Virus record (IMG/VR): IMGVR_UViG_2721755724_000003
Direction: 5' to 3' (one strand)
DNA length: 36,875 nucleotides
DNA from: a virus
Lineage: Duplodnaviria; Heunggongvirae; Uroviricota; Caudoviricetes
The notes under the pieces are model-generated. The model had not been told where the DNA came from and searched no databases. It saw only the letters and a list, made by a program, of their open reading frames with translations. The position numbers and the translations under genes were made by a program. Shown here piece after piece: positions 1 to 36,875 of this stretch; positions within the stretch are counted from its first letter, which is position 1; each line of letters opens with the position of its first letter.

Positions 1-258
1 ATGCAAACCGTTATTTTTGGTCGTCCGGGTTGCCCTTACTGTGTGCGTGCAAAAGATCTGGCTGAGAAATTGAGCAATGAACACGATGATTTTCAGTATC
101 ACTATGTAGATATTCGTGCGGAAGGGATCACTAAAGAAGATCTACAACAAAAGGCAGGTAAACCCGTAGAAACCGTGCCGCAGATTTTTGTCGATCAGCA
201 ACATATCGGCGGCTATACCGATTTTGCTGCATGGGTGAAAGAAAATCTGGACGCCTGA
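1..258 (+). CDS. grxA: glutaredoxin 1
   Basis: 85-aa ORF with the CPYC active-site motif near the N-terminus; sequence matches my recollection of E. coli GrxA almost along its full length. Confidence 0.9.
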   Translation: MQTVIFGRPGCPYCVRAKDLAEKLSNEHDDFQYHYVDIRAEGITKEDLQQKAGKPVETVPQIFVDQQHIGGYTDFAAWVKENLDA

Positions 259-287
259 TCGTCTGACAAGCCCTCGCGTTGAGGGCT

Positions 288-665
288 TTACTGATTTTTT
301 CTGTGCTGTGGTTTAAACAAACTACTGATAAATAAGAAACACAGTGCCCCCAGCGCACACCAGAACACCGCACTTAATAACCATGCCAGCTCTTGCCAGA
401 ATGAGCGCGTCGGTGAAAAAAACAGCCGCATAATGAGCATCGAACAGGGTGCCGCCAGCATTGCGCCAAACAGAGGTTTCAGGACTTCTCTACGCTGTGA
501 AAAGAAGCTGGCGACTGCTCCAGGAAGAATGAAAAATAGCAAGCCGATTTCAGGATGCCCGGCAGCCCGAAAAGCGCCTTTCATGTGCGTCGCCAGAAAA
601 AGGCACACCACAATGAAGAGGACAAAACAGCAGATTGCCCCCGCCCAACGTTGTTTATGTTTCAC
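288..665 (-). CDS. ybjM: inner membrane protein YbjM
   Basis: 125-aa hydrophobic ORF convergent with grxA; size and synteny (grxA-ybjM-ybjL) fit the E. coli K-12 ybjM locus. Confidence 0.7.
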   Translation of the reverse strand: MKHKQRWAGAICCFVLFIVVCLFLATHMKGAFRAAGHPEIGLLFFILPGAVASFFSQRREVLKPLFGAMLAAPCSMLIMRLFFSPTRSFWQELAWLLSAVFWCALGALCFLFISSLFKPQHRKNQ

Positions 666-934
666 TCGTTCCTCCTGACACTGCGTCTATCGAACACATT
701 TTTCGCCAGTGTGGCGTTCAGTAAGATAAAGCCGCTTCGCATTCCATGCTAATATAGGCCAACGCAATTCATATAGCCGTTGATACCTAATGTGATTACA
801 CTAGTAAAATATATTGTTACTTTACTATCGTTTAGGTGCGCTGAATGAATCTGCGCCCTGAATTCTGGTAAAAAACATTATCGTAAATTACCATTTCTTT
901 CAACAGCTTACTAGTAAACAAGAAGTTAGCCTCC

Positions 935-2620
935 GTGAATATAAACGTCGCCGAATTGTTAAATGGGAATTACATTCTGTTATTATTTGTGGTCCTCGCG
1001 CTTGGGCTATGTCTCGGAAAGTTACGACTTGGTTCGATCCAACTGGGTAATTCCATTGGCGTTTTAGTCGTATCGCTGTTATTAGGCCAACAACATTTCA
1101 GCATTAACACCGATGCGCTTAATCTTGGCTTTATGCTGTTTATTTTCTGTGTTGGGGTTGAAGCCGGACCGAACTTTTTTTCCATTTTTTTTCGCGATGG
1201 GAAAAATTACCTAATGTTAGCACTGGTGATGGTTGGCAGTGCGCTGGTGATCGCCTTAGGGTTAGGTAAGCTGTTTGGCTGGGATATTGGCCTGACGGCC
1301 GGTATGTTAGCAGGCTCTATGACGTCGACACCGGTTCTGGTCGGTGCTGGCGATACACTGCGTCATTCCGGCATGGAAAGCAGGCAGCTCTCACTGGCAC
1401 TGGATAATCTGAGCCTCGGGTATGCCTTAACCTATTTAATCGGTCTGGTGAGTTTGATTGTTGGTGCGCGTTACTTGCCGAAATTGCAGCATCAGGACTT
1501 ACAGACCAGCGCCCAGCAAATCGCCCGCGAACGTGGCCTGGACACTGATGCCAACCGTAAGGTTTATTTACCGGTGATCCGCGCCTATCGCGTCGGCCCG
1601 GAGCTGGTGGCCTGGACCGACGGCAAAAATCTGCGTGAACTGGGTATTTATCGACAAACCGGCTGCTACATTGAACGTATTCGACGTAACGGGATTCTGG
1701 CAAATCCAGACGGTGATGCCGTGCTACAAATGGGCGATGAAATAGCGTTGGTAGGCTATCCCGACGCCCATGCCCGACTCGATCCCAGCTTCCGTAACGG
1801 TAAAGAAGTTTTCGATCGTGACCTTCTCGACATGCGTATCGTCACTGAAGAAGTGGTCGTTAAAAACCATAACGCTGTAGGTAAACGTCTCGCACAACTG
1901 AAGTTGACCGATCACGGTTGCTTCCTTAACCGCGTCATTCGTAGCCAGATTGAGATGCCGATAGATGACAACGTCGTGCTTAACAAAGGTGACGTTTTAC
2001 AAGTCAGCGGTGATGCCCGTCGCGTAAAAACCATCGCCGATCGCATCGGCTTTATCTCGATTCACAGCCAGGTCACTGACCTGCTGGCATTTTGCGCCTT
2101 CTTTGTTATTGGGCTGATGATCGGGATGATCACCTTCCAGTTCAGCACATTCAGTTTCGGCATGGGGAACGCTGCCGGGTTGTTATTCGCCGGAATTATG
2201 CTGGGCTTTATGCGTGCTAACCACCCGACCTTCGGTTACATTCCGCAGGGTGCATTAAGCATGGTGAAAGAGTTCGGCTTGATGGTGTTTATGGCAGGCG
2301 TTGGTCTGAGCGCCGGTAGCGGTATTAATAACGGCCTGGGCGCGATTGGCGGTCAGATGTTGATTGCCGGATTGATTGTCAGTCTGGTGCCCGTGGTTAT
2401 CTGTTTCTTGTTCGGTGCTTATGTATTGCGAATGAACCGCGCGCTGTTGTTCGGCGCAATGATGGGCGCACGTACCTGCGCGCCGGCAATGGAGATCATC
2501 AGTGATACAGCTCGCAGTAACATCCCGGCGCTGGGCTATGCGGGCACCTATGCAATCGCCAACGTCCTGCTGACGCTGGCAGGGACAATCATCGTCATGG
2601 TATGGCCAGGATTAGGATAA
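935..2620 (+). CDS. ybjL: putative AAE-family transporter YbjL
   Basis: 561-aa ORF starting at GTG (935), with membrane-spanning N- and C-terminal halves around a soluble middle; length and synteny match YbjL. Confidence 0.8.
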
Positions 2621-2732
2621 AACTGAAGTTGCCCTGAAAATGAAATTTTTTTGCACAACCGCAGAACTTTTCCGCAGGGCATCAGTCTTAATTAGTGCCA
2701 CTGCTTTTCTTTGATGTCCCCATTTTGTGGAG

Positions 2733-2776
2733 CCCATCAACCCCGCCATTTCGGTTCAAGGTTGATGGGTTTTTTG
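2733..2776 (+). terminator. rho-independent terminator downstream of ybjL
   Basis: 10-bp stem (cccatcaacc / ggttgatggg) with a 17-nt loop followed by TTTTTT, about 110 nt after the ybjL stop. Confidence 0.55.
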
Positions 2777-2833
2777 TTGCCTGAAATTTAAGATGTTTAA
2801 AATCATGATGTTAGAAGCACTGTTTTTTAACGA

Positions 2834-2855
2834 TGGCGACAAAATGGCGGCAGCG
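2834..2855. repeat. att core direct repeat, ogr-proximal junction
   Basis: TGGCGACAAAATGGCGGCAGCG immediately outside the ogr stop; near-identical copy inside the int 3' end. Confidence 0.6.
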
Positions 2856-3074
2856 TCAAAGAGAGAGCGCCACCTGTCCTGATTTCATTGGATGCGGCTG
2901 AACTGGATTCGACTCTTTTGGTGTTGCAATCGAACGAACAAAAGTTTCATGGGTAACAAAAGTATGGCTGCAGTTAATGTTCTGGCACTGGTTATAACGC
3001 TCTTTGGTCAATGAAGATACCTGAAAACTGCTGCGAGTATGGGCGGCACTTCCACACAGTGGGCAAATCATCAT
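2856..3074 (-). CDS. ogr: Ogr/Delta/B-family zinc-finger late transcription activator
   Basis: CPLC...CxxxxC zinc-finger pattern and overall similarity to P2 Ogr as I recall it (about 72 aa). The ORF opens at GTG 3107; I chose ATG 3074 (MMICPLC), with ATG 3071 or 3092 as alternatives. Confidence 0.8.
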   Translation of the reverse strand: MMICPLCGSAAHTRSSFQVSSLTKERYNQCQNINCSHTFVTHETFVRSIATPKESNPVQPHPMKSGQVALSL

Positions 3075-3164
3075 TTTTCGAGTTCTCCCCATTTTTGCTA
3101 AATTCACAACAATGATACCGTATTATTCCATTTTGCAAACTTAAAAGTTCTCCATTGCGAAGAA

Positions 3165-4268
3165 TCATTCCATTTCGAAATCATCAATCCTCACTTCAAG
3201 CTCCAGACTGGTCGTAAAACCGTTATCCGGGCTGACGGTATGTGTCAGGGTGGTAATGGTCCATTCCGCATCATCTATCGGCTGTTTAAAACCACTGACC
3301 TTCACAGACATTTCCGTGTAGAGATCTGCCCGCCCTTCTGCCAGTTGTAGAGAAAATGACGCAACGCCGCGTTGCAGGCGTTCCCACTGCATTTTCGCCG
3401 CTCGTTCGGCGTTGCTCCGGTTGGCATAGGTGCGATTAAGTACCAGCACGTTTTCATCCGTACCCACCAGGTAATCGCCCTGCTTCGCTTCTGGCTCTTT
3501 CTTCTGCTTCTTAGTTCTGCGCTTACGCTTCACCGTGGTGCTTTCTTTCTTCGCAGGTTCGCGGGTATGCAACCAGCTGGCAATTACGCCCGTGTAGGCT
3601 CCGCGATCTGCCAGGGTAAATCGGTGACTGTCGCCGTCCTTGCGTGTGATAGTGATCACTGGCAGAGGTTTACCAGTGGCGCTTTTGCCCTGCCCCTGCC
3701 GGATGAATAACAGATTGCCATTTTTCACCGACGCGATGGCACCGTACTGTCTCGCCAGCCGCATCAGAAAACTGCCGTCACTCTCATTAGTCTGGTCTAT
3801 ATGCTCCACGGGCTTATCCGACAGGTCTTTACCCAGTGCCATCTTCAGCTTGTGCCGCGCGGCAATTTCCTGCACCACTTCCCCGACGGTGGTCTTATGC
3901 CACGATTTTTCACGGCGGGTATTCAGCGTTTCCCGAAAATCAGCACTTCGCGCCCGGATAGTCAGGCGGTCCGGTGCGCCAGTGTGTTCAATCTCGTCCA
4001 CTGTGAATGCCCCTTTCGGGAAAAGCGGCTGCCCCTTCCAGCCCAGCGCCAGCGTAATGACCGCACCACGGCGCGGCAGCACGATTTTTCCGTCAGCGTC
4101 ATCCAGCTCCAGATCAAGCTGGTCCGCTTCAAAGCCCCGGTTATCCGTCAGCGTCAAACTCATCAGGCGGTTATCCAGCACAGTGGTGATATCCCTGCCC
4201 TCAATACTGATGCTGAATGCGGGAGTTTTGTTGCCTTTGTTAAGCAGTTCAGAGCTGAAATTCACCAC
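3165..4268 (-). CDS. D: tail protein D (P2 gpD-like)
   Basis: 367-aa ORF in the gpD position between ogr and U; P2 synteny and size. Confidence 0.8.
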   Translation of the reverse strand: MVNFSSELLNKGNKTPAFSISIEGRDITTVLDNRLMSLTLTDNRGFEADQLDLELDDADGKIVLPRRGAVITLALGWKGQPLFPKGAFTVDEIEHTGAPDRLTIRARSADFRETLNTRREKSWHKTTVGEVVQEIAARHKLKMALGKDLSDKPVEHIDQTNESDGSFLMRLARQYGAIASVKNGNLLFIRQGQGKSATGKPLPVITITRKDGDSHRFTLADRGAYTGVIASWLHTREPAKKESTTVKRKRRTKKQKKEPEAKQGDYLVGTDENVLVLNRTYANRSNAERAAKMQWERLQRGVASFSLQLAEGRADLYTEMSVKVSGFKQPIDDAEWTITTLTHTVSPDNGFTTSLELEVRIDDFEME

Positions 4269-4747
4269 AGCAGCCCTCCCACCGTTTTACTGATATCGCT
4301 TAAGGCAGACGTTGCCGTGTCCTGCAGATTATTCAGTTGCGCACTGAGATCACCGAACATATCGGACAGGGATTCATCCACTCGTTTGAGCGACAGGGTG
4401 AACTCAATCCGGCGCGGCATACCGTCGCGGAAAAACTCCGTTTTAGTCTGATTCAGTCCCTCAATCACATACATACCGTAAATCGTGCCGCTGCCTTCAA
4501 TCAGGGGCCATGCTTTCCCCTGTTCTGCCATCTGCTCCAGTGCCAGCAACGACAGCCTGCCGCCTGTTATCTCCGGCATAAGAACACCGGAAAGCGTCAG
4601 CATGTCGTTTTCCGGTCCCAGAAACTGCGTGGACGGACGTCGGTTTACCCGACTGTTTGCCGCATGTCGCCAGCTGCGTTGATACTGCAGTTCCTGATAC
4701 GGCACGGTGCGCAGCATAAACACGTACAATCCCAGCACCATCATCAT
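4262..4747 (-). CDS. U: tail protein U (P2 gpU-like)
   Basis: 161-aa ORF between the tape measure gene and D; short overlaps with both neighbours. Confidence 0.8.
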   Translation of the reverse strand: MMMVLGLYVFMLRTVPYQELQYQRSWRHAANSRVNRRPSTQFLGPENDMLTLSGVLMPEITGGRLSLLALEQMAEQGKAWPLIEGSGTIYGMYVIEGLNQTKTEFFRDGMPRRIEFTLSLKRVDESLSDMFGDLSAQLNNLQDTATSALSDISKTVGGLLW

Positions 4748-7700
4748 GCGTCGTATCCCCCCTGATCGCTGTAGTTACTCCTGGCTTTTGCCTTCAGCCT
4801 GCGTTCACGTTCATCAAGCTGGCGTGCCACCTCCCGCGCAATATCCTGCGCACTTTGTCCTGGCTGCGTCTGAATGATGATCTGCGTCGGTGCCTCAATC
4901 CGTTGAACGAGCGGCACAGTGGCTGCGCGACTCACAATTGCTTCTCCACCTTTCGCGGGAAGTGCCAAAGGGTGCAACGGTGGAAGCTCTGCTGGCGCGG
5001 CAGCAACGCCCATCATTCCGGCAACAACGGCAGCCAGTGCAGCTGTATTTCTCCGGCTGGTCACATTTGCCGGGCCGTTAACAATTTCCGGCCCGTTTTC
5101 ACCGACGATGCCAAACTGCCCGCGCGGGATATACCCGCCGCTGTCATACATCCCCGCAAAGCCATATCCCCATGATGGAAAACCACCCGATGGCATCATC
5201 ACTTTACCGTCTGCATTCACCGTCGCAGGTTGCTGACGCGTCACGCTTTCCGGCAGTTTTGCCTTTGCGGCCTCTTTACTGACAATGCCGAGCTTCTCCA
5301 GCAACCAGGAAACGCCGGATTTCAGGGAGTCCAGCGGATGCATGACCATATTCAGCCCTTCCGCCAGTGCCTCCCCGAATCGCCGCCCCATTGCCGCTGC
5401 GCTCTGCAGTTCGGCAGAGGTCGACTTAACGGGCGTCAGCAGATCAGTAAACCAGCCCCACAGCGCCTGCACTTTGTCGCCAATCCACTGGAACACGGGC
5501 TTAAGCGGTTCGAACGCTGCACTGATGGGACCTGCCGCCGCTTTGAATCCTTCCACCACGCCACCGAGAAATGCGGTGATGGGTTGCCAGTATTTCCAGA
5601 CAACCAGCGCCACGCCCGCCAGTGCAGTAACCACAAGACCTATCGGACTGAGCAGAGCACCTAACAGACCAGATATGGCATACAGGGCAACGCGCAGCAT
5701 CGCCAGTGGACCAGATGCCAGTACTCGCAGCACCGTGCCTGCGGCGGCCAGTCCACCGCGCAGTACCGCCAGAGGATTCATAAACATCACAGCAACAGCA
5801 CGTAAACCGGATAATCCAGACCGCAAAAGTGCAACCGGCGCACCTGCTACAGTTTTCAGGACATTTCCCGTCAGTGATGCCGTGCGGCGCAAAGACGACA
5901 ACGGCGCAGTAAGTAAACCTGCGGCGTTGCCCGATGAAGCAAGCCCGCGTCGCAGCAGTGCCAGTGGTGCGCCAGCCAGCCAGGACAACGCGCTGCTGGT
6001 TCGAGTTACTGCTGCCGTAACGGAAGATAACGTTTTGATACCCAGCACAGAGAATCCCAGACGGATCACTGCCAGCGGCCCCAGCACTGCAGCCAGCGCC
6101 ACCGCTAAGGTGCCGAGGCCGACGGTAACCGCAGCCACAACAGCCGATGCTTTCATCAGTGTGCCTGTCAGTTCCGGGTTAGCTTCCACCCAGCGACGCA
6201 ACGCTCCCGTGACGCTTTTCACCGTGTACAGAATATCCATCAGCGGCTGGCGCAGCGTTTCGCCCAGGCTGCTGAAGGTGTTCTGCGCTCCGGTTTTGAC
6301 CAGCAACCACTGCGCAGAAAGTGAATCCTTGTTAATGTCGGATTCTTTCTGCATGGAGCCGAGCGCATCATTGCCCGCTGTCAGTTTTAACTGACGCTGC
6401 AGTTCCGGCAGGTTGTTTGCCAGTTTCGCCGCGTCATCGCCAAACTCTTTACCAAACAACATAGTCATGGCAGACAGGCGCTTGTCCTGCGGCAGCGCGT
6501 TTACCTTCTCCAGCACGCGCTGGATGGTTCCCATCGCATCCTTCGTCATCTGCTTTTCAATCACTTCAGGATTGAGTTTCAGCAGATTCATCCCTTCAAA
6601 GAAACTTTTGCTTTGCATGGTGGCAATGGACAATTCACGCACCATCGCGTTTGCTGCACTGGCTGCAACCTCTGGCGCAGCGCCCAGTGTCAGGAAGGTG
6701 GAACCCAGCGCCGCCGCTTTACGATAATCCAGACGGTCAGCCACACCGCCCAGACGTTGCATCACATCAATGATGTCTGCCCCTTTCGACATGGCGTTAT
6801 CATCCAGATAGTTCAGCGCATCACCGAGCTGTTCAATATTGCGGGTGGGGATTTTGTAGAGCTGGGCGATTTTCCCCAGACTTTCTGACAGTTCATCCGC
6901 TGGCAGCTCAAAGGCTGTTGCCGCCTTTGCTGCCGTACTGGCGAAGGCCAGCAGGTCACGTTTCTGATCTTCCCAACTGTCGTCAGGGTTTGCGACGTTC
7001 ATGCGCGCACCACCTTCAACCAGTGCAGCGAAATCCACCGCACCGTTTTCCATCGGCAACTGTTCGCTGGCAGCCTTGATGGCATCCTGCATTTCATAAA
7101 AACGTGCAGTGCGGTTGCCATTATCGTCACGCAGACCATTGACCTGCTTTGCCACACCTTTCATGGCATCTTCCATGCTGGTATAGCTTTTTACTGCCGC
7201 CATCACTGGTGCGCCCATTGCCAGCCCTGCAGCCGTGGTGGTGGCTCCGGCACCTGCAATACGATCACGCACCTCCAGCGAACGGGCATAACTGGCACGC
7301 GCTGCATTCATCCTGCGCTGAGCTTCCCCCAGTCGCTTCAGCCGCGCCTCCTGTTTCGAAAGTTCCTGGTTATAACGTGATGTTTCACGGGCTAAACGGG
7401 CAGTTGCTCCCGCATCGTCTTTCGCAGAAATTCCCGCCCGGTACAGTTCAGCACGCACAAGCGCCGTCTGCTGCTGCAGCTTTTTCTGGCGTTCTTCCAG
7501 GCGCTGAACAGCCAGCCGTTGACGGCCCAGAGCAACAACCTGACGTTGCGAAGGCGGCCCCATCGCTCCCAGTTCCTGACTGAGCAAATTTGCACGCTGG
7601 CGGGCATAGTTCAGCCTGTCGCCTAATTTCTGATTTTCTGCCTGCAGCTTTCGGAAGCTGTCCAGACTGCTCCCGGCCTGATCAAGCTGCTTTATTGCAT

Positions 7701-7821
7701 CGCGGGATTTTTTGACAGCAGCAGCCAGTTCTCTTGAACTGGCCTGCGCAGATCGAAATGGGCGGGTGAGCTTGTCAACCGCATTAAGAATGACCTGCAG
7801 ACGCAGGTTGTTATCACTCAT
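4744..7821 (-). CDS. T: tail tape measure protein (P2 gpT-like)
   Basis: 1025-aa ORF with coiled-coil-like N-terminal part and repeated Gly/Ala/Leu hydrophobic motifs (PLAxLRxGL-type), typical of tape measure proteins; correct position after E/E'. Confidence 0.85.
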   Translation of the reverse strand: MSDNNLRLQVILNAVDKLTRPFRSAQASSRELAAAVKKSRDAIKQLDQAGSSLDSFRKLQAENQKLGDRLNYARQRANLLSQELGAMGPPSQRQVVALGRQRLAVQRLEERQKKLQQQTALVRAELYRAGISAKDDAGATARLARETSRYNQELSKQEARLKRLGEAQRRMNAARASYARSLEVRDRIAGAGATTTAAGLAMGAPVMAAVKSYTSMEDAMKGVAKQVNGLRDDNGNRTARFYEMQDAIKAASEQLPMENGAVDFAALVEGGARMNVANPDDSWEDQKRDLLAFASTAAKAATAFELPADELSESLGKIAQLYKIPTRNIEQLGDALNYLDDNAMSKGADIIDVMQRLGGVADRLDYRKAAALGSTFLTLGAAPEVAASAANAMVRELSIATMQSKSFFEGMNLLKLNPEVIEKQMTKDAMGTIQRVLEKVNALPQDKRLSAMTMLFGKEFGDDAAKLANNLPELQRQLKLTAGNDALGSMQKESDINKDSLSAQWLLVKTGAQNTFSSLGETLRQPLMDILYTVKSVTGALRRWVEANPELTGTLMKASAVVAAVTVGLGTLAVALAAVLGPLAVIRLGFSVLGIKTLSSVTAAVTRTSSALSWLAGAPLALLRRGLASSGNAAGLLTAPLSSLRRTASLTGNVLKTVAGAPVALLRSGLSGLRAVAVMFMNPLAVLRGGLAAAGTVLRVLASGPLAMLRVALYAISGLLGALLSPIGLVVTALAGVALVVWKYWQPITAFLGGVVEGFKAAAGPISAAFEPLKPVFQWIGDKVQALWGWFTDLLTPVKSTSAELQSAAAMGRRFGEALAEGLNMVMHPLDSLKSGVSWLLEKLGIVSKEAAKAKLPESVTRQQPATVNADGKVMMPSGGFPSWGYGFAGMYDSGGYIPRGQFGIVGENGPEIVNGPANVTSRRNTAALAAVVAGMMGVAAAPAELPPLHPLALPAKGGEAIVSRAATVPLVQRIEAPTQIIIQTQPGQSAQDIAREVARQLDERERRLKAKARSNYSDQGGYDA

Positions 7822-8250
7822 CGTTGGCCCCGCTTCTCTGAATCGCTTTATACCGCCATTCCAGCACTTCGGTCAGCGGCATAACGTCAGTAACGGATGG
7901 CGGCCAGTGAAAAATGGTGGCGATATCTGCCACCAGATCGTCAACCGTCAGGCTGTCGGTAAACCGGCAAGCACCGACTTCTTCAACAAAAAAGTGACAA
8001 CCTCAACCGACATGGCAGTGAGATCTGCCGGGTCCATCTCTGCAATTTCCTGTGCAGTCAGTGCCGGACTGGAGATGCGGGGGATCACGATCATCATCGC
8101 GTTTACATCCATATCCATAATGGCCTGCAGGCGTATACCGCGCAGCGCACCGGACTGCGGTTTACGCAGCACAATTTCGGTGATTTCTGTTTTACCGCGC
8201 TTGATGGGGGTATCCAGTTGAATGGTCTTTTCAGTCTGCTTATCGCTCAT
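7814..8250 (-). CDS. E+E' tail chaperone fusion made by programmed -1 frameshift
   Basis: Minus-strand T TTT TTG at 7987-7993; the -1 frame stays open for 57 codons to a TGA at 7814-7816 that overlaps the T start codon, as in P2 E/E'. Confidence 0.7.
7948..8250 (-). CDS. E: tail assembly chaperone E (P2 gpE-like)
   Basis: 100-aa ORF directly upstream of T and ending ...TFLLKKS...; contains the slippery heptamer TTTTTTG near its 3' end. Confidence 0.8.
   Translation of the reverse strand: MSDKQTEKTIQLDTPIKRGKTEITEIVLRKPQSGALRGIRLQAIMDMDVNAMMIVIPRISSPALTAQEIAEMDPADLTAMSVEVVTFLLKKSVLAGLPTA
7987..7993 (-). other. slippery heptamer for the E/E' -1 frameshift
   Basis: Forward caaaaaa is TTTTTTG on the coding strand, in frame as T TTT TTG within E. 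Confidence 0.7.
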
Positions 8251-8304
8251 TTTGCTGTCCTGTCAATTGGGTTCTGGCGCGGTATCCCGCGCCGTTCAGA
8301 TATA

Positions 8305-8820
8305 TCAGAGGCCGAGGGCGTTGCGGTGCGCTTCCATCAGGTCCACACCGTCCACAATTTCCACCATGTTGATAAGGTCCACTTCATAGAGCACCTCACC
8401 ATTGATGGTCAGCTTCGCGTAGCTGTTGGTACTGGTCACTTTGGTGGTGTTGCTTTCGCCCGTCTTCCACTCGCCGGAATCCACTTCTTTGTGACGTCCA
8501 CGCACGACAAGCTCCACGGCCTGCACTTCCCCGGTATCGTCACGCTGAATAGAGCCGGTAAAGCGCAGCTGGATGCCATCCACCGTGGCTTTACCCATCT
8601 GTTTAAACAGCAGCAATTCAGTACCACCAATGGAAAATTCTGTGTCCAGCGCACTGTCATCAAGCCCCAGATCCACATCCACCGCACCCGGCATTCCGCC
8701 GCCGCGATACTTCTCATATTTGCGGGTAAATTTCGGCAGCGTCAGCGACTCAACGATCCCCTGCCAGTTGTTCCCGTCGTTAAACAGGTTCAGGTGTTTT
8801 AATTTGCGTGGTAAAGCCAT
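8305..8820 (-). CDS. FII: major tail tube protein (P2 FII-like)
   Basis: 171-aa ORF between the sheath gene and E; P2 synteny and size. Confidence 0.85.
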   Translation of the reverse strand: MALPRKLKHLNLFNDGNNWQGIVESLTLPKFTRKYEKYRGGGMPGAVDVDLGLDDSALDTEFSIGGTELLLFKQMGKATVDGIQLRFTGSIQRDDTGEVQAVELVVRGRHKEVDSGEWKTGESNTTKVTSTNSYAKLTINGEVLYEVDLINMVEIVDGVDLMEAHRNALGL

Positions 8821-8829
8821 GTTGTCCCC

Positions 8830-10002
8830 TTACGCGCTGACCTGGCTGGCGAAATTCACCAGGTACTGATCGGTGATGCGCTGACGCAGCATCAGGTTTT
8901 CAAGTGGCGGCACTGGCGTGTAGTCGTAGTCGATGGTGAGTTTTCCGGCTTTCAGCGTGTCTTTGTCGTTCACCGACTCATCCAGCCAGCAATCACCACC
9001 AATGAGATAGCCCTGACTGACCAGGCTGCGCATTTTGGCGCGGATACCTTCGATAATGTCGCGGGCCAGCGACGGGTTAAGCGGTTTATCCACCGCCCAC
9101 ATGTGTGCTTCTGCCATCGTGTCCATCAGCACCTGCGCCGTGCGGGTGTAGTTTTCGAAGGCAAAGAGCGGGTCATCACTCAGGCAGCGGGAACCCCAGA
9201 AGCGGAAACCGTCTTTACGCACAAGCGTGGTGACGTCGTTCTGGTTCAGCAGACCTGCATCGGTTGCCGGGTCCTGCAGATCCCAGAACACATCTGCAGA
9301 AATTCCGGTGACACCGTTCACGCCCACGTTGGACAGGCTTTTGTGCCATCCGGTCTGCTCGTCAATTTTGGCGCGCAGACCAAGCGCACGGGCGGTGGCA
9401 TATGCCGTTGCTTCGGCATTCAGCACCGTGTCCCAGCCAGTAAAGTCAGGCCAGATCAGCATCCCTTCGCGCTGGCTGAAGTTTTCGCGGTAAGTGATCG
9501 CCTCCTGCACTGTCTTGCAGCCATACGCTGACAGGTAAGCAAATCCACGCAGGCTTTGCGCCACGCTCAGCAACTCAGTAGCTACCGCCTTGGTGTCGTG
9601 GCCTGGCACGCCGAGAATGCGCGGTTTAACGCCGAGCTGTGACTGGGCAGATAACAGGGCTTTCATACCTGTTTTTTTACCTTCAGCAGTCACTGCGCCG
9701 ATGATATTGGTCGTGGTTTCGTCTTCCGTTTCACCCTGCGGCACACGCACAACAATGGTCACGGGTTTTGCCTGGTCAGCGATGGCATCCAGCGAACGGG
9801 CCAGAGTACCGGACTCACCCGCTTTACCGCTGGCAGTCAGCACATCAGTGATCAGCACGGGTTTATTAAGAGGAAACATTTTTGCATCGGCATCATCGCC
9901 CGTGCAGACCATACCCACGATGGCGGTGCTCACCGTGGTAATAGATCGGGTGCCTTCGTTGACTTCAACAACGCGCACCCCGTGGTGGTAATCCTGAGCC
10001 AT
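8830..10002 (-). CDS. FI: contractile tail sheath protein (P2 FI-like)
   Basis: 390-aa ORF upstream of FII; P2 FI is about 396 aa. Confidence 0.85.
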
Positions 10003-10078
10003 AGTGGCGAACCTCCTGATTGGATTAGGCTTCGCCCTATGTTGAAGTGATTGTGCCTGACAAACAGCTAAGCGCAGT

Positions 10079-10096
10079 TGTACCGTTATTCACACA
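10079..10096 (-). promoter_or_regulatory. candidate Ogr-dependent late promoter element upstream of FI (TGT-N12-ACA)
   Basis: TGTaccgttattcacACA about 85 nt upstream of the FI start; the same dyad motif recurs upstream of O and V. Confidence 0.45.
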
Positions 10097-10144
10097 AAAT
10101 GACGGTATTTGTCTGCTTTCAGGGATAATCAAAATAAAGCTGAT

Positions 10145-10717
10145 TCAGGGAGATTTATTGCTCTTATTTGCCGGAAATTTTCGATAAATGGTAGAAACGC
10201 CTACATCAAAAATCAGTGCAATACGCTGTCTTGATTCTCCGGCCTCGAGTAAACGTCCAATCTGTGCCCACTGTTCAGTGGTCAACTTAGGACGGCGTCC
10301 ACCTACTCTGCCTTTAGCACGAGCTGCAGCCAGCCCTGCCCGGGTACGTTCAACTATCAGTTCGCGTTCCATTTCAGCCAGGGCACCCATGACATGAAAA
10401 AAGAAACGGCCCATTGGGGTACTGGTATCAATACTGTCAGTCAGGCTTCGGAAATTCACACCACGCTGGCGCAACTCTTCTATCAGCGTAACAAGATGCC
10501 GCATACTGCGCCCCAACCTGTCCAGCTTCCAGACAACCAGCGTGTCTCCTGCCAATAGTGTCCTGAGCAGTTTTTTAAGCCCCGGTCTGTCGGACTTAGT
10601 GCCACTGATTTTGTCCTCAAAAATCCGCTCACATCCCGCGCAGTTCAGCGCATTACGTTGCAAATCGGTGTTCTGGTCATTTGTTGACACGCGTACATAG
10701 CCAATAAGCATGATCAT
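10145..10717 (-). CDS. serine DNA invertase (Hin/Gin/Cin/Pin family)
   Basis: 190 aa; N-terminal GYVRVSTNDQ catalytic-serine motif, VVWKLDRLGRS, and C-terminal HTH; very close to Hin/Gin as I recall them. Confidence 0.9.
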   Translation of the reverse strand: MIMLIGYVRVSTNDQNTDLQRNALNCAGCERIFEDKISGTKSDRPGLKKLLRTLLAGDTLVVWKLDRLGRSMRHLVTLIEELRQRGVNFRSLTDSIDTSTPMGRFFFHVMGALAEMERELIVERTRAGLAAARAKGRVGGRRPKLTTEQWAQIGRLLEAGESRQRIALIFDVGVSTIYRKFPANKSNKSP

Positions 10718-10738
10718 CTCCCTGAATAAAAATAGGGG

Positions 10739-11065
10739 ATGATGCCAGTTAGCCGTAATCGCTGCATTTTCTTAAACGTTGGTTTTGGAGAGCGGTTACT
10801 GGAGGCTGATGGGTACTTTGAATTACCGGGAGGATTGCTGCTGCAATGGGGGCACGGCTCGATTCATGCGTCAAGTGCCATTATACAGTTTAAGAAGTCG
10901 TTTAACGTCACTCCGTTCATTGTACTGCCGCATAAAATCACAACTGATGGTCGGTATGTGACGTCATCTAATTATACCTTAACTAGCTTTAGCCTTTATG
11001 GATGGAATGGAAACGGCACGGTAAACAATATTGACAGCTATACGTATTTTGCACTCGGGATGTAA
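10739..11065 (+). CDS. silent alternative tail-fibre C-terminal cassette
   Basis: ORF begins inside the crossover site; encodes ...VGFGERLLEADGYFELPGG..., parallel to the H C-terminus (...LGLGEAAK...WFRLPGG...). It would be fused to the H constant part after inversion. Confidence 0.55.
   Translation: MMPVSRNRCIFLNVGFGERLLEADGYFELPGGLLLQWGHGSIHASSAIIQFKKSFNVTPFIVLPHKITTDGRYVTSSNYTLTSFSLYGWNGNGTVNNIDSYTYFALGM
10769..10794. repeat. gix/cix-like crossover site, left boundary of invertible segment
   Basis: TTCTTAAACGTTGGTTTTGGAGAG, resembling the Gin gix site; inverted relative to the site at 11867-11892. Confidence 0.6.
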
Positions 11066-11093
11066 GAGAAAGCCGCGTAGAGCGGCTTTTTAT

Positions 11094-11519
11094 TTAGGTT
11101 GAGGAGGGCCAAACAATATCTGGAGCGCTGGATACGTCCACCGCTTCCAGCGCATCAAGATAATCCAGCCATAAATTGTACTGCGTTAATTCATCATCTT
11201 TCAGGCGTCCAAGCACCGATTTGCCAGGCCACTGCTTACTGTTTATGTATTCGTTAACCTGATTAATCAATTGCTGCTTTTCCAATTCGGCTGCGGCAAT
11301 TTGTTCCTCATGAGTTGGTGGTGGAATATCAATCCATGCTGGCATTCCGTCGATGACACCTCTGTATTTTCCTTCTGGTGCTTCCTTCATAAATTCGGCG
11401 GCAACAGTGTCGTCAATTTCGATTCCATCATCGGGCCATTCGCCGGATTCCTGATAAGCGATTTTAAGCTCCACAGGGAAAAACGCATTTTTATCGGCAC
11501 TGAAAATATATTTCTGCAT
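11094..11519 (-). CDS. tail fibre assembly protein (P2 gpG / Tfa-like)
   Basis: 141-aa ORF immediately downstream of H; acidic N-terminal part typical of Tfa chaperones. Confidence 0.8.
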   Translation of the reverse strand: MQKYIFSADKNAFFPVELKIAYQESGEWPDDGIEIDDTVAAEFMKEAPEGKYRGVIDGMPAWIDIPPPTHEEQIAAAELEKQQLINQVNEYINSKQWPGKSVLGRLKDDELTQYNLWLDYLDALEAVDVSSAPDIVWPSST

Positions 11520-11521
11520 TT

Positions 11522-12928
11522 CTACCGTCCTATCGAAATATAACTGAATCTGTATTGCTGTGAGATATTACTGGTTGCCACACGCCACGCTGAATTACTG
11601 ATATGTTCAAAATTTACAGACAAAACCTGCGGGGCAGGATTCGACGGGTCTGACTGAACGGCATCAGACATAACACTGACTGAAACCATTGGCTGATTAG
11701 GGAATGGTATAGGGAAGTGTCCACTGATAAAGCGAGTCGTGTTTCCTGAAAAAGTGCCAAACTGAACAATATATCCACCTGGTAGCCTGAACCATCCCGA
11801 ACCAGAAGCGAATGCTCCCATATCCGGTATCTGACCTGAACCTGTTCCCACATCCCGTTTTGCCGCTTCTCCCAAACCAAGGTATGTGAGAAGACCAGCT
11901 ACATCCTTTCCACTCAAATTGGTAAGCGTATTGTCCAGCGGTTGTTTACCTGCCAGCGCATTAAGCATTGTCGTGGCAAAGTTCGGATCATTCCCCAGTG
12001 CCGCCGCCAGTTCGTTCAGTGTATCCAGTGCAGCAGGTGCAGAACCCACCATTCCTGCAATCGCCGATTTCACAAAAGCCGTAGTGGCAATCTGTGTATT
12101 GTTGACCGACTGCGCCGCCGTGGGGGCTGTTGGCGTTCCGGTGAGTGCCGGACTCGACAACGGTGCTTTTAGTGCCAGCGCATTGTTAATGGTGGTACTG
12201 AAATTCGGATCATTGTTAATGGCTGCGGCTATTTCTTTCAGCGTGTCCAGCGTGGCTGGCGCACCATTAATAAGGGCCGTCAGTGCCGCCTGTACAAACG
12301 CAGTGGTCGCAACCTGAGTGGTATTATTCCCCGCCGCTGGCGTTGGCGCTTTGGGGGTTCCGGTAAATGTCGGGCTGGCTTTTGGCGCGTACTGTGAATG
12401 CGGGTCCGGTGCGGCAAGATGTTTTGCCATCTGATCATCCGCGTACACCTTCAGCTCCAGTGCCTTGTCATCCACATACTTGCGGGTTGCCAGCACTACA
12501 GCAGGGTCGATTTTCAGGGTGATATTGTCCGTGCTGCTGGTAATCAGCACCATGCGCACGGTCTGAGTGCGCCCGCTACCTTCAGCCAGTTGCGGCTTAT
12601 AGCTTTCCGGGCAGTTGCCCACGGCAATCAATGCCCCGGACTCATCAAACAAGCCCACTTCACGTATCCACCAACCGCCCTCGTTTTCAGGGATCACCTG
12701 TTCGGCAATAATCTGGCTGCTGTTCTGCGGGTCGATATAAAGCATATTCAGCGCAGCCCGGCGTTTCTCATTTACCAGTGCCGTCTGCTTTGCGTCCGGC
12801 GTTGGCAATACTCCACCGCCATCGCCCACCGCCATATGGGTAATTTTTAGCGGCACACCGAGCGCGGCGGCGCTGGCAAGTTTCGCCGCGCCAATATCCG
12901 TCAGCAGGGTATAAAATTTTGTGCTCAT
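11522..12928 (-). CDS. H: tail fibre protein (P2 gpH-like) with invertible C-terminal segment
   Basis: 468-aa ORF between I and tfa; internal tandem-repeated NDPNF..TT..NALA.K.PL motif; crossover site at codons about 346-355. Confidence 0.85.
   Translation of the reverse strand: MSTKFYTLLTDIGAAKLASAAALGVPLKITHMAVGDGGGVLPTPDAKQTALVNEKRRAALNMLYIDPQNSSQIIAEQVIPENEGGWWIREVGLFDESGALIAVGNCPESYKPQLAEGSGRTQTVRMVLITSSTDNITLKIDPAVVLATRKYVDDKALELKVYADDQMAKHLAAPDPHSQYAPKASPTFTGTPKAPTPAAGNNTTQVATTAFVQAALTALINGAPATLDTLKEIAAAINNDPNFSTTINNALALKAPLSSPALTGTPTAPTAAQSVNNTQIATTAFVKSAIAGMVGSAPAALDTLNELAAALGNDPNFATTMLNALAGKQPLDNTLTNLSGKDVAGLLTYLGLGEAAKRDVGTGSGQIPDMGAFASGSGWFRLPGGYIVQFGTFSGNTTRFISGHFPIPFPNQPMVSVSVMSDAVQSDPSNPAPQVLSVNFEHISNSAWRVATSNISQQYRFSYISIGR
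11867..11892. repeat. gix/cix-like crossover site inside tail-fibre gene H, right boundary
   Basis: Minus strand reads TTCTCACATACCTTGGTTTGGGAGAA, encoding LTYLGLGEA in H; shares the TTGGTTT..GGAGA core with the 10769 site. Confidence 0.6.
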
Positions 12929-13530
12929 GGATTCACTCTCATTGTGTCAATAACATGGACCGCCCCGCCTTCATGCGCGGTGCCACCGGAAATAATCGTT
13001 TCGTTGATATACGGATAGATCGTGATTTCTTCGCCATGATAGCTGGCGGCTCCCACCCAATGCGGGCCGCTGGTCTGCAGATTGATGGACATGCCGATCA
13101 TGTGGCGGCTACATGGTTTGGCATCGCTTATCAGTCGCTCAAGTTCCAGATAGGTATCTTCAGTGATGCCCTGGTCCTGCACGCCGATATCCAGGCGAAA
13201 CGTGCCCGGTGTTTCTCCGGTCTGCCACCACTCAATAATGCGGATCAGGAATCCGAACGGCTTCACCACCCGCCGCACGGCACTGGTGGTCCCTTTATGC
13301 TGATGAATATAAAAAGCATCCTTCACCACCTGGCGCTTGACGCTTTCTGTCCAGCCCTCGTCCCAGCGATCCACAGAGAACGCCCAGGCGAGATAAGGCA
13401 GGAAACTGACCGGACAGGTTGCCGGATTCCACAAGTCACGAAGCGGCACCTGCAGATCAGAAATCCCGCTGCAGGTTTGCGCCAGTCGGCGCTCCAGTGA
13501 AGTTGAACCCGGTGGCAGCAGACTATTCAT
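12925..13530 (-). CDS. I: baseplate assembly protein I (P2 gpI-like)
   Basis: 201-aa ORF between J and H; P2 synteny. Confidence 0.8.
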   Translation of the reverse strand: MNSLLPPGSTSLERRLAQTCSGISDLQVPLRDLWNPATCPVSFLPYLAWAFSVDRWDEGWTESVKRQVVKDAFYIHQHKGTTSAVRRVVKPFGFLIRIIEWWQTGETPGTFRLDIGVQDQGITEDTYLELERLISDAKPCSRHMIGMSINLQTSGPHWVGAASYHGEEITIYPYINETIISGGTAHEGGAVHVIDTMRVNP

Positions 13531-14431
13531 CCGTTCCTCCGTTGGTCACGCTCCACTGCGTACATGATGCCGCCTGTGTTTTGTTCAGGACCACATCCGC
13601 CAGAGGGGAAGCCAGCTCCACACGCTGCACACCCTCAACATGCAGGGCGGCAAAGATGGCGCTACGGCGAATATCCCGACCAAGACGCGTCTGACTGGCG
13701 ATGTACTTCTGCAGGCTGGCTTTTGCCGCTGCCATTACCGGCTCTGCTTCCGGTCCCGGATAAAGAAAAATGGTGGCTTCCACTCGGTACGGGATGATTT
13801 CTGCGCTGCGAACCGTCAGACGGTCAGCCACCGGGCGGACGTTCTCACTGTTCAGGGCGTTCTCCACCACATCCAGCAAGTCTTTTTCTGCAGTTCCGTC
13901 GCCTTCGCGGCTAAGGACAGTCAGCACCACCTCTGCAGGTGCCGGGCTGGTTGCACTGGCATCCGCCACCCGACCGTCGGCGCTTCGGGCATGAAATTCA
14001 TAAGCGGCAGTTGGCCCCGCAACCGAAAGCCCTTCAAAGGCTGCAGGCACACGCAGGCGTAACGCTTCATCGCTTTCCATCACAGCCGCAACGGGCGGCA
14101 CAGCGTCATTATCAGCAGGCGTCACCGTCAGGCGTTTCACGTTGTAGTTGGCAGCGAGCTGGTCAAGATCGCCGCCCATCGCGTAAGCCACCATCACCGC
14201 CTGCGCGGCTTCGTTAATGCGCTGGCGCAGAAGCAACTCACGGTAAGCGTTCTCCTGCAACAATTTGGTGACTGGTTCAGATTCCAGTTCCAGCGTGCGG
14301 ATCACTGCTTCCTGCTCATCTTTCGGATGAAGCGCAACAAATTCGGCCTTGCGTTCGGCAAGCAACGTCTCAAAGTCCGGCACATCGACAATCTGCGGCG
14401 CAGGCAACTGCGAAAGGTCAATCACTGCCAT
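13523..14431 (-). CDS. J: baseplate assembly protein J (P2 gpJ-like)
   Basis: Start placed at ATG 14431 (MAVIDLSQLPAP...), which has a GGAG ribosome-binding site upstream and matches the P2 gpJ N-terminus as I recall it; the longest ORF extends to 14470. Confidence 0.8.
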   Translation of the reverse strand: MAVIDLSQLPAPQIVDVPDFETLLAERKAEFVALHPKDEQEAVIRTLELESEPVTKLLQENAYRELLLRQRINEAAQAVMVAYAMGGDLDQLAANYNVKRLTVTPADNDAVPPVAAVMESDEALRLRVPAAFEGLSVAGPTAAYEFHARSADGRVADASATSPAPAEVVLTVLSREGDGTAEKDLLDVVENALNSENVRPVADRLTVRSAEIIPYRVEATIFLYPGPEAEPVMAAAKASLQKYIASQTRLGRDIRRSAIFAALHVEGVQRVELASPLADVVLNKTQAASCTQWSVTNGGTDE

Positions 14432-14777
14432 TCTCTGCTCCTGTTGATACGGAAAGGGAAACAGGCACACCGTTATTACGCCGCCCAGTCAGTCCCACCA
14501 CCATTGAACCGTCAAAATTGCTGTTAATGGTGATGGAATCCAGCGTCAGCCGTGGCTCCCAGCGACTCAGCGCCACATACACTGCCGACATGACCTGCAG
14601 GCGTAACGCCGGATTTTGTGGCTGGTCTATCAGTGCCGACAGCAGGGAACCATATTCACGGCGAGCAATGCGGCTACCCTGCGGCGTCAGCAGAATGTCC
14701 CGCACCGACTGGCGCAGATGGTCAATATCAGTAATGGCTTTGCCGCTGGTATTGTTCATCCCGCTATAAAGCGTCAT
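14418..14777 (-). CDS. W: baseplate wedge protein W (P2 gpW-like)
   Basis: 119-aa ORF between V and J. Confidence 0.8.
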   Translation of the reverse strand: MTLYSGMNNTSGKAITDIDHLRQSVRDILLTPQGSRIARREYGSLLSALIDQPQNPALRLQVMSAVYVALSRWEPRLTLDSITINSNFDGSMVVGLTGRRNNGVPVSLSVSTGAENGSD

Positions 14778-15352
14778 ACCGGGCCTCCGGTTGTATCGCC
14801 GCCTTTCAGGACGCCAGTATGCTGATGCGCATCAACCACGATCCCGTTAGAACTCATCGCTCCGCCGCCCTGGGTAACGCCACCATTGATCACCACTTCG
14901 CTGTTAATGCGCGTGCGGTCAGCCTCCAGTACAAACTCACTGGTTTTCAGGGTGATGTTGTCAGCGGCCTCAATGACCATTGATTTGATGCCCCTGACAT
15001 ACCAGCGCCCGGTGGCGGGTTCGTATTCAAACCAGCCACCGTCAGGATGTTCTGTCACGCAGGCGTCCGCCGACGTCGACGGTGGTGCGAACTGATTCGA
15101 ATAGACAGCGGGCAGCGCAAAGGCGGTCTCCAGATTGCCGCCCAGACTCAGCAGCACCACCTGCTCACCTTCCGATGGTTTCCACCATGTGCGGGCATTA
15201 CCCGCGCGCAGCGTCAGCCAGTTAATCCAGTTGGTTTCAAGGTCGCCCGTTTTCACCCGACAAAGCCAGTTTTCCCGGTCCACTTCGGTGACTACCCCAG
15301 TGCGGATCAGGTTGGTGATAAGGCGCATGATTTCGGTTAATTGTGCGTTCAT
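14774..15352 (-). CDS. V: baseplate spike protein V (P2 gpV-like)
   Basis: 192-aa ORF whose N-terminus resembles P2 gpV; overlaps the W start. Confidence 0.8.
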   Translation of the reverse strand: MNAQLTEIMRLITNLIRTGVVTEVDRENWLCRVKTGDLETNWINWLTLRAGNARTWWKPSEGEQVVLLSLGGNLETAFALPAVYSNQFAPPSTSADACVTEHPDGGWFEYEPATGRWYVRGIKSMVIEAADNITLKTSEFVLEADRTRINSEVVINGGVTQGGGAMSSNGIVVDAHQHTGVLKGGDTTGGPV

Positions 15353-15398
15353 AGGGAAAGGTTGCCATCAGGGGAAGAAAGGCGGCAGTGCTGCAACT

Positions 15399-15416
15399 TG
15401 TATCAGTGCTGATACA
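15399..15416 (-). promoter_or_regulatory. candidate late promoter dyad upstream of V (TGT-N12-ACA)
   Basis: Near-palindromic TGTATCAGTGCTGATACA in the S-V intergenic gap. Confidence 0.4.
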
Positions 15417-15420
15417 AAGA

Positions 15421-15867
15421 TCACCCCGCCAGCCATTGCAGAATCATGTCGCGGGTCATTGCCTCAACATCATCATTTACGCCCAGAAGACGACGCTCTG
15501 CGTAACGGACCTCAGGTCCTTTGCGACTAACGCGATCACGCAGGCCGTAATGGTGAACGCGGGCAATACGCTGCACCTTACCTTCAAACTGCACGCTGGC
15601 AGAATCCGTGCTGGCGGCGGTTTTCAGGTATTTTTTGGTGCGAAGTTTTGTAAACATCTGCCGTTTGATGCGGCCTTTTTTACTGCGTGCTGTTACTCGC
15701 CTCGGTTCATAGCTGCTGCCATCAGGATTGCGTTGCATCCTGATGTTCTGCTGCTGTGTCCGGCGCAGTTCCTGCGCCAGCTGGCGCATCATGCGGCTTC
15801 TGGCGGCTGGCTCCAGATTCGCCAGCAAAGCACTCAGCCAGTCGTCCACCTTCTGCAGTTCAGCCAC
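15421..15867 (-). CDS. S: tail completion protein S (P2 gpS-like)
   Basis: 148-aa ORF following R; P2 synteny. Confidence 0.8.
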   Translation of the reverse strand: MAELQKVDDWLSALLANLEPAARSRMMRQLAQELRRTQQQNIRMQRNPDGSSYEPRRVTARSKKGRIKRQMFTKLRTKKYLKTAASTDSASVQFEGKVQRIARVHHYGLRDRVSRKGPEVRYAERRLLGVNDDVEAMTRDMILQWLAG

Positions 15868-16312
15868 GTTTCACCGTCCACATTTCTTCAGGTTCATCGG
15901 GTTCTGCTACAGCTTCAACGCTCGACACACTGCCGTCAGTGCTGACCAGCACACGCTCCGTCAGTTGCAGGTTAAGGCTGATATCACAGACATCGTTGCG
16001 CAGAATATCCACCTCAAAGGTGAATATTTTTTCCCGTAACGCCGGATTATTGATGGCATCGGGCTGGTTATCCCGCAGCCACAGCAAAACCGGGGCCATC
16101 AGCAGATTCTGGTCCCCGCTGAAATCCTCAATCACCGCGTTCAGGGTGTAACGGTACTCCCATGACATGGAGCCGGCCCCCGTGGCAACCAGCGAACCGT
16201 TATCCACAAACAGATGCAGTTTGTCCGGGTTATTGCGGACATAAGGCACCGCTTTATTGAGGGCGTGGCGCAGGGATTGTGGTTTGTTCACTGTTTCGCT
16301 CCTGACACGCAA
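15860..16312 (-). CDS. R: tail completion protein R (P2 gpR-like)
   Basis: 150-aa ORF following the lysis cassette. Confidence 0.8.
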   Translation of the reverse strand: MRVRSETVNKPQSLRHALNKAVPYVRNNPDKLHLFVDNGSLVATGAGSMSWEYRYTLNAVIEDFSGDQNLLMAPVLLWLRDNQPDAINNPALREKIFTFEVDILRNDVCDISLNLQLTERVLVSTDGSVSSVEAVAEPDEPEEMWTVKRG

Positions 16313-16544
16313 TAATCATGTCCACTTTGTCTGCACAGACCGCCCAGGCGGCCTCCGTTTCATCCAGCAACGCGTTCAGATCACCGTTAGTGCGCGGCGC
16401 TGCCTGATCCAGCCGACACGGCGTCACTCGCGGACAACCACTGACGGTAAGCTGCACCTCCGGTGAGCGTCGGACGTTCCCGCAGCCGGATAATGTCAGC
16501 AGGCAAAGGAGTATCAGCCCAGCGGCGTAAATCCTCGTTCTCAC
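16254..16544 (-). CDS. lysC: outer-membrane spanin lipoprotein (LysC / Rz1-like)
   Basis: 96 aa with signal peptide and lipobox LTLSGC, Pro-rich; starts in an alternative frame inside lysB and runs past its end into R. Confidence 0.7.
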   Translation of the reverse strand: MRTRIYAAGLILLCLLTLSGCGNVRRSPEVQLTVSGCPRVTPCRLDQAAPRTNGDLNALLDETEAAWAVCADKVDMIIACQERNSEQTTIPAPRPQ

Positions 16545-16815
16545 GTTTCAGTTCCTCTATCCGGTGTTGTCGTTGTCTCAGCAGCGCGCTGGTCTGTTCT
16601 GCTTCGGCATAGAGCCGCGCCTGCTCCCGGTTATTGGTTTCAGTCAGAATGGACAGGCTGATAAGCTGGCTGTTGCTCTTTGCCAGTGCCTGGCTTTTGC
16701 TCTGCAGCTCGTCTGCCTGCGTGCTGATGGTCTGGCTGGCATCAGCCAGCCGCCACGTCTGCCAGCCCAGCGCCGCCAGTAATAACGCCAGCATAACCAG
16801 CAGCAACCGGTTCAT
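16387..16815 (-). CDS. lysB: inner-membrane spanin (LysB / Rz-like)
   Basis: 142 aa with N-terminal transmembrane segment and coiled-coil-like, charge-rich body; position after lysA. Confidence 0.75.
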   Translation of the reverse strand: MNRLLLVMLALLLAALGWQTWRLADASQTISTQADELQSKSQALAKSNSQLISLSILTETNNREQARLYAEAEQTSALLRQRQHRIEELKRENEDLRRWADTPLPADIIRLRERPTLTGGAAYRQWLSASDAVSAGSGSAAH

Positions 16816-17189
16816 GCTGCTACCTGTTGCGCCATCTGATTACGGGTGATCCAGAAGGCAATAACGGTCAGTAGATAAAAGACCAGGGTAATAGCCCACC
16901 CCGTCCAGGCGAGACTTACGACAATCAGCAATCGCATCACCCAGCTGATAAATACGTTTTCTTTTCGGGTAATGGTCTTCAGCAAAGATGCCCTCAACTC
17001 CTGCCAGAGCGGGCCATTCTTAATTAACGCAGCCAGTGCTACCGGAATTACCGCCCATGTCAGTAAACAGGCTACCCAAACGCCGGACGCTGCCAGTACC
17101 GGAAAAATCCCCTGGGGATACACCATTGCTGTGATTAACAGCGCCATCCATACCATCAGAAACAGCCCGCTGATTAATTTCTTTTTCAC
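16812..17189 (-). CDS. lysA: lysis regulatory membrane protein (P2 LysA-like)
   Basis: Multi-TM ORF. Start placed at GTG 17189, immediately after the K stop; the longest ORF (to 17261) would overlap K by about 70 nt. Confidence 0.55.
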   Translation of the reverse strand: MKKKLISGLFLMVWMALLITAMVYPQGIFPVLAASGVWVACLLTWAVIPVALAALIKNGPLWQELRASLLKTITRKENVFISWVMRLLIVVSLAWTGWAITLVFYLLTVIAFWITRNQMAQQVAA

Positions 17190-17190
17190 T

Positions 17191-17703
17191 TCAGTTTGCT
17201 CCCTGTAAACACCAGGCCATCTCCCGCGCACGGCGGTTATCCAGCCCCTGATTAAACACACCTTTCACATAAACCCAGCGCGGCAACTGTCGGCACGCAT
17301 CCGCCCAGCGCCGCTGATTGAGTAATTTCACCAGCGTGGAACTGCAGGCATTGCCCGTTCCCACGTTGAAGGCAAACGACACCGCAGCGTCATATACCTT
17401 CTGCGGCGGCTGTTGTTTCACACACCTTTCCAGCGCCCGCTCCACACGCAGCACGTTGGAAATCAGTCCTTCTGCTGCCTGTCGTTCCGTAATGGTTTTG
17501 CCGGGAATGACGCCTGACGTGTTACCAATGCCGTCGGTCCAGACGCCCGCGCTGCACTGATACGGCTGCAGACGACAGCCTTCGTAATCGGCAATCAGTT
17601 TCAGCCCCTCCACGGAGGTGTGAAGCTGCTGAAACCCCGGCAGCGTGGCAGCAATAGCCAGCACGGCCCCGACAAGGCAGCGTTTAACGATTGATGGATT
17701 CAT
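17191..17703 (-). CDS. K: SAR-type endolysin (T4-lysozyme fold, P1 Lyz-like)
   Basis: 170 aa; weakly hydrophobic Gly/Ala-rich N-terminal segment (LVGAVLAIAATLPG) followed by EGCRLQPYQCSAGVWTDGIGNT, which closely matches the P1 Lyz catalytic region as I recall it. Confidence 0.8.
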   Translation of the reverse strand: MNPSIVKRCLVGAVLAIAATLPGFQQLHTSVEGLKLIADYEGCRLQPYQCSAGVWTDGIGNTSGVIPGKTITERQAAEGLISNVLRVERALERCVKQQPPQKVYDAAVSFAFNVGTGNACSSTLVKLLNQRRWADACRQLPRWVYVKGVFNQGLDNRRAREMAWCLQGAN

Positions 17704-17899
17704 AGTCCTCCCGCGAGATCTGCCCGTCGCGCAGAAGCTGGTAGGCTTTGTGTTTGTAGTACCAGTTGATAGCCAGCATCAGCACACCAATCATCAGGCC
17801 GCCCAGCGTTGAGGCATCCTTGATGGACAAATCGCCCAGCCAGGCCAGCACAACGGCGATGCAGTACGTGATAAAGGCGCTGATTCGCTCAAGCGTCAT
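17684..17899 (-). CDS. Y: holin (small two-TMD, pinholin-like)
   Basis: 71 aa with two hydrophobic segments and a charged C-terminus, directly upstream of the endolysin. Confidence 0.7.
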   Translation of the reverse strand: MTLERISAFITYCIAVVLAWLGDLSIKDASTLGGLMIGVLMLAINWYYKHKAYQLLRDGQISREDYESINR

Positions 17900-17902
17900 A
17901 AT

Positions 17903-18106
17903 TCAGTCCCATAGCTGGACGGTCTGCACGGTGGTGGTGGTCGGAATGTCCGGCAGCTCCACCTGCAGCCCGTGAGGTAAAAAGGGGCCATATTCGGCAA
18001 GCCCCGGATTTGCCTTCAGTACCTGCTCCGTGACACCTTGCGTGCGCCCGTAATGACGCCAGCAAAGCGCGTCCACCGTGTCATACTGATGCGCACGCAC
18101 TTTCAT
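17903..18106 (-). CDS. X: tail protein X (P2 gpX-like)
   Basis: 67-aa ORF between L and the holin, matching P2 gpX in size and position. Confidence 0.75.
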   Translation of the reverse strand: MKVRAHQYDTVDALCWRHYGRTQGVTEQVLKANPGLAEYGPFLPHGLQVELPDIPTTTTVQTVQLWD

Positions 18107-18570
18107 CAGATAAGCTCCACTGTGCAGTGCGGCGCATCCTGCACCCGGCTGATGGCCCAGCGGGCGTCACGCCACAAATCACCGCTGGATTCCGCCAGTT
18201 CCTCGCCTCGCTTCACACCGGATGCCGTGGCGTCATAGTCCTGGTATCGTTCGTTGAGCATGGCGCGTGCCCAGCAGTAAACCGCGTTGAAATAGTGCTG
18301 AATGCGCTCACTTTTGCCGTCCAGCTGTTCCGCCGGAACCTCAGCCAGCGACACATACCCCAGCATCTGCTGACGTCTGCGAAACTCATACAGCTCTGCG
18401 TTGACCTCCGAAATTGCCGACAGCGCAACCTGCTTTAAACGCGGCTGCGTCACCGTGCCGTCAGTGCGCATGACACTGCGAAACTCCGACAGGTCCACAT
18501 CAGGCCAGAACGGCGTATTTCTGATGATTTCCGCCTGTTCCGGTGCCTGTTCTGGCGCAACAAACTTCAT
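18106..18570 (-). CDS. L: head completion / stabilisation protein (P2 gpL-like)
   Basis: Start placed at ATG 18570 (MKFVAPEQ...), which has an AGGAGA ribosome-binding site; the longest ORF begins at GTG 18633. Confidence 0.75.
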   Translation of the reverse strand: MKFVAPEQAPEQAEIIRNTPFWPDVDLSEFRSVMRTDGTVTQPRLKQVALSAISEVNAELYEFRRRQQMLGYVSLAEVPAEQLDGKSERIQHYFNAVYCWARAMLNERYQDYDATASGVKRGEELAESSGDLWRDARWAISRVQDAPHCTVELI

Positions 18571-18665
18571 GCTGCTTTCTCCTGAAATAGAGGGCGGTGG
18601 ACGGGGTTTTGATGTGGCAGTGCCTTTCGCCACCCCGTGCCGCCCGTGCGCGGGGGCACGTTCTG

Positions 18666-19316
18666 TCAGCGGCTGTCATTGCGCAGTCTGCGCTCCAGCT
18701 GCTGTTTGTCTTTTTTCACGCCACAGCGGGGATCAAGCTGTAACGCATGGTTGAGATGATTAAGGGCGGAAGCCGGATTGCTTTCACTCAGGACAGCGCC
18801 AATCGCTTTATGCAGACGCGCCCGTGACTGGTCCGGCATATCCAGACCGTCTGTCAGCTCCAGCGTCTGCAACAACAGATCGGCATCAAAGCCGGTGGCG
18901 GCAAGCATTGCGCTCTGCGCGGCGTCTGCCATTTCCTCTGCCAGCACGGTCTGCACGTTGCGGTTACCCAGCGGCATCACCCAGCCATGACGCAGGGCAT
19001 GACGCCCGATCTCCAGCGCCCCGGCATAATCTCCGGCATCAATGCGCCACAGCATCACGTACATCAGCACGTCATCCTGTTGAGCGCCTCCGGCAGCCAG
19101 GACACCCTCTGCCCAGGCGGCGTACTTCGGCAGCAGCTCCACCTTGATTTCCGCTTTTTTGACCGTGGACTGAACGCCCTTGAGACGGCGGCGGTCTTCC
19201 GCCAGTTGCAGCAGCATCAGGTCATAGCCCGATGCGTGGCGAACACTGCCGCCCTCGCGGGCGGCCTGTTCAGCCTGAACGCGCAGGCGATGCTGCCGTG
19301 CGGGACTCAGGCTCAT
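18666..19316 (-). CDS. M: terminase small (endonuclease) subunit (P2 gpM-like)
   Basis: 216-aa ORF downstream of the capsid gene; P2 synteny. Confidence 0.8.
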   Translation of the reverse strand: MSLSPARQHRLRVQAEQAAREGGSVRHASGYDLMLLQLAEDRRRLKGVQSTVKKAEIKVELLPKYAAWAEGVLAAGGAQQDDVLMYVMLWRIDAGDYAGALEIGRHALRHGWVMPLGNRNVQTVLAEEMADAAQSAMLAATGFDADLLLQTLELTDGLDMPDQSRARLHKAIGAVLSESNPASALNHLNHALQLDPRCGVKKDKQQLERRLRNDSR

Positions 19317-19319
19317 GGA

Positions 19320-20378
19320 TTACGCTCCGGTTTCGGCTGCGGCGGCGCTGAAATCACCAATCTGGATGTTTTCCACCAGTGCGGCGCAGCGGTAGTCCTC
19401 AACCACATAGGCTTCATTAACGGATTCAAAGTTTTCAATCCGGTCACGTTTCGGGTTGTCGATAACTGAACGGCGGCGGGTGTCTTCCTGCCAGTAGATG
19501 GACAGGTTATCCAGACGGGTGATCAGCAGCGCATTCGGTGGGAAGAACGGCGCACGCACGGCCTGCAGGCCACCCATGCGTTTCTGGCTGATGATCATAT
19601 CGGCAGCCAGTTTTTCACTGTTTTCCTGCTCTTTGTTGACCAGCGGGAAATACTTGTCAGACAACAGTTCACGACCGCAAATCACCACCAGATCGTCATC
19701 GTCCTGGTAAACCACGTCGATAAGCTCATTGACAGCATCCATCACCACAGCGTCCAGGTTGGCATATTCGCCACCTTTCCCGACTTTCACCGCACCCGGA
19801 GTGGTTTCACCGCCCGTGGTGGTGCTGCCCATGACGTGATCCGGTGCATCCTCACGGATTTTCTGCAGCCAGCCTTTGTTCACATCCTGCAGCAGCGGGT
19901 TTTCGCTACGGTTGGAGGTTTTCGCACGCTTCACGCCGTTAAAGCCGATCATGATGCGGTCCAGTGCCTGACGTTTCACGATGGCGTCACGGATGCGCAC
20001 CTGGAAATCCTGAAACTTCGCCCACAGATCCAGCTTCGCGTAGGTCAGCACCGTGTCAAAGTTGGTCTGCTCGCATTTATATTCCACATCGACCATCAGG
20101 GTCGGATCGACGGGTTCACGCTCTTTCGCGGTGGTGTCAGTGGTTCCGGCAATGGTGCTGCCAACACCCAGCCCCAGCAGCTGACCGGACTGCTCAGTCA
20201 CTGGCGTGACGTTAATCAGCGTCAGGAAAGCGGCGGACTGCTGGATCTGGTCCTCCAGCGTCTGCTGCACAGACGGCTCCACAGTGAATTTGCTGGACAG
20301 TTCTTCAACTGCCACACCGTTCAGACGCGCCAGCTGCTGCAGGTAAGCGTTAAAAGCAAAGCGGGTATTCTTCTTCAT
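19320..20378 (-). CDS. N: major capsid protein (P2 gpN-like)
   Basis: 352-aa ORF following the scaffold gene; P2 gpN is about 357 aa. Confidence 0.85.
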   Translation of the reverse strand: MKKNTRFAFNAYLQQLARLNGVAVEELSSKFTVEPSVQQTLEDQIQQSAAFLTLINVTPVTEQSGQLLGLGVGSTIAGTTDTTAKEREPVDPTLMVDVEYKCEQTNFDTVLTYAKLDLWAKFQDFQVRIRDAIVKRQALDRIMIGFNGVKRAKTSNRSENPLLQDVNKGWLQKIREDAPDHVMGSTTTGGETTPGAVKVGKGGEYANLDAVVMDAVNELIDVVYQDDDDLVVICGRELLSDKYFPLVNKEQENSEKLAADMIISQKRMGGLQAVRAPFFPPNALLITRLDNLSIYWQEDTRRRSVIDNPKRDRIENFESVNEAYVVEDYRCAALVENIQIGDFSAAAAETGA

Positions 20379-20394
20379 CGGGTTTTGTGCTCCA

Positions 20395-21228
20395 TCAGCA
20401 ATTGGTCAGAGTGTCAGCGGGGGCGTTACCGCCTGTTGCACGCTGGCGGTAGTCCTGGCGGCTGTCTTCATGACTCAGCTTATTCACCAGTTCGTTAAAG
20501 GCGGTCTGCTGTGCCTGCAGGGCAGTCTCCAGCTCAGACAGACGTTCTTCCTGCTCAGACAGGGATTTTTCGGTGCGTGCGCTCAGGTTCTGCTGCTCAG
20601 TGGCGACCAGCTCCACGGCCTTATGCACATCAGAGAACCGGGCGTCATCGGACTGCTCTTTTTTGGTAAACAGCGCCGTGACGCGGGCAAACAGGGACGG
20701 TTTGTCGTCCTGGACTTCTTCCAGTTCGATCACCGTTTCCTCTGCGGCGGTAAAGAGATTGGCGGGATTCTGCTTGCGGTTTGCCAGCGGGTTATGGGCT
20801 GCACTGGCGCTGAATGTCAGCATTTCAGTGCCCAGACTGGCAGGGTCATCAGTGGCAGCCAGGCCGACCAGGTAGGCTTTGCCCGTATCAGCAAACTTCG
20901 GGCTGACTTCCATAGAGGTGAATAATTTCTGGCCTTTTTTCACCAGTTCCACCAGTGATTCCGTTGGCTCAACGTCGGCATACAGCGCCATCTTGCCTGC
21001 CAGCGGACCTTCCGTGATTTCTTCAGCAAACAGCGCCGTCACCTTGCCGTAGCGGTTAAAGGTGCTGTCCGGCAGATAAGACTTGATGTGCTCAAGGTTA
21101 ATCAGCGCGGTGTACATCGTCGGGTTGTAGCTGGCTGCCATCTGTTCCAGCCATTCACGCTGGATTTCGCGTCCGTCGGTGGTGGCACCTTCCACCCCGA
21201 TGCGAAAACGCTTTGCTTTCACTGTCAT
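20395..21228 (-). CDS. O: capsid scaffolding protein (P2 gpO-like)
   Basis: 277-aa ORF divergent from P; acidic, coiled-coil-like C-terminal half. Confidence 0.85.
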   Translation of the reverse strand: MTVKAKRFRIGVEGATTDGREIQREWLEQMAASYNPTMYTALINLEHIKSYLPDSTFNRYGKVTALFAEEITEGPLAGKMALYADVEPTESLVELVKKGQKLFTSMEVSPKFADTGKAYLVGLAATDDPASLGTEMLTFSASAAHNPLANRKQNPANLFTAAEETVIELEEVQDDKPSLFARVTALFTKKEQSDDARFSDVHKAVELVATEQQNLSARTEKSLSEQEERLSELETALQAQQTAFNELVNKLSHEDSRQDYRQRATGGNAPADTLTNC

Positions 21229-21306
21229 GAGCTGTGCTCCGTTAGAAAAAACTTACTGGAGCCTTATGGTTGCGGTGATGGGGGCAGTGAAACAATGCGC
21301 GGTATT

Positions 21307-21324
21307 TGTACCGACAACCACACA
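21307..21324. promoter_or_regulatory. candidate late promoter dyad in the O/P divergent region (TGT-N12-ACA)
   Basis: TGTaccgacaaccacACA, nearly identical in its half-sites to the FI-upstream motif; about 87 nt upstream of the O start. Confidence 0.45.
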
Positions 21325-21370
21325 AACCGCAGGCGGGGAAAGCCTTCATTCAAGGTTGTAGGTTTGTGCC

Positions 21371-23137
21371 ATGAACACCACACTGACACCCGCAGATCTC
21401 GATCCCCGTCGGCAGGCCATGCTGCTGTACTTTCAGGGATACCGCGTAGCCCGCATTGCTGAAATGCTGGGCGAGAAAGTTGCAACCGTTCACAGCTGGA
21501 AAAAACGCGACAAGTGGGGTGACTATGGGCCGCTGGATCAGATGCAGCTCACCACCGCCGCACGCTATTGCCAGCTCATTATGAAGGAGCACAAAGAAGG
21601 GAAAGATTTCAAAGAAATTGACCTGCTGGCACGCCAGTCGGAGCGCCACGCGCGGATCGGCAAGTTTAACAATGGCGGCAACGAAGCCGACTTAAACCCT
21701 AACGTCGCCAACCGCAACAAAGGGCCGCGCCGTCAGCCGGAAAAGAATGTTTTCACCGATGAACAGATTGAGAAGCTGGAAGAAATCTTCCATTCCTCCA
21801 TGTTCAACTACCAGCGCCACTGGTGGGAAGCTGGAAAAACCAACCGCATCCGTAATCTGCTGAAGTCACGCCAGATCGGCGCGACCTTTTACTTTGCCCG
21901 TGAAGCCCTGATTGACGCCCTGCTTACCGGACGTAACCAGATTTTCCTTTCTGCCAGTAAGGCACAGGCTCACGTCTTTAAGCAATACATCATCGACTTC
22001 GCCAAAGAAGTCGAGGTGGAGCTGAAAGGCGATCCGATGGTGCTTCCTAACGGGGCCACGCTTTACTTCCTCGGCACCAATGCCCGCACTGCCCAGAGTT
22101 ATCACGGCAACCTGTATCTGGATGAATATTTCTGGATACCGAAATTCCAGGAGCTGCGCAAAGTGGCTTCCGGTATGGCTATTCACAAAAAATGGCGACA
22201 AACCTATTTTTCCACGCCATCCAGCCTGACACACAGTGCTTATCCGTTCTGGTCTGGTGCGCTGTTCAACCGTGGGCGCAACAAAGCCGATAAGGTGGAC
22301 ATCGACCTGTCCCACAGCAATCTGGCCCCCGGCCTGCTGTGCGCAGACGGGCAATACCGCCAGATAGTCACCGTGGAAGATGCAGTGCGCGGCGGATGTA
22401 ACCTTTTCGACCTCGATCAGTTGCGCATGGAGTACAGCCCGGACGAATACCAGAACCTGCTGATGTGCGAGTTTGTGGACGATCTCGCGTCCGTGTTCCC
22501 GCTCAGCGAGCTGCAGGCGTGCATGGTGGACAGTTGGGAAGTCTGGAGCGACTTTCATGCACTGGCCCTGCGCCCGTTTGGCTGGCGCGAAGTGTGGATC
22601 GGTTATGACCCGGCAAAAGGTACGCAGAACGGCGACAGCGCCGGATGCGTGGTGGTGGCACCGCCAGCCGTGCCAGGCGGTAAGTTTCGCATTCTTGAAC
22701 GTCACCAGTGGCGCGGGATGGACTTCCGCGCCCAGGCTGACGCCATCAAAAAACTGACCGAACAGTACAACGTGACATACATCGGTATCGACTCAACCGG
22801 CGTCGGTCACGGGGTTTACGAGAACGTGAAAGCGTTTTTTCCTGCCGTCCGGGAGTTTGTCTACAACCCCAACGTTAAAAACGCCCTGGTACTCAAGGCC
22901 TACGACATTATTAGCCACCGCCGCCTGGAGTTTGACGCAGGGCACACCGACATAGCGCAGTCCTTTATGGCAATCCGTCGCGCCACCACTGCCAGCGGCA
23001 ACCGCCCGACCTATGAAGCCAGCCGCAGCGAAGAAGCCAGCCACGCCGATCTGGCCTGGGCAACAATGCACGCACTGTTTAATGAACCGCTGCAGGGCGA
23101 GTCCGCCAATACCAGCAATATTGTGGAGATTTTTTGA
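21371..23137 (+). CDS. P: terminase large (ATPase) subunit (P2 gpP-like)
   Basis: 588-aa ORF divergent from O; P2 gpP is about 590 aa. Confidence 0.85.
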   Translation: MNTTLTPADLDPRRQAMLLYFQGYRVARIAEMLGEKVATVHSWKKRDKWGDYGPLDQMQLTTAARYCQLIMKEHKEGKDFKEIDLLARQSERHARIGKFNNGGNEADLNPNVANRNKGPRRQPEKNVFTDEQIEKLEEIFHSSMFNYQRHWWEAGKTNRIRNLLKSRQIGATFYFAREALIDALLTGRNQIFLSASKAQAHVFKQYIIDFAKEVEVELKGDPMVLPNGATLYFLGTNARTAQSYHGNLYLDEYFWIPKFQELRKVASGMAIHKKWRQTYFSTPSSLTHSAYPFWSGALFNRGRNKADKVDIDLSHSNLAPGLLCADGQYRQIVTVEDAVRGGCNLFDLDQLRMEYSPDEYQNLLMCEFVDDLASVFPLSELQACMVDSWEVWSDFHALALRPFGWREVWIGYDPAKGTQNGDSAGCVVVAPPAVPGGKFRILERHQWRGMDFRAQADAIKKLTEQYNVTYIGIDSTGVGHGVYENVKAFFPAVREFVYNPNVKNALVLKAYDIISHRRLEFDAGHTDIAQSFMAIRRATTASGNRPTYEASRSEEASHADLAWATMHALFNEPLQGESANTSNIVEIF

Positions 23138-24162
23138 TGGGAAAGAGTAAGAAAAACCGCGCTGCGGCGACGAATCAGCTCAAGCATAAAAGCCAAACTT
23201 CAGCCGAAGCATTCAGCTTTGGCGATCCCGTTCCTGTTATGGACCGCCGTGAACTGCTGGACTATGTGGAATGCGTACAGATGGATCGCTGGTATGAGCC
23301 GCCCGTCAGCTTTGACGGACTGGCACGAACCTTCCGCGCCGCCGTGCATCACAGCTCACCAATTGCGGTGAAATGCAACATTCTGACCAGTACCTACATC
23401 CCTCACCCGCTGCTCAGCCAGCAGGCTTTTTCACGTTTTGTGCAGGACTATCTGGTATTTGGTAACGCCTACCTGGAGAAACGCACGAACCGCTTCGGTG
23501 AAGTTATCGCCCTTGAGCCTGCTCTGGCAAAATACACCCGACGCGGGTTAGACCTGGATACCTACTGGTTTGTGCAATACGGTATGACAACCCAGCCGTA
23601 TCAGTTCACGAAAGGCAGCATTTTTCATCTGATGGAACCTGACATCAACCAGGAGATCTACGGCCTACCAGGTTATCTTTCTGCCATTCCGTCAGCCCTG
23701 CTCAACGAGTCCGCCACGCTGTTCCGCCGGAAGTATTACATTAACGGCAGCCATGCAGGCTTCATCATGTACATGACCGATGCCGCGCAGAACCAGGAGG
23801 ATGTGAACAACCTCCGCAATGCGATGAAAAGCGCCAAAGGCCCTGGCAACTTCCGCAACCTGTTTATGTACTCGCCTAACGGCAAAAAGGACGGGCTTCA
23901 GATCATCCCGTTGTCAGAAGTCGCGGCGAAGGATGAATTTCTGAACATCAAGAACGTCAGCCGTGATGACATGATGGCAGCACACCGCGTACCGCCTCAG
24001 ATGATGGGAATTTTGCCGAATAATGTTGGGGGTTTTGGTGATGTGGAGAAGGCGAGCTGCGTCTTCGTAAGAAATGAACTATTACCACTTCAAAAAAGAT
24101 TCATGGAAATAAACAGATGGCTTGGTCATGAAATTATAAATTTTGAAATATATACATTATAA
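23134..24162 (+). CDS. Q: portal protein (P2 gpQ-like)
   Basis: 342-aa ORF overlapping the P stop (ATGA); P2 gpQ is about 344 aa. Confidence 0.85.
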   Translation: MMGKSKKNRAAATNQLKHKSQTSAEAFSFGDPVPVMDRRELLDYVECVQMDRWYEPPVSFDGLARTFRAAVHHSSPIAVKCNILTSTYIPHPLLSQQAFSRFVQDYLVFGNAYLEKRTNRFGEVIALEPALAKYTRRGLDLDTYWFVQYGMTTQPYQFTKGSIFHLMEPDINQEIYGLPGYLSAIPSALLNESATLFRRKYYINGSHAGFIMYMTDAAQNQEDVNNLRNAMKSAKGPGNFRNLFMYSPNGKKDGLQIIPLSEVAAKDEFLNIKNVSRDDMMAAHRVPPQMMGILPNNVGGFGDVEKASCVFVRNELLPLQKRFMEINRWLGHEIINFEIYTL

Positions 24163-24167
24163 AACCC

Positions 24168-24190
24168 AACGGCATCACAATGATGCCGTT
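24168..24190 (-). terminator. hairpin terminator between convergent Q and the PIN-like cargo gene
   Basis: Perfect inverted repeat aacggcatca / tgatgccgtt; on the minus strand it is followed by a T-rich run (gggttttata). Confidence 0.5.
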
Positions 24191-24199
24191 ATGAACGAA

Positions 24200-25261
24200 T
24201 TAATATTCAAAATTATTTTCTTCAATAGAGAACTCAATCCCTCGGGATAACTTATCAATATTCACATCAAATGCGATATCTGTTAATTCACCATCCTCGA
24301 TTTCATACATAACTTCAATTTCAATATCGAAACTAATCTCTTGAACTTCAGTTCGTGTGGTTGTCTCCATTGGAATCATTACTTTATCTTCGCTATCCCA
24401 ATACCCATTATTAAAGTCTGGACCAGAAACAGTAACTTCAAAATCTACAGAAACAGAGAAGGTCGCTAGACAATAATTATTGTCAATCTTAATTATTGAT
24501 GGTTCAAAGTCATCAATATTGACGACTTCAAATGAATCCAATTCAGCGTCTTCCCAAGTTGAAACGTTATATCCATCGGCATCATTGAGTTGGGCAATTA
24601 CGTCCGCTCTTATGTCTTCACGTTTGCTTTCGATAAACTGCATCAATTTATTACTTAATTCGTTTGTATGCGTATTGTATTCACCTAGAAACTTATCAAG
24701 TGAATCAATTTGATGAAGATTGTTTTTACCATCACAATAATTTTTTAAGTCACTATCCTCAGAAATGATATACACATCTTCATCATTAACAAATCGCTCT
24801 ACCGCAGCTAAAGTGATTGCATCAGGAAACTCACTTTTTTTCTTATTTTGCCCAAATGGTGGTTCTTTGCCAAAGTATTTATCTAAAACCTCATTAAGAT
24901 CTATCACTTCTATTGTAGCTAATTTGGCGTGACATCCTTTCAAAAAATCATCAAAAACTTTTTGTGCTGCTTCGTGAATTTCATGTTCGTTAAATTGCTG
25001 AAAAAAACCATGGAGCGGTCCATTATCAATACTATTCAAAAGCCTAGCTTTTCTTTGTACTGTGTTTATAGCCTGCAGAGCATCCTTTATTGATTCCTCT
25101 ATTTTACCTTTTACTTCTCTCTCTACAACTGTAGTTGTAATTAAGACTAAATCACCTTTCGCACATAATTCATGGAAAGCTTTAAATGCTACCCCCTCAA
25201 AATGAAGACCAGCCTTTACGTACGTTTGTGTGTCAATAAATACCTTATTTGTTTTAAGCAT
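24200..25261 (-). CDS. unassigned cargo protein, PIN-like N-terminal domain plus acidic C-terminal domain
   Basis: 353 aa, AT-rich; N-terminus carries PIN-like acidic positions (VFIDTQTY, LITTTVVEREV, YIISEDSDL); the C-terminal 130 aa or so are strongly Asp/Glu-rich. Confidence 0.55.
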   Translation of the reverse strand: MLKTNKVFIDTQTYVKAGLHFEGVAFKAFHELCAKGDLVLITTTVVEREVKGKIEESIKDALQAINTVQRKARLLNSIDNGPLHGFFQQFNEHEIHEAAQKVFDDFLKGCHAKLATIEVIDLNEVLDKYFGKEPPFGQNKKKSEFPDAITLAAVERFVNDEDVYIISEDSDLKNYCDGKNNLHQIDSLDKFLGEYNTHTNELSNKLMQFIESKREDIRADVIAQLNDADGYNVSTWEDAELDSFEVVNIDDFEPSIIKIDNNYCLATFSVSVDFEVTVSGPDFNNGYWDSEDKVMIPMETTTRTEVQEISFDIEIEVMYEIEDGELTDIAFDVNIDKLSRGIEFSIEENNFEY

Positions 25262-25387
25262 ACTAATCCTAATAAGTTTTAAGATCCGCTACAATTGTTT
25301 ATGTTTATTTTTTATCAATAATCATACGTAGTTAAGATTATCCATGTCGAAAAATTAAATCAACTTCAATTTATCCTTAAGCGCGCG

Positions 25388-25406
25388 CTCGTATCCCCGC
25401 CACGCC
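25388..25406 (-). other. candidate cos (cohesive end) site
   Basis: Minus strand reads GGCGTGGCGGGGATACGAG; the first 13 nt match my recollection of the 186/P2 cohesive end (GGCGTGGCGGGGAAAGCAT), and the orientation relative to Q is as in P2. Confidence 0.5.
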
Positions 25407-25728
25407 TGCCCGCTTTATGTAGTGGTTTTCATGCACCTGCATGTTCTACGTAAAAGCCCGCTAGTTCTGGCGAGCCTTAGCAAAAACGATCCTTAAACGA
25501 TCATGCGATTTCATGCAGCATAGTCATGCACTGTCTAAGAGAAGTGAAAGTCCGTATCTGAATGACCACTTGAAAAACGAAACATACAGACTTACAAAGA
25601 TGAAGCTCTACTGTGAGCGAGGAACATACATAGTTGCTCTGTAATAGCCAAATTTTAAGCAGGAAATCTCTTTTTTATGACAAAACTATAAAGAAAAACA
25701 GACCGTTTCATCGCTCGATGAAACTATA

Positions 25729-27306
25729 CTACAATACTTTTCTCTCGATGGTATTTTTAATGGTCAACATATCTTTAGGAATACTTTTTTTCCCCTCTAT
25801 ACGTATGGTAAACACAAAAAGAATAACGGCTGATCTCACAATTTTCATGAGTTGTAAGAGCTGTTTCTCAAACTTTTCTTTCTCAATAAATCTCACCTCA
25901 TCAAAAAATCCATAAGAATTATATAAATCAACTAACATGTCTTTCTCGTGAATAACTAACAGTTTATGTTCTAAATCATTCCTCCATTCTTTAAAAAAAG
26001 CAAGCTCACCATTTTTATCATTCAAATCCATAGCAATACTAAACAAACCCAGCAATCCTTTATTATTTATTTTGTTTATTTTAAGCTTTCTTTTTTCATC
26101 ACTAATCCGCCAGAAGTTATGAAAGTATATATGTCCTCTATCTGGTTTTAAATCAAATAATTGACACAGAGCAACTGCTATTTTATCCAAGATACCAAAG
26201 CAAGCTCTAAATGCAACCCTTAACTTCTCAACATTTTCATACAATATTTCTCCATTATACAATTCAGAATAACATACCTCCGAATCCTCATCAAAAAACT
26301 CACTATCAACCTTATATTCAAAAAACATTTTTCGTGCTAAGGAATACTCAGCTTTAAGTCTATTTAACACCATTTCCATTGGCACTATAAAATCACCAAA
26401 CACACCTTCCTCGGTGGTCGCAATAGTTATATTATCTTTAGATGACGCATAACAATTGCAATATAGCGAATGATCAGACAACATTAGATTATTATCTATA
26501 CAAAACCTCTGGTAGTTTGATAAAGTATCATACTCCTCCTGCGTGAGCCTTTCATCTGTACTTATATCCTCTATGCCATATACACATGATTCACTCAATA
26601 TACTTTCGTTGTACTTTATTTTTCTTTGAAGAGCAACCTTCCATGAAGGAAAACATTTCCCTGACTTTATTGCACACTCATAACCTCGAATAACTTCTTT
26701 AATCATTTTATATGTATATGTTGTAGATAATTCATTAAGCAATTCTAATGCCTCAGATCTGTTTACCCACGCCTGAGGAATTGAGTTATCAATAGATATT
26801 GCTTGTTCATAATAATCCATTGATTCAGATATACGATATTGTTTTTTTAATACATTAGCTAGATTAACTATTAAATCAGGGGGCACCCATCCATCTTCTT
26901 GTGAAAGTTTAAACGCTTTCCAGTAATTATTTTTTACATCATTCAGCTTAATGAAACTATCAATATCTGCATTGTCATTAGGATTAAAATCAAGAACTGC
27001 GCTCATTCCATTTGCCAAGTTATAGTAATATAAAGATTCTTTCATTATAGTCAGAAATTCATTTTTATTGTTTATAAAGATATTTAAGCCTTCCTCCGCT
27101 ATATTTTTTACATTACTAAAATTTCCGATATCAATAAGATTTCCGGCCAAATTAGATAATATAATTATTCTATTTTCTTTGATTGTATTTATCTCATCGA
27201 TACCGTTAAGAATATCCTTTACATTTTTATAGGCAGAATCAAATGAACCTGCATTAATAAGATCATCTACGAACCCCATTTTTGAAACAACATAGTTGAT
27301 ATCCAT
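25729..27306 (-). CDS. unassigned cargo protein, TPR-like N-terminal region plus C-terminal HEPN-motif region
   Basis: 525 aa, AT-rich; TPR-like stretch (YYEQAISIDNSIPQAWVNRSEALELL) and C-terminal EWRNDLEHKLLVIHE matching the HEPN Rx4-6H signature. Confidence 0.55.
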   Translation of the reverse strand: MDINYVVSKMGFVDDLINAGSFDSAYKNVKDILNGIDEINTIKENRIIILSNLAGNLIDIGNFSNVKNIAEEGLNIFINNKNEFLTIMKESLYYYNLANGMSAVLDFNPNDNADIDSFIKLNDVKNNYWKAFKLSQEDGWVPPDLIVNLANVLKKQYRISESMDYYEQAISIDNSIPQAWVNRSEALELLNELSTTYTYKMIKEVIRGYECAIKSGKCFPSWKVALQRKIKYNESILSESCVYGIEDISTDERLTQEEYDTLSNYQRFCIDNNLMLSDHSLYCNCYASSKDNITIATTEEGVFGDFIVPMEMVLNRLKAEYSLARKMFFEYKVDSEFFDEDSEVCYSELYNGEILYENVEKLRVAFRACFGILDKIAVALCQLFDLKPDRGHIYFHNFWRISDEKRKLKINKINNKGLLGLFSIAMDLNDKNGELAFFKEWRNDLEHKLLVIHEKDMLVDLYNSYGFFDEVRFIEKEKFEKQLLQLMKIVRSAVILFVFTIRIEGKKSIPKDMLTIKNTIERKVL

Positions 27307-27593
27307 TCAATCCTCTTTAAACTAAGCTAATAATACCAATCATTATATGGATGAGATCAATATAGAACATGCCATCTCCGGCAAAAATCGTACTACATCA
27401 GACCAGTGCCCTTCAAATAATATAAATTGAACTTAGATACTTCTGCTTCAACCAGTGTGTTAAATCCATCGCTTGAACTCAGAACAAAAAGCGGACGATC
27501 ACTTATCAAAATGGCCGTCCACCTAACGCCTCGTTTCACTCGTTGCCCAAAATAGTCCCCCATCAGAATGAATCCTCTTGGGGGCAACGTTTC

Positions 27594-27827
27594 TTAATGC
27601 AGCCAGCTGTCGTCTTCCCACACCTTCTGCATAATTTTCATCACTTGCTTCCTTTCTTCGTCCAGTTGCAGTCCGGTTAGTTCCACACCGTTAGAGCTAC
27701 CTTTGCGAATGCGAATTACCGTTTTGGGATACAGGGGGCACAGATTGCGGTAAAGCTCGGATTCAAGGGCGTCCAGGGTAGACTGGCTAATCTTCTGCTC
27801 TTTATCGATCACTATTTCAATGCGCAT
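27594..27827 (-). CDS. DinI-family protein (Tum C-terminal-domain-like)
   Basis: Start placed at ATG 27827; from MRIEIVIDKEQ..., which resembles the N-terminus and C-terminal WED/W motif of E. coli DinI. Confidence 0.7.
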   Translation of the reverse strand: MRIEIVIDKEQKISQSTLDALESELYRNLCPLYPKTVIRIRKGSSNGVELTGLQLDEERKQVMKIMQKVWEDDSWLH

Positions 27828-27837
27828 AAAAGTCACC

Positions 27838-28026
27838 TCAGCTGATGACATCCATTGAGCGGTTGTATTCGTGGGTTCTGATTTTTGCCATGAGTTCATC
27901 TGTTAGTTCAGAAACCCACTGCAGAGCCAGCCCCTTCTCTTCATCACTACACTCACTAGCCGCTACAAGCTTAAGAAAAAAATCAATGCGCTGGAGCTTC
28001 AAAGACTCCAAAAAATAGTCCTGCAT
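27838..28026 (-). CDS. small SOS-promoter-proximal protein (possible Tum N-terminal part)
   Basis: 62-aa ORF from ATG 28026 with a strong AGGAGG ribosome-binding site; first gene downstream of the LexA box. Confidence 0.45.
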   Translation of the reverse strand: MQDYFLESLKLQRIDFFLKLVAASECSDEEKGLALQWVSELTDELMAKIRTHEYNRSMDVIS

Positions 28027-28069
28027 CTTTCCTCCTATGACACCACAAGAAATACTGTATGTATAACCA

Positions 28070-28085
28070 CTGTTTATATTTACAG
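28070..28085. promoter_or_regulatory. LexA operator (SOS box)
   Basis: CTGTTTATATTTACAG is a perfect CTGT-N8-ACAG with AT-rich spacer; a degenerate overlapping box (TACTGTATGTATAACCAC) lies at about 28053-28070; both sit in the promoter region of the 28026 ORF. Confidence 0.7.
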
Positions 28086-28179
28086 TATATAATAATCTTA
28101 CTGATGTAAAACGTTTTTTTACGTTCATCAGCCTGATATGCCTGGTATTATTAAGAGCACGAATTGTTAATCCGCGTAA

Positions 28180-30594
28180 TTAATACAGGTTCCGCCACTT
28201 ATCATCTTCCCGCAAACACTGGTTCCGATAGAAGATACGCAAGCCTGCTCCTGACGGAATACTGCCGCCGCGAAGGAGTAAATCGACCTCTTTCTCGCTA
28301 CCATCAAATCCTCTGGACTTCAGCTCATAGACGAGCTGCAGTCGCTGATGGTCTGTAATTCGCTGTTTGTAGTCTTTACGCCGTTTCGGTTTCACCAGGC
28401 GTAACCTTGCAGCCAGTTCCCGGCGCTCTTTTTTGTTCATACTGTGCAGGTAATCGTGCAACTCCTTGTCATCCATGCTGGTAATGTCCGTTCTGGGGTC
28501 CCCATCAGCTGATTTATCTTTCTCCTGTTGGTTCAAATTTTCAGCAAGGGGACAGTTATTGCCACGAGTCCAAGGGGCGCAAGCGCCCTGGTCGGCTGCC
28601 GCCTCCTGAATGTCAACGGCCTTACGAACCATTTTCCACTTCACGGCATGAGTGCAGATCTTGCCCTCTGCAATAGGTGACCAGATGCCATAAATACGAA
28701 TGCCGTGATCGCCATAGGCGGTCGGCTCTTCGTTGATTTCATAAGCAGTTCTGATGAGGTGATATTTGCGGGGAACCAGTACGCCGCCCTGCTTCATGAT
28801 GTAGGTGGCAAAACAACCAGCATCAGCAGCAGCCAGGATTGCATCAAGGCGCGGGTTATCCAGTACCGGCGCACCTGCTTTTTTGTCCCCCTGTTGCCTT
28901 GCCGCCTGACCAGCCAGCAATCGCAGTTCACGGTAAGCCTGACGCCCCGGAATGCCAAAGAAGCGGAATTGCTGAACACGATGCAGAGACGCCCAGGCAT
29001 TAACGTATTCAGCATTATCACGCAGGGATTTCCCCGTTTCCTTGCTGATCTCGCCAGCCAGACCACGCCCGTCAATGTTCTTACTGATGTATTTCGCGAT
29101 GTAGCTTGTTGGCGTACCTTTGCGCGGGTTAATCAACTCAGACTTAAAGCGCGGTCCAGTGTTATTGCCCAGCTCCTCGCGGTCTTCACGGATGGCAAAC
29201 TTACGCAGTAATGCAGTGATGGCGCGGCGGTCTTTTTTGCGCATAAAACACAACAGGTGCCAGTGAACTGTACCGTCATGATGCGGCTCAGCCACCCGCA
29301 CGCCATACCAGCGCAATCCGGCTTTGTGCATCGCCTTACGAAATGCAGCAAACATGCCGACCAGATAATCACTACTTTGTCTTACCGTCGCATTTGTCCA
29401 GGTTGGGTTGGGCCTGCCGTTATTTAGCGTGGAATGGAAACGTGACGGACAGGTGATGGTGTAGAAAACGGCGCAGTCACCGCGCATTTCCGCGATAAGC
29501 TCCAGACCTTTAACACAGGCCATCATCTCATTGCGGCGATGCGCAGGGTTGCTGCTGCTGGCGTTTACCACATCCTCCATGTCCAGCGTGTCGCCGTCTT
29601 CGTTCACCAGTTCATGAGAACGGAAAAACTCCAGCGACTTACGGCGCTGCTCACGTTTATGCATCACGGCTTCATAGCTGACATAAGGAGATGCTTTTTT
29701 GCTAACCAGGCAGACAGCGCGCAACTGCTCTTCCCGCCATTCGCAACGCATCTTCCATAATTTCCGATACCACCAGTCAGCGCACAACATACGCGCCAGC
29801 GAACCCGGAATGAGTTCATAGGGCACGGGTTTACGGCGGTTTCTTTTCCGGCGGAGTTGCTCAAACGCAGGCGGGATGACATCCAGACGCAGGGTTTCCG
29901 CTGCCACCTTTTCCCATGTATTGCGGATTTCTTCTGGCTTAACGTCATCGGTGACATACAAATCGCCACAAGCTACATCAAGGCACATGCTCATATGCGC
30001 AGCGACAAGGGTAGACAAGCGTTTCACCTGATCCTGACTCATTTCAGGCAGGATCAGCAGGCCGTCCAGCCCTTCATGGCTTGCCATAAAGCGAAAAGAA
30101 GTGGATAGCTGACTGTCGCGTACATGCTCCAGTCGTTCCAGACATGGCTTAATCGTCTCACGCAAATAGCGGGAATAAGCCTTTGGCCTGCCCAGGCTGC
30201 TGAAGTATTCAATACGTTGCATCAGCGGCTTGCTGATATGGGAAGGCTGGGCATTGACGTCCGCCAGAATGACCATGTCCGGGTTAAAACGCTGCTGCTC
30301 ATGCGCCAGCTTTGCCCGACTAATGAGCTTATCCTGCTCCATTTCGCGCTGGACAGGATCACGGGATTCATTAAAGAAATAACGCTCCCAGACCTGATCA
30401 CTCAGCGCCTCACGGCGCAGCTGTTCCTGCTCGTTATCGGCAGCGTACAGAGTGATCAGATTTGAAAGCGCAGAAACCGGCGCAACTTCCGCCGGGTCCA
30501 GATAAGGGTTAATGGCCTTTTTCGGGCTGTTCCATGAGAATGCTGCGGCGACCTCGTTAAAGCCGCTAGAGTTGCTCATATCGTCATGACTCAT
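28180..30594 (-). CDS. A: replication initiation endonuclease (P2 gpA-like rolling-circle initiator)
   Basis: 804-aa ORF with a YIAKYISK-type tyrosine motif; position matches A of P2/186. Confidence 0.85.
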
Positions 30595-31448
30595 ACACGC
30601 ACCTCGTACACAGCAGAACTATCCACGCCACGCGAAGGATCAAATCCCACCCAGCAGCGCGCCCCAGAAACAGCAATGATTTCTGTTGCAGATTTACTCT
30701 CGCCAGCCGACACGCCGATGCTGCGTTTTGCCTTGATGTAGTGGTGAGTAAAATTGCGATACAGCGAACGGATCAGGGATGTGTCACTGTTAGAAACAAT
30801 GACCGGATGTCCTTCTGATGACCGATGTTCAAGAACAGATGCCAGGTGATACTGGTCATCTTCAGTGAAGCCGTCAGTGTGATAGCCGGAAAACGTACCG
30901 TCATACGGCGGATCGCAATACACCACATCCCCCGCCTTCAACATCGCCAGCGTTTCATCAAAGCTGGCGCAGATAAACGTTGCTCGCTGGGCCTTTTCTG
31001 CAAATGCGCGAATTTCTTTTTCAGGGAAATACGGATTTTTATAATTACCGTAGGGAATGTTGAAATGCCCGCTCTTGTTATAGCGACATAAACCACGGTA
31101 ACCGTGACGATTGAGATACAGGAAATATACCGCTTTCATGAAATCAGTAATTTCAGTTGAGTAATTAAACTCCTGCCTTATGTTGTAATAAGCCACCTCC
31201 CTGTTTGCTTCCTCAAATAAAGCTCTGGCGCGAGATATAAACGATTCACAATCAGCGGCAACCTTTTTATAGAGGTTGATTAAATCAGGATTAATATCCG
31301 CAACCAGATAGCTGGGATAATCCGTCTCCATCATCACAGCACAGGAACCCGCGAAAGGTTCAACCAGTCGCGGGCCAGCAGGAAGATGTTTTTTCAGTTC
31401 GGACATTATGGCAGTTTTATTTCCCGCCCATTTCAGGATGGTGCTCAT
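30591..31448 (-). CDS. dam: DNA adenine methyltransferase (Dam-like, N6-adenine)
   Basis: Start placed at ATG 31448 ([11 protein letters not shown]...), overlapping the upstream stop as ATGA; ILKWAGNK and DPPY motifs characteristic of Dam-family methyltransferases. Confidence 0.8.
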
Positions 31449-31672
31449 ACAGCACCTCCGTTGTAATGTTTGCCTTTCAGCTCTGCGATTTCCTGACAGG
31501 TAATGCAAAGCTGCACACCCGGAATGGCACGGCGACGTGCTGGCGGAATTGGCGCTTCACACTCAATGCAAAGCACGCGGGACACGCCCGGTGTTTTGGC
31601 GCGGGCAGCACGGATATGACGCTGGCGTTCTTCTTCAACGCGCTGCTGTACGAGATCCATTGCATCAGCCAT
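31445..31672 (-). CDS. TraR/DksA-family C4 zinc-finger protein
   Basis: 75 aa with CIECEAPIP...CITCQ four-cysteine zinc-finger pattern. Confidence 0.7.
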   Translation of the reverse strand: MADAMDLVQQRVEEERQRHIRAARAKTPGVSRVLCIECEAPIPPARRRAIPGVQLCITCQEIAELKGKHYNGGAV

Positions 31673-31911
31673 TAGTGGATCTCCTGCGCTTCGTTCTGGA
31701 TTGCTTCAGCGGTCACACGCAGCAGTTCTGCTGCTTCGACGTGGTTTAGCTGGCGGGATGTGATATGACACGCCAGGCTATCAAGGCGGGCAGCCATTGC
31801 CTCAGCCCTTGCCCGACGTTCTTCAAGACGGGCCTCTGTCAGTAAAATATTAAGCCCTACGTCATCCGGTCCGGTTTTAGTCGTGAGGGTTTCAATATTA
31901 CGCATAATCAA
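31672..31911 (-). CDS. hypothetical early-region phage protein
   Basis: 79-aa ORF packed in the early operon; no motif recognised. Confidence 0.5.
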   Translation of the reverse strand: MIMRNIETLTTKTGPDDVGLNILLTEARLEERRARAEAMAARLDSLACHITSRQLNHVEAAELLRVTAEAIQNEAQEIH

Positions 31912-31972
31912 TTCTCCTGAATTTAGATAAAGGGATGCCCGGCGGGTTTACGCCATGATTTTCATTAATTGG

Positions 31973-32314
31973 TTAATTCGGCATGGTTAGCCGTCTGGGA
32001 AATAAGCTCACCACTGCACGAAAATGATTCATTGCTTTAATCAGCTCCCGCTTTTCGTCAGTGGTCAGCTCATTAATGCTGATGCTATGACGTTCAGCTG
32101 GAATTTTTGCCATAAAGAATATGGCAGCTAGTGCCCGTTTATTTTGTTCATTATTGATATCCCGTGGATCACGCATATCTTTAATAAACCGCTCAAGCTC
32201 TGACTCAATATTCAGGCCAAAAACTTTCGCCCTTAATTCCGCTATGTGATTAAGTCCATTCAGGCGTTCACCGGGGCTTAATGGAACAGTCGCCGCAGCG
32301 CCATTAATTGCCAT
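31973..32314 (-). CDS. hypothetical early-region phage protein
   Basis: 113-aa ORF in the early operon; no motif recognised. Confidence 0.5.
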   Translation of the reverse strand: MAINGAAATVPLSPGERLNGLNHIAELRAKVFGLNIESELERFIKDMRDPRDINNEQNKRALAAIFFMAKIPAERHSISINELTTDEKRELIKAMNHFRAVVSLFPRRLTMPN

Positions 32315-32336
32315 AATTCATATCCCCAAAACGCAA

Positions 32337-32561
32337 CTATCGTTCTTTGTTCTTACGGTAACGCTCAAGGGGAGATACATTTTTTCGTACCGTCTCTTTA
32401 ACCTGCTCTCCCCGTAAAAACGTCCCATCCTTTAGCGTGAAAAAGTAACTGCCATCGCCCGACAACGACGGATAACAACAGAGCAAATCATCTTCAGGTA
32501 CTGAATAACTCTCCCCTCTGTAACGAAACTGATAAACCACTTCACTTTCCGCTGCATACAT
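32337..32561 (-). CDS. hypothetical early-region phage protein
   Basis: 74-aa ORF with a GGAG ribosome-binding site about 9 nt upstream; an in-frame stop just upstream fixes its start. Confidence 0.5.
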   Translation of the reverse strand: MYAAESEVVYQFRYRGESYSVPEDDLLCCYPSLSGDGSYFFTLKDGTFLRGEQVKETVRKNVSPLERYRKNKER

Positions 32562-32728
32562 TTTGACTTTCTCCGTTTCCTCGTGGTCAATTCAGACAGC
32601 AATTCATCTTGTGAATGACATGGATGCCAGCGTTTACCATCCTCACCCATGATCCAGCCGTGACCGTAGTGCATTGCCGGGCTTTGTTTTACCAGCAGCG
32701 ATGCAAATGATGGTTCTTTCGTCAGCAT
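32432..32728 (-). CDS. hypothetical protein overlapping the previous ORF in another frame
   Basis: ATG 32728 with a GAGGTG ribosome-binding site directly after the cII stop; the C-terminal 45 aa look like out-of-frame basic low-complexity sequence and overlap 32337-32561. Confidence 0.3.
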   Translation of the reverse strand: MLTKEPSFASLLVKQSPAMHYGHGWIMGEDGKRWHPCHSQDELLSELTTRKRRKSKCMQRKVKWFISFVTEGRVIQYLKMICSVVIRRCRAMAVTFSR

Positions 32729-32735
32729 AAGCACC

Positions 32736-33245
32736 TCACAGCAAACCGAATGAAGCACCGAGGCCAGTCACGGTATCAACTGCACTCGCCATCGCAGGAT
32801 TAGCCTGTAAACGGGCCTGCAATGAAACAGCCGCCAGCGCCATCAGTCGTGTTACAGAATTAATGCTGCTGATCGCATCGCGACGGCCTGCACTGGTTTT
32901 TACATCGCCAGAAACCGCACCTGCAGCAACACGCCCGATCTCTGCGGTTGCACTCATGACGTAATGTGGCAGTCTCTCTTTTGCCACCTCATTTACCGGT
33001 ATACATGGCAGGCAGTGAATCTGAGCCAGAAATCCATCAACCAGTGTTGGGTCTTCAGTGAGATCGGTTAACTGCCAGATATCTGACGCAGTAAGTTGGT
33101 GTGGTTGTTCCGGGTTGAGCTTGTTACGCAAGGTTTGAACGTTCATACCTGCGCGCTCTGCCAGCTTCGCCATGTTGTGTCGTAGGGCGAAGGCCCGGCA
33201 GGCTTCATTGAAATGGGGATGTTTTGAAATGCGATAGTCAAACAT
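32736..33245 (-). CDS. cII: 186 CII-like lysogeny establishment regulator
   Basis: 169 aa (the same length as 186 CII) with an N-terminal HTH-like region; position after apl. Confidence 0.7.
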   Translation of the reverse strand: MFDYRISKHPHFNEACRAFALRHNMAKLAERAGMNVQTLRNKLNPEQPHQLTASDIWQLTDLTEDPTLVDGFLAQIHCLPCIPVNEVAKERLPHYVMSATAEIGRVAAGAVSGDVKTSAGRRDAISSINSVTRLMALAAVSLQARLQANPAMASAVDTVTGLGASFGLL

Positions 33246-33277
33246 AGTCAGTTGCTCCGTGAAGTCTCAAAATGGAA

Positions 33278-33499
33278 CTAGTTGATAGTCACGTTGCAAT
33301 CAGAGAGGGCATCGATCGTCATCGCAGCAATGTTAATCATCACTTTTTCACGCTTTTTATCCTTACGTAGGCGATGACGAGGCAAACGCCCATCTGCAAG
33401 CATGTCGTTAATTGTGTCGATAGATAAGCCAGTGAGTTCACTATATCTTTCTATAGTAACGTGGGGGGTGATGAGAGTGATTGAAATGTTAGGTCTCAT
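33278..33499 (-). CDS. apl: Apl/Cox-like excisionase-repressor
   Basis: Small HTH protein divergent from cI; start placed at ATG 33499 (MRPNISITL...), since the longer ORF begins with TTG. Confidence 0.6.
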   Translation of the reverse strand: MRPNISITLITPHVTIERYSELTGLSIDTINDMLADGRLPRHRLRKDKKREKVMINIAAMTIDALSDCNVTIN

Positions 33500-33624
33500 G
33501 ATGCAACATTCCTCTTTTAGCAATGATTAATCAGGATGAATACTGATCGTTTGTATTATGTGAACACTGCAAACATACGATCACATCATGAAATCGTCAA
33601 GGTAAAAGTTCACTTGGAGTGACC

Positions 33625-34188
33625 ATGAATTTGGAAAAAGGCGGTCGTGGGGCCATAGAGCGCATGGTTGAAGCCTATGGTTTCAAGACAAGACAAGCTT
33701 TGTGTGATCATTTGGGCATTTCTAAAAGCACCTTAGCCACGCGCTATATGCGTGATTCATTCCCGGCAGAATGGGTAATCCAATGTGCACTTGAAACCGG
33801 CACGTCGCTAGAGTGGCTAACTACTGGGCAAGGTTCAAAAGAAAGTTCACAAAAAGAAAACACAAAAGAGATCGAAAGGAAGATTTTATCAAGCGGAAAA
33901 CTACTTCCTGATGGTTACTACATTTTCGACAACAACTTTTTGCCTGAAAAACTAAAAAAACCTTTTGTTGTGATCGATGGCGCATCAGAGTTTATCTGTG
34001 ATTCGGATTATGAGGATGTACGTGATGGTAAGTGGATCGTTGATATTGATGGCGAGGTTGCTATCAGGAATCTGACAAGACTGCCGGGACGTCGTCTAAA
34101 TGTCGATGGCGGCAGCAGTTCCTTTGAATGCAAAATAGATGAAATTGATATCATAGGAAAAATTAGAAGCGCGATCGTCAATTATTAA
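33625..34188 (+). CDS. cI: 186-type CI immunity repressor
   Basis: About 187 aa with an N-terminal HTH ([20 protein letters not shown]) and a C-terminal domain; start at ATG 33625 with GGAG upstream (the ORF track opens at GTG 33619). Confidence 0.75.
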
Positions 34189-34211
34189 AATTAATGTATA
34201 AGGAAATAAAT

Positions 34212-34397
34212 ATGTTTTATAAATCTATACATATCCTACTTATTTGTTTATTTATTACGTTACCTATTACAAGTTTTGCAAAAAATTATCCATGTTCTGG
34301 TAAGAAAGGGGGAGTTTCACATTGTACATCTGATGGGAAGTTCGTTTGCAATGATGGAACGCAAAGCAAGTCAAAGAAAATATGTTCTAAAAACTAA
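34212..34397 (+). CDS. small secreted Cys/Lys-rich peptide
   Basis: Start at ATG 34212 with an AAGGA ribosome-binding site; signal peptide [23 protein letters not shown], then a mature part of about 38 aa with four cysteines. Confidence 0.5.
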
Positions 34398-34408
34398 GGT
34401 TGCTTCAT

Positions 34409-35740
34409 ATGAATAATGATATGACTTTTGAAAACAGAGATGAGTATAATAGAAAAATCATTGCTGAAAAAATAATAAGCTTACTCGAGTCCCCCTTAAA
34501 AATATCCCCTATTGTTATCGATGGGGACTGGGGTACCGGTAAAACCGAATTTTCAAAAAAATTAGCGGCATTGATTGAAAAAAATGAATCTGGGCATAAA
34601 GTAGTATATATTGATGCATTTACTGAAGATCATAATGATGCTCCCATACTTACTATAATGGCTGCAATAGTTGCATTATATCCAGAGAGTGAAAAGAAGG
34701 AATTAATATCAAAGGCATTACCAGCATTGAGATTTGGACTTAAAACTGTACTCAAAGCTGGCGCTGGGTGGATTTTAAAACAAAATGCAGATGATATTGC
34801 GGATGAATTCGAAGATGCTATTAAAGATGCGGCTAACTCAGCTATAGATGGTACTGTAGAAGCACTGCTTGATGATCATATTGAAGCAAAGAAACATTTG
34901 CTTGCTCTCAAGGAAGTACTTGCTGAACTAACTAGCGAAAATAAAATAACAATTATCATTGACGAACTTGACCGTTGTAAACCAAGCTTTGCCATCTCTA
35001 TCATCGAAAATATAAAACATGTTTTTGACACTGAAAATCTTAACTTCTTGTTAGTTGCTAACATCTCACAATTGAAAGCATCAATAAATCATATTTACGG
35101 TGCAGGTGTTGACTCAGAAAGATATCTTGATAAATTTATAAAATTCACTTACAGCCTGCCAGTGACTTTCACTGAAAACAATTACGATAAAATTTTGGCT
35201 TCGAACTCTCATTTTAGAATGCTATGTAACGAGTCTGAAAGACTAAAAGAAATTGGAGAAAGTAGTATTCATATAGTTCAAAAATTTATCGAACTAAAAG
35301 GCTTGTCGCTACGGGAAGTTGAAACCTTATCAAGATATCTAGAAATTTATCAAATTTTATCTCAAAATGAAATCAGCAATAAATTTATACCAGGCTATTG
35401 CTGTTATCGAACCCTTGCAGTAATTCTTTATTCGTTTGGTCGTGAACTGGCCCTTAACTACGTAGAAGATAAAATAGATGCACAATTAATAATCAATTTC
35501 TTCGGTGTTAATAGACTCCCATATCAGACAGATCAATATAACATCAACATCTACTATTATGCATTATTTGGTATAACTTATAAATATATGCCAGAAGGTT
35601 CTCCTTTACTTCCTTCTGAAAACGATGAAAAAAACAGATGGGCTGAAATAAGTGATTATCATATTTTAAAAGGAAATGCAGGTGTAGAAGACCCTGTTAG
35701 AATATTCAAAAACACCTTAAAAGTTTTCTTGCTCCAATGA
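34409..35740 (+). CDS. KAP-family P-loop NTPase
   Basis: Walker A GDWGTGKT, a YIDAF motif after it (KAP proteins have NAW-like motifs there) and Walker B IIIDELDRC; AT-rich; sits between cI and int. Confidence 0.7.
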   Translation: MNNDMTFENRDEYNRKIIAEKIISLLESPLKISPIVIDGDWGTGKTEFSKKLAALIEKNESGHKVVYIDAFTEDHNDAPILTIMAAIVALYPESEKKELISKALPALRFGLKTVLKAGAGWILKQNADDIADEFEDAIKDAANSAIDGTVEALLDDHIEAKKHLLALKEVLAELTSENKITIIIDELDRCKPSFAISIIENIKHVFDTENLNFLLVANISQLKASINHIYGAGVDSERYLDKFIKFTYSLPVTFTENNYDKILASNSHFRMLCNESERLKEIGESSIHIVQKFIELKGLSLREVETLSRYLEIYQILSQNEISNKFIPGYCCYRTLAVILYSFGRELALNYVEDKIDAQLIINFFGVNRLPYQTDQYNINIYYYALFGITYKYMPEGSPLLPSENDEKNRWAEISDYHILKGNAGVEDPVRIFKNTLKVFLLQ

Positions 35741-35797
35741 AATGTTTGATTGAAGATCTTTAAACATTGACCACTGTTCAAACATACAGTTAAATTT

Positions 35798-35822
35798 AGT
35801 CCTCAGACATGAGGACTTTTTT
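35798..35822 (+). terminator. rho-independent terminator abutting the int start codon
   Basis: Stem agtcctca / tgaggact with a 4-nt loop, followed by TTTTTT, then ATG at 35823. Confidence 0.55.
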
Positions 35823-36875
35823 ATGGCAGTACGAAAACTCAACACAGGTAAATGGATTTGTGAATGCTACCCCGCCGGGCGCAATGGGCGGCGTGTGCGT
35901 AAGCAGTTTGCAACTAAGGGTGAAGCATTGGCTTTTGAGCGTCACACGATGGAAGAAACCGGAGCAAAACCCTGGCTGGGTGAATCAGTGGATCGTCGAA
36001 CACTGAAAGACGTGGTTGAGCTATGGTTCAAACTACATGGTAAATCTCTGACGGCTGGGCAGCATGTCTATGACAAATTGCTGTTGATGGTTGACGCTCT
36101 GGGAAATCCCATTGCAACCGATCTCACCTCTAAAATGTTTGCCCACTATCGAGATAAACGCCTGACAGGAGAGATCTACTTCAGCGAAAAATGGAAGAAA
36201 GGAGCAAGCCCGGTCACCGTTAACCTGGAGCAAAGCTATCTAAGTAGTGTTTTTAGCGAACTATCCCGCTTGGGCGAATGGTCGTATCAGAACCCACTGG
36301 AGAACATGCGAAAATTCACCATCGCAGAAAAAGAGATGGCATGGCTTACCCATGAACAGATTGTTGAATTGCTGGCTGATTGCAAACGTCAGGACCCAAT
36401 TCTGGCACTGGTAGTCAAGATATGCTTAAGCACAGGCGCACGCTGGCGAGAAGCAATAAATCTTACCCGTTCACAGGTGACTAAATACCGAATTACCTTT
36501 GTCAGAACGAAGGGGAAGAAAAACAGAAGCATTCCCATCAGTAAAGAGCTTTACGAAGAGATCATGGCACTTGATGGGTTCAATTTCTTTACAGACTGCT
36601 ATTTTCAATTTTTATCCGTGATGGAAAAAACGTCTATCGTGCTCCCTCGCGGTCAACTGACACACGTTCTGCGTCATACGTTTGCGGCGCATTTTATGAT
36701 GTCGGGTGGAAACATCCTGGCCTTACAAAAAATTCTCGGGCATCACGATATAAAAATGACGATGCGTTACGCACATCTGGCACCGGATCATCTGGAAACG
36801 GCGCTCCGTTTCAATCCTCTTGCAACGCTGCCAAGTGGCGACAAAGTGGCGGCAGCGGTTGGCATTACCCCGTAA
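35823..36875 (+). CDS. int: tyrosine integrase (P2/186 Int-like)
   Basis: 350 aa with C-terminal HxxR and RYAHL catalytic-tyrosine motifs; the att core repeat lies in its last codons; the stop is the final triplet of the window. Confidence 0.85.
   Translation: MAVRKLNTGKWICECYPAGRNGRRVRKQFATKGEALAFERHTMEETGAKPWLGESVDRRTLKDVVELWFKLHGKSLTAGQHVYDKLLLMVDALGNPIATDLTSKMFAHYRDKRLTGEIYFSEKWKKGASPVTVNLEQSYLSSVFSELSRLGEWSYQNPLENMRKFTIAEKEMAWLTHEQIVELLADCKRQDPILALVVKICLSTGARWREAINLTRSQVTKYRITFVRTKGKKNRSIPISKELYEEIMALDGFNFFTDCYFQFLSVMEKTSIVLPRGQLTHVLRHTFAAHFMMSGGNILALQKILGHHDIKMTMRYAHLAPDHLETALRFNPLATLPSGDKVAAAVGITP
36836..36857. repeat. att core direct repeat, int-proximal junction
   Basis: TGGCGACAAAGTGGCGGCAGCG within the last codons of int; pairs with the 2834-2855 copy. 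Confidence 0.6.

Follow-up and report, generated by a model that had tools for sequence, protein, structure and literature searches.

The dam gene and its neighbours

The stretch of DNA analysed here, referred to as the window (36,875 nucleotides; IMG/VR virus record IMGVR_UViG_2721755724_000003), contains a Fels-2-like (Felsduovirus-type) P2-family E. coli prophage inserted next to ybjL/ybjM. Within it, on the minus strand at 30591..31448, lies an intact open reading frame assigned by Pfam and TIGRFAM profiles and by alignment to a Dam-family (D12 class, alpha group) N6-adenine DNA methyltransferase. An earlier note on this DNA had described a 285-aa frame with a DPPY motif, leaving its strand unstated; both features are present, the frame spanning 858 nt from an ATG at 31448-31446 to a TGA at 30593-30591, with DPPY at residues 179-182. 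A longer frame opening at TTG 31508 (305 aa) was ruled out by homology, the position of the Shine-Dalgarno sequence and the RefSeq annotation: E. coli and T2 Dam align from residues 1-4 of the ATG-start protein onwards and RefSeq annotates a gene of exactly 858 nt, which identifies ATG 31448 as the right start. Two short opposite-strand frames within dam (51 and 88 aa) and a plus-strand promoter-like match at 31018-31045 were regarded as chance, since promoter-like sites number 4 here as against 6.9 in shuffled sequence.

The gene is the next-to-last member of an early operon with the order apl-like, cII, fil-like, DUF5347, DUF2732, traR-like, dam and A. The first of these (33278..33499, minus strand) is an Apl/Cox-like gene of 222 nt encoding 73 aa from ATG 33499, a homologue of 'ORFA in retron EC67' that is also present in relatives. 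Downstream of it on the same strand follow a 186-type cII near the operon start (32736..33245; PF06892, E=9e-43), the DUF5347 gene (31973..32314; PF17282, E=4e-33), the DUF2732 gene, a homologue of P2 orf80 and 186 orf79 (31672..31911; PF10809, E=8e-29), a 75-aa TraR/DksA-type C4 zinc-finger gene (31445..31672; PF01258, E=3e-11; TIGR02419, 65.8 bits against a cut-off of 59.7) and, beyond dam, replication gene A for an 804-aa rolling-circle nickase (28180..30594; PF05840, E=2e-127). The 186-type CI repressor gene (33619..34188, plus strand; PF07022, E=3e-33; PF16452, E=6e-29) diverges from the operon. The Pfam assignments thus place the early genes on one strand with cI opposed to them, in an order identical to that of E. 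coli PSS-12, RE-2010, Fels-2 and 186, and the position between a TraR-like gene and A proposed in the earlier note agrees with this context. A consensus scan yielded a candidate pR-like sigma-70 promoter between cI and the operon (TTGACG-17-TATGTT, 33572..33600, minus strand). A GATC site lies directly upstream of its -10 hexamer.

Both ends of dam overlap its neighbours by the four bases ATGA, as had been claimed. At the upstream junction (minus strand, ACGGAGGTGCTGTATGAGC) the dam ATG overlaps the traR-like TGA at 31447-31445, and a GGAGGTG Shine-Dalgarno sequence (31454..31460, minus strand; AACGGAGGTGCTGTATG) is situated within the 3' end of the traR-like gene, 6 nt upstream of the ATG. 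At the downstream junction (minus strand, ACGAGGTGCGTGTATGAGT) the A ATG at 30594-30592 overlaps the dam TGA, and the Shine-Dalgarno sequence of A, GAGGTG (30601..30606, minus strand; TACGAGGTGCGTGTATG), is located within the 3' end of dam. Translation of dam is accordingly predicted to be coupled to that of the traR-like gene and of A. The phage 186 record, in which translation of A needs translation to the end of the upstream gene (orf84), offers a precedent for the coupling of dam and A in the prophage. The consensus scan found no promoter-like site on the dam strand that could serve as the gene's own promoter. Alignment to the A genes of P2 and 186 places the equivalent of ori near 28570 within A. 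GATC control of this origin was considered and rejected: the GATC sites closest to ori lie 87 and 137 nt away with none in the core, and the GATC near the 186 ori is not conserved.

Enzyme family and predicted specificity

The profile matches of the encoded protein are far beyond chance. PF02086 is matched over positions 1-253 of its 253 (E=1.1e-77, 261.6 bits, cut-off 22) and TIGR00571 'dam' with 326.2 bits (cut-off 114.85, E=2e-97), while E. coli Dam of solved structure (PDB 2g1p/4gol) aligns with E=2e-74 and about 50% identity across 257 aa, so that residues 4-260 are covered by a known structure. The earlier reading of the gene as a Dam-like adenine methyltransferase is borne out by all three. 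The equivalog profile for housekeeping Dam, NF008152, scores 291.4 bits, below its cut-off of 441; judged by its sequence, the prophage Dam is a phage paralogue, not an orthologue of host dam. Its best PADLOC match is 'orphan methyltransferase' (oMTase, E=2e-112). Among the open reading frames scanned in the window, including the neighbours of dam, there is no recognisable restriction enzyme gene, and the flanking traR-like gene and A are phage early genes; dam is therefore classed as an orphan methylase.

The catalytic motif IV (D179-P180-P181-Y182) is unchanged among the prophage enzyme, E. coli Dam and T2 Dam when the three are aligned. The AdoMet-binding motif I reads F32-A-G34-S-C36 in place of the textbook F-x-G-x-G: the phenylalanine and the first glycine are invariant, and the second glycine is replaced by C36. 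This deviation is probably tolerated, given that the active T2 Dam has a leucine at the same alignment position. The residues with which E. coli Dam contacts GATC are K9, Y119, N120, L122, R124, P134 and Y138 (PMC4417163), and six of these seven are conserved in the prophage enzyme as K6, Y117, L120, R122, P132 and Y136. The sole difference among the contacts is N120, which has become R118 and which is a serine in the GATC-specific T2 Dam; a further change from E. coli Dam is R137 to N135.

Almost certainly, to judge from these residues, the prophage enzyme would be AdoMet-dependent and methylate GATC as the host Dam does. The two substitutions and the deviant motif I could instead be taken to indicate that the enzyme methylates sites other than GATC, in addition to it or in its place, as might suit a broad anti-restriction methylase, and experiments on another family have revealed prophage adenine methylases whose specificity is very loose (PMC7556043). 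We consider this very unlikely: all the residues by which E. coli Dam has been shown to tell the GATC base pairs apart (R124, L122, P134, Y119, K9 and Y138) are conserved, about 50% of positions agree with that enzyme across the entire catalytic and DNA-binding region, and a near-identical enzyme from the retron-Ec67 prophage has been published, by the wording of the title, as a Dam function.

A variable slot upstream of A

Contrary to what the earlier note had implied, the presence of dam at this position is not a novelty: earlier records, with correct annotation, cover the enzyme family, this prophage gene, the place where it sits and how widely it occurs. Hsu, Inouye and Inouye (1990, PNAS 87:9454) reportedly described the Dam of the retron-Ec67 prophage, M.Eco67Dam, and Dodd and Egan (1996) are said to have treated the prophage context of retron Ec67. 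Fels-2 carries the gene as STM2730, an identical dam in E. coli PSS-12 is annotated 'DNA adenine methylase', and under this same annotation the gene is present in 1238 of 5426 complete E. coli genomes. With a description dating back to 1990 for this gene in this very slot, and with roughly one complete E. coli genome in four carrying it, the gene has to be regarded as ordinary. It lies directly upstream of A in 66 of 75 Fels-2-type viral loci, and a Dam-family gene occupies the same position in 30 of the 73 loci of a sample with one genome per species.

The earlier statement that P2 and 186 do not encode this gene holds: neither genome has a methyltransferase annotation, and tblastn of the prophage Dam against the complete P2 and 186 genomes returned nothing better than E=0.4. 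In both phages the same slot immediately upstream of A is filled by genes that overlap A and are unrelated to dam, namely orf83 (DUF5405) in P2 and three others (CP82-CP84) in 186; the occupants include an exonuclease and a PAPS-reductase-like gene and no methylase. PsP3 was likewise ruled out as a carrier, its slot holding an unrelated 173-aa gene and its genome being GATC-poor. Even among Fels-2-type loci the slot is empty in eight, and others have a DUF3850/ASCH-like or PAPS-reductase-like gene. The region between the traR-like gene and A thus appears as a place in the P2-like early operon where the cargo varies, and whatever gene occupies it would be translated together with the replication initiator.

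The variability of the slot, empty or filled with other genes, is what one would also expect if dam were a decaying passenger without present function. Such a status is highly improbable, in our estimate. In many genera, full-length homologues (60-98% identity) have all motifs preserved, and divergent Dam-family genes (44-56% identity) are found at the same position in distant P2-like lineages, a pattern that speaks for selection and against drift.

GATC content across P2-like phages

The observed/expected ratio of GATC is 0.74 in the prophage part of the window and 0.76 in Fels-2, and about 0.2 in P2, about 0.13 in 186 and 0.22 in PsP3. It is 0.25 in 77 P2-type loci and 0.34 in 76 186-type loci, none of which has Dam, and is 0.03 in the P2-type A genes alone. 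In the species-diverse set the ratio is 0.82 with Dam versus 0.54 without (Mann-Whitney p=1e-5, a statistic that ignores phylogeny), and the difference between carriers and non-carriers is positive in every mixed A-protein cluster, ranging from 0.02 to 0.45. Against this, GATC is not depleted in those Fels-2-type loci that are without Dam (0.78 for the locus as a whole and 0.96 in A), and ratios of 0.8-1.0 are seen in several prophages from other lineages that are likewise Dam-less. The link between Dam carriage and GATC content is therefore only partial, in a comparison that takes no account of phylogeny.

Carriage was scored by D12-class genes only, and phages are known to have GATC methylases of other classes as well (PMC7556043). 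The idea that a non-D12 methylase accounts for the Dam-less prophages that keep their GATC sites was rejected: in 43 Dam-less loci, where the frames upstream of A were clustered and representatives scanned against Pfam, no clear methylase was seen in this slot region, the families found being CII, DUF5347, PAPS reductase-like, exonuclease and DUF3850/ASCH.

It has been hypothesised that phage DNA, when replicating fast, is under-methylated and that selection acts against GATC by way of MutH (PMC5014478, citing McClelland 1984 and Deschavanne & Radman 1991). We propose, as an idea whose chances seem to us evenly poised, that in Enterobacterales P2-like phages a Dam gene directly upstream of A frees the genome from this anti-GATC selection: the Dam-less P2, 186 and PsP3 types would have purged GATC (ratios of 0.1-0.35, and nearly zero in P2-type A), carriers would have stayed at about 0.8, and Dam would have been gained or exchanged at the slot in several lineages. 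We found no paper that states a link between Dam and GATC content for the P2-like phage family. If true, the P2-like family would amount to a natural experiment in favour of the old MutH/under-methylation explanation of GATC avoidance. The tracking of GATC content by Dam carriage also offers a simple way to test what advantage a phage draws from a methylase that its host possesses already.

Proposed role of the prophage Dam

What could be the use of a second Dam in a host that already has one? The function of phage Dam enzymes has been described, in a review-type statement, as 'still not well understood', and we assume that the phage enzyme brings a benefit beyond the host's own Dam. The explanation that we consider probable as a whole is that of an orphan GATC Dam of a Fels-2-like prophage, acting in the lytic stage to keep progeny DNA methylated. 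In the lysogen, CI would repress the early operon and dam would be silent; its place in this operon implies that the enzyme is made only after infection or induction, and the four-base overlaps with the traR-like gene and A imply that methylase and replication initiator appear together. Rolling-circle replication may then outrun the small pool of host Dam, and the phage Dam would keep the fast-replicating progeny DNA fully GATC-methylated during lytic growth. Fully methylated progeny DNA would escape MutH nicking during mismatch repair and might leave the cell protected against GATC-cutting, methylation-sensitive restriction enzymes of the next host. Methylation by the phage Dam would also make a near-normal number of GATC sites possible, where Dam-less relatives have purged theirs, and the GATC contrast between carriers and Dam-less phages supports such a role in methylation upkeep.

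Alternatively, the enzyme may act mainly on the host chromosome. During takeover, excess Dam would shorten the hemimethylated state and disturb SeqA/oriC sequestration and the strand discrimination of mismatch repair; in lysogenic conversion, leaky expression would alter GATC-dependent regulation of host genes. The same operon of 186 does contain host-directed genes, fil and dhr, over-production of Dam has been reported as a mutator (PMC5014478), and excision of SopE-phi, which has a related A gene, is reportedly favoured by Dam methylation (PMC7380047). We nevertheless regard a mainly host-directed action as unlikely. With the operon repressed by CI and no promoter-like site for dam alone on its strand, one would not expect the lysogen to express the gene steadily; the host has its GATC sites fully methylated to begin with; and GATC retention in Dam carriers as against its loss in Dam-less lineages would go unexplained. 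The earlier note had suggested, in general terms, protection against restriction or an effect on GATC-dependent host regulation, and the location of dam in a CI-repressed lytic operon makes host regulation from the lysogen the less likely half of that remark.

Comparison with known systems

The closest described counterpart of the methyltransferase is the 'retron EC67 DNA adenine methylase', a protein likewise of 285 aa and 96% identical to the prophage Dam, with few substitutions, and, like it, carried by a prophage related to 186. The title of Hsu et al. 1990, as cited in PMC7826664, names a Dam methylase function. Unlike Ec67, the window has no retron, and its cargo near the portal gene consists of HEPN-domain and PIN-domain genes. 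Fels-2 (STM2730), Salmonella phage RE-2010 (gp10; Felsduovirus) and many P2-like phages of Klebsiella, 4LV2017 among them, share the same slot, with traR-like gene, dam and A joined by the same overlaps; nucleotide identity is 97% for RE-2010 and 96% for the Klebsiella phages, amino-acid identity 74% for Fels-2, and the immunity region and cargo genes vary among them. With E. coli Dam the prophage enzyme has the fold family and the catalytic DPPY in common, and differs in being phage-borne, in belonging to a repressed lytic operon, in having its own C-terminal tail (about 25 aa) and in the N120R and R137N changes. The Dam of T2/T4 is also phage-encoded, GATC-specific and of the D12 class, and shares the invariant arginine (R122 here), P132 and DPPY, but is only 23% identical and comes from a virulent phage with modified DNA.

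A Dam paralogue between the traR-like gene and A

The dam gene runs on the minus strand from an ATG at 31448 to a TGA at 30591 and encodes 285 residues, with DPPY at residues 179-182; the coordinates in the earlier note were exact, and the strand, which it had not stated, is minus. A longer reading frame from a TTG at 31508 was rejected in favour of ATG 31448 on homology, the Shine-Dalgarno sequence and RefSeq annotation. At the upstream junction (minus strand, ACGGAGGTGCTGTATGAGC) the TGA of the traR-like gene overlaps the dam ATG within ATGA, with a strong Shine-Dalgarno sequence, GGAGGTG, 5' of the ATG; at the downstream junction (minus strand, ACGAGGTGCGTGTATGAGT) the dam TGA overlaps the ATG of A, also with a Shine-Dalgarno sequence. 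Both overlaps had been claimed and can be read in these junctions, and profile matches confirm the neighbours named: 31445-31672 (minus) encodes a 75-aa TraR/DksA-type C4 zinc-finger protein (PF01258; TIGR02419 above its cut-off), and 28180-30594 (minus) the 804-aa P2-like phage replication protein A (PF05840, E=2e-127).

The proposed identity as a Dam-like adenine methyltransferase is backed by the PF02086 profile of D12-class N6-adenine methyltransferases, which the protein covers end to end (E=1e-77), and by the Dam subfamily model TIGR00571 (326 bits against a cut-off of 115). The housekeeping-Dam equivalog NF008152 scores 291 and does not reach its cut-off of 441, indicating a paralogue of the host enzyme rather than the host enzyme itself. 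Among solved structures, E. coli Dam is the best match (2g1p, 4gol and others; E=2e-74, residues 4-260), followed by DpnM and then T4 Dam.

The contacts assigned in E. coli Dam are those of K9 and Y138 with the first base pair, of L122 and P134 with the third and of R124 with the guanine of the fourth; Y119 intercalates, and N120 provides a base hydrogen bond (PMC4417163). Alignment with E. coli and T2 Dam gives K6, Y117, R118, L120, R122, P132 and Y136 as the prophage counterparts; six of the seven are identical to E. coli Dam, the exception being an arginine in place of the asparagine, where the GATC-specific T2 Dam has serine. Motif I reads F-A-G-S-C and lacks the second glycine of the textbook F-x-G-x-G, as does that of T2 Dam. 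Taken together, the sequence argues strongly for GATC specificity, and an enzyme of relaxed specificity is disfavoured by the conservation of the contact residues.

Operon context and expected expression

The gene dam belongs to an early lytic operon of the 186/Fels-2 type, and the early position proposed for the gene is borne out by this gene order. On the minus strand an Apl/Cox-like gene (33278-33499) is followed by a 186-type cII (32736-33245), a Fil-like ORF, a 74-aa ORF, a DUF5347 gene (31973-32314), a DUF2732 gene (31672-31911), and then the traR-like gene, dam and A; a 186-type cI (33619-34188) is divergent from the operon, and the integrase gene lies at 35823-36875. On the minus strand, a consensus scan yielded a pR-like promoter candidate at 33600-33572 and no promoter-like site between cII and dam, so that Dam should be repressed in the lysogen and produced early upon induction or infection.

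Two GATC sites lie in the 95-bp intergenic switch region between cI and the apl-like gene (33545-33582, minus), where about 0.3 would be expected from density, one of them directly 5' of the -10 hexamer of the pR-like candidate (TGATCGTATGTT). A role for GATC at the replication origin was considered and rejected: the ori equivalent is at about 28570, and its core has no GATC. The 74-aa ORF (32337-32561, minus), which has no Pfam match, is additional relative to Salmonella phage RE-2010 and E. coli PSS-12, and a similar one occurs in the compared locus L082; the Fil-like frame in the region 32337-32758 (minus) is open for 108 aa against about 66 in those two relatives, and the stretch 32471-32452 contains a terminator-like hairpin.

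YbjM and a YbjL-type permease are encoded at 288-2620, which identifies the left end of the window as host DNA; the prophage of PSS-12, whose dam is identical, adjoins rcdA (ybjK). Other cargo is present. Between cI and int (34194-35740, plus), where relatives carry different genes, a 67-aa ORF with a hydrophobic N-terminus precedes a 446-aa KAP-family P-loop NTPase (PF07693, E=4e-51), which aligns over nearly the full length with PDC-S20, a candidate defence family of PADLOC (E=1e-171), and looks like a lysogen-expressed defence gene. A two-gene block at 24200-27306 (minus) separates the portal gene from the DinI/tum region; its products are a HEPN protein of 525 aa (LA2681-like domain; PF18733, E=2e-38) and a PIN_12-domain protein of 353 aa (PF16289, E=2e-25). 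A Cin/Gin-type serine invertase gene (10145-10717, minus; PF00239, E=1e-52) lies among the tail-fibre genes, as in Fels-2, which suggests that a tail-fibre segment is invertible. Scanning ORFs of the window revealed no restriction endonuclease gene, and the best match for Dam in a defence-system library is an 'orphan methyltransferase'.

A variable slot upstream of A

Neither P2 nor 186 encodes Dam, as the earlier note had stated: the best tblastn match against both complete genomes has E=0.4. In P2 the slot, between the zinc-finger gene orf82 and A, is occupied by orf83 (DUF5405); three genes fill it in 186, one exonuclease-like, one of DUF5405 and one PAPS-reductase-like (orf84). PsP3 is not a carrier of this Dam either, its slot holding an unrelated 173-aa gene. 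According to the 186 record, translation of A appears to need translation through the end of orf84, and a terminator just inside A is expected to act if A is untranslated. This offers a precedent for reading the dam/A ATGA overlap as translational coupling; any gene filling the slot is probably translated in concert with A.

Among viral contigs, 80 loci have a Fels-2-type A (77-99% identity), and in 66 of the 75 that are at least 8 kb long Dam ends at or a few bases from the start of A. The traR-like gene abuts A directly in eight Dam-less Fels-2-type loci; the others comprise one with a DUF3850/ASCH-like gene, one with a PAPS-reductase-like gene and one cut off upstream. Dam was found in none of 77 P2-type and none of 76 186-type loci. 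With one genome per species, a D12-class Dam lies just upstream of A on the same strand in 30 of 73 Enterobacterales prophage loci (searched between 4.5 kb upstream of the A match start and 0.9 kb beyond it), including several lineages in which A is only 31-43% and Dam only 44-56% identical to those of the window. This spread and divergence mark the arrangement as widespread and probably old or repeatedly exchanged.

P2-like phages differ in the cargo of this slot, which is empty or occupied by Dam, DUF3850/ASCH-like, PAPS-reductase-like, RNase T-type exonuclease or DUF5405 genes (examples at L075 6105-6578, L084 296-1342, L313 8829-9842, L290 8621-9328 and, in 186, L004 3391-5248). A cytosine methyltransferase adjoins A in the record of Salmonella phage SI7, and a Dam-less, GATC-poor (0.42) Kluyvera prophage has a 276-aa ORF without Pfam match upstream of A (L288 8778-9608, plus).

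GATC content and Dam carriage

The prophage part of the window contains 118 GATC sites (3.5 per kb), 0.74 of the number expected from a second-order Markov estimate, and Fels-2 is similar at 0.76. P2-, 186- and PsP3-type phages are strongly depleted, with ratios of 0.1-0.35 (loci L089-L248 and the references): P2 has 25 sites in 33.6 kb (about 0.2), 186 has 14 in 30.6 kb (about 0.13), and PsP3 stands at 0.22. Median ratios in viral loci are 0.80 for the Dam-carrying Fels-2 type, 0.25 for the Dam-less P2 type and 0.34 for the Dam-less 186 type. When only the A gene is counted, the pooled ratio is 0.88 in Fels-2-type loci with Dam, 0.03 in the P2 type, whose A genes (n=80) have a median site count of zero over 2.3 kb, and 0.32 in the 186 type.

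In the species-diverse set, A plus 10 kb downstream has a median ratio of 0.82 with Dam upstream against 0.54 without (Mann-Whitney p=1e-5, with no phylogenetic correction), a comparison whose effective sample is small because the lineages are few. The difference is positive in every mixed A-protein cluster, from 0.02 to 0.45, and larger in looser clusters. Dam-less Fels-2-type loci, however, show no depletion (0.78 over the locus, 0.96 in A), and several Dam-less prophages of other lineages have ratios near 1. Recent loss or host DNA at the edges of the locus could account for such cases, as could GATC methylases from other classes encoded elsewhere in these genomes; methylases of that kind occur in phages (PMC7556043), and none was found in the region upstream of A in Dam-less loci. 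On balance, the chances that Dam carriage is linked with relaxed GATC avoidance across the family seem to us about even.

The pattern fits a published hypothesis, applied to GATC avoidance across enterobacteriophages, that limited host Dam leaves fast-replicating phage DNA under-methylated and that unmethylated GATC is a liability via MutH (PMC5014478, citing McClelland 1984 and Deschavanne & Radman 1991). A phage with its own Dam, produced together with the replication initiator, would escape this liability, and the fully methylated DNA it exported would resist GATC-cutting, methylation-sensitive restriction. Action of Dam on the host chromosome, in takeover or lysogenic conversion, is possible but disfavoured, since the gene sits in an operon expected to be repressed and the GATC pattern would be left unexplained.

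Relation to known systems

The gene is a well-known, correctly annotated and very common prophage gene, and the earlier note was accurate and sound in its interpretation. Two complete E. coli genomes contain exact copies of the 858-nt sequence. In all, 1238 of 5426 such genomes carry the gene, for the most part at 95-99% identity, and in every case it is annotated as 'DNA adenine methylase' and flanked by a 'TraR/DksA family transcriptional regulator' and a 'replication endonuclease'. Salmonella phage RE-2010 (Felsduovirus) has it at 97% identity and dozens of Klebsiella P2-like phages at 96%, and the exact protein is found on 127 contigs of a protein collection. That dam is a decaying passenger is disfavoured by the conservation of full-length, motif-bearing homologues across genera.

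Some database proteins (P0008, P0009, P0081, P0051, P0057) fuse Dam to a gpD-like (PF05954) or gpA (PF05840) segment, and the 90%-identity cluster holding the exact Dam sequence is represented by an 804-aa replication endonuclease; deletion junctions in prophages or read-through gene calls are the probable source, chaining proteins together in the clustering.

STM2730 of Fels-2 occupies the same slot with 74% amino-acid identity, and is described in its record as similar to 'retron EC67 DNA adenine methylase'; a protein of that name is 96% identical to the prophage Dam. PMC7826664 cites both Hsu et al. 1990, whose experiments reportedly dealt with the retron EC67 Dam methylase, and Dodd & Egan 1996, who are reported to have placed the retron within a 186-related prophage. 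The link between Dam and GATC content would extend an existing hypothesis rather than introduce a new kind of system.

What the first reader, a model, noticed from the sequence alone, without database searches (positions are those of the whole stretch)
34212..35740. Moron between cI and int: KAP-type P-loop NTPase plus a small secreted cysteine-containing peptide
Seen in sequence: P2 and 186 have int directly after the repressor gene, but here about 1.6 kb of AT-rich DNA carries two co-oriented genes: a 61-aa pre-peptide with a clear signal sequence and four Cys in a Lys-rich mature part of about 38 aa, and a 443-aa protein with GDWGTGKT (Walker A), YIDAF, and IIIDELDRC (Walker B), diagnostic of KAP-family NTPases. 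Inference: the placement downstream of cI means the pair would be transcribed from the lysogenic promoter, that is, expressed in the lysogen, which is typical of lysogenic-conversion or superinfection-exclusion genes. This KAP protein shows no obvious transmembrane insertions, which many KAP proteins have.
Basis: partly seen in the sequence, partly recalled or inferred. Interest (0 to 1): 0.75.

Follow-up and report, generated by a model that had tools for sequence, protein, structure and literature searches.

The report
Prophage defence slot: YdcA peptide plus KAP ATPase
Both genes are real, but they are two independent passengers in a known variable slot of a 186-like prophage: a small exported peptide that normally sits there, and a rarer ATPase already catalogued as an untested anti-phage candidate.

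Summary
Between cI (33619-34188) and int (35823-36875) lies about 1.6 kb of AT-rich DNA (GC 0.30-0.33, window 0.50). It holds a 61-aa signal-peptide protein (34212-34397) and a 443-aa soluble KAP NTPase (34409-35740).

The "pair" reading does not hold.
- The peptide belongs to the YdcA family. It is the default occupant of this slot: cI-ydcA-int alone occurs in 57 of 80 related viral contigs and about 590 of 5,426 complete E. coli genomes.
- The KAP gene is rare (9 genomes; 14 for a 55%-identical allele). It also sits in the slot without ydcA.
- None of 80 distant KAP homologue loci has a ydcA nearby. Nine of 30 sampled are embedded in type I restriction-modification operons.

The KAP protein matches PADLOC candidate PDC-S20 full length (E 1e-171). 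Its closest solved folds are the defence ATPases RdrA and BrxC.

Other relatives carry PD-Lambda-1, PDC-M11 or a HEPN-like gene in the slot. It is therefore a defence hotspot, of a type already reported for P2-related phages.

Verdict: a new member of a known kind, of modest interest. One side lead: YdcA resembles the repeated lobes of Legionella Dis2.

The parts
33619..34188 (+). cI immunity repressor of a 186-like prophage and first gene of the presumed lysogenic operon. RefSeq uses the start at 33625.
   Evidence: Pfam Phage_CI_repr E 3e-33 and Phage_CI_C E 6e-29. Annotated as phage repressor protein CI in identical E. coli loci.
34212..34397 (+). ydcA-family gene. It encodes a 61-aa pre-peptide with a signal sequence, and a 38-aa basic mature part with 4 conserved Cys. 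It is the default resident of the cI-int slot in this lineage.
   Evidence: NCBIfam NF007463 E 3.5e-25 and phrog_6000 E 6.5e-26. Homologues carry PF27300 YdcA. Invariant C28, C38, C46 and C58. Present alone in 57 of 80 relatives.
34409..35740 (+). Soluble KAP-family P-loop NTPase of 443 aa, matching PADLOC candidate PDC-S20. This is the rare, inserted cargo gene.
34523..34546 (+). Walker A motif G39-T46 (GDWGTGKT).
   Evidence: Invariant G39, W41, G42, G44, K45, T46 in alignment A1.
34952..34978 (+). Walker B motif I182-C190 (IIIDELDRC).
   Evidence: Invariant D185, E186, L187, D188, R189, C190 in A1.
35399..35737 (+). Hypervariable all-helical C-terminal domain of the KAP protein (aa 331-443). 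Proposed specificity or sensor module.
   Evidence: Mean pairwise identity 0.23, against 0.55-0.62 in the NTPase core. High pLDDT helices.
35764..35822 (+). Conserved int leader that forms the right border of the cargo slot. It contains a promoter-like TTGACC-18-TAAATT (35767-35796), then a stem-loop (35798-35817) with GAGG in its 3' arm, then a T-run that runs into the int ATG.
   Evidence: Conserved in loci with every cargo type. Terminator-like by scan. Folding energy -14.8 kcal/mol, z = -4.0. The window stem AGTCCTCA/TGAGGACT differs from the class-B stem AGCCCTCA/TGAGGGCT of other loci by a compensatory C:G to T:A change.
35823..36875 (+). Tyrosine integrase; right end of the prophage.
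   Evidence: Pfam Int_N E 1.9e-32 and Phage_integrase E 7e-22. 94-99% identical across loci that differ in cargo.

Best explanation
The 1.6-kb AT-rich stretch is the accessory slot of the lysogenic operon (cI ... int) of a 186-like prophage. It holds two functionally independent genes.

(1) ydcA is a long-resident small gene linked to the cI allele. Its product is exported by Sec and processed to a 38-aa, lysine-rich peptide, probably with two disulfides, in the periplasm. There it most likely acts on the envelope of the lysogen. My best guess is a superinfection-exclusion or outer-membrane-complex-binding role. That guess rests on analogy with the periplasmic Glo protein, which sits in the same slot of phage K139, and on its resemblance to the outer-membrane-proximal Dis2 lobes.

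(2) The KAP NTPase is a rarer cassette dropped between ydcA and the conserved int leader. It is a single-gene anti-phage defence candidate (PDC-S20). I propose that the conserved NTPase core is a nucleotide-driven switch or oligomerisation module with an RdrA/BrxC-like fold. I propose that the hypervariable helical C-terminal domain recognises a component of an incoming phage. Recognition would trigger NTP-dependent assembly that blocks infection, possibly abortively, while the resident prophage is spared.

Shown: gene content, family membership, independence of the two genes, the variable cargo of the slot, and the defence-island context of homologues.
Inferred: co-transcription with cI, anti-phage activity, the sensor role of the C-terminus, and the function of YdcA.
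For: Independence of the two genes:
- ydcA alone fills the slot in 57 of 80 IMG/VR relatives and about 590 of 5,426 E. coli genomes.
- KAP without ydcA occurs in L090-092 (31-bp cI-KAP gap) and in Serratia L006.
- Locus L100 combines ydcA with the 55%-identical KAP allele.
- None of 80 KAP-homologue loci has a ydcA within 6 kb.
- YdcA genes occur in Moraxella, Acinetobacter, Pseudomonas and Haemophilus phages without KAP. One is an unannotated ORF directly after cI in HP2.

The slot is a hotspot:
- With the same flanks, other relatives carry PD-Lambda-1 (E 3e-120), 8xMP plus PDC-M11A/B, a HEPN_Swt1-like protein, or an unknown 393-aa protein.
- Published precedents: PMC9122126 describes a cI-int hotspot in K139-like phages. 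PMC13586616 places 8% of P2 defence systems between int and primase.

KAP as a defence gene:
- Full-length PDC-S20 match, E 1e-171.
- PDCs were defined by embedding in BREX, DISARM or type I RM systems (bioRxiv 10.1101/2024.01.29.577857). I reproduced this: 9 of 30 sampled loci lie between hsdS and hsdR, with Abi_2 and RhuM among the neighbours.
- The C-terminus is hypervariable.
- Other KAP NTPases give Walker-B-dependent phage defence (PMC12632615). A single-gene KAP system, 'Reve', from P4 satellites is active (PMC13586616).

Operon:
- Tight spacing and no terminator-like site before the KAP stop.
- 186 and K139 are annotated with lysogenic operons running through this slot.
Against: - No experiment on PDC-S20 was found; the source paper calls PDCs 'untested'.
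- The protein has no recognisable effector domain, no transmembrane segment and no partner gene, so the killing or blocking step is unknown.
- Residues 113-154 are highly conserved but modelled at pLDDT below 50, so part of the mechanism is unseen.
- Promoter-like matches in the region are no more frequent than chance (12 found, 10.1 expected), and transcription was not measured.
- YdcA function is entirely unknown, including for the K-12 chromosomal copy (PMC11340327).
- The Dis2 link is weak once the signal peptide is removed (E 0.0037).
- The IMG/VR sample is the 80 best cI matches and contains many near-identical prophages, so its proportions are biased.
Confidence: 0.6

Rival explanations
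1. ydcA and KAP form one two-component system. The periplasmic peptide senses or blocks the incoming phage at the envelope and signals to, or is backed up by, the cytoplasmic NTPase. It would stand in for the transmembrane/periplasmic loop that other KAP proteins such as Tmn carry.
For: The genes are adjacent, co-oriented and only 11 nt apart. The ydcA+KAP arrangement recurs at 100, 88, 83, 80 and 68% KAP identity. This KAP lacks the transmembrane insertion, which Tmn is thought to use for periplasmic sensing (bioRxiv 10.1101/2022.08.21.504612).
Against: ydcA is present alone far more often. KAP sits in the same slot without ydcA. None of 80 distant KAP loci has a ydcA. YdcA occurs in many phages and plasmids with no KAP. 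ydcA divergence tracks cI, whereas KAP alleles are shuffled relative to both (L100).
Confidence: 0.08
2. The KAP NTPase is not an anti-phage gene. It would instead serve the prophage or host in another way, for example modulating lysogeny, excision or integration next to int, acting against satellites or plasmids, or changing host physiology as a lysogenic-conversion factor.
Against: The slot holds unrelated, defence-typed cargo in sister prophages, including the experimentally validated PD-Lambda-1 (PMC9519451). Most prophages of the lineage manage lysogeny without KAP. Homologues are embedded in type I RM operons, far from any phage. The top fold hits are defence ATPases.
Confidence: 0.15
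3. The segment is decaying or inert horizontally acquired DNA with no current function.
For: It is AT-rich (GC 0.30-0.33) and rare in E. coli, at 9 of 5,426 genomes.
Against: Both ORFs are intact. The locus is 99.6-100% identical in nine genomes and sits next to different host genes in two of them (rcdA, ompF). The Walker motifs and 65 columns are invariant across alleles down to 41% identity. ydcA keeps all four Cys. The only disrupted copy seen is L125, by an IS element.
Confidence: 0.03

Closest known systems
PADLOC PDC-S20, a single-gene 'phage defence candidate' (Payne et al., bioRxiv 10.1101/2024.01.29.577857)
   Same: Full-length HMM match (PDLC04956, E 1.1e-171). Same size class of 440-450 aa. 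Homologues are embedded in type I RM operons.
   Different: Here the gene is carried in the lysogenic operon of a prophage rather than inside an RM system. The family is untested, so membership says nothing yet about mechanism.
Other KAP NTPases linked to phage defence: PifA (F plasmid), QatA (QatABCD), Tmn, EF_KAP, and 'Reve' from P4 satellites
   Same: A KAP P-loop core with Walker A and DELDR Walker B. Partial HMM hits to PifA (E 3e-15) and QatA (E 2e-10). Reve and EF_KAP act as single genes (PMC13586616, PMC12632615).
   Different: There is no transmembrane helix, unlike Tmn and EF_KAP. There is no long effector region; PifA is modelled at 720 aa and EF_KAP has 322 extra residues. There are no QatBCD partners. 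The QatA NCBIfam score is 42.9 against a cutoff of 600.
RdrA of RADAR and BrxC of BREX (solved structures)
   Different: Sequence identity is 8-16%. The protein is about half the size of RdrA. There is no RdrB deaminase or BREX partner gene nearby.
cI-int defence hotspot of P2-related phages (Rousset et al. 2022, PMC9122126; de Sousa et al. 2026, PMC13586616) and the K139 orf2-glo pair
   Same: Same position, between the repressor and the integrase in the lysogenic operon. Cargo is variable between conserved flanks. K139 carries a periplasmic exclusion protein (Glo) plus a cytoplasmic protein there.
   Different: It was described for Vibrio K139-like phages, and only as a minor 'int-primase' hotspot for P2. 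Here it is a 186-like Escherichia/Enterobacterales lineage with a resident ydcA gene. No tool result links YdcA or KAP to Glo or orf2, and no direct comparison was run.
E. coli K-12 YdcA (57 aa, b1419) and Pfam PF27300
   Same: Same family: signal peptide and the motif [28 protein letters not shown].
   Different: The K-12 copy is chromosomal and not in a prophage. The function is unknown in both (PMC11340327).
Dis2 (Lpg0823) of the Legionella Dot/Icm T4SS outer-membrane cap
   Same: A profile of YdcA peptides hits Dis2 as the best PDB sequence (E 1.3e-5; mature-only E 0.0037). Foldseek also ranks it first (37% identity over 35 columns). Dis2 is two similar disulfide-pinned lobes near the outer membrane (PMC8486379).
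   Different: Dis2 has two lobes and five disulfides and is part of a secretion machine. YdcA is a single lobe with four Cys. The statistical support is modest and the Foldseek E-value is 0.33.

Membership tests
KAP family P-loop NTPase (Pfam PF07693; Aravind et al. 2004) | Match to the family HMM above the curated threshold, over the whole domain | tested here: met
   E 3.7e-51, 174.6 bits against a cutoff of 20; residues 16-315 cover 2-290/293 of the model.
KAP family P-loop NTPase (Pfam PF07693; Aravind et al. 2004) | Walker A GxxGxGK[ST] and Walker B hhhhDELDR motifs | tested here: met
   GDWGTGKT at aa 38-46 and IIIDELDRC at aa 182-190, invariant in 18 homologues.
KAP family P-loop NTPase (Pfam PF07693; Aravind et al. 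2004) | Transmembrane helices inserted between Walker A and Walker B (present in many members, not all) | tested here: not met
   The maximum 19-residue hydropathy is 1.10, so there is no TM segment. The insertion point holds a long soluble helical hairpin, H93-130 and H135-174. The feature is not obligatory for the family.
PADLOC PDC-S20 | Full-length match to the PDC-S20 HMM | tested here: met
   PDLC04956 E 1.1e-171, covering 1-441 of the protein and 1-447/450 of the model.
PADLOC PDC-S20 | Genetic embedding in, or association with, known defence systems | tested here: met
   9 of 30 sampled homologue loci have HsdS/HsdR (8 also HsdM) as immediate neighbours; Abi_2, RhuM and YgjP also appear. 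In the window itself the context is a prophage hotspot shared with PD-Lambda-1 and PDC-M11.
PADLOC PDC-S20 | Demonstrated anti-phage activity | not testable with these tools
   The source paper lists PDCs as untested (bioRxiv 10.1101/2024.01.29.577857). No paper mentions PDC-S20.
QatABCD (QatA) | QatA equivalog score and QatB/C/D partner genes | tested here: not met
   NCBIfam QatA 42.9 bits against a cutoff of 600. The neighbours are ydcA and int only.
RADAR (RdrA) | An RdrA-type ATPase of about 800 aa with an adjacent RdrB adenosine deaminase | tested here: not met
   [not shown]
YdcA family (PF27300 / NCBIfam PRK10040) | HMM match | tested here: inconclusive
   NF007463 E 3.5e-25, but 87.6 bits is just under the equivalog cutoff of 93. 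phrog_6000 E 6.5e-26. All 97-98%-identical homologues carry precomputed PF27300, and RefSeq names the 98% variant 'YdcA family protein'. PF27300 is absent from the local Pfam copy.
YdcA family (PF27300 / NCBIfam PRK10040) | N-terminal signal peptide and four conserved Cys in a mature part of about 38 aa | tested here: met
   Hydrophobic core KD15 2.5 and an SFA|KN site. C28, C38, C46 and C58 are invariant in A5. SignalP was not available and export is untested.
Moron (Hendrix/Juhala sense) | Extra gene(s) between genes that are adjacent in related phages, with deviant base composition | tested here: met
   cI and int abut in phage 186. GC is 0.30-0.33 against 0.50. For KAP the immediate comparison is the cI-ydcA-int relatives.
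Moron (Hendrix/Juhala sense) | Own promoter and terminator | tested here: inconclusive
   Promoter-like sites are not above chance (12 against 10.1). The only terminator-like hairpin (35798-35817) belongs to the conserved int leader, not to the insert.
Prophage defence hotspot (Rousset 2022 sense) | Conserved flanking genes with many unrelated, defence-typed cargos at one position | tested here: met
   The same cI and int flanks enclose ydcA only, ydcA+KAP, KAP only, PD-Lambda-1, 8xMP+PDC-M11A/B, a HEPN-like protein, or an unknown 393-aa protein.

The most novel reading that the evidence does not exclude
YdcA-family peptides could be an unrecognised, widespread class of prophage- and plasmid-borne periplasmic factors. 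They would be expressed with the repressor and, like the homologous lobes of Dis2 in the Dot/Icm outer-membrane cap, dock onto an outer-membrane complex to block DNA entry (superinfecting phage or conjugative transfer). The effector-less soluble KAP NTPase next to it would be a complete single-protein immune sensor.
Probability: 0.2. Interest if true: 0.6.

Novelty: new member of a known kind. Interest (0 to 1): 0.35.

Why it matters
If the KAP gene is active, it would give the untested PDC-S20 family a tractable E. coli model. It is 443 aa, soluble, and has no partner gene or recognisable effector domain. Two natural alleles differ mainly in the C-terminal domain, which suits specificity-swap experiments on how minimal KAP/STAND-like ATPases sense phages.

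The cI-int slot of 186-like prophages would extend to Enterobacterales a hotspot so far described for Vibrio K139-like phages.

Tried and rejected
- **KAP-YdcA co-occurrence.** tblastn of the peptide against 80 genome loci holding KAP homologues found no hit better than E 0.09. The two-gene-system idea was therefore rejected as the main reading.
- **PDB by sequence with the KAP profile.** No hit at E <= 0.01; fold search was needed instead.
- **Pfam on the peptide.** Nothing found, because PF27300 is newer than the local library.
- **PADLOC on the peptide.** Nothing found.
- **Literature.** No paper mentions PDC-S20. No listed result of the YdcA/prophage search mentions YdcA. The 'Reve' KAP system of PMC13586616 could not be compared because no supplementary sequences are held.
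- **Megablast against the phage collection.** Only int matched, so the immunity and cargo region is absent from deposited phage genomes.
- **Foldseek with the YdcA model.** Only one plausible hit (Dis2, E 0.33); the rest is noise.
- **QatA, PifA or RdrA membership.** Rejected on score, size and missing partner genes.
- **Decaying DNA.** Rejected because of conservation.
- **A coordinate slip of one base in my ORF script.** It caused two failed scans and was corrected.
Full report
**1. What is in the sequence**

ORF listing shows four co-oriented genes at the right end of the window:
- cI, 33619-34188
- a small ORF, 34194-34397 (61 aa from the ATG at 34212, which has an AAGGA Shine-Dalgarno)
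- a 443-aa ORF from the ATG at 34409 to 35740
- int, 35823-36875

Pfam confirms cI (Phage_CI_repr plus Phage_CI_C, the 186 type) and int.

The two middle genes are strongly AT-rich. GC is 0.30 and 0.33, against 0.42 for cI, 0.48 for int and 0.50 for the window.

It hits Pfam KAP_NTPase at E 3.7e-51 and has no transmembrane segment (maximum 19-residue hydropathy 1.10).

The small protein has a hydrophobic N-terminus and an SFA|KN cleavage-type site. Its mature part is 38 aa with four Cys, eight Lys and pI 9.5.

Phage 186 does have cI abutting int.

**2. What the two genes are**

*The NTPase.* It matches the PADLOC model PDC-S20 over its full length (E 1.1e-171). PDCs are 145 untested candidates that Payne and colleagues defined because they are embedded in BREX, DISARM or type I RM systems (bioRxiv 10.1101/2024.01.29.577857).

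It belongs to a large family of stand-alone proteins of about 440-450 aa (1,745 hits among the scored candidates).

*The peptide.* It belongs to the YdcA family:
- NCBIfam NF007463 at E 3.5e-25, just under the equivalog cutoff
- phrog_6000 at E 6.5e-26
- close homologues carry the newer Pfam PF27300 'YdcA'
- RefSeq names the 98%-identical variant 'YdcA family protein'

K-12 YdcA is a 57-aa predicted periplasmic protein of unknown function (PMC11340327).

The family motif is [28 protein letters not shown], with all four Cys invariant.

**3. The two genes are not a unit**

Three lines of evidence show this.

(a) Distant KAP homologues have no ydcA nearby. I fetched 80 loci with KAP homologues at 28-51% identity from a species-representative genome collection. 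None has a YdcA-like ORF within 6 kb.

(b) Closer KAP homologues all sit in the cI-int slot of 186-like prophages, but not always with ydcA.
- The 83, 80 and 68% homologues have ydcA upstream.
- The 55% allele in E. coli follows cI after 31 bp with no ydcA.
- The 51% homologue in Serratia fonticola is likewise cI-KAP-int.
- Locus L100 combines ydcA with the 55% allele.

(c) Relatives found with the cI protein show ydcA alone as the usual state. The 80 best IMG/VR relatives break down as follows:

| Content of the cI-int slot | Loci |
|---|---|
| ydcA alone (gap about 400 bp) | 57 |
| ydcA directly after cI, locus truncated before int | 2 |
| ydcA + KAP | 6 |
| ydcA split by an IS element | 1 |
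| other cargo, no ydcA | 10 |
| truncated, no information | 4 |

This sample is biased towards close cI alleles and is redundant. The complete E. coli genomes give the same picture:

| Slot content | Genomes of 5,426 |
|---|---|
| ydcA-only slot | 590 |
| window's ydcA+KAP segment (34190-35800) | 9 |
| 55% KAP allele | 14 |
| PD-Lambda-1 cargo | 163 |

ydcA divergence follows that of cI: about 70% identity where cI is about 71%. KAP alleles are shuffled relative to both.

YdcA genes also occur without KAP in other places:
- Moraxella, Acinetobacter and Pseudomonas phages
- Acinetobacter and Rhizobium plasmids
- Haemophilus phage HP2, as an unannotated 60-aa ORF (2486-2668, minus strand) whose start overlaps the cI stop, followed by orf1(S) and int

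So ydcA is a resident gene attached to the repressor, and KAP is a separate cassette inserted between ydcA and int.

**4. The slot is a defence hotspot**

With the same int (94-99% identical) and a conserved 60-90-bp int leader, sister prophages carry different cargo:
- PD-Lambda-1 in phages vB_EcoM-813R9 and KP12 (PADLOC E 3e-120; DUF4041 plus T5orf172). [quoted passage not shown]
- an 8xMP membrane protein plus PDC-M11A/B
- a HEPN_Swt1-like 418-aa protein
- an unknown 393-aa protein

This type of hotspot is already published. Rousset et al. described one between cI and int of K139-like Vibrio phages (PMC9122126). de Sousa et al. place 8% of P2 defence systems between int and primase (PMC13586616).

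K139 itself has cI-orf2-glo-int, where Glo is a periplasmic phage-exclusion protein.

**5. How the KAP protein probably works**

The AlphaFold2 model (pLDDT 80, pTM 0.70) shows three elements:
- a P-loop core
- a long helical hairpin (93-174) at the point where other KAP proteins carry transmembrane helices; its tip (113-154) is highly conserved but poorly modelled
- an all-helical C-terminal domain

Conservation is uneven. Mean pairwise identity is 0.55-0.62 in the NTPase core, 0.39 for residues 263-330 and 0.23 for residues 331-443. That is the pattern expected of a conserved switch joined to a fast-evolving recognition module.

Nine of 30 sampled homologue loci lie between hsdS and hsdR of type I RM operons. 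Others lie next to Abi_2 or RhuM genes.

Published work shows that other KAP NTPases defend against phages in a Walker-B-dependent way (EF_KAP, PMC12632615; Tmn, bioRxiv 10.1101/2022.08.21.504612). A single-gene KAP system from P4 satellites ('Reve') is also active (PMC13586616).

My best explanation is a single-protein sensor-switch. Its C-terminal domain would recognise a phage component and its NTPase core would drive assembly that halts infection. The effector step is unknown, because no nuclease, membrane or other effector domain is present. Anti-phage activity is inferred, not shown.

**6. Expression**

- The spacing is tight: cI to ydcA 23 nt, ydcA to KAP 11 nt.
- No terminator-like site lies before the KAP stop.
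- 186 and K139 are annotated with lysogenic operons running from pL through this position.

These points favour co-transcription with cI in the lysogen. Promoter-like matches in the region are at chance level (12 against 10.1 expected).

Directly downstream of KAP lies the conserved int leader:
- a TTGAC(C)A...TAAAAT/TAAATT promoter-like element
- a stem-loop whose 3' arm contains GAGG (probably the int ribosome-binding site), followed by a T-run that ends at the int ATG
- folding energy -14.8 kcal/mol, z = -4.0
- a compensatory C:G to T:A change in the window relative to other class-B loci (AGTCCTCA/TGAGGACT against AGCCCTCA/TGAGGGCT)

This element probably ends or attenuates the cI-cargo transcript and controls int. 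It marks the right border at which cassettes are exchanged.

**7. YdcA side lead**

A profile of YdcA peptides finds one significant PDB sequence: Dis2 (Lpg0823) of the Legionella Dot/Icm outer-membrane cap (E 1.3e-5).
- With the signal peptide removed, Dis2 is still the top hit (E 0.0037, both Dis2 lobes matched).
- Foldseek of the YdcA model (pLDDT 75; mature part 81-88) also ranks Dis2 first, with 37% identity over 35 columns, probability 0.84 and E 0.33.

The link is plausible but modestly supported. It suggests that YdcA is a periplasmic, outer-membrane-proximal binding module. That fits, but does not prove, an exclusion role like that of Glo.

**8. Verdict**

The specific framing as a KAP-plus-peptide moron pair is wrong. 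The peptide gene is ordinary at this position. The KAP gene is a catalogued candidate in a hotspot type that is already published.

I rate this a new member of a known kind, with interest 0.35. The most novel surviving reading concerns YdcA rather than KAP.

Noticed in passing
[not shown]
   Followed up: partly
L003 (Haemophilus phage HP2, NC_003315) 2486-2668, minus strand: An unannotated 60-aa YdcA-family ORF whose ATG overlaps the cI stop. It is followed by orf1(S), a 254-aa protein with a signal peptide, and then int. This is the same cI-ydcA-X-int layout in a different Peduoviridae genus.
   Followed up: partly
window 35764-35822: A conserved int leader is shared by loci with every cargo type. 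It has a promoter-like TTGACC-18-TAAATT, a stem-loop (35798-35817; -14.8 kcal/mol, z -4.0) holding GAGG in its 3' arm, and a T-run ending at the int ATG. The window stem differs from the class-B stem of other loci by a compensatory C:G to T:A change. It is probably a terminator/attenuator and a translational control element for int.
   Followed up: partly
window 24000-28000: A second AT-rich island (GC 0.32-0.39) lies between the 342-aa ORF 23134-24162 (portal by its P2-like position; not scanned) and the 804-aa ORF 28180-30594 (aligned with the replication endonuclease annotated in E. coli H2). This is the published P2 hotspot. It holds a PIN_12 protein (24200-25261, minus strand) and a TPR plus HEPN_LA2681 protein (25729-27306, minus strand). 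Neither matches a PADLOC defence family (one weak generic TPR hit, E 1.3e-4), so this may be another uncatalogued candidate pair.
   Followed up: partly
window 935-2620: A 561-aa Asp-Al_Ex/TrkA_C permease, probably the host gene ybjL. The window would then start in chromosomal DNA, with the prophage inserted between it and rcdA, as in E. coli H2.
   Followed up: no
L125 6591-8130: In one IMG/VR relative the ydcA gene is split by an IS element (301-aa and 136-aa transposase-type ORFs on the opposite strand; IS3-family is my guess, no domain scan was run). It is the only disrupted copy seen.
   Followed up: no
L002 (E. coli ST131 strain 4224, NZ_CP103592) 8760-9764: The same cI-ydcA-KAP-int module ends next to an ompF gene annotated as missing its N-terminus. 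This prophage therefore sits at a different site and may have disrupted the OmpF porin gene.
   Followed up: no
L011, L013, L018, L020, L021, L024-L026, L035 (about 3200-11700): In Neiella, Psychrobacter, Shewanella, Idiomarina and Aliidiomarina, the KAP homologue is embedded between hsdM-hsdS and hsdR of type I RM operons. A YgjP-like metallopeptidase gene often follows hsdR.
   Followed up: partly
KAP protein residues 113-154 (window 34745-34870): The tip of the helical insertion between Walker A and B is among the most conserved parts of the family (invariant K116, A117, L123, Q125, I146) but is modelled with pLDDT below 50. It may be an interaction or oligomerisation surface that replaces the transmembrane hairpin of other KAP proteins.
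   Followed up: no
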